64,000 bases of DNA from assembly GCA_040285825.1 (NCBI GenBank), contig JAUPSS010000007.1, positions 830,501-894,500 on the forward strand. The letters are read 5' to 3'. Below the pieces are notes generated by a model that was not told the origin of the DNA, ran no database searches, and saw nothing but the letters and a program-made list of their open reading frames with translations. The position numbers were made by a program, and so were the translations under genes. This document shows, one piece after another, positions 1 through 64,000 of this stretch. The first letter of the stretch is position 1, and the number at the start of each line of letters is the position of its first letter. Source of the stretch: Eukaryota sp. TZLM1-RC. Taxonomy: Eukaryota; Protista; Metamonada: BaSk clade.

Positions 1-953
1 AATTTACAGTTTTGCTGTAAAAAGCTTCAACAAAAATTGTCAAAGATTTTTGAAAGCTTGGACTTTGATGTTAGACTTGGCTTGGCCACGAAAACGAATC
101 CCGCTTTTGCAAATCTTTTACAAGATATGTGTGACAGTACTTCCTCTGCCTTAGTAACAACAATTCCACAAGTTTATGGTACTCTCTTATCCGATTCTGC
201 TTGGACTCTGAATATGAGATTTCGTTCCTTTATCTGGCCTGATAATTTACCTCATAATTTAATTTGTAAATGTTCTCGAGAAATTACAACTACTCATTTG
301 TTAAATTGTAAACATTTTATTACTTTTAGAAGCAAGGTTCATGATGCTGTAAGAGACCAGTTATATTGTATGTGTAAATCTCATAAATTTGAATCTTTTT
401 TTGAAACCTCTGTTGTCAAATATGTTTGATGCTGAAGATGATTTTCATAAGAATAATGGAGGTGATGCCATATTACCTGGATCAGATGGAAGTTTCATTT
501 TATTGGATGTAATGCCTGTTGATCCTTGTAATGCCTCAAATGAAAGGCTTGTTAATTCTGAAATTCATAATCCCCTTTCAAATGCTGAAAATTTTAAATT
601 CAAAAAATACAATGAACCTTTGTCCAAATTGGCCAGTCTACAGCATGCAAAATACAATTTGTATCCATTTGTATTTTCCCTTTTTGGTTCACTTGCACCA
701 ACTGCTTTACGTTTTTTGGATGATTTTGAAATGATTGTAAAGAGAAGAACTGGCAGAAATTTCAACAGATTGTTTTGGCAAAATAGAATTGTGTTTTCTA
801 TTTTTAAGGGGATGTTGAAGATGGTTTCTGATGCTTTGCTTTCTCTTGGATCTCACTATGAGAGAGTTGCATCTAGTGTTTTTGTTTTGGGAGAGATGGA
901 TTTTTTAGATGTTGATTTATAGGTTTAGAATAAAATTAAATTTTCAAAAAAAA
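1..953 (+). mobile_element. 3' part of RLE-type (CRE-like) non-LTR retrotransposon, family A, frameshifted
   Basis: ORFs 37..429 and 389..922 match the C-terminus of the intact 1122-aa ORF at 50880..54248 (CKC..HLLNC Zn finger, VHDAVRD, RLE region, ...MDFLDVDL*). Short 3' UTR with AATAAA and an A-tail ending ~953. Confidence 0.92.
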
Positions 954-996
954 ACAACAGATTGGAATTGTAATTTTTGTTTATTTTCCTTTCACT

Positions 997-2062
997 ATGA
1001 AACTTCTTGTCTTACTACTACTGCTCACGGCAGTTTTCGCCCGAAGTGTTCCTTTCATTATCTACCATACCACTGTTGTCCATGGATGGCTCCTTCCTAA
1101 GCGTCACAATTCCACTGAATACGCCTATTTTGGAGATTTACAATCCATGATTGAGCACACTAATAGCACCCCCACCCCCACTACCCTCAACCCCAACCCC
1201 ACTACCCTCAACCCCAACCCCACTACCCCCAACCCCAACCCCACTACCCCCAACCCCAACCCCACTACCCCCAACCCCAACCCCACTACCCTCACTTATT
1301 ATTATTATTACTCCTCACTTACTGGTCATTTGTCCCAAACTCTTGTTGGTATTAACAATGCAGATGTTACCTTTATTAATGTTGATGTAGTGCATTCACA
1401 AGCTTCTAGACATGTTGAATTAACCAATTGTGACTTCACTGCAACTGATGTCCAATTAAACAATCTTGAAGTTAAAGTTTTTGATATAAAGAGTGGTTCT
1501 GTTTTTGAAGGTTTGTGTGTACAACTTTTAAATATTGATACTCCATCTGAAGCTCCTTTGAATACTTCCTTCAGTAAAGTAACTTTGGTTGATTCTAAAA
1601 TACTTGATTCATCTGTTTTTAGATTAATAGATTTCAATTCTAGTGCAGAAACTACTTTAACTAATTTGGTTCTCATCAATTTTTCTTCTTATTCAGGTTC
1701 ATTCATCAATGCTGATGACTCAACCTTGGATTTCACGTATGTCAAAACTTTGGTCCAGTTGATTCTGATGGAAAAGTCATTGGTGGATGTGCTAATGATG
1801 AACCACTTATTACTCTTGTTAAATCTAATGTTGATTTTGATGATGTAGTTGTTGTTGGTTTTCAATCTCAATCTATTGTTACTACTGATTCTACTATTGA
1901 TTTAGAAACTGTTCTTGTTCGTCATTCTACTGCTAACGATGGTCACTTTGAATTAACTAATTCTGACCTCAAACTAACTAATGTTGAATTTAAGAATCTT
2001 GAAGGCAAAGTTTTTGGCGTAAAAAGTGATTTTAAAGTCGAGGGTTCAAATGTTTATTATTG
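997..2062 (+). pseudogene. Chimeric secreted-protein (pseudo)gene: signal peptide, metallophosphoesterase-like N-terminus, Pro/Thr/Asn repeat, then beta-helix-like surface-protein repeats; frameshift near 1740
   Basis: MKLLVLLLLLTAVFA signal peptide. HTTVVHGW..H....AYFGD resembles the first motif (HTTDxHGW) of calcineurin-like phosphoesterases. Internal repeat NNLEVKVFDIKSG / KNLEGKVFGVKSD continues in another frame after ~1740. Confidence 0.5.
1167..1295 (+). repeat. C-rich 21-bp minisatellite (ACCCYCAACCCCAACCCCACT)n, about 5-6 copies
   Basis: Directly visible tandem repeat encoding T(L/P)NPNPT. Confidence 0.95.
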
Positions 2063-2079
2063 TGTGGGAAATTTGGGGT

Positions 2080-2125
2080 GTCTGATTATGGTTATTAGTA
2101 GGGGTACTAATAACCATAATCAGAC
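2080..2125. repeat. Perfect 21-bp inverted repeat with 4-nt GGGG loop (hairpin/cruciform)
   Basis: GTCTGATTATGGTTATTAGTA (2080-2100), GGGG, TACTAATAACCATAATCAGAC (2105-2125). Flanking TTTGGG/CCCAAA extends the stem imperfectly. Confidence 0.95.
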
Positions 2126-2504
2126 CCAAACACCAAAATATCAAGTCTCTTTGCAATATCGAGAGCAATTCTCTTTATTCAGAGTCATTGTTTATAGATA
2201 CATAAACGACTGCCTAATCATTAATCATTCAGTTTTTGACTGTTTGTTGTTGATTACGGTGAAGAAAGATTTGTTTATATGTATCTGTATAGTCTATTTG
2301 TTATCCATTCTTTATTATTTATGCTGCTTTGTATTTTTCAATTATTATTCTGATGAAGTAGTTGTTGTTGATTGCCAGTCTCAATTTTTTGTTGCTACTA
2401 ATTTCACTATTCATTTTAAAACTGTTGTTTCTAGCAATAATGATCAAATGATAGTTACTGATGCTTCCACTATTGGTTCTTCCACTATTTGCGAATTATC
2501 TTCA

Positions 2505-2558
2505 GACTGGGTTCCTGACCTCACAACGCATGGTGACGTAGAAGCAAATCCAGGTCCC
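2505..2558 (+). other. 2A-like ribosomal skipping (StopGo) peptide 1: DWVPDLTTHGDVEANPG|P
   Basis: Exact match to the D(V/I)ExNPGP consensus, preceded by G and a typical DLT upstream context. Confidence 0.9.
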
Positions 2559-3248
2559 TCGATCGATCTTTTCTCCATTAAATCATTAGAACCAATGGAA
2601 TTTGTTGTAGATGAGGTAATAAATTATTTTTCAGCCAAGTGGATGATCCAATCCAATCATGTTTCAATTTTGAATGTGAATGTGGTTCAGAGTGCTCTCC
2701 TTGATGACCATGAGTCAATGGTTCGGACCATGCGTAATTACATTATAACACCCATCCTTAACAATCACAATTGTCACTTTGTCATTATTCCAATCAATGA
2801 TGTCTTTGGTAAGACTGTCTCATCAATGGACATAAAATCTGGAGGAATGGGAAATCATTGGATTGTTTTAGTTATTGATGTCATGGGTTTTTTGAAAAAA
2901 TAGAACAACGAAGACTATAATTTATATTGTGGTGCCATAGATTCCATGGTTACTCAAGGTCAAGAAGTATCTCACAATATTGCAGCTGTATTGCACAAAT
3001 TTGCAGTGATTTTAAGTTGCCTTGATGGTATTAAAATTTTTCCTGTGCCTAGAGTTCAAAGTGTGAATGATTGTGGAATTTTTTGTTTGAAATATGTACA
3101 GTACTTTATAGAAAATCATCACAACTTTGTTTCTTTAAACGAGATGTTGACGGAAACAGCCAATATTTCAGTCAATGTATATCAGTTCCGCGCAGCATTG
3201 AAACAACAGTTGCTCACAGAACATGGTGATGTAGAGGCGAACCCTGGT
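2556..3248 (+). other. Ulp1/SENP8(NEDP1)-like C48 cysteine protease domain between the two 2A sites (231 codons, one premature TAG at 2901)
   Basis: His-Asp-Cys order with oxyanion Gln: FVIIPINDV...GGMGNHWIVLVIDV...GAIDSM...RVQSVNDCGIFCLKY. Confidence 0.8.
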
Positions 3249-3251
3249 CCA
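3198..3251 (+). other. 2A-like ribosomal skipping peptide 2: LKQQLLTEHGDVEANPG|P
   Basis: Exact D(V/I)ExNPGP consensus, immediately followed by NLS-like PYCQPKKRK. Confidence 0.9.
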
Positions 3252-3789
3252 TATTGTCAGCCCAAAAAGAGAAAGTCATCAGTGGAATCAACCCCTCCTT
3301 CAAAAACTGTCAGACGATCATCATCGTCTGTTGTTCCCACAAAGGTTGTTTCTTCTGTAAAAATTATGAGACCAATCACTTCTGCCGTGATTTCTTCCAA
3401 TCAGCAAGACAGCCTGCAACAAGAACCTTCAACACTATCCCAAATTGGAAAAGATTCATCCTTGACCCCAATACAACGTAGGACCCAATATAACAAAATT
3501 AGAAAATCATTGGGTTATTCAAAATCATTAAGAAACAGTCAAAGATTTCCGATTCCGGCCGAACATTCATCAAAGAGGAGTCGACGTAGGTTTGTCCAAA
3601 GTAGAGGTAGTACTGAACTGCCTCAGGAACCCAGAGATTTTCAAAATCTTGTTGCACCTAAATCTTCTGTTTCAAGTGTTAATGAATTTAAAAAAATTGA
3701 TGTGATTCGAGGAAAGAAGAAAAAGGTTAAAAAGAAACCTTTTATTGATGATCCTGTCCTTAATCAAAAAGTTAGTACCTCTGATCGCC

Positions 3790-4590
3790 CTCTTATTTGT
3801 TCAATTGATATTGAAACCAAGGAAATTGGTGTTGAAATAACCAAGAAACAAGATATCAATAAAACTTTAGACAATTTGCGAGCTCAACAAAAGCAATCAC
3901 AGTCAGAGCGACGTCGCCAAGTGACTGATGATGAGCAATTGTTAGAACAACAGGTTTTTTTAGAACGGCAGGAAATTTCAATGATTTCTATGATTTTGTT
4001 TGAAATTGACCATAATGGGGATACTATTTTCCATTCCTCGAGTATAAATTATGTTGCTAATTTAGAGGGAACGAGACGAGTGTTATCATGGACCAATGAT
4101 AACAAACCAGTTTTTGATGTTTCATTGAATAAATTTGATCATGAACAACATCTATTGAAGTCATTTGCAGAATTCACTTATGATAAAAAAATTGTTGGTT
4201 TCTTAGGCCATAATATTTTTAATTTTGATTTACCTGTGTTGGCTGTGCGATTATCACATTTTGGAATAACTTTTCCAATTTTGTCCCAAAGAATTGGTCT
4301 AAATGAATTATATCTTCATCGACGTTGGAGAGAAGTAATTCAGTTTTATGAGAATTTCACTATTTTGGACACTTTTTTGTTTGCCAGAAAATTCATTAAA
4401 ATTAGATATGGAGCTTCATTGAACAATTTAGCATACCATTTACTTGCTGAAACAAAACTTAAACTTCATGATGAGTTTAAAAATTTATTACCTATTGATA
4501 GCCTCTATTCAAATAAGGCATTGAGAACATTAGGATCTTATTGTCTTCAGGATGCAATTCTTGTTTTCAAATTATTCATTCTATTCCAAA
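3790..4590 (+). other. DEDDy 3'-5' exonuclease domain (family B DNA polymerase proofreading type)
   Basis: ExoI SIDIET (3801-3818), ExoII GFLGHNIFNFDLPVL, ASLNNLAYHLL.ETK, ExoIII YCLQDA (4539-4556). All four acidic residues and the Tyr are present. Confidence 0.85.
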
Positions 4591-6203
4591 GGGATAAAAT
4601 AATAAATCAGTCATGGTCTACAGTAAAGACCTCTGTTTCATCTACAGCAAGGTATGGAGAATTACAAGAAGAGTTACTTATAGCATCTGAGGTAATGACT
4701 GCTGTGAGACAACAAACTTCATTTTGTGTCAAACAGTATCTTTTAGTCAAATTCATGAAGAACGAAGATATGACAAATTTTGACTACAAACTATTCTATC
4801 ACACAATGATATGTTTGAAAAAATTATCTTCAAAGGTGCATCGGTTTAAATTAGCATTCGATAAACCAATACCAACGTTAAGTGATGATTTGAACAACTT
4901 TATTTTTGGGTTAGGAACTTATGATAACAACTCTGAATTCCCTGGGTATCGCCATTGTGTTACTGAATACACCGACACTTCATCAATTTGCCATATGCCT
5001 AGACTAGATTATAACCATGTAAATAGATCATTTGAATATGAAATGTGGCCTGCTTTTGAACTGAATATCAAAAGAAATTATCATTTATATATCAAAAGGT
5101 TCATTAATCATATAATGGGAAAAAAAGATTTGGAAGATCTAATGAAGGAAAATTGGACAGAAGTTCTTCCAGATAGTTTGCAACATTTGAATTATATGCA
5201 ACGCCAAAGATTTCTCAGTTTCTTTAGATTTCGTTTGAAAATTGTGAAGGATTTTATGACTGGTGGGGAGTGAAATGAATTAATTAATTACTTGCAAAAT
5301 TTTGGAAATTCTGATCACCCATCTAATGTATATTTTTTACAAGAAGTTATTAAATATTTTGATGATTCTACAACCGATGTTGTGTTTGAAACCACAAATT
5401 ATTTGATTGAAGAAGGTGTTACATTATTATTGGAGCACTGGTTGTCTATAATTTTCCCAAATATTATCCAAATTAATGAGGGCAATGGAACAGAAAATGT
5501 GTAAGTTAAAATACTGCAATACACACTTGAAAAGTATCCTTTACATTTTCTGAAACCATCATTTCAAATAATTCAATATTTAGAAGGAATTGAAGCAAAA
5601 TTGTTTAATGTCATTCCACTTAATATGGGTAGTAAACCTGGATACTTTCCAATAGACACGCGAACATTGTGGGGTATTGGGAAAAATGCTATGGGTAATT
5701 TAGATGGTAAACCTCGATTTAAACAAGTCCAAAATTATATGTGTTTGTCTGATATTGGTAGTCTAACTCACAATCAACAGAATTCTTATTGGAACAGATG
5801 GTTCAACACTAATAACAAATCTTTCAAAAAAAATGGTTTCAAATTCAATAATTACGCAGTAACCAATGGTATTAGTATTTGTTTTCAGTTTGTGAGAAAA
5901 GATCTCGCAGGATTAACCTTTAAACCTGATTCAAATATTGCCAAGGTATCAGTCTCTTATTTTGATCACCTTGATCCTGAAGATTATAGTGATAAAAATG
6001 TGGTTTTTGGTGATCTTGGAAAGAGAGATTTAATTCAATTTGGAGCACAGTCGGAAGAATCCAATTCAAATCCACTGAAAAAATATGAATGGATGAGGCT
6101 AACATATGGTGAATGGTCACGTCTCAATAGAAAACACAAACAAGTGTTACAATTTTGTGTTAGACAAAATAATGGTAATATTGAAGACCAGACAATGACC
6201 ATT

Positions 6204-6284
6204 TGTTGGCGCCCTAAGGCTTTTATAATATGAATAGAAAATAAATTATCTTTATCTCAACCACTTTTGCAACCTAAGGCAACA
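6204..6284 (+). repeat. 5' LTR (81 bp)
   Basis: Identical to 13147-13227; TG...CA termini. Confidence 0.97.
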
Positions 6285-6367
6285 ATAATTATTGGCCATA
6301 TTAGGTTATAGGTATACCGTTCACACAACTCACAGCTATCAAACAGAGGATATCTTCAGCGGATATC

Positions 6368-9300
6368 ATGTCAGTCTCTCCTCGCCAGGACACTGACTCC
6401 AGCCAAATTTTTTACATTAGACAGATGCAACAGTACGACAGAGATGCTTTGAGCATAGATACAACAACAGCAGGGACTGAAGAGTCAAATAAAGAAGAGG
6501 ACTTTGGCTCGAGACCACCCTCCGCCCCTCCTCATGAGAAAGATATGGAACCAGGCACGGAACCACCTCCCGCCTCTTCCATGTCCAACAAACCAGATAA
6601 GGTTTCAGGAACGGGACCACCCCCCTCCTCACCTAAAGAAAATGTTGGGTTAAGCTCGGATACTTCGTCTGCCCTAAAGGACTACGAAGAACTCCAGTCC
6701 GTTTTAGAAGAAATGGACGACGATGAAAAAGAGCTTCGCCAACAGATAATGAAGGACGCGGAAGCTCACCTTGAACCAACAGATTATTGTTTGTTCGAGC
6801 AGCTCCCTCCCCTTTGGAAGCAAATATCAAAATCTGGTAGAAATGTGGGATTCCAGACTCTGGGCCATAAAGGGGACCCTAATAGAGTCTACGAATTCCC
6901 TCAAAATGAGAGAAGAGAACTCATTAACGCGTTGGACACTTTGAGTAGAGAGACCTATGGACGTGGGGCAGAACGCCGTCCTAGGATAACCGGTATGGAT
7001 AGAGAGATCCATGTGATTCTGGCAAAGCCTATCAAAGATAGGCCTGATTGGGAAGCCATTCACTTAGATCAGTTCGGGAGAAGGATCAGGTTCTTAGCCA
7101 TCGAACGAAGGAGCAGAACCGATACCGATGACATCCTGCAAACTAAATTACCGGCATGGGTGGACTCGCACTTTGATACGATCATCCATAACTACTCAGA
7201 GGTAGAGGATGGGGCTCCTACTTGTTTCAGAGAATACATGGAACAAGCAGACAGCACAAATCCAAGCAAGTTGGATCCCGTCAGTGACTTCTTTGACGCG
7301 GACGCCCTAAATAATATACTTACGGAACGCTCGAGCGTATCCACATTTAGGAGCCGCCCAAATAACTTCATTCAGCAATTCGGGGAATCAACGACAAGGA
7401 AGAAGAAGTTCAGGTTCTTGGTCACGGGTGATCAATCAACAGAGCTCCACCAGAGACCTAAACTTCCTATAATTGCCCCAATTATATCTGAACAAGAGCA
7501 ACCGGTACAAGTCTGTTCCATTGACGTACTCCCTGATCACATCCCAACAGTAGATGTGACAGAACGAGCAAACAGACCTACCAGAGTGGTTCAGGGACCA
7601 TCAAGTCCCTCCCAACCCATGCTCACTAGCGCATCAGAAGACGAAGTCGAGTTGAGAGGACCTAGTTTAGATGAAACACCTCCTCCTCAACCCCCTCGTA
7701 GAAGAGTTACTTCTGAGGAGCCTCTCCGTTTGGAAGACCTCCAAGCTTCTAGAAATATTTTGGATATGAGTATAGCAAGTAGTCTTCAGAGACATGTGGA
7801 CTCTCAGCCTAGGTCAGCTGAATATAAAGCCCCTCACCTATCTGAGAAGGACCCTCTCAACAAGATGTCTCTCGTCTCCTTCCTCCTCAAATTCCAAACA
7901 TGGGACAAATACGGGCGCAAGATAGCCAATCGAAGCTTTCAAGCCCCTGGTCAATCTGATTGGTCTCGTGCTATGTTGATAGCAACCCAAATATTTGGCG
8001 AAGGAAAGACCCAGATTACCCCTGAGTTGTTATCATCACTCCCATCTCACATCAGAGAAGAAATAGACAGGGACATGAAACAGCCACTCTTAAGGATCGA
8101 CCCAGAACTAACAAAACGTTTGGGACCTCCTATCCATCATTATGACTTATTTAGAAGTATGATGATTAGTACTTGTCCATCCGGCTAATCAAGCATGGTC
8201 GACCCCCATCTCATTTCTAGATGGCAAGGCCAAGGACTTCTAAGACCGGACTTCTCAGACGCCGACCTAATGGTTTTTCTGCTACGCAGGACACAATTTA
8301 CCTCATATCATGAGGCTTGCTCTGCCCTAGCAAAACCATGTATAAACTGGAGAAACATCCACAACAAAGTGGATGCGGACAACGAATTTGGTAGGTTCGT
8401 CGAAGATTTTGGAGACGTCCTGAGGATGACCACTTACATGGTTGACCACTCCATATCTGCATCAATTAGGGGAAGCAGTGGTTTAATAACCCTCTCACCC
8501 GCCCTTATTGCAGAATACTTTCTCTTGGGCATAGATAATTTTGCCATTACCAAGGAGCTGGCAAGCCATTGGACAAGAGAAGATCTATGGGACCCTTCAA
8601 CAGGTACAACTTTGTTAGACCTGATTTCGACCACCAGGAGACACTTTCTAGCTTGGTGCCAAACAACAGGAAATAGGCACACCATGGAACTTTTGAGAAA
8701 ACAAGCTGAAAGAGAAGAAGACATCCTAGTAGGCCTTTCGACCATGAGAACGTTCTCTAGAGGAGCAACCCCATCTGGTCCAGGTACTAAACGTCGCTCG
8801 GGAGGCGGATTCAAAGGAACTCCCCAAAACATATATGTCCCAGAAAGACATGAACGAGAGGGATCTAAGTTCTGTACATTCTGTAACGTCACCGAAGGAA
8901 ATAACCCTATCGGTCACACGGTTTTCGAATGCAAAGACCCTCGTTGTACCAGGAGCAAGGTACCAAAAGAATTGAGGTTTAAGATCGGCGAGGCTGATCA
9001 GCCTGCGAGAAGTGGCAGTGTAGTTAGAGGCCGAGGTGGCCGTGGTAGACGTGTTTCTAGGTTTAGAGGTAGGGGCCGAGGTGGCCATTTTAGAGGACAT
9101 AAAGGTAGAGGTCAATATAGACCTATTTATTACATAAATACACAAGAGGATACATCATCAATACCATCCCCTTCTGAGAACGTGTCAGCTAGTTCGAGCA
9201 TGACCTCTCACAGACGGATTGACCGTTTCAGCAACAGGGTCAGAAATACAGGAAACTTTCCCAATCGGAAACAAATCAACGCAATCAATCATAATCAATC

Positions 9301-9904
9301 AATTGCCGATTTCGGAAACCCAGTTAACAACTCCCCAACAGCTCAACAATTCTTACTAAATCCTCTACAATTCCACAAACCCAGCTCTGATATCAATAGT
9401 ATTTTTGGTATAAATTCTACGGTTAGTGAGAACCACATCAGATCCCAGCGTTCTCCATTTCTAAGATTGGAGATTTTAATAAATAATGTAAAAATGATTG
9501 CAACTATTGATTCGGCAGCGTTTTGTTCGGTTATAACAGAAGATTTGGCTAACAAATGCAACATGTCAATTAATAGAGATGATACAATTGAGTTCTTACC
9601 AGCCAATAACGTATCAAGTAAATCGCTAGGGAGTACAAATGGTATTCTGTCGTTCAACGTAGGAAGCATTGCGCACCAGGTACATTATAGACATACTCTT
9701 CCCATAATCCCGGGTTCGAACAAATTATTAATAGGGATAGACATGTTAAAAACACTTGGGCTTCAGACGGATGATGGTCTTTTCATTAGATTAGACAAAG
9801 AACACCGCACTTTGTTAAATGCGGAATCTGAATTCGACTCAAGAATCGCTCAACATTCGATTGGGACCTTAGATAACCAATTGACCGAGTCCTTCCGATT
9901 TTGA
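6368..9904 (+). CDS. Gag-like protein + aspartic protease (in-frame TAA at 8186-8188)
   Basis: ORFs 6368..8188 and 8195..9904 are in the same frame. Atypical Zn knuckle CTFC-x10-H-x4-C, RGG-rich tract, protease motif ATIDSAA...LLIGIDML. Confidence 0.8.
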
Positions 9905-12900
9905 GGAGCAGTTAACTAGATCTGGTTGTGAGATAAAATTAGATAATGATAATAATCAAATAAAATTAACGAGTCTACTAGGAATTTTCAGCGATGTTTT
10001 TAGTGAAACTCCAAACAGAAAAGGAATCGATTGTAAACCTCTAACAATCCCCTTTAGAGACGAGAACGCTATAGTACATAAACCTGCTAGACGATTAAAT
10101 CCCAGCAAAATGGAAATAGCAAACAAAATATTTGATGAACTGATTGAAATGGGCTATGCAGTTGAATCTAATTATAAATTCAGCTCTCCTATTGTCTTAG
10201 TTATATATCCTGACGGCAAGAAACCCAGGCTAACTGGAGACTTTAGTGGTAAAGATGGAGTCAATGCCCACACGATTTCAGTAGAGCCTAATCTACCTAG
10301 GATTAGTGATATTTTAGAGTTTTTAAGTAGAGCAGATTACATAGCCACGCTTGATTTACCAAAAGCTTTCTGGCAAATGAATGTAGCTGAGAAGGACATT
10401 GAGAAAACATCAATCTCAATCCCTGGAAGGTCAATTATGTTTAAAAGAGCTTGCTTCGGATTAAAGAACATCCCAGCAGTATTTCAAAATGTAATGATGG
10501 AAATATTCCAAATTGATGGCGTTTTTCATATATATTGATGATATTATAATAGTTGGAACGACTTTCGATGAATTCTATAAGAGATTACAAAGAGTCCTCC
10601 AATGCGCCAGAAATAGACGTGTAAATATAGGTTTACGTAAATGTAAATTCGTAACATCCAAACACCCTATTGATATTTTAGGAAGCACCTTCCAGGATAA
10701 AACCAGATTTATTAGTAAGAAAAAAATCGAAGCCTTGATGAGAATCCCTAGACCAAAATCAGTGAAAGAAGTTCGCTCATTGGTAGGATCCATCAATTAT
10801 ATAAGAGATTGGCTTCCAGGTATTTCCGAGTTAATAGCTCCAATCAATGAGTTAATTAAAGGAATACCTAGAGTAATAAAATGGACCAACGAGCATGACG
10901 ATTATCTTAAACAAATAAAAGATTTAATAATTAATCACATGCCCCTTGAATTACCAGCTCCGGGCAAGCGCGTACTAATAAGTACCGACGCATCAGATGT
11001 AGCAGTTGGAGGCGTTATTTGGCAAGAAATTGAACCATACTCCCCTGCAGGAACCCCGCTGAATAAAAGAAAAGTGAAACCGTTGTCGTTTTATAGTAGA
11101 TTACTTACAGAAACACAACGAAAATGGTCCACTTTACAGAAAGAATTATACGCAATACTTCTGATTTTAACTGAAAGTTGTTTAGAAAGCTACCTTTTGA
11201 CTAGACATCTAACAATTTTCACTGATCACAAAAACATTGCATTCCTGGCCACAGCTCCAGAGAAAAATAGAATTGTAAAGAGATGGCTGCCGATACTATC
11301 TGAATTCGACTTTGATATAGTCCATGAACCAGGTGAAGATAACCACTGGGCAGATATGCTATCGAGGAATATTGATTTAGATCAAAATGAGGAAACTGCT
11401 TCTATATGTAGTATAAATATACCAGATACTTTACTTTCGAATTACGAGATACCTCCAATAGACGATGATTCTGATTCGGACTTCGAAGATATCCCATCAA
11501 TTTCATCCCTAAGTAGACACCAGGACTTACCTATTTTTTCTTCCTGGTTCTCTAAAATAAGATCTGAACAACAAATAGCCAAGAATAATAATGACCCTCT
11601 ATTTGAGAATGCAATTCTAGATGAAAATACTCAAATTTGGAAAAACAATAAAAATAAAATTTTAATTCCAAAATGCCTCAGAAAACAGGCACTATTATTA
11701 ATTCATGGATTGGTTCAATCAGGCCACCCCAGCAAAAACGACAGTCTACATAAACTGTCCAAAAGCGATTTTTTCTGGCCTAATATGAGAAAGGACCTCA
11801 TAAACCACATCAAAAGATGCCCAACTTGTCAAAAAACGGCTCCAGTTAATAGAATAAAAACACCTTCTACAGGTTCCCTTTGGGCAGATCGTCCTTTTGC
11901 TAGATTAAATGTCGACACAATTGGACCTCTGAATACTGATAGTGATGGTAATAAATACTTATTAGTATTTGTAGATTCTTTTACTGGGTATTCAATTTTA
12001 GTCCCTTCTGAAGGAACTCAATGCCTTAGAGACCGCAGACGCTTTGATTTGGAACGTTTGCGCAATTTTTGGCATACCTATGTTAATTCATAGTGATAAT
12101 GGTCCTGAGTTCGCCAATGAGACTTTTAAGATAGTGTGTAACAGATTAGCTATTGAGATGAGTAACTCAATACCCCACTACTCTGAAAGTAATGGACTCG
12201 TAGAACGAAAACATGGAGACGTTCTACAATGCTTGAGAAAATTATTAATAGATTTTAATGATTACGGAAATTGGTCTACTTATGTACCCATATCCCAACT
12301 ATTAATAAATTCCACTAAAAGCAGAAAGACAGGTTTTACACCTTACGAACTAATGTTTGGATCTTCGATTAGTCCAAGATCGGACCCTGCAAACATATTA
12401 GGAAACTTATCAAAATTTGATTCCAATATACCTTTATTAGACGATATTAAAATGAAAAATACTCGTCTGCAAGAAAAAAGGGAAGAAGCAGAGCGTCATC
12501 AATTATCAAATACTCCGATTTCTGTAGACAATACTAATTCGCGCTCTATAGTATTTAATACTGGTGACTATGTCCTACGTAAAACCAAACAGAATAATAA
12601 ATTACATGGATCTTGGAACGGACCCTTTTTAGTAATAGACCGTCCTTCCAACTCTACTTTATTATTAAAGAATCTTATCACTGGCAGTGAATTAAAAGCT
12701 GCTAAGAAAGATTGCAAAATCTATAACGCAGATAATCCTCAGGATATCGAATTTCTAAAAGCAGTCGCAGCAGGCGATGCTGAGAAACATGTTATAGAGA
12801 AAATCCTCTCAGAATATAATTCTGACTCAGGTAGTTTCTGTACTGTTCAATGGTTTGGCGGTGAGACAACAGAAGAGCCTCTCCATTCAGTTAAACATTC

Positions 12901-13030
12901 AGAAGCTTACAAGTTGTTCAGTAGGAATAACAAGAAAATTGGAAAACGTACCTCTAGTCAACGTAAGAGTACCTCCAATAGCTCTACGCCTTGCAAGAGG
13001 CCTAGACGTAGTACTAGAATTAGGAAGTGA
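9897..13030 (+). CDS. Pol: reverse transcriptase, RNase H, integrase, chromodomain (frameshifts near 9900, 10525, 12005)
   Basis: SSPIVLV, LDLPKAFWQ, FGLKN.P, YIDDIII; RNase H TDASD..KELYA..TDHKN; integrase H..GH...CPTC, VDTIGP, HSDNGPEF, ESNGLVER; GPF motif; chromo-like VIEKIL...VQWFGGETTEEP. Confidence 0.93.
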
Positions 13031-13128
13031 TGCTAATTCTCAGTTTAGATTAGGTTATTTGTAGTTATTTAGTTATTTAGTTATTTGTTTATAGTTTAGA
13101 TTCATATTTATATAAGCCTATTAGCTCT

Positions 13129-13146
13129 GAAAAAGGGAAGAAGCAG
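13129..13146 (+). promoter_or_regulatory. Polypurine tract (plus-strand primer) of the LTR element
   Basis: GAAAAAGGGAAGAAGCAG directly abuts the 3' LTR. Confidence 0.85.
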
Positions 13147-13227
13147 TGTTGGCGCCCTAAGGCTTTTATAATATGAATAGAAAATAAATTATCTTTATCT
13201 CAACCACTTTTGCAACCTAAGGCAACA
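13147..13227 (+). repeat. 3' LTR (81 bp)
   Basis: Identical to 6204-6284, followed by TSD CATT. Confidence 0.97.
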
Positions 13228-13231
13228 CATT

Positions 13232-13870
13232 GAGGAATGGAATTCGTGGTTACGTGATCATGATTCAAAAACTGTTGATTACCACAAATTCAGAGAGTTT
13301 ATGTTGGCCAAGTGTAAACACTACAATGCAGTGAAACAATTTTATAGTTTACCCTTATGGAGGATACATAATATCCAAAGTTATATCCATAGGCAAAAAA
13401 CTGAAGAAAGAATTGTGAACAAGTTATTGACAACATTCGGTGGTAAAGACAAAATAGTATTGTGTATTGAGGACTTGGGTCGTAAACCAATCAGTAATCC
13501 AACTCCTTCCAATAGATGGATAAGTTGTTGTATTAAACCAGGTTTTTAAACTGTTCTAATTGATGAAAGCCATACTTCTTCAAAGTGTCCTTCTTGCTTT
13601 GAAAAAGTGTTTGAAACAACTATCAAAACAAGGAATCCAATTCCTAAAAGTGCTGAAAAAATACCGTTCAAATCTCCTCATGGCCTTTTGGAATGTAGAA
13701 GTTCTCAGTGTATTAATGATGCAAAAGCACGATGTAAAAAGTCAGAAAGTAGAGAAGCAGTCAAGGCAAAGTATTGGAATAGGAACAAGATGGCTTGTTT
13801 GAATATGTTGAATGTATTTGATCACTGGTTATCCGGTGAAGAAGGTAGGCCTGTTTATCTTAGAACTTAG
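13232..13870 (+). pseudogene. 3' part of Fanzor (Fanzor1-like): helical region, RuvC-II, Zn finger, RuvC-III, C-terminal RP motif
   Basis: In frame with the 5601 ORF after LTR removal (..QTMTI|EEWNSWLRDHDSKTVDYHKFREFM..). FY..PLWR..IQSYIHRQKTE...FGGKDKIVLCIEDLG; LIDESHTSSKCPSC; HGLLECRSSQC; WNRNKMACLNM; GRPVYLRT*. One premature TAA at 13547. Confidence 0.9.
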
Positions 13871-13960
13871 TTATTTTTACTGACTAGTAAAATCTAGTCA
13901 TAGTTGGCATACGCCACCTTATCCCTGATCTCTGCGAACCAATGATCACTTTTATACACC
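13840..13960 (+). ncRNA. Candidate Fanzor omegaRNA scaffold
   Basis: Overlaps and follows the Fanzor stop codon, where omegaRNAs are expected. Stems: TGACTAG/CTAGTCA (13881-13900), TGGC/GCCA (13905-13916), TGATC/GATCA (13926-13948). Boundaries are inferred. Confidence 0.5.
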
Positions 13961-13993
13961 ACCTCCACATATTTTGTTTTACACACATCTCCG

Positions 13994-14529
13994 ATGGTCT
14001 CCCCCAAGGTTGAGCGGCTTTTGCTGTGGTGGAATCGACCTTACATGATCACAATTCGTAACCTCATGTATGTAGCAATTTCTCTCTAACTCTAGTTGGA
14101 TTTTTATTGGTCAAGGATGGGTCATTTTTCTTTTCTATTTATGGGGTGGTGTAGCTCTAGCCACTACCATCGTAGGCATACCGTTTGCACTAATGGTTTG
14201 GAAGCTATCACTTTTTGTTCTTTGGCCTTCGGGACTTGAGTTTCGCCGCACAGTTTGTCTCTTGTGTTAGTTGACCCTAGGATAGAGGCCCGACTGGAGC
14301 TTTGTTCTACATATTGATTACAGTTTGGATATTACTTGCCGGAATTGTGTTAATTTTGTTTCACATTTCCTTGGGTGTTGCTGCAGCGGCCACCATTATT
14401 GGTATTCCTGCAGCAATTCAGCATTTTAAGTTTCTTCTCAATGCTGTGAATCCTTTTGTAGAAGCTTATCCCAATGAATGGGCTCGAAGGAGTGCACATG
14501 AAGTTGGCCGAACGCCATTTCCTGCTTGA
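13994..14529 (+). CDS. YccF-domain (inner membrane component) protein, two 28-nt introns (14068-14095, 14253-14280)
   Basis: Spliced translation gives two YccF repeats: NLIWIFIGQGW...TTIVGIPFALMVWKLSLFVLWPSG and TVWILLAG...ATIIGIPAAIQHFKFLLNAVNPF. GT..AG introns restore the frame. Confidence 0.85.
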
Positions 14530-14704
14530 GGATTAAGCATGTAATAAATTATTTTATTATTAAATGGAATATAGTTTAGAAGAAGAAAAAGTATCCAAGA
14601 TATTTAATTCTTTTATAGAAAAAGAGTATTGTTTAGAAAAAAAATCATCTTATGTAATTAAATCTTCTACAGAAAAATTTATACCTTTTTGGATGATTCG
14701 ATTA

Positions 14705-17600
14705 TTTTTTTAAACAACTGGAATTTTTATTGAGATAAAAATAACCATCTAGAATTCAATATCCTCCAAACAAGCGTCACTGTTACTGAACCTACTCACA
14801 GCATTACGTTCATATTCTACACCAATAGCTAAAAGTGCCTTTGAAATCATTGTTGGAATAGACTTGAAAATGCAGAAAACAATTCTATTTAACCAGAAAG
14901 AGGAGTTCATTGTTTTACCAGACCTATTCAGTAACACTTTTTTAAAATTTTCCAAAAAGTGCAACCCTGAAGGTCCAATATTGCCAAAAAGAGAAATGGC
15001 AAACGGCACAAACTGATATTTCACATGTTCCACTCTACCTAACTGTGCCAAAGGTTCTTCATATTTTTTATCTTCTTTTTTTCGGCGTTAGATAACGGCG
15101 AATCAGCGGAATACACTAAACGAGCGGCAGAATTTTTGCAAACATCAACTGAGACAACATCCTCAACATTAAGAACACCATCGATCCCTGGAGCTACTAA
15201 ATCTGCCCTTCTTTTACCAAAGGAATCATCAGTTTGATCTGAAGACAGCTTACGTACTAGTGGCTCAATAAATGCCTCTATATTGAAACTTTTGCACATG
15301 GCATATAATTGATCACGAACTGAGTCATGAACAATTGAGCGATAAGTTATAAAATACTTACAGTTTAAAATATGGGAAAGCGTAACAACACTCTTGCAGC
15401 GACAAATTAAATCATTTGGTAATGAACAAGGCCATAGAAAACATCTCATTCTCATTGCAGTGGTCCATTGGTGATCATTAAGTAGAAGGCCATAAATGTT
15501 GGGAATTTGGGAAATTAGGCAACTTGAGCAACTGTCTTCAAGATCAATCAAAAAGTTTGCAAAAACGGGATTTTTTTCCTTAGCCAAGCTAAGACGTACA
15601 ATATAATCCAAGTTTTCTAAAACTTTCAAGATTTTTTTCTGCAATTTTGCAAAAGTCAGTGGTAAGGAGAGCAAGCTTCTTGAAGGAAGTTCCACAATAT
15701 CAGAGGGGAAACATTTAGCCCAAATATTGGGTGAAAGAGTTTCAATTTCCTGTTGCAAAGAAATAAGATAAGAGCTGCCACAATTTTCAATGAGATGAAT
15801 TTTTTCAGGAAAACGATTCACAAGTTCATAAATAAAATTCTTTCCACCTCCAATAAAGGCAGCTTTACAAAGGTAGCTTGATTTATGAAAATCAACACCA
15901 CCAAAATTTGTACCACAAAAAATGTGGCTTCGTAACTGAGATGCATCAATTTCCAATAATTTTGCTAAAACATTGGTTCTTTGTTCATTAAAAATTCGAC
16001 AAAACTCCAAAGAAATTGATGGTGATGTTGATCTCAAAATATGAGTAAATTTTCCAGAATAACAGATTTTTAGGAAAAAGAATTTCAAATGTTTCTCAAT
16101 ATTTAAATTTTCTATTGATTCTAATTCATTTCCAAATTGAGTCAACAGAGTCGAAAGTTGGCCTTTCACTTCATCAATATTTTCGAGATAACAACCCAAA
16201 AAACGAAACCCAGACTGATCATAATTGATAAAGGGGACATTGACATCATTAATGAAAAAATCAATTGGTTCATGGCCAATAATCAAACATTTGGAGATAT
16301 TCAATGAGAGACCAATATCTTCATAACGCTGTTAAATAAAAGTTGCTATTTGTTTCAGAATTGTAATAGGAGCAATTACAGAAATGTCATCCATATATGC
16401 TACAATATCTATTTCTGGGAATTTTTCTTTCAATTCGCACATTAATGGATGAATTGCCAGACAAAAGAAAAAAGGACCAAGTGGATCACCTTGTTTAACA
16501 CCTGAAGACGAAAGCAGGTCAAAGTTTTCATAGACCAATGTGGATGATTTTCCATAAAATGAATAGAAAAAAGGATCAACTTCAGGAAAATGCTTTCGCA
16601 GCAAAGGTAAAATGGAAGAACGAGATACAGAATTAAAAGCATTCTTAAAATCTAAATTGAAGATGTAATTAGAATCACTAGAATTAAAAAACACATCCGA
16701 CGAAAGAGCAGCAGAAGAAGCACCATCAATTGTCTTGATTCCAAATTGAAATGGACTGAAAAATTCCTTGGCTTTTTTCCCAATTCTATTGAAAACAAGA
16801 GACGCAAGAATTCTTGAAAACGATTCTCCAATTGCAATTGGACGGATTTTGGATTGACTTTTTTTGAGAGCAATTAAGCGAGCACTGGTCATCTCAAAAG
16901 GGACTTTAATTTTTAACGTAAGAAGATTGTTGAAAAAAAGAACAAGATCATCAGCAATTTCAGGACACTGTCCAACAGCTGATTTGATCATGTCAAAATT
17001 CAACAAAGATGGCCCAGGAGCTTTTCCAGTAGGCATTTGCTGAATCAGTTTCAATACCTCTGAAGCATTGACAGGATTTTGCAGCCAATAATCAACTGAA
17101 TCTGGTTTAGTACAATGAAAATTTTCTTCTGGATGAAGATGATTCAATTGGAACAATGTGCTTTCATTACATTCAGCTAAATCAGAAGAGAATAGACCTT
17201 GTTTTGCAGATCCAAAGCGTCCTTTTAAAGCTAATTTTCTCACTAATTTTTCTTTCGAAAAAACATTTTTTTTAAAATTTGTTTTTTTCGATAAAAGTTT
17301 TTTATCTTTTTTCAGAAAAAATTTCCAAATAGGCGTAACATCCCATAATTCTTTACGGAGATTTTCAGTAAATCGATTATTACAATAAATATCAACTCTA
17401 TGTTTCACTATTGTTTTTAATAAATAATTGTTATATTTTATATCATAATTCCCACAGTAACATACAAGCGATGTTTTTTCGAGTGTCATGATTACAAAAG
17501 GGAAATTGTTAGTCTGAACCAAATCTAAAATTGGAAATGGCCACAATTCGTTTGGAATGGTTTCGGTAAAGGTGGATGCAGCCCTAATCCAATGAAGTAT
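14705..17600 (-). mobile_element. RLE-type (CRE-like) non-LTR retrotransposon, family C, near full length, degenerate
   Basis: RT motifs GKAPGPS, RPIAIGE, LDFKNAFN, GVKQGDPLGP, YMDD; CRC..HILNC; HDSVRD; RRADL. In-frame stop at 16332 and frameshift near 15060. 5' end uncertain. Confidence 0.9.
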
Positions 17601-17862
17601 TCATAACTTTAACAAAACCCTGTTTAAAAGCTGAAATTAAATTCCACTTGTCTTGACAAGACATTTTCCCTACTGATTGCATCTCGAGAAAAGATTTTTA
17701 CTAGGTTTTGAGCGTTTTGCTGTGCAAATAGCATGTAATTAGACGTAATTTCCCTTATATAGGTAATTATTTCATATAGTCATTTTTAATTAAATCAACA
17801 TTTTTGCAGTTTCTTAAACAAGAATTTTTATTTTTTCTGTATTGGATTTGAAAGCAGAATTT

Positions 17863-19025
17863 TTATATGAATTGTCCCATGTTAAGTTTTTTGGGAATAT
17901 ACTCGTGACTTAGAAATTGTAAATTTCCATCAACTGCCAATAAAGATTGTATTTCAGCTTTTTGTTCACTTTGAATCATCTTTTCAAGTTCCTTTTCCCA
18001 TTCTGGGGCAACCTTCCAACACTCTTTGCCCAACATCCCTTTTCCTCTGCGTAGATCACATTCTGTCATTGAAAGTAATGCTGATCTTGGAATGTTAAAC
18101 TCTTCTAAATCACTGGCAGTAACACCAATCCATCTTAGTCTTGGTACAGCTAAGTCAGCTTCATGAACAGCCGCAGTACTTCCAAACCTATACTTACATA
18201 GTATATCTAGGCCATATGGATCGGCATCTGCTAACCCTAACACTGGAACATCAGGAAAAGCAGCAGCTATTTTTGACAAGAACGCACGAGTGGCAAAGTC
18301 AGGGAACCCGCACCCTGTGATCAAAATTGATGCTCCTATGTGCTCAAGGATATTATCTTCGATTAATCTCACCTGGAATTAGTTTATTTGATATTCAACA
18401 CACTAGGGCTGCATCTTTTTCTACAACCAATATGTACTTTAATGGTTTAGTCGCCCGAATGTCTGTTATTCGTTTAACGTATGGTGTTATTGATACACCA
18501 TGATGTGTTGTTTTGCAGTTCACAACATGATGACCATCCCAGAACACCAGGTCACCATAGCATACTCCTGTGGTGAGGTATATGGATTACAAACCTTTTG
18601 CTTCGGCCATTATATGGAAACAATCGCGAGGAATTGAGAAAATGCCTAGGATGATTATGTTGTCAATAAGACATACGAGACCATTCCATAAGCGTTTCAT
18701 CACTAGTTCTCTGGTTTTTAAATAAATTGGGATCTGTATAAAATAGTTCTCTTTTGGTGGCATATACATCACGTTTCAACAAATCGTGAATGACAGACAG
18801 TGTTCTCAACATACAATCAAACTTGTAGGCACCTGTTTTTGTAGACATTGATATACTTTTAAGCGACACAGATGCATCCATGGTTGATGTATAACATCCC
18901 AATTCCGTATTGAAGACAACATTGGCGTCCTTCTTGGGTGCAAGAAGTTCTGGAAAAGAGTAATTATCGATGGAGTTCAAGATCTGTAAAACAAGTGTTT
19001 CAATGTCATTAAGAAGACTGGACAT
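17863..19025 (-). CDS. SPO11: Spo11/Top6A family topoisomerase-like protein, three introns (18646-18676, 18568-18594, 18373-18403)
   Basis: Catalytic KRELFY, Toprim LVVEKDA, ITGCGFPDFATR, DADPYG, KAEIQ. The three GT-AG introns of 31, 27 and 31 nt join the ORFs in frame. Confidence 0.93.
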
Positions 19026-19144
19026 CGTCTAGTGATACAATCTCAACTGTTGAGATTGATGAATTTGGTTGCAGGGAAGATTTGTAAATCTTGGAAAATC
19101 AAACGCATCACGACCAGAGGCCCTTCTTACATATCTCTCCCATA

Positions 19145-21661
19145 ATGTCACATGGCGGTGATGTGACATCTCTTAAACGTGAATATGATGACCTTAAACG
19201 AACCACTTCCTTCGAAATATCTGAACTTCGACAAGAACTTGAGCGTGTGACTCTTGAAAACACTCGACTAGCCCAACACCTTGAATCCTCTCATTCTCAA
19301 GACCCAGAAGCTCTTCGTATCGCTCAATCTGAAATTGTCCGTCTGAAAACCAAAGTCAACAAACTCCACTCAGGTTGGACATCATCTACCCAAAAGTACA
19401 AATCCGAAACTGAACAACTTGCTGCCAATCTCGCTCAATGTAGAGCAAAAGCCAGCAAACTTCAGAAATCTCTCAACGAAGTCCAAGGCAAGAACGACCA
19501 ACTAGAAGCCGAAAATGTGTATCTCAAGTCTTGTAAATCTGAATTTTCAAGTACTGAAAGAAACCTGCTCGCCACAAGGGACGTTTTTAAAAACAAAAAC
19601 AAGGAATTATCCAATGAAGTTGAAATTCTGTCTGCCAAACTCAAGGAGAAGGATTCTTTTTTGGAGGAATATTCAGCTGCTTATGAACAACTTAAAACTA
19701 GCCTTGAGGCAACCGAATCTTATGCTATTGAGTTGGAAGAATGTCGTCATCTGAATCGTGATTTGATGGGACAAGTAGAGGAGTTAAAGAATGAAAATTT
19801 GGTTTTGTCTGATAAGATTCAAAATTTGGAAGAGATTGTTAGGGATCATGAGCAAAATATTGAAGGTGTCAATTGTAAGTTGACAACATCGTTAGAGCAG
19901 ATTAAACAATTGGAAACTGATAAATCAGAAGTCGAGGGGTTATTAACTGAGGCACGTGATCAATCACAAGAGATGGAGCAGGTCAATACAGGTTTGGTTT
20001 CCGAACTTCAGCAATTGGTTTCCGAAACAGATGAGATGAGGTCAGTTATCGATCAGTTGACAGACGAGAAGAGCTCACTCACTCAACAAGTTGAAATTTT
20101 GACCAGGGAATCTACCCAATGTAGAGATGTCTTAGGAACAAAAGAAAGGGAAATTGGAAGACTTGAAGAAATAGTTTTGAATCAAAAACAAAAAATTGAG
20201 GAAATTTCAGTAGAGCTCAATCAAGCTCAATCAGTAGCTCAAAAAAGCGCTGATCAATCAGATCTTATTGCCAAACTAGAACAGGAAGTTGCTGAAGTTA
20301 ATGATCGCCATTCAGCGACTAGAAGGGCGTTATTTGATAAAGAAAAGGAGCTTGAAGGCATATTATTGGTTCAGTCTTCCATATTAAAAAATGTTGAAAA
20401 CTACATTACAGAAAATAACAACAAGGAAGCGATCAAAGAAGAAAATACTGATGACGTCATTGCTCAAAATGATCACGTGATTATTGACCGTGTTGACGTT
20501 TGCAGTCAAACTGACACAACTCAACGTCAACCCTCACTAGAAGAATTCAATTTGCTCAAGGAGGTAATTACTTACTTAAAATCAAAACTTTCGGATCTCA
20601 CAAAGGAAAATTCCACTCTTAAAGTTCAACTCAAAGTATTTGAAAACAGAGCTGCTGTGATTTCTAATTGTTTAATGGAAATAGCAGACGTCGATGCTTC
20701 AAGGTATCTCGATATGGAGAATCAGTTGTTGATAGCAAGGGAGAATGGGAAGCAGTTGAAGGCGAAACTGGAAAGAATGGAAGTGAGTAGGAAACGCAAG
20801 ATAGAAGAGCTGGAGCTTCAAATAGCTTCTATTAGCGAGAATGTGGCTAAATTCAGTGATGAAGATGTTTTGGATTTTGAACAAGAGTTTGAAGTCTTCC
20901 AGGGTCAACGGAAATATCGTGACGGTCTGAAGAAGTCAAAGGACTTTTCTAGCCCTAATGAAGGTGAAATTAAAAAGCTTCATCAAGAACTAGAAGAATT
21001 ACGTACACAGTTAGACCAAACTTTATTGGAAAAAGAAGAATCAAATCAAAAAATTGACGAACTTGAATCGAGAATTCACAGATTGAACAATGAATTCACT
21101 GACCTCCAAGAATTCACAAGAAGTCAAGGAGAGCAATTTCTTTATGAGCGAGAAGAACTTCAAAGTCAAATTACGATTTCAAATAGACAAAATGAGTTGC
21201 TGTCTGAGCAATTGGAGGTTTGTAAATTGGAAAAAGCTGATATCAAAGACGGCTTACTGGAAAAAATCAATGAAGCAGTCTCTGTGCTTTCAAATATAGC
21301 GAATGGTAATCAGTCTTCCTTAAGCGCAGTCGTCACGGCCTTGTCAAAATTTGAAGAAAGGCTCACTGCAGCAAGAAGAGGATTGTCAAAGGAATTTTCA
21401 CCTGAATTAGATCAAGCAATGGGGTTTGAATTGAGGGCTCAAGCAGAAGCTCTTTCTTCTGTACTTGCCGATACCCTGATTACTTTGGAAAATACGAGGT
21501 CAGAATCTAGTTTACAATTAGATGGTGTTTTGAAAGAATTTGAGACTGTTTTGAAGGATTATTCTCAACTACCATCACACTTACCCAAGGTTAAAGAGTA
21601 TAGGAGTAAACTTAAAGAATTGAGGAGGAAAAAAATGTTGAAAAAAGCAGAGTCGTCGTAG
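19145..21661 (+). CDS. Long coiled-coil protein of unknown function
   Basis: Uninterrupted E/K/L/Q-rich heptad ORF. First ATG is at 19145 (the track starts at a TTG, 19091). Confidence 0.8.
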   Translation: MSHGGDVTSLKREYDDLKRTTSFEISELRQELERVTLENTRLAQHLESSHSQDPEALRIAQSEIVRLKTKVNKLHSGWTSSTQKYKSETEQLAANLAQCRAKASKLQKSLNEVQGKNDQLEAENVYLKSCKSEFSSTERNLLATRDVFKNKNKELSNEVEILSAKLKEKDSFLEEYSAAYEQLKTSLEATESYAIELEECRHLNRDLMGQVEELKNENLVLSDKIQNLEEIVRDHEQNIEGVNCKLTTSLEQIKQLETDKSEVEGLLTEARDQSQEMEQVNTGLVSELQQLVSETDEMRSVIDQLTDEKSSLTQQVEILTRESTQCRDVLGTKEREIGRLEEIVLNQKQKIEEISVELNQAQSVAQKSADQSDLIAKLEQEVAEVNDRHSATRRALFDKEKELEGILLVQSSILKNVENYITENNNKEAIKEENTDDVIAQNDHVIIDRVDVCSQTDTTQRQPSLEEFNLLKEVITYLKSKLSDLTKENSTLKVQLKVFENRAAVISNCLMEIADVDASRYLDMENQLLIARENGKQLKAKLERMEVSRKRKIEELELQIASISENVAKFSDEDVLDFEQEFEVFQGQRKYRDGLKKSKDFSSPNEGEIKKLHQELEELRTQLDQTLLEKEESNQKIDELESRIHRLNNEFTDLQEFTRSQGEQFLYEREELQSQITISNRQNELLSEQLEVCKLEKADIKDGLLEKINEAVSVLSNIANGNQSSLSAVVTALSKFEERLTAARRGLSKEFSPELDQAMGFELRAQAEALSSVLADTLITLENTRSESSLQLDGVLKEFETVLKDYSQLPSHLPKVKEYRSKLKELRRKKMLKKAESS

Positions 21662-21791
21662 TTTTCATGTATTATATCGTTTGTCATTTCAATTATAAAT
21701 GTGTTTATTTATTGTTTGTGAGCCATTTTTTCAATTGATTTTTACAGTCTTGTGTAAAGGTTATAATTTATTACAAAAAGGAACATGATCA
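21648..21791 (+). repeat. ~144-bp dispersed repeat, copy 1 (includes stop codon and 3' UTR of the coiled-coil gene)
   Basis: Closely similar to 36805-36948. Confidence 0.85.
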
Positions 21792-22793
21792 TATCAATCT
21801 GTCGTAAATGTTGAAAACAGTGGTCTCTTGCTTTGAAGACGCTAGCAAATCTTAGATTACATTCGTGAATGTGAAATAGTTGAGCTATTAATTTGCCGTA
21901 TTTAACACAGCAACTGAGCCCTTATGCCAATTGGGATGTAAAATCAATGTGATTGGTTTTGTCTTGATTGTAACAGTTGTTCTGTAATATTTCAACAGCA
22001 ATTGTCAAATGTTATTCAAATGGTGAAAGCATTTGTTGAGTATACTGTTGAATTTTGTGGTGCACACAGGGTGGCATGAAACTAATAGGCAGTCCTGCAA
22101 CTATCTTCCTTCATAAAACATTCGCAACTTGGAACCCCTCATTCCATATCAAGAATTCAAACATTTGTTAAAATTCATTTAAAATTATTATTTGCTCTTC
22201 AAAACTTATTATAGGTAGAACACTTGCATATTCTACAACAACCTGTTCAAAACTATTTCCTTCAGATAGACAAGAGCTTTATAGTATGGCAGAACACATC
22301 AAAAGCACTGAATGTTGAAATGTAATGCTGATGCATAAATTTGACGTGCACCGTGTGTTTGAAACAAGACCATCTGAAGACATTTAAAGGAAGTCGGTGA
22401 TGCAATAGTCGACATTATGCACAACAACATTCATTCTTTTCTTCAAATTCACCATATTGTAGTTTGAACACCACATGTCTTGTATTCATTCCAAAAGCAT
22501 TGTCAAAGAAGTGTCATTCATCTATAAAAAAATTAAGAGACAAAAAGTGTAACAAAATTGTTTTCAGCAGATTTAGACACCATGGACAATAGCTGGAAGG
22601 ACAGTGGCATGAGATAGGAAAGAGTGGTGATTAGACTAGTAGAAAAGCAAAATCAAGGCAGGGGGATTATGAGGGGGATTAGAATCAGGGTGGCCGGTGA
22701 GGGGGTTTTTTATCCATTCTGAAAGACCACCACAATTAAATCCAATTTCCCTTCTTTTAACAATCTTCATTCTGGAGGACAGCATCATCGAAA

Positions 22794-24989
22794 ATGACAT
22801 CATCCAGTAGCATATCCAAGAGTGATGCTGCGGCTATCATTGCATCTCTACTCACTGAAAATTGCACACTGGTTGATCGATTCTTCAGTGCCATTGATCG
22901 CTCACTTTATGGTCGCATGGCACAGTGTTTGGCATGTCTTCTCCGAGAAGGTCTTACTCCTTTGCTCACAAAGCTTCTTCGTCTTGAAATCGACATTCCC
23001 AACATTGCTACCTTTCTTCGTGGCAACTCTGTCGCACCCAAGCTCATCTCAGCCTTTGTGACTGAGCTCGGCAAATCCTTCCTTGCCTCCCTCAACCCTA
23101 TTCTCCAAGACATCATTGACATACCCCATCAACTCCACATTTCTGATTCTCATTCTAACCAGACAGAAGCCAAATACCATTTCCTCCAAGTCATCAACCA
23201 CGCATCTCTTATTGCAGACACCCTCGTCGCCCTCGCTGAGTCTGGTTCCATCCATCGCGCAATCTGCGCCGTTCTCTCCTCCATCAACGACTTTCTCCTC
23301 ACCCAAAACAATCTTCCCGAAATCACCAGAACAGCCATTCTCGGTGGGATTGTGATGTTACGGCTTGTCTCGCCCCACCTTGTTTCTTTCAACCCTTCTT
23401 CAAGTTCACCCCTACCTACAATCTCTAGGAACAACCTTGTCACTGTTGCTAAACTGTTACAATCATTGGCTAGCTCTCATGCTGATTTTAAGATGGGATA
23501 CACACAGGAACTAACAAAACTTCGAAGTACGCTTTCAAGGTTTATAAAGCTTTGTTGCGATGACCACCTGGGCCTTGATTTTGCTGATCTTTATGAGGAG
23601 TTTGTTTTTGACCCTGGTCACGTGATGGTCTCGAGGATTCTAGGGGAACAGTCCACATTGCAGGTCAACAATAGTATTTGTGATGTTTTTGAAATTTTAT
23701 CAAAAAACGCATCTTCGATTATTTTACCCTTTTTTGATGCACCTAGTTCACCTTCTCTTTCCTGGTCACTCTATACACTTCTACACCACCTAAAAAACCC
23801 ATGTGTCACAGGTAGAGTGACTAGTAAGGCTCAAGAAGAGATGAATTTGGATAATTTGCTATATGAACCTTTGTGTAAACGAATTGTCAAGCTAAATACT
23901 GATTATCATGATTATTATACTGTATTAGAAACAAATTCAACCCAAAAATCACCAATCTACATGTCTGAGGGCATTATTTATTGTGTTGTTAGATTATTAA
24001 TTGAGGTGAATCTACCTCATCCTACTGATTTTGTTTCGTTGTGTTTGAAGGCAATTGAACTGGATACGTTTGAGGGTCATCAATCAATTGTGATTGATTT
24101 CAGTGGAGCTTCTTTTATTAAAAGCTCCAACTATCTTAAAGGGTTTTTGACTGCTTTTTTGTCCGTCATACCGTCCTGGGCAGTCAATCAAAGCTCAGTC
24201 GTTGTCGTTTTAGCTTCCCCTTTGGTTCAATCAAAATTAATTAGCATTCTTGATCAAACTTTCCACAACATCTCACTCCGATTCCTCGGATGGGGTCTTC
24301 AAGGAACTCTCATTGGACTCGAAGAACGACTCGAGCTCCGTCAAATGTCGCTATTGGAAAGTTCAAAGCAATTCTCAACTACTTGGTTTGACGTTTTAAA
24401 GCGAAACAGACACAATAAACATCAGAAACGGCTTCTCAAACCCACACCTTGTTCATTGCTAAACCTCACCTGTGAATCTCCTCCTGTAGTTTGTACAGAA
24501 CTTTCATGGTCGCATTTGAGTTTTGAACCTAGAGATAATTCAGCATTGGCGTTGGTGTTGACCAATTCGAACTCAAATGTTCCGGGGAAATGGTTAAAGA
24601 AGGATCAAGAAGGGGAGCGGATTTTGGACTTTGATTCAGCAGAAGAACGAGATTTGATGATTGAACAATTAGAGAAGTTCAAAAGCAATTTTGACGACAA
24701 TTTTCAACATATATTTGAAGTTTCAAAGGTCAATTCAGTAGGGAAAGTTCAGAAAAGGACGCTTATTGTTTCTACTGATTCGCTACTTAATGTTGATAAG
24801 AAAAGCATCAAATGGGAAGAACCCCTAGCGTCCCTTGAATCTGTAACTGTAAATAATAATTTAGTTTTGGTGAAATTTTTCCACGCTGATCTTAGTAGAA
24901 AATTTTTGTGTAAAGATAGCTTAGAAGCGGAAACGCTGAAAAAATCTCTTTCTTGTGTATGTAATTCAGTAAGTAGAATTGGGTTGTAG
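22794..24989 (+). CDS. RasGAP-domain protein with probable Sec14-like and PH-like domains
   Basis: TFLRGNSVAPKL, MLRLVSPHLV and VAKLLQSLA are RasGAP motifs. IVIDFSG (Sec14-like) and two KxNxxxKxQKRxL PH-like repeats follow. Confidence 0.75.
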   Translation: MTSSSSISKSDAAAIIASLLTENCTLVDRFFSAIDRSLYGRMAQCLACLLREGLTPLLTKLLRLEIDIPNIATFLRGNSVAPKLISAFVTELGKSFLASLNPILQDIIDIPHQLHISDSHSNQTEAKYHFLQVINHASLIADTLVALAESGSIHRAICAVLSSINDFLLTQNNLPEITRTAILGGIVMLRLVSPHLVSFNPSSSSPLPTISRNNLVTVAKLLQSLASSHADFKMGYTQELTKLRSTLSRFIKLCCDDHLGLDFADLYEEFVFDPGHVMVSRILGEQSTLQVNNSICDVFEILSKNASSIILPFFDAPSSPSLSWSLYTLLHHLKNPCVTGRVTSKAQEEMNLDNLLYEPLCKRIVKLNTDYHDYYTVLETNSTQKSPIYMSEGIIYCVVRLLIEVNLPHPTDFVSLCLKAIELDTFEGHQSIVIDFSGASFIKSSNYLKGFLTAFLSVIPSWAVNQSSVVVVLASPLVQSKLISILDQTFHNISLRFLGWGLQGTLIGLEERLELRQMSLLESSKQFSTTWFDVLKRNRHNKHQKRLLKPTPCSLLNLTCESPPVVCTELSWSHLSFEPRDNSALALVLTNSNSNVPGKWLKKDQEGERILDFDSAEERDLMIEQLEKFKSNFDDNFQHIFEVSKVNSVGKVQKRTLIVSTDSLLNVDKKSIKWEEPLASLESVTVNNNLVLVKFFHADLSRKFLCKDSLEAETLKKSLSCVCNSVSRIGL

Positions 24990-25034
24990 TTTTTTTTTGC
25001 CATTTAAAATTTATTACCACATTGTTTACATAAT

Positions 25035-26665
25035 TTACTCCAAGACCGCTGCATAAACACATTCTTCTAACATTTCGTGAAGCATTTTGTACAATTGTTG
25101 AGAAACACCTACATTAAAAGTCCTGCTCCCATCTACACAGTCAAGTAGTTTTTGATCAAACAGCAAAACCTGAGTATCCACTAATTCCTTGCTTTCCTTT
25201 ACGTCGTATTGCCTGCCACAAACATTACCATTAGAAAAAACAAGTTTGTGTAGCTTTACAACCTTTGAAGGTACAACTACCATAGTTTTCTGAATATCAA
25301 ACGGGTGACGGACCATTAAACTTTCCCCTACAACCGGTTCCTTCTCTCCTTCAAGAGCAAGATAGTCCATGCAAGCGAAAGGAGAGGAGGCGATGAAGAG
25401 ACGGTAACAAACTTTTCTTCCCGGCAAGGAAGTTTTTTCAACAGTTTCGGATAGCTTAATTCTAGGTTCATTTTCTAATTCGGTTAGCTTGTAAACGCAG
25501 CCTAATGCAGCCTGTGCAAAGCATGTCACCAGCATTGTACCAATTCCAAAGATATCAACTTTGTGATGACGTTGTTTGAGGTCATTTAGGACGGCTTCGG
25601 AAACGTCATTACTAGCAACTATTTTCACTAGGCTAGCAACATCCGACTCTAAATGTCCATCAATGAGTTTACGAGCTGCAATGGACAGGGTGGCCAAATC
25701 ACCAGAATCAAGACGAATCCCTAGTGGCTGAAACGAGCATTGAAGAAGTGCCTTGGAAACAGTGATAAAGTTTAAAACTCCACTGTTGAGTGTATCATAC
25801 GTATCCACCAAAAACAAACCATTACGAGGGAATGTCTGTGCATAAGCGATGAAAGCAGCTAGCTCACCATCATTGGTACGTTGGAATGCTGCAGGCAGAG
25901 TCTTGCGAATGGAGATGACCAGGTCCTTTAGGTTGGTGAAATTCCCTTTTCCATCCTTAATCTCAAGTGCCTTCACATCATCAAGCGATTTAAAGCTCTG
26001 GACATAGGCATGAGCATGTGTACCGGTGATTGGAATACCATACTTGTAACCAGCAGCAACATTAGATGATGAGTCAAAGCCACCAATATACTTTGGTTAG
26101 TGTGAAAGCAACGCCATACACAATACTTACTTGCGGACATTCCACCATCAGGTCCTTGTGCTCGTCGGAGTCCAAATTCAGAAAGTTTCGCTTCTCGTCC
26201 TGCAGCTTGACGAAATCTTCTAGCGTTGGTACATATGAGTGTGGGGTAGTTGATCAAATTGAGCAAGGTTGTTTCAATCAATTGACAAATACCCAGAGGA
26301 CCTTCCACTCTTAGTAGTGGAATGGACGGAAATGCAAATGTCCCCTGGTCTAGTGCATAGACGTTTACTTGAGAGGTATCCAGAGTGGATAACCAGTCAA
26401 AAAACTCATCTTGTACATGTGGAAGAATTGAACGAAGGTAAGAGATTTGAGATTCAGTAAAGCGAAAGTTTTCCAGGAATTCTAGTACACGATCGAGACC
26501 AGCAAATACAGTGTACGTGCCTTTGAATGGGTTACGGCGATAGAACAAATCAAAGACGGCATGTTGATCATGTATCTGTTGTTGGTAGTACGATGCGATC
26601 ATTGTGATCTGGTACATATCAGTTAGTAGGGGGTTTACCAGAGGCTCTGCTTCTTGCTTCATCAT
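25035..26665 (-). CDS. NAPRT: Nicotinate phosphoribosyltransferase, one 29-nt intron (26091-26119)
   Basis: LLTDMYQITM, EFGLRRAQGPDG, GTHAHAYV (after splicing), LVDTYDTL, GIRLDSGDL, IVASND, GCVYKL. Confidence 0.95.
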
Positions 26666-28120
26666 GGACTCGAGAGAAGAGATGAAATGACCAAAATTTT
26701 GTAATGATATCAATCCTTCCCTTTTTCTCTTCAAATGACCTTGAAACTGGCAATTTCACTTTCTTATTGTCACCAACCAGGTTGGGACAGTCACGTCATC
26801 TTCATTCTGTCTTTCTGAATACATTGATGTATTTTACATAATAGTCCTCTATTTTGCTGATTCATGTGGTGTGGTCTGCCAGACGACTTGAAACGATTGC
26901 CATTACTCTCTAACACCCATGACATAAGTGAATGTTTATTTTTATTTTCCTTATCACATCAATCATTACGAAAATTTCCTTTTGGTTGTGACTGAGTTAA
27001 GATCTTATCTAATTCTCATCGCGAACAATACTGATGACTCAAGAAGAAAGACAGTCTTGATTTGTGAGTTAATAACAACGATGGAATAATATTCAGATAT
27101 AAGACATGCGTTAAAAAGTACAAAAAATCGGTCTAGAATTGTTAATGTCAAATTTAGATTTTTTGGTTGAATCATTTCCTTTTGAAGTTTCAGCAAGAGC
27201 AGTAGTTCCTAATAGCTGCATTTCATTGATGAAAAGATAACTCATTCCAAAGTCTAAAATGAAAACCATTTGTAAAGACTTAGCATTTCAAGCTCTCAGT
27301 TGATTGTACCGCATCTTTTCAGCAAAAGAATCTCGTGTGTGGTTTTCTGATGCAGCAGAATGACACAAACACACCATGGGCGTGGGTGCTGGCTCAGTAA
27401 TTCACGTTGATTGCTTGCATATTATAGGTATGTTGATAAAAAATTGCACTTTTTATTAATAAAATGTTCTTTATATACTTTCCATTGGGCACAAATATTC
27501 AAAAAAAACCCTGCTGTTTTTAAACTAAAATCTCAATAATGGATAACAGATCTTCAGTTTTTCACACCGTATGGCTGCACTGATGAACAAACGAATGGAA
27601 GTTAATGATGCCAGTGCTTGAAAATCTCAATTCTATATCTGGCTATCAAGACCAAATGAAGATAGGCAGAGCCAGAAAAAAGTTGGTAAAAGAAGCTTTC
27701 TTACAGAAGAAAATGGATTTGTCAACGAAATTTTGTGCAGTGAATCCAAAAGTTTTTGCCTAGCTAATATTATCCATATATAAAAATCTAAAATCATATA
27801 TAAATAATTATTGACCACTCTGAATCAGTTGCTGGCTAAATTCAGCTGTGAATCGCCTACTGTGCGGTGTCTGTTGGATTTGTAATAAATAAATGCTATC
27901 ATTGGGTTATGCCGTGTTGAAAATATAATTCTGAAATTAGCTGTTGTCTTGCCAGCTCATTAACGAAGGTGTGATAGATACAATCTTGTGATAGATCTTT
28001 ACTTTTGTTTTGTTTGCACTTTGACAGTTTTACTTCGAATTGTTATTCGATAACGCTTACTGAGAAAATTGGCATTGGGTTATTCGATGGCCACAAATAC
28101 ATAGGTTAATTAAAATGTCT

Positions 28121-28192
28121 TCGGTTATAGTATAGTGGTGAGTATCCCCGCCTGTCACGCGGGAGGTCGGGGTTCGATTCCCCGTAACCGAG
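28121..28192 (+). tRNA. tRNA-Asp (GTC)
   Basis: Acceptor TCGGTTA/TAACCGA; anticodon arm CCCGC-CTGTCAC-GCGGG; T arm CGGGG-TTCGATT-CCCCG; downstream T-run. Confidence 0.95.
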
Positions 28193-28467
28193 AATATTTT
28201 TTGATTGTGCAGAAGCAGCAAGTTGAAAGGAGATGGGATAGTCAGTGATGGATTCAATTTTTATATTCTTTAGTTGCTCATTGGTTACAAAATGTGTTTT
28301 GCGATGGAAGCATTTTAACAAGTATTTCTGTATTTTCCAGAAATGATAACTGTGTGACGTGATGCGGAACATGATGTGGAACAACTTAGACGACTACCCT
28401 GTTTTCTGTTGACAGATGTTAATATGTTTGGGCATCTTTGTCTTTTTGTGTATTATTAATCATTTGA

Positions 28468-28540
28468 GCTTTAACTAGACAAGAAGCAGATCAAAATTGT
28501 GTAGAGAAAATCTTGGTTCCATGAATTTCGTTCCAATTTT
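28468..28540 (+). mobile_element. Decayed 3' stub of family B non-LTR element
   Basis: GCTTTAACTAGACAAGAAGCAGATCAAAATTGTGTAGAGAAAATCTTGGTT resembles the family B ORF end. Confidence 0.6.
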
Positions 28541-28589
28541 GTTTCAGAAATTTTAATTTATTACTTTCAAAAAACTAAAAACAAAAATT

Positions 28590-28810
28590 AAAATTCTAAA
28601 TCTTCATATCCCAAAACAGCCCACAAAAATTGACTGGAGGTTTTTCTTTCTTAAAATCGACCACGAGATAATAAAGCATAAGACAATAACGGGACAACAC
28701 CTTTAAAAATGGAAAATACAATTCTGTTCTGGCAAAACGTTTTGTCAAAAATTCTTCCTGTACATTGTTGTACAATTTCAACAAAATCATTCAAAAAAGA
28801 TAAGCAAGTG
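28590..28810 (-). mobile_element. Decayed 3' fragment of CRE-like element
   Basis: FLNDFVEIVQQCTGRIFDKTFCQNRIVFSIFKG. Confidence 0.7.
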
Positions 28811-28869
28811 GTGCAAGTGAAAATTCTCATGTACAATATAGTTTGTATCCCCTTGTTATATCTTTGCTT

Positions 28870-29163
28870 GGATATGTATTTATCTTTGCTTGAATGAGGC
28901 TGCTATGGCTTTCCTTGAGGATTTTGTTGTAGTTGTAAAGGAAAGAACTGGAAGAATTTTCAATCGTGTTTACTGGCAAAACAGGATTGTATTTTCTATT
29001 TTTAAGGGAATGGTAAAACTGATTTCTGATTCACTATCTTCCTTTAGGAAATTTTCTGAATCTTTTGCAATTATTTGTTTAGATGTAGGGGAGGCAGATT
29101 TTGAGGATGTGTAGTTTTAGTTGTGTATTTCATGTTTTCAAATTCCTTATTAAATGAATAAAC
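28870..29163 (+). mobile_element. 5'-truncated 3' fragment of a further CRE-like family
   Basis: FLEDFVVVVKERTGRIFNRVYWQNRIVFSIFKGM...ADFEDV*, followed by AATAAA. Confidence 0.8.
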
Positions 29164-29364
29164 TGAAAATTATACAAAAAGTGGACCAAGCGTACCATGT
29201 CAGGAAAAAGCAAATGAACAAAAGACATAATGAGTGTGAGATTCAGCATTCAAGGACACCGGCTTTGCTTTATATTTATCAATTTTACAATTCTCGGCAA
29301 CAGACAGCGGATTCTTGTGTTTTGACTGAGCTTATAGTATGAAAGAATTATTACACACATCAGT

Positions 29365-29722
29365 TTATTCTACATAAGTAATGATAGTGGTCCCATCAAG
29401 TCGTTCAAGTTTCAAATCACCTCTGTTACAACCTAAAGAATTCAAGGTGTCCTCATCAACCAAACGAGAAAGTAGTGGTTCCAAATAGAAGACAATTCGG
29501 TGAAACCTAGACATACAATAGAGCTCTTCTCTAACTGCATCATGGACTTTTGTTCGAAAAGTAATTGAATGTTTACAGTTAAACAAATGATTTGGAGAAA
29601 TTTTTGATCCACCTTTGCAAACCAAATTATGAGAAACGTGATCAGGCCAAACAAAACAACGAAGGCGCATTGTACAAGAAAATTCGGTATCATCTAAAAG
29701 AAGACCATAAATTTGAGGAATT
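29365..29722 (-). mobile_element. Internal fragment (Zn finger + RLE) of CRE-like element
   Basis: MRLRCFVWPD..HLFNCKH..KVHDAVRE..NRGDL. A related short piece recurs at 54399-54466 and 59949-60016. Confidence 0.8.
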
Positions 29723-30229
29723 TCCTCCCCTTAGTTATGAGTTTATTTTGTTAAGTGTGCAAATTCAATAATTTAATATGTAATCATTTGAAAAAAATTA
29801 TAAATTAATTAATTTGAAAAAAATTAATAGTTTCATTATTTTTCTGGTTTTTTTATAAAATTTGTTGTTACAGGTGCAATTTAGAAACGAATATAATTTT
29901 GAATTGAAAATAAAACTGTTCAAATAGTCAAAATCAAACTCTCAAACAACAATTTTGTTACTTATCGTCAACAATGTTAATATCATCCAATACAACTTTT
30001 TGTGACCGGATGGTCTGTGGTATGATTGAACTACTTGCATCTGACCAAATTTATGAAACGTGTTGCTTAAAAGGGTAAATGTGTTGCATGAACATTTAGT
30101 CATACACTAGATCAAATTGTATAATATAGATGAACAAACATAGCCAACTCAAATTTGGGAGCAATAACTTCAATAATTAAATAAAAATTTTATTGAATTA
30201 GTACATTTGGTGAAAATAAATCAGAACTA

Positions 30230-30670
30230 ATGCAACTCAATTCAATGAACAACGATTGTCTCTAAAAAATCCTAATCTAATTGTTTTCTCACCATTACTT
30301 CTCTGATGCGAGGAAAAAAAACCGAGGTAGTCTATGAATTATAACAAATTGAATTCGTGAACGCCACCAAAAGACATCAAATTTCATTGTTTTCTCTTGA
30401 ACCAATTTTTGGAAATCATTCAAAAGATTTTTTGCTTCTACTACTTGACTTCCCATTATGAAAAATGCGAAAGCAATAAAAACAAGTGGTTTATTTCCAT
30501 CAGTATTAGCTTCGTCGATATCTTTATCATTATTTTCTACGTTTATCATTCGCTTTATATTCAACATTTTTTACAGGATTAAGTTTCCTTCTTAAAACCA
30601 AAGTTTCATTTGCAACATTACAGGATACAAAATCAATAACACCTTCAGAGTTGTCAATCCAATGGCAATT
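30230..30670 (-). mobile_element. Decayed 3' fragment related to family B
   Basis: WIDNSEGVIDFVSCNVANETLVLRRKLNPV; RSRIQFVIIHRLPRFF. Confidence 0.8.
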
Positions 30671-30739
30671 CAATAATTCACAATTTGGTTGGTTGCCAGG
30701 AATTGGAATTAAATAATTGCAATACAATATATTGCAATT

Positions 30740-32840
30740 TTTATTGTAACCATTTATATAAAGAATCAAATAAAAACAAAACAAACTAAAACACATAAGA
30801 AACTAAATTCTCCACGCCAACTCTTGATGAATCCTTATAAAGTTTAGACATCATTAAACTCAAGTACTTGGGAACACTTCTGTACAAAGCGAAAATGATA
30901 CGATTTTTCCATAAATTCTCTGCAAAATTCTTACCAGTTGAACGACATAAATTACCAAAATCATTGATGAAATTCAAGGCGGATTGTCCAATATTGCCAA
31001 AAATCGAAAAGGCAAAAGGAACAAACGAAAACTTCGAATAAAGGTTCTTATTTAAATCATTTAATATCTCAGTATATTTCTCTCTTACGATCTTCAGCCT
31101 TGTTTAAATGACCATTAGTACTAAGTAAAACATCATCGCGATAAACAAAAGCAAAGGGATCAACTGTAGTGAAATCAACAACAACTTGAGAGGAATCCAC
31201 AAAAGGAGCAATTAAATCACCTCGACGTGAATTAAAAAGATTATCATCACTATAATGCTTCAACAAAGGTTCTACTTTGCAACTAAAATTGTAACACTTG
31301 AACATCTCATATGTCACATCAAAAACGGCATTATGAAGAACTGACCTATATTGGAGAAATTTCTTACAGCTCACAATATGACGAAAATTGGCAGTAGGTT
31401 TTTTGTTACAAATACAATAAGAATTGTCCAAAAGACCACTTGGATACATCCCTAATCTCAACCGCATGTTTTGTTTCCAAGCTTCATTTGTTAAGTGAAG
31501 ACCAAATGGCCTTGGTTGCTGAGATATTAAACTAGTACAGTTCTGAATGTCTGCTAAAAAGGCAGCAAGGACGGGATTATTAATCTTAGTCACACTAAGT
31601 CGTTTAGAAAAATCCAGGTCTTCAAAACCAATAAGAACAGACTTCTGTAATTTCACAACAGCAAGATGAAGATTGGTGAAAGATTTCGAAGGCACAGCAG
31701 GCAAACTTGAAGGAAAACTCCTATTCCAAACATCAACAGGTAGTTCTTGCACCATTTTGTCAAGAGAAATTAATAAAGGATGTGATTCATTCAAAGGAAT
31801 ATGATCAAAACGAAGTTTCCATTCAAAAAGAAAATTTTTCATACCACCAATAAAAGCACTTTTCCATAAATACTCTGCTTTTGAAAAACCAACTCCACCA
31901 AATTTAGGACTAAAAAATGCATGATAAGGAATTTTAGATGGACAAACTTCTACTAAATTTCCTAAGAAATTTGTTCTCAAAGTATTGAATTGACGTGCAA
32001 AATAATGAGAAATTGTGGGAGATAAAGAACGAAGAAGATCATTAATTTTTATCCAAAACACACATTTAGGACCGAAAACGCTAAATGTTTGTCCATTTTT
32101 AGATCTTGAATAGCCAAAAGTTGCTCTTCGATTTTTTCCAAAATACCTGACAAAATCGATTTAACTTTTTCACTATTTCCAAAATAAGATCCAAGAAACC
32201 GAATAGCATCTTCCTCGTAATCAACGTATTTGATAAAAGTTTCATTAAATGCCACCTCCGCATGCTGATTACCAATAATGAAACACTCGGGCAATTTAAT
32301 GTCTAACCCTATTTCTTTGGCCAGAAAAACAACATGTTGTAAACCGTGTTGTAAAAGAGACAAAAATGCCAATAAGTGATAAATCATCTGCATAAGCACA
32401 TATATGAATGTCAGGAAAATCCGACTTAAATTTTACCAAAACTGATTGCAGTGCTAGGCAAAAGAAAAATGGACCCAATGGATCCCCTTGTTTGACCCCT
32501 CTTGACGAAACAATATTCTCAGAATGAAAAATTAAGTTAGAGGGTGATCCATACATCAATTTAAAATACGGCAAAAGTGGAGGATAGTGTAGTTCAAGTT
32601 CTTGCAAAATACTGGAGCGAAAAACGGAGTTGAAAGCATTTTTAAAATCAATGTTCAATAAATAATTTTCGCCTTTTTGATTGAAAAGTAAATCTGTACA
32701 CAACGCAGCACATGTTGTGCCATCAGGAATTCCGATAGCAAACTGATAAGGACGAAAATAATTAATTGCGGATGACTTAACTCTTTTAAAAGAAATAATT
32801 GCTAATAATCTCGTTATGGACTCACCAACAGCAATAGGTC
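30740..32840 (-). mobile_element. RLE-type non-LTR retrotransposon, family D, 5'-truncated and frameshifted
   Basis: IDFKNAFN, GVKQGDPLGP, YADD, CIC..HIVSC, LHNAVFD, RRGDL. Confidence 0.88.
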
Positions 32841-33204
32841 CCCCAATAGGTCACCAACAGCAATATAATAATATATTGCAATTATTATGTTTTTGAAAAC
32901 GCAATATTTTGCAATAAATCAAATTGGTATCTGGTCATTACACATCGTCATGCCAAAGAGTTGCCAAAATTCACAAAATTGCTTCAAATTTTGCGACATC
33001 AAAGCAGAACTATGATACAAGGGAAATGAATTTCCAAATTTTGTTTAGTTGATAGAAAAGCCTGTTTTTTGAACTCATAGACAAAATAATCTGCAATAAC
33101 AATAATCTATTTTCTTAAAATTGAGCTTCGCAATAAAAAAAAGTAATAAAAACAATTCCAGTCACTGTTGATTGCCCTCGAATAATTGCCACTACATCAT
33201 CCTC

Positions 33205-34719
33205 ATGACATTATTCATTTCTCAAGAGAGTTTTCATGACGCTGCTCACCGTTCTGTTCCACCCTTAGCAACCGAAGAAGCAGAAGTTTTAGACAACTCC
33301 CTCTTTGGTGACAACCACATTATCACTGGCATTGAAAGTGAGGATACTCTCACAGATGAGCAGTTCTCAGCTGACGAACGTCCCCGCTCCATAATTAAAG
33401 CTCTCCTGAAACAAGTCCGTCCTGGTGCTGACCTCTCTCGCATTACTCTTCCCACATTCATCCTTGAACCCCGTTCCTTGCTGGAGAAGCTCACAGACTG
33501 CCATGCTCATCCATACCTCCTTTCAAAGGTCCGCCACATCAACCACCCGCTAGACCGAATCATTTCTGTAGCCCGTTGGTACTCTTCCGGCTTCCACACT
33601 AGACCTCGTGGTGTTAAGAAGCCGTACAATCCTCTTCTAGGTGAAGTTTTCCAAGCTGAATGGGACGTCCAAGGGTCAAAGGTCCAGTACACTGCTGAAC
33701 AAGTGTCCCACCATCCTCCGGTCTCTGCCTTTTACCTCTCCTCTCCCAAGGATGGCTACTCAGTCGAGGGTTCCATCAAGTTCAAGTCTCAGTTCTTGGG
33801 TAATGCTGCTGCTGCTTTAATGCTTGGTCATGCTGACGTGTCACTTTTAGGAGATTTTGGAGGAAAGTCAAGCGAGGTCTATAGAATCACGTTTCCAAAA
33901 TATGTTTCTAGAGGGGTTTTAGTAGGTACTCTGTTTATGGAGCTCAATGGGAATTGTTCAGTAGAGGGGCTTGATAATAATTTAGTTGTCAATTTTGAAT
34001 TTAAAAAGAAGGGCATTTTTGGAGGTCAATCTAAACTTGGCCTTGTCGAAGGGTCAATAATGATTCGTCCTCCTCTTGATTCTACAGGAAAAGCCCAAAA
34101 AGATATTGAAATCGCAAGAATTCATGGTAATTGGATGTCTGAACTGAACATTGAATGGTTAGTTCAAAATCCCCACAAGTTATATGACGAAGTTGTTAAT
34201 TTCAATAGAGATAATTCAGCAGAATATTCGGCTTTTTTAAAACACATTAGAAAATCTATTTTAAAAACTCCTGTTTGCCAAGAACCTCTATTTAATGTTT
34301 CTGCTTTCCCGCCATTGAAAAAGTCTGTCAAGGATGTGAATGATCAAGGTCAATGGGAATCTCGAAGACTTTGGAAGAATTTGACAAAATCATTAAAGGA
34401 GAATGATTTTGATTCAGCCACCATGCACAAGTCTGCTCTAGAAAATGAACAACGTTCCCGTCGTTCTCAACATTATGAACGTCTTGATGCAGAAGGTATC
34501 TCTCACGAAGAGAGCAACTGGCATACACCTTGCCTTTTTGAAAAAACCACTGTATCAGCTGATGGTGTTGAGGTATGGGTTCCTAAGAAGAATGTTCTGG
34601 AAACTGGAGATGTTGGCGGCGAGGAGGTTGAAGGGAGTTTGGAAGAGTTTTCTGGCTTTGAGTTTGTTGATAAGGAATGGGTTGAGAAGTGGAGGGAATG
34701 TAGGCAAATGTTGGGTTAG
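33205..34719 (+). CDS. Oxysterol-binding protein (OSBP/Osh family)
   Basis: DLSRITLPTFILEPRSLLE, KKPYNPLLGEVF, signature EQVSHHPP, ESRRLW. First ATG at 33205. Confidence 0.95.
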   Translation: MTLFISQESFHDAAHRSVPPLATEEAEVLDNSLFGDNHIITGIESEDTLTDEQFSADERPRSIIKALLKQVRPGADLSRITLPTFILEPRSLLEKLTDCHAHPYLLSKVRHINHPLDRIISVARWYSSGFHTRPRGVKKPYNPLLGEVFQAEWDVQGSKVQYTAEQVSHHPPVSAFYLSSPKDGYSVEGSIKFKSQFLGNAAAALMLGHADVSLLGDFGGKSSEVYRITFPKYVSRGVLVGTLFMELNGNCSVEGLDNNLVVNFEFKKKGIFGGQSKLGLVEGSIMIRPPLDSTGKAQKDIEIARIHGNWMSELNIEWLVQNPHKLYDEVVNFNRDNSAEYSAFLKHIRKSILKTPVCQEPLFNVSAFPPLKKSVKDVNDQGQWESRRLWKNLTKSLKENDFDSATMHKSALENEQRSRRSQHYERLDAEGISHEESNWHTPCLFEKTTVSADGVEVWVPKKNVLETGDVGGEEVEGSLEEFSGFEFVDKEWVEKWRECRQMLG

Positions 34720-35457
34720 GAGATTTGTTTGATATTTTTGGTGTATAAAGGTATTTTATTTTTTTGATTTATTTCACAAGCCATTATTCTATTAAAATAT
34801 TTTAAAAATTTCAATATTCCAATTTGTTAGTCTTGTAGTGGTCCACCATCTGATTTGAACATTCAATTTGCTGAAAATTCAATTCACCCAAAGTACACGA
34901 TTAGTACTAGTTCTATTGATCAAAATCCCAATCAGCTTGTTATACAACCCCTCTGTGAGCTAGAGCTAAGAGTCCAATTTTTAGAAGATCTCCTACAAGA
35001 ATTCCCCAAATGATAACCAAAGCATTGTTACAGTTAGGAATAGTGTATGAAAATCATGGGCTTAAAAGATTTGATGATGTTGATGCATGTATTGCGGAAA
35101 TTGAGTTCTAGTTGGTTTTAATTTATTTAATAATAATATTAATTAAATGTTTTATTAATTGTTTTATTTTTTTAAAAAATAAATATGTATTCTTATTGAA
35201 GAATATGACAAAATGGATGGTCGTATGAAAAGACATTGCAGCAACATTTGGTTTGGTATTGAGAAAACTGTTGTGATATTAGATTCGAAATTGTGAAAAC
35301 ATCAATTCTGAACCCAAAGGTATTTATCTTGAGCTGATCATGGACCGAGAAAAGGAAAGAAGCCAAAAAAGGGGGATTTCCTAGACATCAATCTCTTATT
35401 ACTATTTCATGTAATGAACACTAGACATGTCCTAAAATCAAAAAAAAATAAACAAAC

Positions 35458-36729
35458 TTAGAACAATTTTTTAAATTTTTGTCCTTTTTTAAATTTTTTA
35501 ACATCCATACTTTCCTCTTTCGATCGAGCTTTCTTCTCTAACACTTCAGCAAAAGTTGGTCCGTCCACCTCTACGTTACTCACGGCAACAACTTCAGGTC
35601 TCAATCCAAGACCCTTTCTCTTTGAAGGAATTGACAATTCAGAACGGTCAATCACACCAGAAAACTTCAACAGTTCCGCTCTCCTCATCTCTTCAGCTAT
35701 CTTTGCTTTACGTTGAATCTCAAGTTGTTCACGTTCCTCCATGTGCTGTCTTGCCTTCCGCTCTGCTAGAAGACGATCAAATTTTGATTGAAACTTACTC
35801 ATGACATCATCACAGACGATTCCTTCTAGTTTAACGTCAACAAAAGTAATTGAGGAAAAAGCGCCACAAATTTTACCAAAATTTTGTACCACCAAATCAT
35901 TTGTATTACAAATCGTCTTCTCTGTCACTCGTAATGATATCCTGTGAGGCAAATGGCAAAATCCTCCATAATGTTCAGCTAGTGCCCTCAAAAACAAAGG
36001 TTGTAGAAAACAAAAATTATTATTTCGTCCCATTAATGAAAAGAAAGATTGCGGAGATGATGTGTGGTGACGTGGCGAAGGTCGATCCAAGTCCATCATC
36101 CCGTGCCATTCATGCTGAAGTTGTTCCAATAGAAACATTCCAAAAGAAAAGTACTGAGATTCGTGTGATTCTTCTCTAACCACCCTATACACATCAAGCT
36201 CATCATATAAGCGTTGCAGACTGACCAGAGGACAATAGAAGGGCGTCACCCTGTCGTAGAGGAAGATTTCAGTGATGGAAGGGTCGAGTGGGCAAAAGAA
36301 AGAAGCTAGTGAAGAATTGGAATTACTACTACAAAGAATAAAATCCAGTTCACTCCCAATTGTGATGGGATCTGCGTAATGTATCAGTAGAGGTCTAATG
36401 TCATGGAAGTGATAGTATTTTTTACACACAACACAGGATGTTAGTATAGAATCATAAGAGTCAAAGGTTTGGTTTTCAAAAAATACAAGCTTCAAAAGAC
36501 ACGGGAGACAAGCATAATGTCCACAATTTGATATAAATGCAGCTAATGGTTCTTCGAGGCATATAGGACAATGTATAGGTGAAGAAGTGACCAAGACCAC
36601 TTCCTTTACAGATGACCATGGGGGATGTTTGGAATCTGTAGGAAGAGGATGAACACGGAGGCGCATGTTAGAAGGGAAGTAGGATGCAGGTAAACGTTCA
36701 TAAGAGGGGTGCTCTGTGTCGCTAAACAT
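35458..36729 (-). CDS. C3HC4 RING finger protein, RNF10/Mag2-like
   Basis: CPICLEEPLAAFISNCGHYACLPC...CVVC; FLQPLFLRAL..HYG....LP; C-terminal coiled coil and KKGQKFKKLF. Confidence 0.75.
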   Translation of the reverse strand: MFSDTEHPSYERLPASYFPSNMRLRVHPLPTDSKHPPWSSVKEVVLVTSSPIHCPICLEEPLAAFISNCGHYACLPCLLKLVFFENQTFDSYDSILTSCVVCKKYYHFHDIRPLLIHYADPITIGSELDFILCSSNSNSSLASFFCPLDPSITEIFLYDRVTPFYCPLVSLQRLYDELDVYRVVREESHESQYFSFGMFLLEQLQHEWHGMMDLDRPSPRHHTSSPQSFFSLMGRNNNFCFLQPLFLRALAEHYGGFCHLPHRISLRVTEKTICNTNDLVVQNFGKICGAFSSITFVDVKLEGIVCDDVMSKFQSKFDRLLAERKARQHMEEREQLEIQRKAKIAEEMRRAELLKFSGVIDRSELSIPSKRKGLGLRPEVVAVSNVEVDGPTFAEVLEKKARSKEESMDVKKFKKGQKFKKLF

Positions 36730-36804
36730 GTTGGAAGTCGAAGCAAAATGAATTGCACTTCCTTATATAATATCATTCCTTCTTCGATAGCAGAGTCGTT
36801 GTAA

Positions 36805-36948
36805 CAGAGTCGTCGTAGTTTTCAGGTATCACATCGTTTGTCATTTCAATTATAAATGTGTTTATTTATTGTTTGTGAGTCATTTTTTCAATTGATTTTT
36901 GCGGTCTTGTGCAAAGGTTATAAATTATTACAAAAAGGAACATGATCA
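36805..36948 (+). repeat. ~144-bp dispersed repeat, copy 2
   Basis: Similar to 21648-21791; preceded by a partial tandem copy of its first ~14 bp. Confidence 0.85.
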
Positions 36949-37389
36949 AAATAAAATTCTATGAAAATGTTATGAACAAGTAATTAATTGTAATTTTTTT
37001 TAATTGATTGTGCATTGTGTTGTACTTGATGTTGCTACAAAGTAGTTTTCCCATCAATATGTAGTTTTTCCCTTAGCCCATTCACCTTTTCAAGAGACAT
37101 GCAATCTTTGCTTGATAGTGATCAATTTTCATTCCTATCAATGAATGGATGAAGGAATGAATGAAAGGTCATCAACAGCTAGTAATATTTTACCAGAGCC
37201 TTGCAATGAGGACATGGCTGACATTGTTAAAAGTTTGAGAATCTATTTTCGGTGATTCTGGAGATGAAGAAGGAGAAGCTGAATGCATTGAGTAATGAGA
37301 GTCATCACTAGAGGTAAATTCACAGTCAAAGAGAGGGCAATTCATTTTTTGTGGTTACACCATTTTTTAACTTTCACAAATTTAATAAA

Positions 37390-38189
37390 TTTTTTTATTT
37401 ATTGAATTTGCACACTTAATTAAATTAACTCATAACTATTGGGACGACTATGATTTGAACCAAGATTTCCTCTACAAAATCTTGATTTGCTTGCTGTCTA
37501 GCTAAAGCTTCTCTAATTCGACTGAAAAACCGAGGTAATCTATTAATAATGGCAAATTGAATCCGTGAACGCCATAAAAAATATTAAATCTTTTCATTGT
37601 TTTTTCTTGCACCATTTTTTGGAAGTCATTCAAAAAAGTTTCTGCTTCAACTGATAATCTTCCATTTATCGAAAATGGGAAAGCAATAAAACCAGCTGTG
37701 TATTTCTATCGACATTAGCCTCTTCAACATCTTTATCATATTTTCTATGTTTCTCTTTTGCCTTAAAATCCAGAGCAGCCACAGGATTAAGTTTTCTTCT
37801 GTGAACCAAATTATCATTTGCAACATTACATGAGACAAAGTCAACAATAGCTTCAGAATTATCAATCCAATCACAGTATACATCACCTCTATCATCAGAA
37901 CCATAATTATTCAATGACAGTGTTTCCTTCAGCAGGGGCTCATTGATACACGATATCCTTGCAGTTTGTGCCATATTGAAAACAGTGTCCCTAACAGCAT
38001 CATGTATTGAAAAACGATGAGTTATCAATTTGGAACAATTCAGAGCATGGCGCAAAGTGAGTTGAGGTGAATTCGAACAAATACATTGTTCTTTTGATAT
38101 TAATTGGTTAATGGGGATATTCAAATATAATCTCATTTTTGTTACAAATGCTTCATTAGTGGCACACAATTTAAATCTTCGTGGTACAA
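37390..38189 (-). mobile_element. 5'-truncated family B non-LTR element
   Basis: CICSNSPQLTLRHALNC, HDAVRD, DDRGDV, and the family B 3' UTR. Confidence 0.9.
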
Positions 38190-38255
38190 ATTTAATTCAA
38201 TTCGGGCTTTATGATTATATACGTATAAATAACAAGCATGGAACAACAAAATTAC

Positions 38256-40430
38256 TTGAATTACTCGCTGCACATCTGATTGCCTTAGTAAAGCCTGGAA
38301 ACGGAATCAAACCTGATGGAATACGCCCAATTGCTGTTGGTGAATCTCTTTCACGTTTGCTAGCATCAATTGTCTTCGATCGTGTCAAAGACAAAGCTTC
38401 TACATTTTTGAATCCTCATCAATTTGGAATCAAAACAATTGATGGTGCTTCTGTTGCTGCTATTGCCTCTGATACCTTTTTTAATGCAGAGGGAAATAAT
38501 TTGATTTTTAATCTCGACTTTAAAAATGCTTTTAATTCTGTAAAGCGAAAAGCAATTTTTGAAGTTATTAAATCTGATTTTCCTGAGCTATCGAGTTTTT
38601 TCTACCATTTTTATGGGAAAGAATCAGATTTAATTTTTAATTCATTTGGTTTTGAATCAATTTCTGGTGTAAAACAAGGTGATCCTTTAGAACCATTATT
38701 GTTCTGTTTAGCTATTTACAAAACTGTAAATATCATTAAGCAAAAATACCCTTCTATAAAAATAGTTGCTTATATGGATGATATATCCTTGATTGGTTCA
38801 TTTGATTTACTAGAATTGTTTGTTAAAAAAATGAGCGATTCATATTAAAATATTGGGCTTCATCTTAATGCGAGCAAATGCCTTCTCATTGGCTCTTCTG
38901 CTCAAGATCTCGTGATAAATGATTCTATTGTCCCCTTTACTGATCATAGTAGTGATGCTTTTGAGTTCATTGGTTGTTGGTTAGGATACATTCCTCAAAT
39001 TCAGAATGAATTACAAGTTATTTTGGAAAAAATGAAAATTGAACTTGATTCAATTTCTTCTTTAGATATAGAAAAACATATTAAATTTTTCATGCTTAAA
39101 ATTTGCTACACTGGGAGAATAACCCACATTTTGAGATCTTGTGCTCCTTCCATAGCATTAGATTTTTGTCGTTCATTTAATTCATTGAGAACAGAATTTT
39201 TCGCTGATTTATTGGATGTAGAACCAGGAATGTTGAAAAGCCATTTATTTTCTTCAGCAAATTTGGGTGGTATTGGTTTTACTAAATCTTCAATTTTGTG
39301 TCAATCAGCATTCTTGGGTGGTGGCAAAAATTTTATTTATGAATTTTCTCGTAGATTTCCTGATGATTCTCATCTGCTAGTTCCCAGTTGCAGTCGATAT
39401 TTGAATGAGTTATCTTGTGAACTTGAAAAATTGCCACCACAAATGTGGACCAAATATTTTCCTCAATCAATTCAGGAAATTCCAAACCGATCTCTTTTTA
39501 ATTTACAGTTTTGCTGTAAAAAGCTTCAACAAAAATTGTCAAAGATTTTTGAAAGCTTGGACTTTGATGTTAGACTTGGCTTGGCCACGAAAACGAATCC
39601 CGCTTTTGCAAATCTTTTACAAGATATGTGTGACAGTATTTCTTCTGCCTTAGTAACAACAATTCGTCAAGTTTATGGTACTCTCTTAACCGATTCTGCT
39701 TGGACTCTCAATATGAGATTTCGTTCCTTTATCTGGCCTGATAATTTACCTCATAATTTAATTTGTAAATGTTCTCGAGAAATTACAACTACTCATTTGT
39801 TAAATTGTAAACATTTTATTACTTCTAGAAGCAAGGTTCTTGATGCTGTGAGAGACCAGTTATATTGTATGTGTAAGTCTCATAGAATTGAATCCTTCTT
39901 GGAACCTCTGTTGTCAAATTTGTTTGATGCTGAAAATGATTTTCATAAGAATAATAGAGGTGATGTCATATTACCTGGATTAGATGGAAGCTTCATTTTA
40001 TTGGATGTAATGTCTGTTGATCCTTGTAATGCCTCAAATGAGAGGCTTGTTAATTCTGAAATTCATAATCCCCTTTCAAATGCTGAAAATTTTAAATTCA
40101 AAAAATACAATGAACCTTTGTCCAAATTGGCCAGTCTACAGCATGCAAAATACAATTTGTATCCATTTGTATTTTCCCTTTTCGGTTCACTTGCACCAAC
40201 TGCTTTACGATTTTTGGATGATTTTGAAATGATTGTAAAGAGAAGAACTGGCAGAAATTTCAACAGATTGTTTTGGCAAAATAGAATTGTGTTTTCTATT
40301 TTTAAGGGGATGTTGAAGATGGTTTCTGATGCTTTGCTTTCTCTTGGATCTCACTATGAGAGAGTTGCATCTAGTGTTTTTGTTTTGGGAGAGATGGATT
40401 TTTTAGATGTTGATTTATAGGTTTAATAAT
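38256..40430 (+). mobile_element. 5'-truncated family A non-LTR element (premature TAA at 38846)
   Basis: Matches the 1122-aa ORF from ELLAA.LIALVK to the C-terminus. Confidence 0.92.
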
Positions 40431-40431
40431 T

Positions 40432-43400
40432 TTTTTTTCTTCCTCTACATATAACCTTTTCGGTTATCAAAAAGAGACCTCGTGGTAAGTCTGCCGGACT
40501 TTCTGGTATTACTATTGATCATGTAAAAGCCGCGATTATTTCTTCAGAAGATTGCCTTGGTTTATTGACCAAATTTTTCAACCAAATATTATCTGGTCAA
40601 CGCAAGTACCCAGAAGAATTAAGAAGTTCTCGTTTGACTGCACTTGTCAAAAATTCAAAAATGGATGTTCGTCCTATTGCAGTCTCTGAGAGCTTACATA
40701 ATATTTTTTCTGCGTGTTGCTTAAGCAGGTTCAATGAAAAAGCTAAAAAGATTTTATTACCCTTTCAAAATGATTGCATATATGGATGATGTTGTGCTTA
40801 TTGGTGAATTAAATATTGTGAAAAAAGCAACTGTATGTTTCAAAGAATTATTTACCAAAATTGGTCTCCGACTTAATTTACTTAAATGTGTTTTGTTATC
40901 GAATTCTCCAGTTTCCACAATAATTGATGATATTGAAATTCAAGCCAAATTATATTCAATTGATGCTATTCGTCATTTGGGTTCGTTTTTAGGAAATAAT
41001 GATGAAATTACCAAAAAATTGTTTGAAAAGTTGAACTCAATTTCTGACAAAATTGACCGAATGATGAATTTAGATATAAAAAAACACATCAAATTTACCA
41101 TTATAAGACTGTGTTTTTAGTTCCAATTTTAATCATATATTTCGATCTACAAATCCTCTCGTCACTAGACCTTTGGCTCAAAAAGTTTAATGAGTTACGT
41201 GCAAAAGTTCTGTCTCAATTACTGGGATGTAAAATGTTTCAAATTCCAGATCATGCTTACCTTAGTCCACAATATGGTGGTTTAGGGTGGACGAAGGCTT
41301 CTATTCTTACCTCGTGTGCTTTTTGTTGGTGGATGCAGAAATGCAATCTTTGAGTTCTCCGAAAGATTTGCAGATTGGGAAGATTTATTGATGACAACGC
41401 AAAGTTCCACTGTTTTTGCATTAAATGAAGAAATTTCAAGAATTGATGTAGAAAAATGGGGTCGATGTTTTCCCCAATCATTCAATGGCAATATTCCAGA
41501 AAAAAATGTTTTAAATTTGAAATACACTCTTCGAACATTACAGAAAAAGATTGACTGGAATGTATGAAAAAGATCTTTATAATAATATTTGCAGCTCGGC
41601 TGTTTTAAATCAAGATCTTCACTCATTGTTATTGGAAAAGGGTGTTTGTGAAAACAAGGTGTCAGATTCCTCACTTTTTGTAACCATTGTACCACGAAGA
41701 TTTGGATTGTGTGCTACTAATGAAGCATTTGTAACAAAAATGAGATTATATTTGAACATCCCCATTAACCAATTATTATCAAAAGAAAAATGTATTTGTT
41801 CGAATTCACCTCAACTCACTTTGCGCCATGCTCTAAATTGCTCTAAATTGATAACTTATCGTTCTTCATTACATGATGCTGTTAGAGACACTGTTTTCAA
41901 TATGGCACAAACTGCAAGGATATCGTGTATCAAAGAGCCCCTGCTGAAAGAAACACTTTCTCTGAATAATTTTGGTTCTGATGATAGAGGTGATGTATAC
42001 TGTGATTGGATTGATAATTCTGAAGCTATTGTTGACTTTGTCTCATGTAATGTTGCAAACGATACTTTGGTTCACAGAAGAAAACTTAATCCTGTGGCTG
42101 CTCTGGATTTTTAAAAGCAAAAGAAAAACATAGAAAATATGATAAAGAAATTGAAGATGCAAATATCGATAGAAATACACAGCTGGTTTTTATTGCTTTT
42201 CCATTTTCGATAAATGGAAGATTATCAGTTGAAGCAGAAACTTTTTTGGATGACTTCCAAAAAATGGTGAAAGAAAAAACAATGAAAAGATTTGATATTT
42301 TTTTATGGCGTTCACGGATTCAATTTGCCATTGTTAATAGATTACCGCGGTTTTTCAATCGAATTAGAGAAGCTTTAGCTAGACAGCAAGCAAATCAAGA
42401 TTTTGTAGAGGAAATCTTGGTTTAATGATAGTCGTCCCATTAGTTATGATTTAATTTAATCAAGTGTGCAAATTCAATAAATTAACTTACCCTTTCAATA
42501 TGGTATAAATACTACAGATGGAGTCTCTTCAGCGATTTTTGCTACTGATGTCTTATTTCGTCAAAATGAATCCAATGTTTGCATGTCATTGGATTTTAGT
42601 AATGCTTTCAATTCGCTAAGTCGTCGCAGTATCCATGGTGCTCTATTGCAATATATGCCAGAATTAATACCATATTTTCAATCAACATATTGCACATATT
42701 CTAATTTACATTTTGGTAACAACATTTTGATTTCATGAAGTGGCGTAAAGCAAGGAGATCCGTTAGGACCTCTTTTGTTTTGTTTGGCCATTCATCCTAT
42801 TCTACTGCAAATTCAAGAGATGTTTCCTTCACTAAAAATGATTGCATATATGGATGATGTTGTGCTTATTGGTGATTTAAATATTGTAAAAAAAGCAACT
42901 GTATGTTTTAAAGAATTATTTACCAAAATTGGTCTCCGACTTAATTTACTTAAATGTGTTTTGTTATCGAATTTTCCAGTTTCCACAATAATTGATGATA
43001 TTGAAATTCAAGCCAAATTATATTCAATTGATGCTATTCGTCATTTGGGTTCGTTTTTAGGAAATAATGATGAAATTACCAAAAAATTGTTTGAAAAGTT
43101 GAACTCAATTTCTGACAAAATTGACCGAATGATGAATTTAGATATAAAAAAACACATCAAATTTACCATTATAAGACTGTGTTTTAGTTCCAATTTTAAT
43201 CATATATTTTGATCTACAAATCCTCCCGTCACTAGACCTTTGGCTCAAAAGTTTAATGAGTTACGTGCAAAAGTTCTGTCTCAAATACTTGGATGTAAAA
43301 TGTTTCAAATTCCAGATCATGCTTACCTTAGTCCACAATATGGTGGTTTAGGGTGGACGAAGGCTTCTATTCTTACCTCGTGTGCTTTTGTTGGTGGATG

Positions 43401-46400
43401 CAGAAATGCAATCTTTGAGTTCTCCGAAAGATTTGCAGATTGGGAAGATTTATTGATGACAACGCAAAGTTCCACTGTTTTTGCATTAAATGAAGAAATT
43501 TCAAGAATTGATGTAGAAAAATGGGGTCGATGTTTTCCCCAATCATTCAATGGCAATATTCCAGAAAAAAATGTTTTAAATTTGAAGTACACTCTTCGAA
43601 CATTACAGAAAAGATTGACTGGAATGTATGAAAAGATCTTTATAATAAAATTTGCAGCTCGGCTGTTTTATATCAAGATCTTCACTCATTGTTATTGGAA
43701 AAGGGTGTTTGTGAAAACAAGGTGTCAGATTCTTCACTTTTTGTAACCATTGTACCACGAAGATTTGGATTGTGTGCTACTAATGAAGCATTTGTAACAA
43801 AAATGAGATTATATTTGAACATCCCCATTAACCAATTATTATCAAAAGAAAAATGTATTTGTTCGAATTCACCTCAACTCACTTTGCACCATGCTCTAAA
43901 TTGCTCTAAATTGATAACTTATCGTTCTTCATTACATGATGCTGTCAGAGACACTGTTTTCAATATGGCACAAACTGCAAGGATATCGTGTATCAAAGAG
44001 CCCCTGCTGAAAGAAACACTTTCTCTGAATAATTTTGGTTCTGATGATAGAGGTGATGTATACTGTGATTGGACTGATAATTCTGAAGCTATTGTTGACT
44101 TTTTCTCATGTAATGTTGCAAACGATACTTTGGTTCACAGAAGAAAACTGAATCCTGTGGCTGCTCTGGATTTTAAAGCAAAAGAAAAACATAGAAAATA
44201 TGATAAAGAAATTGAAGATGCAAATGTCGATAGAAATACACAGCTGGTTTTTATTGCTTTCCCATTTTGGATAAATGGAAGATTATCAGTTGACGCAGAA
44301 ACTTTTTTGGATGACTTCCAAAAAATGGTGAAAGAAAAAACAATGAAAAGATTTGATATTTTTTTATGGCGTTCATGGATTCAATTTGCCATTATTAATA
44401 GATTACCGCGGTTTTTCAATCGAATTAGAGAAGCTTTAGCTAGACAGCAAGCAAATCAAGATTTTGTAGAGGAAATCTTGGTTTAATGATAGTCGTCCCA
44501 TTAGTTATGATTTAATTTAATCAAGTGTGCAAATTCAATAAATTAACTTACCCTTTCAATATGGTATAAATACTACAGATGGAGTCTCTTCAGCGATTTT
44601 TGCTACTGATGTCTTATTTCGTCAAAATGAATCCAATGTTTGCATGTCATTGGATTTTAGTAATGCTTTCAATTCGCTAAGTCGTCGCAGTATCCATGGT
44701 GCTCTATTGCAATATATGCCAGAATTAATACCATATTTTCAATCAACATATTGCACATATTCTAATTTACATTTTCGTAACAACATTTTGATTTCATGAA
44801 GTGGCGTAAAGCAAGGAGATCCGTTAGGACCTCTTTTGTTTTGTTTGGCCATTCATCCTATTCTACTGCAAATTCAAGAGATGTTTCCTTCACTAAAAAT
44901 GATTGCATATATGGATGATGTTGTGCTTATTGGTGATTTAAATATTGTAAAAAAAGCAACTGTATGTTTTAAAGAATTATTTACCAAAATTGGTCTCCGA
45001 CTTAATTTACTTAAATGTGTTTTGTTATCGAATTTTCCAGTTTCCACAATAATTGATGATATTGAAATTCAAGCCAAATTATATTCAATTGATGCTATTC
45101 GTCATTTGGGTTCGTTTTTAGGAAATAATGATGAAATTACCAAAAATTGTTTGAAAAGTTGAACTCAATTTCTGACAAAATTGACCGAATGATGAATTTA
45201 GATATAAAAAAACACATCAAATTTACCATTATAAGACTGTGTTTTAGTTCCAATTTTAATCATATATTTTGATCTACAAATCCTCCCGTCACTAGACCTT
45301 TGGCTCAAAAGTTTAATGAGTTACGTGCAAAAGTTCTGTCTCAAATACTTGGATGTAAAATGTTTCAAATTCCAGATCATGCTTACCTTAGTCCACAATA
45401 TGGTGGTTTAGGGTGGACGAAGGCTTCTATTCTTACCTCGTGTGCTTTTGTTGGTGGATGCAGAAATGCAATCTTTGAGTTCTCCGAAAGATTTGCAGAT
45501 TGGGAAGATTTATTGATGACAACGCAAAGTTCCACTGTTTTTGCATTAAATGAAGAAATTTCAAGAATTGATGTAGAAAAATGGGGTCGATGTTTTCCCC
45601 AATCATTCAATGGCAATATTCCAGAAAAAAATGTTTTAAATTTGAAGTACACTCTTCGAACATTACAGAAAAGATTGACTGGAATGTATGAAAAAGATCT
45701 TTATAATAAAATTTGCAGCTCGGCTGTTTTAAATCAAGATCTTCACTCATTGTTATTGGAAAAGGGTGTTTGTGAAAACAAGGTGTCAGATTCTTCACTT
45801 TTTGTAACCATTGTACCACGAAGATTTGGATTGTGTGCTACTAATGAAGCATTTGTAACAAAAATGAGATTATATTTGAACATCCCCATTAACCAATTAT
45901 TATCAAAAGAAAAATGTATTTGTTCGAATTCACCTCAACTCACTTTGCACCATGCTCTAAATTGCTCTAAATTGATAACTTATCGTTCTTCATTACATGA
46001 TGCTGTCAGAGACACTGTTTTCAATATGGCACAAACTGCAAGGATATCGTGTATCAAAGAGCCCCTGCTGAAAGAAACACTTTCTCTGAATAATTTTGGT
46101 TCTGATGATAGAGGTGATGTATACTGTGATTGGACTGATAATTCTGAAGCTATTGTTGACTTTTTCTCATGTAATGTTGCAAACGATACTTTGGTTCACA
46201 GAAGAAAACTGAATCCTGTGGCTGCTCTGGATTTTAAAGCAAAAGAAAAACATAGAAAATATGATAAAGAAATTGAAGATGCAAATGTCGATAGAAATAC
46301 ACAGCTGGTTTTTATTGCTTTCCCATTTTGGATAAATGGAAGATTATCAGTTGACGCAGAAACTTTTTTGGATGACTTCCAAAAAATGGTGAAAGAAAAA

Positions 46401-46604
46401 ACAATGAAAAGATTTGATATTTTTTTATGGCGTTCATGGATTCAATTTGCCATTATTAATAGATTACCGCGGTTTTTCAATCGAATTAGAGAAGCTTTAG
46501 CTAGACAGCAAGCAAATCAAGATTTTGTAGAGGAAATCTTGGTTTAATGATAGTCGTCCCATTAGTTATGATTTAATTTAATCAAGTGTGCAAATTCAAT
46601 AAAT
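40432..46604 (+). mobile_element. Nested and tandem array of family B non-LTR elements (2061-bp period)
   Basis: Three family B 3' ends (~42481, ~44542, ~46604). The 12-mer TTACCCTTTCAA occurs at 40757, 42487 and 44548. Units 42487-44547 and 44548-46604 are nearly identical. Confidence 0.92.
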
Positions 46605-46609
46605 ACGAT

Positions 46610-46915
46610 ATTTCAGATCTTCTTGATGAAGAGTTTTTGGATTTATGTCAACACCATCTAATTGGAAACAATGATGCTGACAAAAGTCTTTTATGGTCTT
46701 TTAACACCATTTACTTGTCAAATTGAGAATTTCGTCGCGCATGAAAGTCTGGTTGATATTATATTTCCAGTTGATGTACATTTTCTTGCAGATGCTGTTG
46801 AGAAAGATCCTCAGACACTCTTAAAACCAGCAATTACGATTGCTCAATATATTGCCAGTAGAGAAGGGAAATCTTATCACGTTACCCCTGCATCAACAAC
46901 TGTAGATCCAGAACC
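46610..46915 (+). pseudogene. Possible fragment of a second, diverged Fanzor
   Basis: LVDIIFP...DAVEKDPQTLLKPAITIAQYIASREGKSYHVTP aligns by eye to WLSIIFP...YTLEKYPLHFLKPSFQIIQYLEGIEAKLFNVIP at 5440-5620. Confidence 0.5.
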
Positions 46916-46921
46916 TCGTCT

Positions 46922-47498
46922 ATCAAAGAGCCTCTGCTGAAAGAAACACTGTCATTGAATAATTTTGGTTCTGATGATAAGGGTGATGTATACTGTGGTT
47001 GGATTAAGAACTCTGACGCTGTTGTTGATTTTGTCTCCTGTAATGTTGCAAATGACACTTTGGTTCACAGAAGAAAAATTAATATTGTAAGTGCTCTTGA
47101 AACAAAGAAAACAATGGCAAAGATGTCGAAGAAGCAAATGCTGATAGAAGCACACCATTTGTTTTTATTGCTTTTCCATTTGCCATAAACGGAGGACTAT
47201 CAGTAGAAGCAGGCAATTGGTTTGAACGATTTCCAAAAATTGGTTCAAGAAAAGACAATGAAGAGATTTGATATCTTTTTGTAGCGGTCACAAATTCAAT
47301 TTGCTATAGTTAATATATTGCCTCCGTTTTTTGGCTCGAATAAAATAACCAATGACAAACCATGCAGTGGTGGTTCAAACTTCTTGACGCAATGGCAAGA
47401 AAACAAGCAGATAAGCATTTTGTAGAGGAAATGTTGGATAATTGAATTTGGTTCCATTAGTTCTGATTTAATTTTATTCAGTGTTGTCATTCAATAAA
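46922..47498 (+). mobile_element. Decayed 3' fragment related to family B
   Basis: NNFGSDDKGDVYCGW..VDFVSCNVANDTLVHRRK and a 3' UTR ending TTCAATAAA. Confidence 0.8.
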
Positions 47499-48423
47499 CA
47501 ATTACATTGTGTACTTTCAGCTTCAGTGTTGAACAATAAATCATTGATTGAACAGCTTTGACATTAAATGCACTCGAAACAAAATCAAACAAAATTGTTT
47601 TTTACGTTTGAATAATAAATCTCTGTAATAAATCACGTAAACATGCAATATATAATTAATCAAAAAGACAAAAATAATAATTTTGATGAACTATAATGAA
47701 AAAGCTATCGAAAATGCTCATAGAAGAAGACAGCATGTTATCATTGTTTTCCTATTTTTTATGAATAGGATTCTAGCTTTGAAAACAGAACAATTGTTGA
47801 ATAAACTATTCAAAATGTAAAACAAAACAATGAAGAGTATGATATCTTTCAATGGCGTGTTCAGCTGGTAAAAGCGGATTACCTTTATGTTTACATTGTA
47901 TGAGACAAACTAGTTCAAATAAGCAAGCAGTTTTTGTAGAGTAAATCATGGTTCAATGTATTTCGTCCTGTTCGTGAGTTTTTTAATGTGAAAATAAAAA
48001 TTTAAATACTAGAAACGGTATTAAATGTCAAAGTTAAAAGCATTGAGTTGTACCACACCAACAAAGAGCACAACTTGTACCTCTTCCTTGCCAAAAAATA
48101 CTGTGGTTACAGTTATATAATCCTCAGTTTCAGTTCTCCCAGTCTCAGCAAGTATATTCTCAACTGATAGTCCATTTTGTTGCAGCAAGCCTCGTGGTTT
48201 TGGGATGTCAGAGTCTTGATTTTATCAAATGAAATCATCATTTTATAAAGATTTTGGAATCCAAGGTAAGTCTGCATTAATTTTATTGTCGAGTAATTGT
48301 AATTGGAGAATGACTTCTTGACCGAATAACTCAAATGAACACTCTTGACGTATTGTATTGAGTCTGCAAATTTCATCTTTACTCTGTTAAAGAGGGCTAT
48401 ATAGCATTCACTAGTGCGGAGTA

Positions 48424-48795
48424 CCGTGTTTGAGGAAAAAGTGGGAAGAAATACAACTGGGTGCAAATAAATATGGGATGTTCTGAAAAAAATCCCAATA
48501 TTGTTTCTCAACCTGTGAATTTCAACTCAAATAGATCTAACTTCCACACTCAATTGTTACAGTTCAGGAATATGTATTGTCAGGATGGAGAAAGCTGGTA
48601 GGAAATGTAACAGTAGCTCTTAACAAAAAAACCAGGAGTTTGACATTGAAATTAATTACTCAGTTTTTAATAAATAGTCAATCATATATTCTTATATTTT
48701 TAGATACCGAAAGAATGGCACCAATATAATTGGGATTTTTTCAAATAATCCCAAAAATCCCACCCATTTTCCACCCACTCTTTCCTCAAACACGG
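48424..48795. mobile_element. Putative MITE (372 bp) with terminal inverted repeats
   Basis: CCGTGTTTGAGGAAAAAGTGGG (48424-48445) vs CCCACTCTTTCCTCAAACACGG (48774-48795), 21/22 complementary. Inner imperfect GGGAT..ATCCC inverted blocks. TA on the left flank only. Confidence 0.7.
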
Positions 48796-48914
48796 GAAAA
48801 CGATTACAGAAAGGTTCTGGATCAGTGCAAGGTTATGTGAGTAACTAGGATATCAAAGTCGTCAAAAAAATTTCGAGTGGGAATCAGTTTTTTTGGCAAA
48901 AAGGTGGAAAGACA

Positions 48915-48986
48915 TCGCATATGGTGTAGTGGCTAGCATTAGTGTCTTTCACATACTAGACCCGGGTTCGATTCCCGGTATGCGAA
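48915..48986 (+). tRNA. tRNA-Glu (TTC)
   Basis: Acceptor TCGCATA/TATGCGA; anticodon arm AGTGT-CTTTCAC-ATACT; T arm CCGGG-TTCGATT-CCCGG; downstream T-run. Confidence 0.95.
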
Positions 48987-49402
48987 ATTTTGCTTTTGTC
49001 TATTTTATATTTGATTTTCGCATTAAATTATTCAGTTTCTATATTTAATAATTGATGTTGATCGGTTTCCACAATACTTAGAGAAGGATTTATTAAGTCT
49101 TTTCATCCTTTCCTCCTTTTCCTCCTATACAAACGTTCTGCAATCGAGACACTAATTCTGCACTAAATATTCATTTGTTGGCTGAAGACATTTTGGCTGG
49201 AAGAGAGAGAGAGCGAGAGGTGTTTAAGAGACAACAGTCTCAAACCAATATTATTAAACCCACTGATGACAGCCAGAGAGATGTTGATAAGGATTCTGAA
49301 GGTCATGGTAAACCAATGAGTCGGATTCAACAACCAATCCTCAATACATTATCACGAGTAGCGATTACGAAAGTTGAGAAACGATGTATGGTTTTGAAGT
49401 AA

Positions 49403-49648
49403 TTTTTTTTGAATGACTTCCAAAAAATGGTGCAAGAAAAAACAATGAAAAGATTTGATATTTTTATATGGCGCTCTGGGATTCAATTTGCCATCATTAA
49501 TAGATTACCTCGTTTTTTCGATCGAATTAGAGAAGCTTTAGCTAGACAGCAAACAGATCAAGATTTTGTAGAGGAAATTTTGGTTCAATGAATTTCGTCC
49601 TATTAGTTATGAGTTTATTGTGTTAAGTGTGCAAGTTCAATAAAAAAG
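49403..49648 (+). mobile_element. Short 5'-truncated family B copy
   Basis: DFQKMVQEKTMKRFDIF...DFVEEILVQ* plus 3' UTR ending TTCAATAAAAAA. Confidence 0.85.
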
Positions 49649-49753
49649 TTCAAGTAATTTAAAACTTTTCATCTGAAATAATTCTTTTACCACACTGACC
49701 TTGACACACCTCACCCCTCCATTAATCTCTTTGCTTTCGATAACACTGAAGAA

Positions 49754-50494
49754 ATGAAATTTGTCGCTCTCATCAGTGGAGGTAAAGACTCCATCTTCAA
49801 CATTGTCAAATGTATTGAATTAGGACATGAACTCTGTTGTGTAGCCTCTCTTGTTTCTGCTGATGCCGTGGAAGTCGACTCGTACACTTTTCAGACAGTT
49901 GGTGGCAATGTCCTCTCTGCTCTAGCTGACTGCATGGGGGTTCCCTTCATTAGCAAACCATTAATTGGTTCTTCTATAAACACAGAGATGAATTACACAA
50001 CTACAGGTGGAGATGAAGTAGAAGATCTTTTTCAACTGCTATCCACGGTCAAGGATCGCTACCCAGATGTTGAGGGTGTGTCTGCAGGTGCTTTGTTTTC
50101 CGAGTATCAACGTAATAGGGTTAATCATGTTTGTGCTAGGTTGGGTTTGAGTGGACTCTATCCAATATGGGGAACAAAGCAATCTTTATTGGTAGAATCC
50201 ATGATTAGCCATGGAATGGAAATAATGCTAATTAAAACAGCATCCATGGGTCTCAAACGCAAACATGTTGGACAATTACTTTCTGACGTTCTACCGCATC
50301 TTCTTCACTTGGAGGAGATGGGTGTCAATGTTGCCGGTGAAGGCGGAGAGTATGAGTCTCTTGTGCTGTACTGTCCAGGATTATTTAAAAAGAGGTTAGT
50401 TGTAGATAACTATGATGTCGTTGTGCATTCTGAGTGTGATTTTGCACCAGTTGTTTACTTGAAGGTGAATAGATTTCATGTTGAAGATGTTTAG
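49754..50494 (+). CDS. DPH6: Diphthine--ammonia ligase
   Basis: MKFVALISGGKDS PP-loop, DSYTFQTVG, DEVEDL, GALFSEYQRNRV, GEGGEYESLV. Confidence 0.95.
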   Translation: MKFVALISGGKDSIFNIVKCIELGHELCCVASLVSADAVEVDSYTFQTVGGNVLSALADCMGVPFISKPLIGSSINTEMNYTTTGGDEVEDLFQLLSTVKDRYPDVEGVSAGALFSEYQRNRVNHVCARLGLSGLYPIWGTKQSLLVESMISHGMEIMLIKTASMGLKRKHVGQLLSDVLPHLLHLEEMGVNVAGEGGEYESLVLYCPGLFKKRLVVDNYDVVVHSECDFAPVVYLKVNRFHVEDV

Positions 50495-50848
50495 AGTTGG
50501 TTTTGTTGGTATTGAGTTTGCTTTAGAGTTTTTAATTAATTTATTTTTGATTGAATTGATTTGGTTTGTGAATGATGTCTCACAGTTGTTTCTTTTCCAA
50601 AGTCATTAGGTTCAAACACAAACTTTAAATCCTCCTATGCTCTTATATGGTTGAGCTAATGATCATTTATAAACCTTTTTTCAAACCAATTGACACCTTT
50701 TCATATTTCATTACATTTTAAATGATAATAGAAAATTATAAAAATGACTTCTATTGACTTCTACAAGCTCTTTTTTTGTACTGAGGAGGAGGCGACTCAA
50801 CAATATATTGGAAACAGTTAAACAATAATTGCCTAATACCTTTATCTT

Positions 50849-53800
50849 TTTTTTATTTAAATTTAATTTTATTCTAAACCTATAAATCAACATCTAAAAA
50901 ATCCATCTCTCCCAAAACAAAAACACTAGATGCAACTCTCTCATAGTGAGATCCAAGAGAAAGCAAAGCATCAGAAACCATCTTCAACATCCCCTTAAAA
51001 ATAGAAAACACAATTCTATTTTGCCAAAACAATCTGTTGAAATTTCTGCCAGTTCTTCTCTTTACAATCATTTCAAAATCATCCAAAAAACGTAAAGCAG
51101 TTGGTGCAAGTGAACCAAAAAGGGAAAATACAAATGGATACAAATTGTATTTTGCATGCTGTAGACTGGCCAATTTGGACAAAGGTTCATTGTATTTTTT
51201 GAATTTAAAATTTTCAGCATTTGAAAGGGGATTATGAATTTCAGAATTAACAAGCCTTTCATTTGAGGCATTACAAGGATCAACAGACATTACATCCAAT
51301 AAAATGAAGCTTCCATCTAATCCAGGTAATATGACATCACCTCTATTATTCTTATGAAAATCATTTTCAGCATCAAACAGATTTGACAACAAAGGTTCCA
51401 AGAAGGATTCAATTCTATGAGATTTACACATACAATATAACTGGTCTCTTACAGCATCATGAACCTTGCTTCTAAAAGTAATAAAATGTTTACAATTTAA
51501 CAAATGAGTAGTTGTAATTTCTCGAGAACATTTACAAATTAAATTATGAGGTAAATTATCAGGCCAGATAAAGGAACGAAATCTCATATTCAGAGTCCAA
51601 GCAGAATCAGTTAAGAGAGTACCATAAACTTGGGGAATTGTTGTTACTAAGGCAGAAGAAGTACTGTCAAGCATATCTTGTAAAAGATTTGCAAAAGCGG
51701 GATTCGTTTTCTTGGCCAAGCCAAGTGTAACATCAAAGTCCAAGCTTTCAAAAATCTTTGACAATTTTTGTTGAAGCTTTTTACAGCAAAACTGTAAATT
51801 AAAAAGAGATCGGTTTGGAATTTCTTGAATTGATTGAGGAAAACATTTGGTCCAAATTTGTGGCGGTAATTTTTCAAGTTCACAAGATAACTCATACAAA
51901 TAGGGACTACAATTGGGGACTAACAGATGAGAATCATCAGGAAATCTACGAGAAAATTCATAAATAAAATTTTTGCCACCACCCAAGAATGCTGATTGAC
52001 ACAAAATTGAAGATTTAGTAAAACCAATACCACCCCAATTTGCTGAAGAAAATAAATGGCTTTTCAACATTCCTGGTTCTACATCCAATAAATCAGCAAA
52101 AAATTCTGTTCTCAATGAATTAAAAGAACGACAAAAATCTAATGCTATGGAAGGAGCACAAGATCTCAAAATGTGGGTTATTCTCCCACTGTAGCAAATT
52201 TTAAGCATGAAAAATTTAATATGCTTTTCTATATCTAAAGAAGAAATTGAATCAAGTTCAATTTTCATTTTTTCCAAAATAACTTGCAATTCATTCTGAA
52301 TTTGAGGCACATTTCCTAACCAACAACCAAGGAACTTAAAAGCATCACTACTATAATTAGTAAAAGGGACAATAGAATCGTTTATCACGAGGTCTTGAGC
52401 AGAAGAGCCAATCAGAAGGCATTTGCTGGCATTAAGATGAAGCCCAATATTTTCATATGAATCGGCAATTTCTTGAGCAACCAATTCTAGTAAATCAAAT
52501 GAACCAATCAAGGATATATCATCCATATAAGCAACTATTTTTATAGAAGGGTATTTTTGCTTAATGATATTTAAAGTTTTGTGAATAGCTAAACAAAACA
52601 ATAATGGGCCTAAAGGATCTCCCTGCTTCACTCCAGAAGATGATTTAAGACCAAATGAATTAAAAATTAAATCTGATTCTTTCCCATAAAAATGGTAGAA
52701 AAAACTCGATAGCTCAGGAAAATCAGATTTAATAACTTCAAAAATTGCTTCTCGCTTTACAGAATTAAAAGCATTTTTAAAGTCGAGATTAAAAATAAAA
52801 TTATTTTCCTCTGCATTAAAAAAGGTATCAGAGGCAATAGCAGCAACAGAAGCACCATCAATTGTTTTGATTCCAAATTGATGAGGATTTAAAGATGTAG
52901 AAGCAATGTCTTTGACACGATCGAAGACAATTGATGCCAGCAAACGAGAAAGAGTTTCACCAACAGCAATTGGGCGTATTCCATCAGGATAGATTCCGTT
53001 TCCAGGCTTTACTAAAGCAATCAGACGTGCTGCGAGTAATTCAAATGGAGGATTAATTTTCAAAACAATCAATTGTTGAAAATAATGGCCTAGATCATCA
53101 GCAATTTCGGGAACACTGGAACACGCTATTTTTAAGAGATCAAAAGAAATTCCAGATGGGCCTGCTGCTTTCCCCTTTGGTAATTTTTGAATAGCTTTAA
53201 GAACTTCAATTGCAGTAATAGGATTTTCAATCCAAAAAGGACACACATCAGGCTTGCTGCACTTGAAATTTTCTTGAGGATGCAACTTTTGAAGTTTTTC
53301 AAGGGTATCAGAGTTTGCATCAGCCAATGAAGAGGAAAACAAAGACTGCTTTGCGGCACCATAACGACCACGTAAGCACAATTTTCGGCAAATTTTTGAT
53401 TTTACAATTTTTCTATTTCCAAATTTTTTCTTAAAACAATTTTTGTTTTTTCGAGCAAAATATTTCCAGAAGGATGAAATATTCCACTTATTATTTTTCA
53501 ATTCAGAAGTAAAATTTCTCATTTCCATTGAGAAAGGGATTGTGCTGGCGGGACTTATTTCTACTGGGATCCGGATCAGGGGTCTTACGGTATCAACGGC
53601 TTTACAATTCGTACAAAACAGAAGTTTTCGACCATTTCTTGAATCTGCAACATCTTTTTTGCAAAATGGACAACAAAAATTACTGTTTTCAGAAGGGGAA
53701 GAAGAGGGAACACTAGAAGCATTTAATTGTTGATCGTCAGAAACATTATTTTCAGCACCTTTCACAACGGCAACAGCTGGAACAGAACATTCGAGAATTT

Positions 53801-54331
53801 GTTGAGCAGATTTTAAATCAAATTCTCTTTTTTGTTTTTCAGGGCACGTTCTCGAATTATGACCACTGATACCACAAATCGAACATTTTTTAGAACCTTT
53901 GAATGGCATTGGTTTCATTTTTTCAGTTCTTTCTATTTTGTCAATTTGCGAGTTAAAAGTAGAAATAGACTTTTGACTTTTTGCAGTTTCAGCTGGAGAA
54001 AACAAATTTCGAGAAACGGAGTTGTTAATAGAACGCGCAACAGAACGTAAGGAACGTAATGGTGGTTTTTGTGTGTTTTTTCTGGTACAATGATCAATTT
54101 TTGAATGAAAATTTTTTTGAGATGAATTTCGAGCATAGCTTGCATTGTGGGGAGAGTGGTTAAGTGAAAGAGATGAGCTTGTTCTGACTGGTAGAATCTT
54201 TGCTTGGGCGTTCCAATCAGTATCAGAGTCACTATCAGCCAAAGGCATCGTTTTGTCAAAGAAACAGTACGACTTTGACGCCTTGACAGAAAGTGAAATA
54301 TGAAAGGGTTGACTAAGGGAGGGAGAAAAAA
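50849..54331 (-). mobile_element. Full-length, intact family A RLE-type (CRE-like) non-LTR retrotransposon with 14-bp TSD
   Basis: TSD AATACCTTTATCTT at 50835-50848 and 54332-54345; single uninterrupted ORF; short A-tail; ~83-bp pyrimidine-rich 5' UTR. Confidence 0.95.
50880..54248 (-). CDS. 1122-aa single-ORF protein: CCHC knuckle, C4 Zn finger, RT, Zn finger, restriction-like endonuclease
   Basis: CSICGISGHNSRTC; CPFC-x14-CTNC; GKAAGPSG, RPIAVGE, LDFKNAFN, GVKQGDPLGP, YMDD; CKC..HLLNC; HDAVRD..E..RGD...D...K.KKY. Confidence 0.95.
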   Translation of the reverse strand: MPLADSDSDTDWNAQAKILPVRTSSSLSLNHSPHNASYARNSSQKNFHSKIDHCTRKNTQKPPLRSLRSVARSINNSVSRNLFSPAETAKSQKSISTFNSQIDKIERTEKMKPMPFKGSKKCSICGISGHNSRTCPEKQKREFDLKSAQQILECSVPAVAVVKGAENNVSDDQQLNASSVPSSSPSENSNFCCPFCKKDVADSRNGRKLLFCTNCKAVDTVRPLIRIPVEISPASTIPFSMEMRNFTSELKNNKWNISSFWKYFARKNKNCFKKKFGNRKIVKSKICRKLCLRGRYGAAKQSLFSSSLADANSDTLEKLQKLHPQENFKCSKPDVCPFWIENPITAIEVLKAIQKLPKGKAAGPSGISFDLLKIACSSVPEIADDLGHYFQQLIVLKINPPFELLAARLIALVKPGNGIYPDGIRPIAVGETLSRLLASIVFDRVKDIASTSLNPHQFGIKTIDGASVAAIASDTFFNAEENNFIFNLDFKNAFNSVKREAIFEVIKSDFPELSSFFYHFYGKESDLIFNSFGLKSSSGVKQGDPLGPLLFCLAIHKTLNIIKQKYPSIKIVAYMDDISLIGSFDLLELVAQEIADSYENIGLHLNASKCLLIGSSAQDLVINDSIVPFTNYSSDAFKFLGCWLGNVPQIQNELQVILEKMKIELDSISSLDIEKHIKFFMLKICYSGRITHILRSCAPSIALDFCRSFNSLRTEFFADLLDVEPGMLKSHLFSSANWGGIGFTKSSILCQSAFLGGGKNFIYEFSRRFPDDSHLLVPNCSPYLYELSCELEKLPPQIWTKCFPQSIQEIPNRSLFNLQFCCKKLQQKLSKIFESLDFDVTLGLAKKTNPAFANLLQDMLDSTSSALVTTIPQVYGTLLTDSAWTLNMRFRSFIWPDNLPHNLICKCSREITTTHLLNCKHFITFRSKVHDAVRDQLYCMCKSHRIESFLEPLLSNLFDAENDFHKNNRGDVILPGLDGSFILLDVMSVDPCNASNERLVNSEIHNPLSNAENFKFKKYNEPLSKLASLQHAKYNLYPFVFSLFGSLAPTALRFLDDFEMIVKRRTGRNFNRLFWQNRIVFSIFKGMLKMVSDALLSLGSHYERVASSVFVLGEMDFLDVDL

Positions 54332-54667
54332 AATACCTTTATCTTAACCCACCTTACACCAACACATCAACACATGTTACAGTAGAACTAATTGCTACCT
54401 GCATCATGGACTTTTGATCGAAAAGTAATTGAATGTTTACAGTTAAACAAATGATTTGGAGGAAATTTCTTTTGATAATTTTTTTATTAATTTTAATTTC
54501 ATTCAACACCTATAAATCAACATCTAATAACATCTAAAATCCATCTCACCCAAAACAAAAACACTAGATGCAACTCTCTCATAGTGAGATCCAAGAGAAA
54601 GCAAGGCATCAGAAACCATCTTCAACGTCCCCTTAAAAATAGAAAACACAATTCTATTTTGCCGAAA

Positions 54668-56567
54668 GGAATTAATACCATATTTTCAATCAACATATTG
54701 CACATATTCTAATTTACATTTTGGTAACAACATTTTGAGTTCATCAAGTGGCGTAAAGCAAGGAGATCCGTTAGGACCTCTTTTGTTTTGTTTGGCCATT
54801 CATCCTATTCTACTGCAAATTCAAGAGATGTTTCCTTCGCTAAAAATGATTGCATATATGGATGATGTTGTGCTTATTGGTGATTTAAATATTGTGAAAA
54901 AAGCAACTGTATGTTTTAAAGAATTATTTACCAAAATTGGTCTCCGACTTAATTTACTTAAATGTGTTTTGTTATCGAATTCTCCAGTTTCCACAATAAT
55001 TGATGATATTGAAATTCAAGCCAAATTATATTCAATTGATGCTATTCGTCATTTGGGTTCATTTTTAGGAAATAATGATGAAATTACCAAAAAATTGTTT
55101 GAAAAGTTGAACTCAATTTCTGACAAAATTGACCGAATGATGAATTTAGATATAAAAAAACACATCAAATTTACCATTATAAGACTGTGTTTTAGTTCCA
55201 ATTTTAATCATATATTTCGATCTACAAATCCTCTCGTCACTAGACATTTGGCTCAAAAGTTTAATGAGTTACGTGCAAAAGTTCTGTCTCAATTACTGGG
55301 ATGTAAAATGTTTCAAATTCCAGATCATGCTTACCTTAGTCCACATTATGGTGGTTTAGGGTGGACGAAGGCTTCTATTCTTACCTCGTGTGCTTTTGTT
55401 GGTGGATGCAGAAATGCAATCTTTGAGTTTTCCGAAAGATTTGCAGATTGGGAAGATTTATTGATGACAACGCAAAGTTCCACTGTTTTTGCATTAAATG
55501 AAGAAATTTCAAGAATTGATGTAGAAAAATGGGGTCGATGTTTTCCCCAATCATTCAATGGCAATATTCCAGAAAAAAATGTTTTAAATTTGAAGTACAC
55601 TCTTCGAACATTACAGAAAAGATTGACTGGAATGTATGAAAAAGATCTTTATAATAATATTTGCAGCTCGGCTGTTTTAAATCAAGATCTTCACTCATTG
55701 TTATTGGAAAAGGGTGTTTGTGAAAACAAGGCGTCAGATTCTTCACTTTTGCAACCATTGTACCACGAAGATTTGGATTGTGTGCCACTAATGAAGCATT
55801 TGTAACAAAAATGAGATTATATTTGAACATCCCCATTAACCAATTATTATCAAAAGAAAAATGTATTTGTTCGAATTCACCTCAACTCACTTTGCGCCAT
55901 GCTCTAAATTGCTCTAAATTGATAACTTATCGTTCTTCATTACATGATGCTGTTAGAAACACTGTTTTCAATATGGCACAAACTGCAAGAATATCGTGTA
56001 TCAAAGAGCCCCTGCTGAAGGAAACACTTTCTCTGAATAATTTTGGTTCTGATGATAGAGGTGATGTATACTGTGATTGGATTGATAATTCTGAAGCTAT
56101 TGTTGACTTTGTCTCATGTAATGTTGCAAACGATACTTTGGTTCACAGAAGAAAACTTAATCCTGTGGCTGCTCTGGATTTTAAAGCAAAAGAAAAACAT
56201 AGAAAATATGATAAAGAAATTGAAGATGCAATGAAATTGAATTGTCGATAGAAATACACAGCTGGTTTTTATTGCTTTCCCATTTTCGATAAATGGAAGA
56301 TTATCAGTTGAAGCAGAAACTTTTTTTGGATGACTTCCAAAAAATGTTGAAAGAAAAAACAATGAAAAGATTTGATATTTTTTTATGGCGTTCACGGATT
56401 CAATTTGCCATTATTAATAGATTACCGCGGTTTTTCAATCGAATTAGAGAAGCTTTAGCTAGACAGCAAGCAAATAAAGATTTTGTAGAGGAAATCTTGG
56501 TTTAATGATAGTCGTCCCATTAGTTATGATTTAATTTAATCAAGTGTGCAAATTCAATAAATATAAA
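54668..56567 (+). mobile_element. 5'-truncated family B copy inserted antisense into a family A copy
   Basis: Flanked by ATTTTGCC(G/A)AAA at 54656-54667 and 56568-56579. The family A 3' end lies at ~54478-54667. Confidence 0.9.
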
Positions 56568-59500
56568 ATTTTGCCAAAACAATCTGTTGAAATTTGTGCC
56601 AGTTCTTCTCTTTACAATCATTTCAAAATCATCCAAAAAACGTAAAGCAGTTGGTGCAAGTGAACCAAAAAGGGAAAATACAAATGGATACAAATTGTAT
56701 TTTGCATGCTGTAGACTGGCCAATTTGGACAAAGGTTCATTGTATTTTTTGAATTTAAAATTTTCAGCGTTTGAAAGGGGATTATGAATTTCAGAATTAA
56801 CAAGCCTTTCATTTGAGGCATTACAAGGATCAACAGACATTACATCCAATAAAATGAAGCTTCCATCTAATCCAGGTAATATGACATCACCTCTATTATT
56901 CTTATGAAAATCATTTTCAGCATCAAACAGATTTGACAACAGAGGTTCCAAGAAGGATTCAATTCTATGAGATTTACACATACAATATAACTGGTCTCTT
57001 ACAGCATCATGAACCTTGCTTCTAAAAGTAATAAAATGTTTACAATTTAACAAATGAGTAGTTGTAATTTCTCGAGAACATTTACAAATTAAATTATGAG
57101 GTAAATTATCAGGCCAGAAAAAGGAACGAAATCTCATATTCAGAGTCCAAGCAGAACCGGATAAGAGAGTACCATAAACTTGTGGAATTGTTGTTACTAA
57201 GGCAGAAGAAGTACTGTCACACATATCTTGTAAAAGATTTGCAAAAGCGGGATTCTTTTTCTTGGCCAAGCCAAGTCAAACATCAAAATCCAAGCTTTCA
57301 AAAATCTTTGACAATTTTTGTTGAAGCTTTTTACAGCAAAACTGTAAATTAAATAGAGATCGGTTTGGAATTTCTTGAATTGATTGAGGAAAACATTTGG
57401 TCCAAATTTGTGGCGGTAATTTTTCAAGTTCACAAGATAACTCATACAAATAGGGACTACAATTGGGGACTAACAGATGAGAATCATCAGGAAATCTACG
57501 AGAAAATTCATAAATAAAATTTTGCCACCACCCAAGAATGCTGATTGACACAAAATTGAAGATTTAGTAAAACCAATACCACCCCAATTTGCTGGAAGAA
57601 AATAAATGGCTTTTCAACATTCCTGGTTCTACATCCAATAAATCAGCAAAAAATTCTGTTCTCAATGAATTAAAAGAACGACAAAAATCTAATGCTATGG
57701 AAGGAGCACAAGATCTCAAAATGTGGGTTATTCTCCCACTGTAGCAAATTTTAAGCATGAAAAATTTAATATGCTTTTCTATATCTAAAGAAGAAATTGA
57801 ATCAAGTTCAATTTTCATTTTTTCCAAAATAACTTGCAATTCATTCTGAATTTGAGGCACATTTCCTAACCAACAACCAAGGAACTTAAAAAGCATCACT
57901 ACTGTAATTAGTAAAAGGGACAATAGAATCGTTTATCACGAGGTCTTGAGCAGAAGAGCCAATCAGAAGGCATTTGCTGGCATTAAGATGAAGCCCAATA
58001 TTTTCATATGAATCGGCAATTTCTTGAGCAACCAATTCTAGTAAATCAAATGAACCAATCAAGGATATATCATCCATATAAGCAACTATTTTTATAGAAG
58101 GGTATTTTTGCTTAATGATATTTAAAGTTTTGTGAATAGCTAAACAAAACAATAATGGGCCTAAAGGATCTCCCTGCTTCACTCCAGAAGATGATTTAAG
58201 ACCAAATGAATTAAAAATTAAATCTGATTCTTTCCCATAAAAATGGTAGAAAAAACTCGATAGCTCAGGAAAATCAGATTTAATAACTTCAAAATTGCTT
58301 CTCGCTTTACAGAATTAAAAGCATTTTTAAAGTCGAGATTAAAAATCAAATTATTTTCCTCTGCATTAAAAAAGGTATCAGAGGCAATAGCAGCAACAGA
58401 AGCACCATCAATTGTTTTGATTCCAAATTGATGAGGATTTAAAAATGTAGAAGCAATGTCTTTGACACGATCGAAGACAATTGATGCCAGCAAACGAGAA
58501 AGAGTTTCACCAACAGCAATTGGGCGTATTCCATCAGGATAGATTCCGTTTCCAGGCTTTACTAAAGCAATCAGACGTGCTGCGAGTAATTCAAATGGAG
58601 GATTAATTTTCAAAACAATCAATTGTTGAAAATAATGGCCTAGATCATCAGCAATTTCGGGAACACTGGAACACGCTATTTTTAAGAGATCAAAAGAAAT
58701 TCCAGATGGGCCTGCTGCTTTCCCCTTTGGTAATTTTTGAATAGCTTTAAGAACTTCAATTGCAGTAATAGGATTTTCAATCCAAAAAGGACACACATCA
58801 GGCTTGCTGCACTTGAAATTTTCTTGAGGATGCAACTTTTGAAGTTTTTCAAGGGTATCAGAGTTTGCATCAGCCAATGAAGAGGAAAACAAAGACTGCT
58901 TTGCGGCACCATAACGACCACGTAAGCACAATTTTCGGCAAATTTTTGATTTTACAATTTTTCTATTTCCAAATTTTTTCTTAAAACAATTTTTGTTTTT
59001 TCGAGCAAAATAGTTCCAGAAGGATGAAATATTCCACTTATTATTTTTCAATTCAGAAGTAAAATTTCTCATTTCCATTGAGAAGGGGATTGTGCTGGCG
59101 GGACTTATTTCTACTGGGATCCGGATCAGGGGTCTTACGGTATCAACGGCTTTACAATTCGTACAAAACAGAAGTTTTCGACCATTTCTTGAATCTGCAA
59201 CATCTTTTTTGCAAAATGGACAACAAAAATTACTGTTTTCAGAAGGGGAAGAAGAGGGAACACTAGAAGCATTTAATTGTTGATCGTCAGAAACATTATT
59301 TTCAGCACCTTTCACAACGGCAACAGCTGGAACAGAACATTCGAGAATTTGTTGAGCAGATTTTAATTCAAATTCTCTTTTTTGTTTTTCAGGGCACGTT
59401 CTCGAATTATGACCACTGATACCACAAATCGAACATTTTTTAGAACCTTTTAATGGCATTGGTTTCATTTTTTCAGTTCTTTCTATTTTGTCAATTTGCG

Positions 59501-59881
59501 AGTTAAAAGTAGAAATAGACTTTTGACTTTTTGCAGTTTCAGCTGGAGAAAACAAATTTCGAGAAACGGAGTTGTTAATAGAACGCGCAACAGAACGTAA
59601 GGAACGTAATGGTGGTTTTTGTGTGTTTTTTCTGGTACAATGATCAATTTTTGAATGAAAATTTTTTTGAGATGAATTTCGAGCATAGCTTGCATTGTGG
59701 GGAGAGTGGTTAAGTGAAAGAGATGAGCTTGTTCTGACTGGTAGAATCTTTGCTTGGGCGTTCCAATCAGTATCAGAGTCACTATCAGCCAAAGGCATCG
59801 TTTTGTCAAAGAAACAGTACGACTTTGACGCCTTGACAGAAAGTGAAATATGAAAGGGTTGACTAAGGGAGGGAGAAAAAA
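56568..59881 (-). mobile_element. Family A copy (5' end intact, several frameshifts, 3' end separated by the B insertion)
   Basis: Near-identical to 51018-54331. Confidence 0.92.
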
Positions 59882-60217
59882 AATACCTTTATCTTAACCC
59901 ACCTTACACCAACACATCAACACATGTTACAGTAGAACTAATTGCTACCTGCATCATGGACTTTTGATCGAAAAGTAATTGAATGTTTACAGTTAAACAA
60001 ATGATTTGGAGGAAATTTCTTTTGATAATTTTTTTATTAATTTTAATTTCATTCAACACCTATAAATCAACATCTAATAACATCTAAAATCCATCTCACC
60101 CAAAACAAAAACACTAGATGCAACTCTCTCATAGTGAGATCCAAGAGAAAGCAAGGCATCAGAAACCATCTTCAACGTCCCCTTAAAAATAGAAAACACA
60201 ATTCTATTTTGCCAAAA

Positions 60218-62117
60218 GGAATTAATACCATATTTTCAATCAACATATTGCACATATTCTAATTTACATTTTGGTAACAACATTTTGAGTTCATCAAGTG
60301 GCGTAAAGCAAGGAGATCCGTTAGGACCTCTTTTGTTTTGTTTGGCCATTCATCCTATTCTACTGCAAATTCAAGAGATGTTTCCTTCGCTAAAAATGAT
60401 TGCATATATGGATGATGTTGTGCTTATTGGTGATTTAAATATTGTGAAAAAAGCAACTGTATGTTTTAAAGAATTATTTACCAAAATTGGTCTCCGACTT
60501 AATTTACTTAAATGTGTTTTGTTATCGAATTCTCCAGTTTCCACAATAATTGATGATATTGAAATTCAAGCCAAATTATATTCAATTGATGCTATTCGTC
60601 ATTTGGGTTCATTTTTAGGAAATAATGATGAAATTACCAAAAAATTGTTTGAAAAGTTGAACTCAATTTCTGACAAAATTGACCGAATGATGAATTTAGA
60701 TATAAAAAAACACATCAAAGTTACCATTATAAGACTGTGTTTTAGTTCCAATTTTAATCATATATTTCGATCTACAAATCCTCTCGTCACTAGACCTTTG
60801 GCTCAAAAGTTTAATGAGTTACGTGCAAAAGTTCTGTCTCAATTACTGGGATGTAAAATGTTTCAAATTCCAGATCATGCTTACCTTAGTCCACATTATG
60901 GTGGTTTAGGGTGGACGAAGGCTTCTATTCTTACCTCGTGTGCTTTTGTTGGTGGATGCAGAAATGCAATCTTTGAGTTTTCCGAAAGATTTGCAGATTG
61001 GGAAGATTTATTGATGACAACGCAAAGTTCCACTGTTTTTGCATTAAATGAAGAAATTTCAAGAATTGATGTAGAAAAATGGGGTCGATGTTTTCCCCAA
61101 TCATTCAATGGCAATATTCCAGAAAAAAATGTTTTAAATTTGAAGTACACTCTTCGAACATTACAGAAAAGATTGACTGGAATGTATGAAAAAGATCTTT
61201 ATAATAATATTTGCAGCTCGGCTGTTTTAAATCAAGATCTTCACTCATTGTTATTGGAAAAGGGTGTTTGTGAAAACAAGGCGTCAGATTCTTCACTTTT
61301 TGTAACCATTGTACCACGAAGATTTGGATTGTGTGCCACTAATGAAGTATTTGTAACAAAAATGAGATTATATTTGAACATCCCCATTAACCAATTATTA
61401 TCAAAAGAAAAATGTATTTGTTCGAATTCACCTCAACTCACTTTGCGCCATGCTCTAAATTGCTCTAAATTGATAACTTATCGTTCGTCATTACATGATG
61501 CTGTTAGAGACACTGTTTTCAATATGGCACAAACTGCAAGAATATCGTGTATCAAAGAGCCCCTGCTGAAGGAAACACTTTCTCTGAATAATTTTGGTTC
61601 TGATGATAGAGGTGATGTATACTGTGATTGGATTGATAATTCTGAAGCTATTGTTGACTTTGTCTCATGTAATGTTGCAAACGATACTTTGGTTCACAGA
61701 AGAAAACTTAATCCTGTGGCTGCTCTGGATTTTAAAGCAAAAGAAAAACATAGAAAATATGATAAAGAAATTGAAGATGCAATGAAATTGAATTGTCGAT
61801 AGAAATACACAGCTGGTTTTTATTGCTTTCCCATTTTCGATAAATGGAAGATTATCAGTTGAAGCAGAAACTTTTTTGGATGACTTCCAAAAAATGTTGA
61901 AAGAAAAAACAATGAAAAGATTTGATATTTTTTTATGGCGTTCACGGATTCAATTTGCCATTATTAATAGATTACCGCGGTTTTTCAATCGAATTAGAGA
62001 AGCTTTAGCTAGACAGCAAGCAAATAAAGATTTTGTAGAGGAAATCTTGGTTTAATGATAGTCGTCCCATTAGTTATGATTTAATTTAATCAAGTGTGCA
62101 AATTCAATAAATATAAA
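60218..62117 (+). mobile_element. Duplicate of the family B insertion
   Basis: ORF 60285..61802; TSD ATTTTGCCAAAA at 60206-60217 and 62118-62129. Confidence 0.9.
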
Positions 62118-64000
62118 ATTTTGCCAAAACAATCTGTTGAAATTTGTGCCAGTTCTTCTCTTCACAATCATTTCAAAATCATTCAAAAACGTAAAGCCGT
62201 TGGTGCAAGAGAACCAAAAAGAGAAAATACAAATGGATACAAATTGTATTTTGCATGTTGCAGACTGGCCAATTTGGACAAAGGTTCATTGTATTTTTTG
62301 AATTTGAAATTTTCAGCTTTTGAAGGAGGATTATGAATTTCAGAATTAACAAGCCTTTGATTTGAGGTATTACAAGGATCAACCGACATCACATCCAATT
62401 CAATGCAGCTTCCATTTAATCCAGGTAATATAACATCACATCTATTATTCTTATGAAAATCATCTTCAGTATCAAACAGATTTGACAACAGAGGTTCCAA
62501 GAAGGATTCAATTCTATGAGACTTACACATACAATATAACTGGTCTCTCACAGCATCATGAACCTTGCTTCTAGAAGTAATAAAATGTTTACAATTTAAC
62601 AAATGAGTAATTGTAATTTCTCGAGAACATTTACAAATTGAATTATGAGGTAAATTATCAGGCCAGATAAAGGAACGAAATCTCATATTCAGAGTCGAAG
62701 CAGAATCAGTTAAGAGAGTACCATAATCTTGAGGAATGGTTGTTACTAAGGCAGAAGAAATACTGTCACACATATCTTGTAAAAGATTTGCAAAAGCGGG
62801 ATTCGTTTTCTTGGCCAAGCCAAGTCTGACATCAAAGTCCAAGTTTTCAAAAATCTTTGACAATTTTTGTTGAAGCTTTTTACAGCAAAACTGTAAATTT
62901 AAAAGAGATCGGTTTGGAATTTCTTGAATTGATTGAGGAAAACATTTGGTCCAAATTTGTGGTGGCAATTTTTCAAGTTCACAAGATAACTCATTCAAAT
63001 ATCGACTGCAACTGGGAACTAGCAGATGAGAATCATTAGGAAATCTACGAGAAAATTCATAAATAAAATTTTTGCCACCACCCAAGAATGCTGAGTGACA
63101 CAAAATTGAAGATTTAGTAAATCCAATACCACCCAAATTTGCTGAAGAAAATAAATGACTTTTCAACATTCTTGGTTCTACATCCAATAAATCAGCAAAA
63201 AATTCTGTTCTCAATGAATTAAAAAAACGACAAAAATCTAATGCTATGGAAGGAACAAGATCTCAAAAAGTGGGTTATTCTCTCAGTGCAGCAAATTTTA
63301 AGCAGCAAAATTTTATATGTTTTTCTATATCTAAAGAAGAAATTGAATCAGGTTCAATTTTCATTTTTTCCAAAATAACTTGCAATTCATTCTGAATTTG
63401 AGGAATGTATCCTAACCAACAACCAATGATCTCAAAAGCATCACTACTATGATCAGTAAAGGGGACAATAGAATCATTTATCACGAGATCTTGAGCAGAA
63501 GAGCCAATGAGAAGGCATTTGCTCGCATTAAGATGAAGCCCAATATTTTAATATGAATCGCTCATTTTTTTAACAAACAATTCTAGTAAATCAAGTGAAC
63601 CAATCAAGGATATATCATCCATATAAGCAACTATTTTTATAGAAGGGTATTTTTGCTTAATGATATTTACAGTTTAGTAAATAGCTAAACAGAACAATAA
63701 TGGTCCTGAAGGATCACCTTGTTTTACACCAGAAGATGATTCAAAACCAAATGAATTAAATATTAAATCTGATTATTTACCATAAAAATGGTAGACAAAC
63801 TCGATAGCTCAGGAAAATCAGATTTAATAACTTCAAAAATTGCTTTTCGCTTTACAGAATTAAAAGCATTTGTAAAGTCAAGATTAAAAATAAAGTTATT
63901 TTCCTCTGCATTAAAAAAAGTATCAGAGGTAATAGCAGCAACAGAAGCACCATCAATTGTTTTGATTCCAAATTGATGATGATTCAAAAATGTAGAAGCT
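62118..64000 (-). mobile_element. More diverged family A copy running off the window
   Basis: Shares variants and the premature stop (..KKMSDSY*) with the copy at 38256-40430. Confidence 0.9.

Follow-up and report, generated by a model that had tools for sequence, protein, structure and literature searches.

A decayed Skoliomonas locus that probably derives from a mobile element joining a leader, a protease and an exonuclease-fused Fanzor1 through 2A motifs

The closest described systems are the Fanzor1 nucleases SpuFz1, PpFz1 and GtFz1, whose REC/WED/RuvC/zinc-finger core is homologous to that of the Skoliomonas family described here. In both, a Gly replaces the canonical RuvC-II Glu, an alternative Glu lies in (D/N)ExxTSS, and an NLS region is located at the N-terminus; the D-E-N triad is that of GtFz1. 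The GtFz1, NlovFz2 and MmeFz2 loci also lack terminal inverted repeats and a linked transposase (PMC10432273), as does the Skoliomonas element, which has no target-site duplications either. In contrast to known Fanzor1 proteins, the Skoliomonas protein carries an upstream-fused PolB-type exonuclease of ~300 aa and would be the final product made from a 2A polyprotein ORF. The term "exonuclease" is not mentioned in the papers on Fanzor diversity and structure that were consulted (PMC3627910, PMC10432273, PMC10530073, PMC10711439, PMC11423790, PMC13565253), "protease" is absent from PMC3627910 and PMC10711439, and a literature search returned no Fanzor paired with Ulp1, a SUMO protease or a cysteine protease. 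TnpB-only IS200/IS605-like elements and non-autonomous Helitron2 elements with Fanzor1 (PMC3627910) similarly contain a single nuclease gene without terminal inverted repeats or target-site duplications, together with 3' hairpins and extra or variable 5' sequence. However, the termini of the Skoliomonas element do not match the Helitron pattern TC..CTRR, and no Rep/HUH or TnpA partner of the element was identified.

The motif D(V/I)ExNPGP is found at protein borders in RNA-virus 2A/StopGo polyproteins, and a leader-2A-enzyme arrangement opens the mobile-element ORF of non-LTR retrotransposons with an N-terminal 2A (L1Tc, Ingi, animal APE-type; PMC3708506). Unlike these carriers, the Skoliomonas element is neither retroelement nor virus: it encodes a Fanzor but no reverse transcriptase, and it has two 2A sites and a large, membrane-type upstream product. 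Ulp1/C48 protease domains are known to be carried by transposons, such as the plant Mutator-like KI-MULEs, where a SUMO/NEDD8-protease-like domain likewise resides on a mobile element. The Skoliomonas protease differs in being its own 2A-delimited product beside an RNA-guided nuclease, and it is optional among the element subfamilies. Engineered Cas9/Cas12-exonuclease fusions such as TREX2-SpCas9 (PMC13370227) also join an RNA-guided nuclease covalently to a 3'-5' exonuclease; compared with these, the Skoliomonas fusion is natural, its exonuclease is of the PolB proofreading type, and its function is unknown. We could find no description of a 2A polyprotein that unites an exonuclease-fused Fanzor with a SENP8-like protease and a protein of membrane type.

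The locus lies in a 64-kb stretch of DNA (the window) from the BaSk metamonad Skoliomonas litria (TZLM1-RC). We consider it probable that positions ~984-13916 (plus strand, as are all stranded features below) are the dead remains of a mobile element that is multi-copy and restricted to Skoliomonas, with the order leader-2A-protease-2A-NLS linker-exonuclease-Fanzor1. The unit of ~5.9 kb is split by a 7.0-kb LTR retrotransposon. Its ends are defined by comparison with paralogous loci: homology to L008, on a different contig with unrelated flanks, covers 984-2016 (88%), 2180-6203 (97%) and 13228-13916 (96%), while homology to the window starts at 1652 for L001 and at 4478 for L002. The flanks of the copies are unlike one another, and the 3' end is precise, all four (the window copy, L001, L002 and L008) stopping at the same position. 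The P0004 cluster includes 11 S. litria proteins on 5 contigs, the P0001 cluster of strain TZLM3-RCL (RCL) has 17, and GEM-RC1 has 18. In a search of 1.84 billion representative proteins, the family was found only in three Skoliomonas strains.

The interruption of the Fanzor reading frame by an LTR element plus one CATT copy, as proposed in the initial annotation, proved correct almost to the nucleotide. A Ty3/gypsy-type retrotransposon with the order PR-RT-RNase H-integrase occupies 6204-13227; it is bounded by identical 81-nt LTRs of the TG..CA type (6204-6284 and 13147-13227), preceded at the 3' LTR by a polypurine tract (13129-13146) and flanked by a 4-bp CATT target-site duplication (6200-6203 and 13228-13231). 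A related copy is present in L003 (3291-9863, 93%). The paralogs L001, L002 and L008 represent empty sites, and their BLAST segments overlap by exactly 4 nt, CATT. Across the junction, these three loci read exactly ..EDQTMTIEEWNSW.., and the L001 ORF at the junction reads ..NGNIEDQTMTIEEWNSWLRDHDSKTVDYHKF... Translation and the empty sites thus agree that deleting 6204-13231 yields one frame, made up of 2448-6203 (1252 codons) and 13232-13870 (213 codons, counting the final stop). Recounting gave the same 1464 codons from ATG 2448 and four internal stops, at 2901 (TAG), 5271 (TGA), 5502 (TAA) and 13547 (TAA). The ORF, however, begins upstream, at ATG 997. Therefore, of the products of 36, 231 and 1197 aa originally predicted, which are arithmetically correct from ATG 2448, the 36-aa leader does not stand; the leader is ~500 aa long.

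The locus is a pseudogene, disrupted by the LTR insertion, a single frameshift and four nonsense changes. Breaks or truncations likewise affect each of the three further S. litria copies that were examined. With all four copies degraded and a dN/dS among copies of ~1-2, it is possible that the family has died out in S. litria. Intact relatives exist in TZLM3-RCL, where multi-copy, intact, single-exon ORFs of 1168-1376 aa have the order leader-2A-exonuclease-Fanzor; L009 has an intact ORF of 1238 aa. Paralogs and two further strains keep the domain order and common frame: L001 and L008 each contain one unbroken ORF that covers the leader and the first 2A and continues into the protease, and P0012 has the order 2A-protease-exonuclease. 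Given these continuous ORFs, the single ORFs of RCL and the order in P0012, the common frame of leader, protease, exonuclease and Fanzor is not a coincidence. The ancestral element would have been essentially one ORF of ~1,950 codons, encoding a ~500-aa signal-peptide/repeat/TM protein, a 2A, a SENP8/Ulp1-like cysteine protease, a second 2A and an NLS linker-exonuclease-Fanzor1, followed by a hairpin-forming 3' end of 46 nt.

The leader occupies 997-2555 (the gene model P0072 spans 997-2903), and in the window its frame is broken by a 1-nt deletion near 1752. Its N-terminus resembles a signal peptide, a tandem repeat with a 21-nt unit encoding TPNPNPT lies at 1170-1291, hydropathy indicates a hydrophobic segment ~90 aa ahead of the 2A, and the tail ends in NPG. 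Its sequence thus predicts a protein of ~500 aa in which a signal peptide and repeats are combined with a transmembrane segment; we read the repeated units as β-helix-like. Searches with the leader matched only element copies and gave no stand-alone homolog.

The protease module that follows (2556-3248, 231 codons) is broken by the TAG at 2901-2903. It has the His motif GMGNHW and the Cys motif QSVNDCG, and both halves are colinear with the protease of P0012 (E 3e-4 and 3e-5), which itself matches SENP8 with E 2.8e-5. The family profile matches SENP8 over the entire domain (E 7e-7). Pfam C48 gave no match at E<0.1, and an Asn occupies the position of the SENP8 catalytic Asp. The assignment as SENP8/Ulp1-like is supported by sequence comparison, without a usable AF2 model.

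The two exact DVEANPGP motifs noted initially are the only matches in the 64 kb (0 expected from shuffles), and both lie in frame at domain borders. The first, DVEANPG/P, is at 2535-2558 with the upstream context SSDWVPDLTTHG; the second, LLTEHGDVEANPG/P, is at 3228-3251 and has Leu-Leu at canonical positions 6-7. The context W-x-P-D-L-T..GD(V/I)xxNPGP also occurs in L003, L004, L006, P0037 and P0012, and a 2A precedes the exonuclease-Fanzor in four further subfamilies. The efficiency of the first 2A is uncertain, because it has Asp at position 6, where canonical peptides have Leu.

Beyond the second 2A, a basic low-complexity linker (3249-3790) contains the NLS-like runs PKKRKSS, KRSRRR and GKKKKVKKKP and is disordered in the AF2 model (pLDDT ~20). 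The next domain (3791-4700) is a DEDD 3'-5' exonuclease of the family-B-polymerase type, as indicated by Pfam, profile, Foldseek and motif evidence. The window copy matches PF03104 above the cut-off (E 2.7e-7, 30.7 bits against 23), its relatives match with E 1e-12 to 1e-13, and the profile matches the Pol delta exonuclease with E 4.7e-12. Exo I (SIDIET, 3804), Exo II (GHNIFNFDL, 4206) and Exo III (YCLQDA, 4539) are intact across all subfamilies.

The Fanzor1 N-terminal part (REC/WED region and RuvC-I) spans 4806-6203, including the stops at 5271 and 5502, and from 4806 onward the window is 97% identical to P0004. The C-terminal part (13232-13870, stop at 13547) carries a CxxC..CxxxxC zinc finger and RPVYL. 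The family profile matches PpFz1 (E ~6.5e-47), SpuFz1 (~1.8e-44) and GtFz1 (2e-13), with profile positions 612-1044 aligning to SpuFz1 chain residues 625-1023, and the seven best Foldseek matches are all Fanzor structures (E ~1e-12). P0004 aligns to SpuFz1 (8gkh) with E 2.5e-14. Thus, all the parts recognized in the initial annotation (Fanzor, exonuclease, protease, 2A and LTR insertion) are borne out by independent evidence, but its description of the active site requires revision. RuvC-III reads WNRN (13775-13786), not WNRD, and the window has DLG where relatives have DPG. The Glu of CIEDLG, at the canonical RuvC-II position, is a change specific to the window copy; relatives have Gly (IGD). 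The RuvC-I Asp (FGDLGKRD, 6012-6014), the alternative Glu in LIDESHTSS (13565-13567) and the RuvC-III Asn (13784-13786) are conserved across nine copies, drawn from three strains, and the latter two align to E541 and D606 of SpuFz1. This D-E-N site corresponds to a known active variant, as in GtFz1, but activity here is inferred. The RuvC half of the AF2 model has low confidence (pLDDT <50), too low to judge active-site geometry.

An Asn at this position could also indicate a nuclease-dead Fanzor that serves as an RNA-guided DNA binder delivering the exonuclease, similar to TldR, Cas12k or engineered dCas fusions. In nine of nine copies, WNRN does stand in place of the RD described as "strictly conserved" in Fanzor/TnpB proteins (PMC3627910), and an intact second nuclease domain is fused in every case. 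Nevertheless, we regard this as quite improbable: GtFz1, which has a natural Asn, cleaves DNA, activity rises above wild type in SpuFz1 D606N and falls in GtFz1 N658D (PMC11423790), and the RuvC-I Asp and alternative Glu are retained. The proposal that the modules are separately encoded genes in a coincidentally shared frame can practically be dismissed. It could draw on the annotated S. litria gene models, which cut the locus into P0072, P0031, P0073 and P0074, but these splits coincide with stops and frameshifts specific to each copy; the intact RCL copies are each a single ORF, and over 2448-6203 the element frame has 3 stops versus 92 and 134 in the other two.

For a single polyprotein with working 2A sites, as we prefer, two further objections arise, both of which we consider unlikely to hold. 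The 2A motifs might be nonworking relics in an uncleaved fusion, or in one cut by its own Ulp1-like protease, as P0012 joins protease to exonuclease without the second 2A, the P0010 subfamily lacks any 2A, and the first 2A departs from the canonical Leu6-Leu7 cluster. However, the second is a canonical peptide including Leu6-Leu7, D-V-E-x-N-P-G-P is exact in both despite five synonymous (and no non-synonymous) differences between them, and a 2A at the same border is conserved in two species. The sole position-14 variant, DVHSNPGP in RCL, corresponds to E14H, the only substitution of D12, E14 or N16 that stayed active in a P2A deep mutational scan (bioRxiv 10.64898/2026.09.24.754024). Alternatively, the leader might be a host surface-protein gene into which the element inserts in frame, with the first 2A freeing the element product; release from a host protein has been suggested as the role of the 2A at the N-terminus of certain non-LTR retrotransposons. 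Consistent with this, the conserved 2A context starts just ~10 aa before GD(V/I), sequence further upstream varies between subfamilies, gene models P0040 and P0055 join the element to host genes such as helicases, and the diverged S. litria copy L003 follows an upstream ORF with the common motif HSVFxCLxLITVK. Conversely, the window and L008 have the whole leader in common, up to 13 nt before the ATG, with unrelated flanks; the 3' flanks differ directly past the element end, homologs occur only within element copies, and in RCL an 85-aa leader and upstream 66-nt tandem repeats are common to copies at different loci.

For an element-encoded polyprotein, known 2A peptides suggest that the ribosome would skip at each NPG/P, producing three separate proteins per mRNA; both skipping and a single transcript at the locus are inferred. 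A transmembrane segment before the first 2A would keep this 2A and everything downstream on the cytosolic side. By analogy with Fanzor biology, the exonuclease-Fanzor would enter the nucleus, bind an omega RNA from the element 3' end and cut matching DNA via its GtFz1-like D-E-N RuvC site. Speculatively, the fused exonuclease may trim the cut ends, preventing simple re-ligation and leading repair to copy the element. This role is only a guess, because a 3'-5' exonuclease does not generate the 3' overhangs of canonical homologous recombination. The protease may strip host repair or chromatin factors of SUMO or NEDD8 or, equally speculatively, cut the polyprotein in subfamilies without the second 2A. 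The element would be mobilized in trans or by unknown means.

Covariation lends no support to a 3' RNA structure, because the copies vary too little. Two terminal hairpins are present at 13881-13900 and 13905-13916, the second ending on the last base of the element, and the region has a fold z-score of -3.2. The pair may represent either the 3' terminus of an omega-RNA scaffold or a structure of the transposon end. The RCL subfamily, unrelated in sequence here, has two end hairpins in the same arrangement.

Our analysis establishes the architecture of the element at window 984-13916, the identities of its domains, the conservation of its reading frame, its multi-copy mobile nature and the decay of the window copy. 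The initial annotation had proposed a single frame encoding a leader, two 2A peptides, an Ulp1/SENP8 protease, an exonuclease and a Fanzor, split by an LTR retrotransposon. When 2448-6203 and 13232-13900 are joined and translated, the proposed frame is recovered as 1252 + 212 codons, with the four expected internal stops (2901, 5271, 5502 and 13547) and the expected junction, ..EDQTMTI|EEWNSW.. Over 2448-6203 the element frame contains three stops, compared with 92 and 134 in the other two frames. Three paralogous loci of Skoliomonas litria (L001, L002 and L008) lack the LTR insertion. When they are aligned to the window on either side of it, the two matches have only the 4 duplicated nucleotides in common, and the ORF of L001 runs across the junction as predicted from the LTR deletion.

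The interruption was correctly attributed to an LTR retrotransposon plus one copy of CATT. The two LTRs (6204-6284 and 13147-13227) are 81 nt long, mutually identical and of the form TG..CA, the insertion is bounded by a CATT target-site duplication, and a polypurine tract lies at 13129-13146. The domains follow the order protease, RT, RNase H and integrase, as required of a Ty3/gypsy-type element. Because the LTRs are 100% identical, the insertion is recent. The LTRs are unusually short. Despite their identity, the pol region of the element is not continuous but falls into overlapping ORFs (10110-10538/10513-12093 and 12044-13030), and a 93%-identical relative is found at 3291-9863 of L003, a locus with a diverged S. 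litria copy of the polyprotein element.

The window locus is a pseudogene, and all S. litria copies seen are dead. Each of the four window stops differs by one base from a sense codon that the paralogs retain, a 1-nt deletion is present near 1752 in the leader ORF, and L001, L002 and L008 are likewise broken or truncated. The dN/dS between S. litria copies is ~1-2, which represents neutral decay after insertion and is uninformative on the master copy. The searches were made with six stop-delimited pieces of the window, and intact paralogs and orthologs stood in for the whole protein. In Pfam, the six pieces matched the exonuclease only; the protease and Fanzor pieces remained without a match because they are too short or too divergent.

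The assignment of the C-terminal part to Fanzor is supported by profile, phmmer and Foldseek searches, all of which match Fanzor1 structures, and homology to the TnpB/Fanzor RuvC core holds in both sequence and fold. The related protein P0004, 97% identical to the C-terminal 650 aa of the window copy, matches the SpuFz1 chain of 8GKH with an E-value of 2.5e-14 and PpFz1 with 6e-10 (phmmer). A family profile of 29 sequences matches PpFz1 (6.5e-47), SpuFz1 (1.8e-44, nearly full length) and GtFz1 (2e-13). The AlphaFold model of the post-2A protein is moderate, with a mean pLDDT of 54.7 and good exonuclease and REC-like parts. When it was compared with the PDB in Foldseek, Fanzor structures took the first seven places (SpuFz, PpFz and GtFz; E ~1e-12), followed by PolB exonuclease domains. 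Since the RuvC half of the model is below pLDDT 50, triad geometry was left out of the structural reading.

The catalytic site deserves closer attention. The RuvC-I Asp lies in FGDLGKRD; the D(P)G motif of the initial annotation is thus DLG in the window copy, and DPG occurs in relatives. In the alignment to SpuFz1, the Glu of LIDESHTSS corresponds to E541 and the second Asn of WNRN to D606. The RuvC-III motif had been read as WNRD, and this must be corrected to WNRN; the Asn is present in every copy examined, across all three strains (S. litria, Skoliomonas sp. TZLM3-RCL and GEM-RC1) and at least five subfamilies. In a rearranged RuvC-II site, the canonical Glu is replaced by Gly or Pro and an alternative Glu lies downstream. 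The family fits this definition: relatives have IGD or LGD at the canonical site, aligned to MGDWS of SpuFz1, and the alternative Glu of (D/N)ExxTSS, aligned to E541, is located ~37 aa downstream. The canonical position is Gly in all relatives, as it is in all Fanzors (PMC10530073).

The dead window copy reads CIEDLG at 13470-13490, a copy-specific mutation of Gly to Glu at the canonical RuvC-II position. Glu at this position is the residue of classical TnpB. The match is a coincidence, and it misled the initial annotation.

The Fanzor motif of Bao and Jurka (2013), D-X(125,275)-[TS][TS]-X-X-C4 zinc finger-X(5,50)-RD, is not met, as the terminal RD is RN in all copies. Its other parts are present, namely the D (6012), TSS and CxxC..CxxxxC, with a spacing of ~179 aa. 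One reading of WNRN would be that the family is a dead Fanzor, and this idea was dropped: the same Asn occurs naturally in GtFz1, which is active and becomes less active as N658D, and SpuFz1 D606N is hyperactive relative to the wild type (Xu et al., PMC11423790). The occurrence of RN in an active Fanzor1 means that the 2013 motif is too strict, rather than that membership fails. On the strength of these mutant data, the Fanzor part should be read as carrying a functional D-E-N RuvC triad, its cleavage activity being inferred. With this family, the D-E-N site, which has been found to make SpuFz1 more active, is represented in a second lineage of independent standing.

The PolB-type exonuclease had also been correctly recognized. 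A DEDD 3'-5' exonuclease of the family B polymerase type was accepted where PF03104 (DNA_pol_B_exo1) exceeded its gathering score and the Exo I (DxE), Exo II (NxxxFD) and Exo III (YxxxD) motifs were present, and the element qualifies. PF03104 is found in the 789-aa middle piece of the window at 30.7 bits (cut-off 23) and in relatives at 45-50 bits, and Pol delta exonuclease domains match the family profile with an E-value of 4.7e-12. The three Exo motifs are intact in most subfamilies; in the TZLM3-RCL protein P0037, Exo II has DLD in place of FD.

The Ulp1/SENP8-like protease was identified through P0012, a TZLM3-RCL protein whose protease is intact. The two halves of the module in the window copy are each colinear with it, and P0012 itself matches human SENP8 with an E-value of 2.8e-5. 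A small profile (A9) matches SENP8 at 7e-7 over the whole domain (chain residues 17-190), and then SENP1, SENP2, SENP7 and Ulp1. The His (GxHW) and Cys (Q/SxNxxDCG) motifs are present, and the Ulp1/SENP fold assignment, which asks for a catalytic His and a catalytic Cys (QxxxxDCG), is satisfied. Two further criteria are not met: Pfam Peptidase_C48 gives no match at E<0.1, and an Asn is aligned to the catalytic Asp119 of SENP8 in both subfamilies. The AF2 model of the protease was unusable (pLDDT 37.5) and was not used for Foldseek. In L001, a separate insertion of ~760 bp (11432-12195) lies just before the catalytic-Cys motif of the protease. It holds a minus-strand ORF of 227 aa, which resembles the C-terminal ORFs of a retroelement family found at window 14702-17546 and at L001 8327-9248.

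The two exact DVEANPGP motifs are the only matches in the 64 kb, with none expected by chance, and both fit the D(V/I)ExNPG|P consensus and lie in the frame of the surrounding ORF. Their codon sets differ by five synonymous changes and no replacement. The motifs are kept in the paralogs and also in TZLM3-RCL, where all variants have His at position 14. Of the substitutions at D12, E14 or N16 in a deep mutational scan of P2A, E14H alone retained activity (bioRxiv 10.64898/2026.09.24.754024). A hybrid 2A is present in the diverged S. litria subfamily (L003 11430-11595, compared with window 3213-3378). Its upstream side resembles the first 2A (CWIPDLT) and its downstream side the second (YCQPKKR), and it is 97.6% identical to the region of the second window 2A, with neighboring sequence below 80%. 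Judged from these similarities, it looks like the product of recombination between the two 2A repeats, which may have removed, or once added, the protease module.

The leader requires revision. A peptide of 36 aa had been proposed, starting at 2448; the ORF starts instead at ATG 997 and encodes ~500 aa. Homology begins 13 nt before this ATG, and in L001 and L008 the ORF continues in frame into the first 2A. The corresponding annotated gene model (P0072, locus tag P9112_010750) covers window 997-2903. The ORF has a signal-peptide-like start, a TPNPNPT tandem repeat and a strongly hydrophobic stretch ~90 aa before NPGP, and we read its repeated units as beta-helix-like. Because it runs in frame into the 2A and carries signal-peptide-like and hydrophobic features, the leader is a predicted membrane-type protein of ~500 aa. 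Insertion of the element into a host surface-protein gene was also considered and dropped, as the whole leader lies within the repeat unit (L008) and no stand-alone leader homolog was found.

The family was not found outside S. litria, TZLM3-RCL and GEM-RC1 among 1.84 billion representative proteins, where the next matches are ordinary PolB enzymes, and metagenome and viral contigs scanned with the C-terminal alignment gave no relatives. The TZLM3-RCL family is young and comprises 17 proteins at ≥90% identity, and many of its copies are intact single-exon ORFs of 1168-1376 aa. The order of this unit is 66-nt tandem repeats, an 85-aa leader (starting MKLSPLIPC), ..NCWIPDLTVCGDVHSNPG|P, exonuclease and Fanzor. 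Other TZLM3-RCL subfamilies are arranged as 2A-protease-exonuclease without a second 2A (P0012), as 2A-exonuclease-Fanzor (P0037), or without any 2A (P0010). Therefore, the constant core is the exonuclease-Fanzor fusion; it is usually preceded by a 2A, whereas some subfamilies do without the protease and the second 2A. The 66-nt repeats (4.7 copies at 6010-6319 of L004, a TZLM3-RCL locus) lie upstream of the leader ATG and are translated as protein in the gene models. Two different subfamilies (the N-termini of P0012 and P0037) share a repeated block, TFSHEGD..SVPEVAVSVSE. Both kinds of repeat may be non-coding and belong to a promoter or to the ends of the element.

How the element moves is less clear. 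L008, which sits on a different contig and whose flanks are unrelated, corresponds to window 984-13916 by homology, and homology starts at window 1652 in L001 and at 4478 in L002. The last base is the same in all four copies and lies 46 nt past the stop, in ..GTTGGCAT(A/G)(C/T)GCCA. This combination of an exact common 3' end with differing 5' extents is seen at window 984-13916, L001 9301-9831 and 10020-16058, L002 9673-12110, and the TZLM3-RCL loci L004 and L009-L012; one copy consists of the last 530 bp only. No terminal inverted repeats, target-site duplications or conserved flanking motif were found at five 5' and seven 3' junctions. No transposase was found in or next to any copy, and several characterized Fanzor loci are likewise reported to lack one (PMC10432273).

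The shared 3' and variable 5' ends recall 5'-truncated retrocopies or one-ended rolling-circle elements. If a LINE mobilized the element in trans, retroelements residing in the genome might be expected to end in its 3'-terminal sequence; a search for such ends found nothing. A Helitron would be recognized by a Rep/HUH-helicase protein, 5'-TC..CTRR-3' ends and insertion at AT or TT; here there is no Rep domain and the termini are unlike the Helitron pattern. At two loci of TZLM3-RCL (L011 1-1900 and L012 916-1710, both on the minus strand), the leader-2A-exonuclease-Fanzor ORF has a multi-copy PIF1-like helicase gene as its head-to-head neighbor, and the helicase has no Rep/HUH domain either. 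It belongs to a cluster of 11 proteins at ≥90% identity on seven contigs, with a full length of ~662 aa. The helicase falls within the repeat common to L011 and L012 but is missing from L004, L009, L010 and every S. litria locus, and it may be a sign of a longer parent element.

The S. litria and TZLM3-RCL families both end in two hairpins, the second of which closes within 1-2 bases of the boundary, and downstream hairpins are also found in other subfamilies. RNAalifold on five 3' ends met too little variation to show covariation, and Rfam returned only two tRNAs in the window. By analogy with known Fanzors, an omega RNA could be derived from the 3' end of the element, for which no RNA data are available. 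Established 2A biology implies that one mRNA would give three proteins, the separation of which is untested. The exonuclease-Fanzor product would be imported into the nucleus, where the D-E-N RuvC site would perform guide-dependent DNA cleavage, both steps again being inferred from Fanzor biology. More speculatively, the exonuclease might trim the ends and bias repair toward copying the element, and the protease might act on SUMO/NEDD8 conjugates or on the polyprotein itself. It is conceivable, but in our estimation improbable, that the exonuclease-Fanzor, together with the head-to-head PIF1-like helicase in some TZLM3-RCL copies, is a self-sufficient RNA-guided "cut, resect and copy" machine that spreads the element without a classical transposase, with the 2A polycistron adding a host-manipulating SENP8-like protease and a membrane protein. 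If true, DNA elements of eukaryotes would have a new way of propagating, and nuclease-exonuclease editors would have a natural template.

To our knowledge, no RNA-guided DNA nucleases other than Fanzors are known from eukaryotes. Fanzors are being engineered as compact genome editors, and RNA-guided nucleases have been joined to exonucleases by hand. Here, a whole clade carries a natural RNA-guided nuclease-exonuclease fusion, and intact copies exist, such as P0046 in TZLM3-RCL. A literature search and a reading of papers on Fanzor and OMEGA systems found no description of an exonuclease fusion, a protease partner or 2A use, which is not proof of absence. The element appears to be the first case of 2A skipping, itself inferred, organizing a multi-protein unit around a Fanzor. 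The use of 2A is otherwise known from RNA viruses, non-LTR retrotransposons and a few cellular genes, and the element appears to extend it beyond these. That the element has one ORF, lacks a transposase and varies at its 5' but not its 3' end also bears on what Fanzor does for its carrier elements. The family is of high interest for Fanzor biology and engineering; the window locus itself is a pseudogene.

S. litria TZLM1-RC, a free-living anaerobic metamonad, comes from a soda lake (PMC11603281, PMC11316075), and the window ORFs are annotated under the name "Eukaryota sp. TZLM1-RC" (GCA_040285825.1). The window and L002 lie on one 3.2-Mb contig, JAUPSS010000007.1. The region is AT-rich (GC ~35%), with abundant retroelements. 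Host genes in the window include those for an oxysterol-binding protein (33172-34716), a RING-finger protein (35461-36729), a tRNA-Asp (28120-28193) and a tRNA-Glu (48915-48986). Reverse-transcriptase ORFs of non-LTR-looking retroelements at 14702-17546, 50883-54248, 58221-59798 and 60285-61799 mark the region as transposon-rich. Directly 5' of the element, window 1-957 is another repeat, with four copies at ≥97% identity in L002 alone, in both orientations.

What the first reader, a model, noticed from the sequence alone, without database searches (positions are those of the whole stretch)
3790..6203. Natural fusion of a PolB-type DEDDy 3'-5' exonuclease to the N-terminus of Fanzor
Seen: ExoI DIE, ExoII NxxxFD and ExoIII YxxxD are all intact. 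No stop or 2A motif lies between the exonuclease and the start of the Fanzor-like region (WSTVKTSV, ~4615). No polymerase domain follows. Inference: a proofreading-type exonuclease tethered to an RNA-guided nuclease could resect the cut ends (changing repair outcome or homing) or trim the omegaRNA/target. This is a natural analogue of engineered exonuclease-Cas fusions. The exonuclease may derive from a host, viral or Polinton PolB.
Basis: partly seen in the sequence, partly recalled or inferred. Interest (0 to 1): 0.85.

Follow-up and report, generated by a model that had tools for sequence, protein, structure and literature searches.

The report
Fanzor with built-in proofreading exonuclease
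A family of repeated elements in oxygen-avoiding protists encodes a predicted RNA-guided DNA cutter (Fanzor) joined at a fixed spacing to a DNA-polymerase-type 3'-5' exonuclease domain, which likely trims the cut end so the element can be copied back into the break; the copy in this window is broken.

Summary
Confirmed, and wider than this locus. A PolB-type DEDDy exonuclease (3783-4598) runs in frame into a Fanzor1 (from 4614); no stop or 2A lies between them. This copy is dead: stops at 2901, 5271, 5502 and 13547, and a Ty3 LTR element (6204-13227, CATT duplication) splits the RuvC domain, which ends at 13870. The fusion is a family: it occurs in three genomes labelled TZLM1-RC, GEM-RC1 and TZLM3-RCL (skoliomonad metamonads), in subfamilies only 26-41% identical in the exonuclease. 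Exonuclease D, E, D, Y, D are invariant in 7 of 7 subfamily representatives, and the exonuclease-to-Fanzor spacing is identical in all 27 stored proteins in which the junction motif was found. Three copies (P0028, P0177, P0178) align without gaps over at least 1096 aa and keep all active-site residues. RuvC is D-E-N, as in active GtFz1. Upstream lie 2A motifs and often a Ulp1-like protease. No such fusion turned up in other Fanzors seen or in my literature searches. Best guess (0.45): the exonuclease removes the 14-17-nt heterologous 3' flap that Fanzor1 cutting leaves, a job done by Pol delta proofreading in yeast, easing homing. No activity was tested.

The parts
2505..2558 (+). First 2A-like (StopGo) motif, ...DLTTHGDVEANPGP; near the likely 5' start of the element's coding region (5' end of the element not determined)
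   Evidence: six-frame motif scan; matches the GD[V/I]ExNPGP motif in PMC3708506; a 2A-like motif precedes the exonuclease in 10 stored family proteins
2559..3212 (+). Ulp1/C48-like cysteine protease domain, broken by TAG at 2901-2903
   Evidence: Pfam Peptidase_C48 20.5 bits, cut-off 20.7, read with X at the stop; similar HW...Q..N..DCG domain in P0059, P0186, P0191-P0193
3198..3251 (+). Second 2A-like motif, ...LLTEHGDVEANPGP; would release the linker-exonuclease-Fanzor protein
   Evidence: also in sister copy P0008
3252..3782 (+). Ser/Lys/Arg-rich, poorly conserved linker with basic clusters (possible nuclear localisation signals, inferred)
   Evidence: 38 K+R and 32 S in 175 aa of P0008; 14-37% identity with partial coverage among subfamilies
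3783..4598 (+). PolB-type DEDDy 3'-5' exonuclease domain (D3807, E3813, D4227, Y4539, D4551), with a helical insert after ExoI
   Evidence: Pfam PF03104; invariant D, E, D, Y, D in 7 of 7 subfamily representatives; model pLDDT 76.3, pTM 0.76; VIA Z up to 17.3 to PolB exonucleases
4599..4613 (+). Five-residue junction between the last exonuclease helix and the first Fanzor strand
   Evidence: spacing identical in 27 proteins; model shows helix 250-269 then strand 278-284
4614..6203 (+). Fanzor1, N-terminal part (WED/REC and RuvC-I, catalytic D at 6012-6014); premature stops TGA 5271-5273 and TAA 5502-5504
   Evidence: 97% identical to P0008 over 1024 aa
6204..13227 (+). Inserted Ty3/Gypsy LTR retrotransposon: identical 81-bp LTRs (6204-6284, 13147-13227), CATT target duplication (6200-6203, 13228-13231), protease, RT, RNase H, integrase in broken frames
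   Evidence: Pfam; a DNA contig of run X2 joins 6199 to 13228
13229..13870 (+). Fanzor1, C-terminal part: RuvC-II E (13565-13567) six residues before the first zinc-finger Cys, zinc finger, RuvC-III N (13784-13786); premature TAA at 13547-13549; 15-nt deletion at 13498; stop 13868-13870
13800..13916 (+). Candidate omegaRNA scaffold; the element's 3' end is probably 13916; two hairpins at 13881-13900 and 13905-13916; the guide would start at 13917
   Evidence: two contigs of one sample stop matching at 13916 and run on; fold z -3.47 for 13868-13916 and -2.53 for 13800-13916; P0007 reads through the same post-stop sequence

Best explanation
This is a broken copy of a multicopy element family whose long reading frame joins a PolB-type 3'-5' exonuclease domain directly to a Fanzor1, and the exonuclease likely trims the single-stranded 3' end left by the predicted RNA-guided cut so that the host would copy the element back into the break. 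Steps: (1) shown: 2A - optional Ulp1-like protease - 2A - linker - exonuclease - Fanzor in one frame; inferred: ribosome skipping releases linker-exonuclease-Fanzor as one protein. (2) Inferred from homology: an omegaRNA from the 3' end (to about 13916) plus flanking guide directs cutting of an empty allele; known Fanzor1s cut the non-target strand 14-17 nt beyond the TAM. (3) Follows from geometry: the TAM-side fragment then ends in 14-17 nt that have no counterpart next to the TAM in the element-bearing donor, a heterologous 3' flap that must go before repair synthesis or fill-in. (4) Inferred: the exonuclease, held at a fixed spacing on the WED (TAM) side, chews this displaced strand back to the junction, doing in cis what Pol delta proofreading does for flaps of 20 nt or less in yeast. 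(5) Inferred: in a lineage reported to lack NHEJ this raises the rate of restorative homing.
For: Fusion and its conservation; D/E/D/Y/D invariant in 7 of 7 representatives at 27-41% identity; of 16 proteins covering all motifs, 16 keep the first three acidic residues, 15 the fourth and 12 the full D-E-N-D-Y-D set; ExoIII-to-WED spacing identical in 27 proteins; exonuclease about as conserved as WED/REC (26-41% vs 23-50%). Fanzor likely active in intact copies: D-E-N triad, which PMC11423790 shows is active in GtFz1 and improves SpuFz1 (passages); gap-free copies P0028/P0177/P0178. DNA rather than RNA substrate: best sequence and fold matches are DNA polymerase proofreading domains. Cut positions: PMC10432273 (passages). 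Pol delta removing flaps of 20 nt or less: PMC10622511 (passages). Metamonads lack Ku/DNA-PKcs: PMC8516963 (passages). OMEGA systems as restorative homing nucleases: PMC13565253 (passages).
Against: No activity of either domain was tested. Homing is shown for TnpB/IscB, not for Fanzor, per the list in PMC13565253. No transposase, terminal inverted repeat or target duplication was found for the element in the window, so excision, the premise of restorative homing, is not shown. The host's own Pol delta should already be able to trim such flaps, so the benefit may be small. I could not read model coordinates, so whether the exonuclease site can reach the non-target-strand end is unmeasured; pLDDT over parts of the exonuclease is under 50. 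One subfamily (P0059, P0191-P0193) has altered ExoII/ExoIII residues. The NHEJ survey passages read did not cover skoliomonads.
Confidence: 0.45

Rival explanations
1. The exonuclease makes the cut destructive: it erodes the 3' ends so that targets are not re-ligated but lost or repaired with deletions, as in engineered TREX2-Cas9 fusions; the element uses this against empty alleles, competing elements or viruses.
For: Same conserved active site and fixed tether. Engineered TREX2-SpCas9 fusions raise editing (PMC13370227, search listing and abstract start only). The two flanks of this copy belong to different genes (surface-protein-like upstream, YccF-like downstream), which flank deletion could produce.
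Against: Metamonads reportedly lack canonical NHEJ, so blocking re-ligation matters less; the flank mismatch has other explanations and was seen at one locus only.
Confidence: 0.2
2. The exonuclease trims the 3' end of the omegaRNA read-through transcript to guide length (RNA maturation).
For: DEDD enzymes include RNases; RNase T and 3'hExo are among fold matches at Z 11.6-12.4; Fanzor1 guides come from the 3' flank and need a defined 3' end (PMC13565253).
Against: All top sequence and fold matches are DNA proofreading domains; other Fanzors mature their RNA without such a domain (none of the other Fanzors seen carries it); the guide 3' end lies at the TAM-distal side, away from the WED start (inferred from PMC10432273).
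Confidence: 0.12
3. The exonuclease serves the element's own mobilisation or replication (processing donor or intermediate ends) and merely rides on Fanzor as part of a polyprotein; the fusion is not coupled to target cutting.
For: The element is a virus-like 2A polyprotein with optional cargo; DnaQ-like exonucleases are known accessory domains of LTR elements (PMC6338049, passage); the mode of mobility is unknown.
Against: The element separates its other modules with 2A motifs but never the exonuclease from Fanzor, and the junction length is invariant, which points to a structural or functional coupling.
Confidence: 0.15
4. The domain is mainly structural or DNA-binding (an extension of the WED/TAM-binding lobe) and its nuclease activity is irrelevant or lost.
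For: Short rigid junction; drift of ExoII/III residues in one subfamily.
Against: Metal-binding residues are among only 21 invariant columns of 294, which a purely structural role would not keep.
Confidence: 0.08

Closest known systems
Fanzor1 (SpuFz1, PpFz1, GtFz1)
   Same: Profile match to SpuFz1 E 4.3e-18 and PpFz1 E 6.7e-16; fold match to SpuFz E 6.6e-28 with TM 0.75-0.79 over the whole target, PpFz 0.63-0.68, GtFz 0.57; RuvC-II E six residues before the zinc finger; D-E-N triad as in GtFz1; short structured stretch after the stop; Spu-1 too lacks a transposase and has Ty3 insertions (PMC10432273).
   Different: About 270 aa exonuclease fused to the N-terminus; 2A motifs and Ulp1-like protease upstream; no terminal inverted repeats found (Spu-1 has 30-nt ones); a long-stemmed clade of its own.
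Proofreading exonuclease domain of family B DNA polymerases (Pol delta, herpesvirus, T4/RB69, Pol alpha/epsilon, Pol II)
   Same: ExoI/II/III motifs, PF03104, fold (Z 14-17.3, rmsd 3.0-3.8 over 165-196 residues); best profile match Pol delta.
   Different: No polymerase domain; a roughly 45-residue helical insert after ExoI; joined to an RNA-guided nuclease.
Cas2-DEDDh fusion of CRISPR adaptation (PDB 8fyc) and engineered TREX2/exonuclease-Cas fusions
   Same: A DEDD exonuclease tethered to a nucleic-acid-processing partner; 8fyc appears among fold matches at Z 11.2; its role in trimming prespacer 3' overhangs is recalled, not from a call.
   Different: DEDDh rather than PolB-type DEDDy; partner is an integrase or Cas9, not a TnpB-family nuclease; the engineered ones use flexible linkers (recalled).
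2A-bearing non-LTR retrotransposons (L1Tc, Ingi, L2, CR1, Crack)
   Same: GD[V/I]ExNPGP motif near the start of the element's reading frame (PMC3708506, passages).
   Different: No reverse transcriptase or APE domain here; the 2A precedes a protease and an exonuclease-Fanzor.

Membership tests
Fanzor1 | Split RuvC with D, E and D (or N) catalytic residues | tested here: met
   D (GDLGKRD), E (IDESHTS), N (WNRN) in the window and P0008; aligned to SpuFz1; N is active in GtFz1
Fanzor1 | RuvC-II glutamate six residues before the zinc finger | tested here: met
   E-SHTSSK-C; criterion from PMC13565253
Fanzor1 | WED-REC-RuvC-TNB fold with Fanzor1 extensions | tested here: met
   model pLDDT 83.0, pTM 0.79; Foldseek top 7 rows are SpuFz, PpFz, GtFz
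Fanzor1 | omegaRNA at the element's 3' end with flank-derived guide | tested here: inconclusive
   boundary at 13916 from one sample; hairpins z -3.47; no Rfam match; no covariation test possible
Fanzor1 | RNA-guided, TAM-dependent dsDNA cleavage | not testable with these tools
   needs biochemistry
Fanzor1 | Carried by a mobile element with defined ends | tested here: inconclusive
   multicopy (11 and 18 cluster members) but no TIR or TSD found in the window and the 5' end is undetermined
PolB-type DEDDy 3'-5' exonuclease | ExoI DxE, ExoII NxxxxD, ExoIII YxxxD | tested here: met
PolB-type DEDDy 3'-5' exonuclease | RNase H-like DEDD fold | tested here: met
   VIA Z 17.3, rmsd 3.3, 189 aligned to Pol alpha; first 16 rows all family B polymerases; Foldseek best Pol delta E 1.2e-7
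PolB-type DEDDy 3'-5' exonuclease | Metal-dependent 3'-5' activity on DNA | not testable with these tools
   needs biochemistry
Polinton/protein-primed PolB remnant | Closest kinship to protein-primed PolB and Polinton gene context | tested here: inconclusive
   top 60 of 126 PDB sequence matches shown are RNA-primed PolBs; no tree with protein-primed PolBs could be built
2A/StopGo element | GD[V/I]ExNPGP core motif | tested here: met
   two exact motifs in the window; some relatives carry E>H variants, which PMC3708506 links to low activity
2A/StopGo element | Ribosome skipping activity | not testable with these tools
   the motif alone is not sufficient (PMC3708506)
Ulp1/C48 protease | Pfam PF02902 above cut-off with His and Cys motifs | tested here: inconclusive
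   20.5 bits against cut-off 20.7; HW and DCG motifs present; broken by a stop here

The most novel reading that the evidence does not exclude
A natural RNA-guided cut-and-trim enzyme: a Fanzor1 that carries its own Pol-delta-like proofreading domain on a rigid junction and uses it to clean the heterologous 3' flap that every TnpB/Cas12-type cut leaves, so that the break becomes a ready primer for templated copying; expressed from a virus-like 2A polyprotein element without its own transposase, which may spread by homing-like copying.
Probability: 0.4. Interest if true: 0.85.

Novelty: new variant of a known kind. Interest (0 to 1): 0.7.

Why it matters
Cas12/TnpB/Fanzor nucleases cut well inside the target, so templated insertion at the TAM always faces a short mismatched 3' tail. 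A lineage that has kept an exonuclease welded to Fanzor at an unchanged spacing through deep divergence suggests that end processing limits how these elements persist, and offers a direct test of whether Fanzors act as homing nucleases, which is still unshown. It is also a ready natural scaffold (about 1000 aa, intact public copies P0028, P0177, P0178) for asking whether a fixed-geometry exonuclease shifts editing toward deletions or toward homology-directed repair.

Tried and rejected
No whole genome is held, so element ends, copy number, empty sites, host Pol delta and host repair genes could not be examined. No RNA holder listed; this says nothing on expression. Relatives in viral contigs: none; metagenome contigs: none with the full alignment, and the exonuclease alignment gave no usable pattern. 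Search for longer homologues of the fused protein (1414-4035 aa): none scored, though a 2027-aa member later appeared by cluster look-up; its N-terminal DEAH helicase is probably a gene-model fusion with a host gene (inference; seen in 1 of 4 cluster members). Terminal inverted repeats and target duplications: best matches at chance level. Rfam: nothing at 13600-14200. ESM Atlas for the fused protein: best score 0.75, a lead only. Earlier findings: none. Rejected: (a) nuclease-dead Fanzor, my first reading of WNRN, because D-E-N is active in GtFz1; (b) gene ends at 6203; (c) chance or gene-model fusion, because the junction is open in the window's DNA and of fixed length in 27 proteins; (d) P0008 as proof of an intact copy: it lacks 8 residues that other copies have, possibly a predicted mini-intron patching a frameshift, so I rely on P0028/P0177/P0178. 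The maximum-likelihood tree did not finish; FastTree was used. A tree of the exonuclease against PolB families was not built: only 5 full polymerases were on hand. No complex prediction was run.

Full report
Observation. Frame +3 is open from 2904 to 5270 and carries ExoI DIE, ExoII NIFNFD and ExoIII YCLQD, followed 20 codons after the last Asp by WSTVKTSV at 4614. Pfam gives DNA_pol_B_exo1 above its cut-off and no polymerase domain. A six-frame scan finds 2A motifs only at 2535 and 3228, both upstream. It omitted that the frame has stops at 5271 and 5502 and that 6203 is not the end of the gene.

Anatomy of the locus. At 6204 a Ty3/Gypsy element begins, with identical 81-bp LTRs and a CATT duplication on both sides and protease, RT, RNase H and integrase domains. 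The Fanzor frame resumes at 13229 and ends at 13870, with one more stop at 13547. A DNA contig from run X2 joins 6199 to 13228, so the uninterrupted form exists as DNA. Upstream the same frame holds 2A - Ulp1-like domain (stop at 2901; Pfam 20.5 against cut-off 20.7) - 2A - basic, serine-rich linker. This copy is a pseudogene.

The fusion is a family. The first homologue search gave 2 proteins among 6359 candidates; their clusters hold 11 and 18 members labelled Eukaryota sp. TZLM1-RC and GEM-RC1, the former on 5 different contigs. P0008 matches both halves of the window gene (97% and 94%). A profile search of 1.84 billion representatives gave 1005 hits, of which I saw the best 150; the top ones that I looked up (10, 6 of 10) are labelled TZLM3-RCL, GEM-RC1 or TZLM1-RC. 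PMC11316075 (passages) describes GEM-RC and TZLM3-RCL as skoliomonads, free-living metamonads with repeat-rich genomes; that TZLM1-RC belongs with them is recalled. Of 198 stored proteins, 35 hit the exonuclease profile: 30 family members or fragments and 5 full polymerases; of 174 that hit the Fanzor C-terminal profile, 15 also hit the exonuclease, all from those three genomes. In a FastTree of 84 RuvC-region sequences (85 of 101 alignment rows passed my 60% occupancy filter; P0039 was then dropped by the tool) the 16 rows from these genomes form one branch with SH support 99 and a long stem; three of them I had left unlabelled; the root is only a midpoint. One gain of the exonuclease in the family's ancestor is the simplest reading, not a tested one.

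Selection on the exonuclease and the junction. In seven subfamily representatives, 27-41% identical to the window's domain, D9, E11, D149, Y253 and D257 are among 21 invariant columns. Of 16 proteins that cover all motifs, 12 keep the full D-E-N-D-Y-D set; the exceptions are a frameshifted end (P0182) and one subfamily (P0059, P0191, P0192) with altered ExoII N or ExoIII spacing. The exonuclease is about as conserved as the WED/REC region (26-41% vs 23-50% to P0008), while the linker is barely alignable. The distance from the ExoIII Asp to the first WED strand is identical in all 27 proteins in which my pattern matched the junction (P0182, which breaks off there, did not match). P0028, P0177 and P0178 align without gaps at 94-95% over 1096-1203 aa and keep every exonuclease and RuvC residue. 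These are gene models, so hidden predicted introns cannot be excluded, but three gap-free copies and the open junction in the window's DNA make an intron at the junction unlikely.

Structure. AlphaFold2 on residues 214-1233 of P0008 with 101 sequences gave pLDDT 83.0, pTM 0.79, with weak stretches inside the exonuclease. Foldseek ranks SpuFz, PpFz and GtFz first (E 6.6e-28 to 6.9e-19; TM 0.75-0.79 over SpuFz), so the Fanzor part is complete, and it also finds PolB chains over about 290 columns. The domain alone (pLDDT 76.3) matches family B polymerase exonucleases in the first 16 VIA rows, Z 17.3-14.0, and Pol delta first by Foldseek and by profile (E 2.7e-10, ahead of HSV polymerase 2.7e-8 and T4 5.2e-8). 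The margins are small and VIA ranks Pol delta eleventh; the word-based search found archaeal-like and giant-virus-like polymerases (my reading of the sequences), and the Atlas lists stand-alone PF03104 proteins of bacteria and phages at 0.91-0.93. The donor is therefore an RNA-primed PolB of unresolved kind; nothing points to Polintons.

Is the Fanzor active in intact copies? RuvC-III reads WNRN. Among stored proteins with that motif, 97 have D and 26 have N, 21 of the 26 being family members (family assignment and sequence similarity). PMC11423790 (passages) shows that GtFz1 has N at this position, is active, and that D606N raises SpuFz1 activity. So the triad is compatible with cutting. Two contigs of one sample stop matching at 13916 and run on into other sequence, 46 nt after the stop; that stretch folds into two hairpins (z -3.47, 0 of 200 shuffles as good). 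This resembles the short region between stop and right end that forms the SpuFz1 omegaRNA (PMC10432273, passages), but rests on one sample. No inverted repeat or target duplication was found, no transposase is encoded between the first 2A and the 3' end, and the 5' end is undetermined.

Mechanism. SpuFz1 cuts the non-target strand after base 16-17 and GtFz1 after 14-17 (PMC10432273). If the target is an empty allele and the template carries the element next to the TAM, the TAM-side 3' end carries 14-17 nt that cannot pair with the template, whichever end invades first. In yeast, flaps of 20 nt or less are removed by Pol delta proofreading (PMC10622511, passages; PMC10868807, passages, reports up to 40 nt of chew-back after invasion but no such role in its own assay). 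That strand is displaced and single-stranded in the R-loop, the preferred substrate of proofreading domains (established knowledge), and the exonuclease is attached to the WED domain, which grips the TAM duplex. Metamonads are reported to lack Ku and DNA-PKcs and to rely on homologous recombination (PMC8516963, passages), and OMEGA nucleases are viewed as restorative homing enzymes, shown for TnpB and IscB but not for Fanzor (PMC13565253, passages). I give flap trimming 0.45; destructive end erosion 0.2; a role in the element's own mobilisation 0.15; omegaRNA trimming 0.12; a structural role 0.08. Every functional step is inferred.

Novelty. Searches for Fanzor + exonuclease (28 papers, listing and abstract starts), TnpB + DEDD + fusion (12), Fanzor + 2A peptide + transposon (3) and TnpB/Fanzor with DnaQ, proofreading or PF03104 terms (1) showed no natural fusion. 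'Exonuclease' does not occur in the main texts of the three Fanzor surveys PMC10711439, PMC10530073 and PMC10432273 (term searches), nor in the two supplementary files of PMC10530073; supplements of the other two were not read, and domain figures, Repbase and subscription journals are not covered. Two recent 2A surveys do not mention Fanzor (term searches). The parts are known kinds; the conserved rigid fusion and the 2A/Ulp1 polyprotein context appear undescribed. Verdict: new variant of a known kind, interest 0.7.

Noticed in passing
window 46600-46940 (+): Fragment of a second, divergent Fanzor subfamily (resembles P0048/P0070 by eye; 31% to P0008) abutting a non-LTR retrotransposon copy.
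   Followed up: partly
window 6204-13227: Ty3/Gypsy element with very short (81 bp), identical LTRs and a 4-bp target duplication, so a recent insertion, yet with several frame breaks.
   Followed up: partly
window 2006-2180: 174-nt stretch skipped by a contig of run X1; it holds a perfect 21-bp-arm hairpin at about 2080-2125 (z -5.98): probably a small non-autonomous insertion in the upstream gene.
   Followed up: partly
window 940-2500 (+): Repeat-rich, signal-peptide-like surface-protein gene (PNPTT repeats); its last repeat runs in frame into the first 2A motif, so the 2A could free the element's protein from a host reading frame.
   Followed up: partly
window 14060-14510 (+): YccF-family membrane protein gene remnant in the 3' flank (Pfam PF03733, E 2.6e-8); unrelated to the 5' flank gene.
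   Followed up: partly
P0059, P0182, P0183; P0186, P0192, P0193: Gene models of different Fanzor subfamilies share 70-96% identical sequence upstream of the 2A, suggesting a common 5' region or insertion into one shared repeat.
   Followed up: partly
window 1-950, 14750-17600, 29300-32850, 37450-64000: Many copies and tandem arrays (2061- and 5550-bp periods) of non-LTR retrotransposons with RT and a restriction-like endonuclease motif (my reading), one with a 1152-aa open frame at 50880-54338 (-).
   Followed up: no
window 17863-36762: Ordinary host genes by my reading of the ORFs: Spo11-like, nicotinate phosphoribosyltransferase, RasGAP-like, oxysterol-binding protein, RING protein.
   Followed up: no
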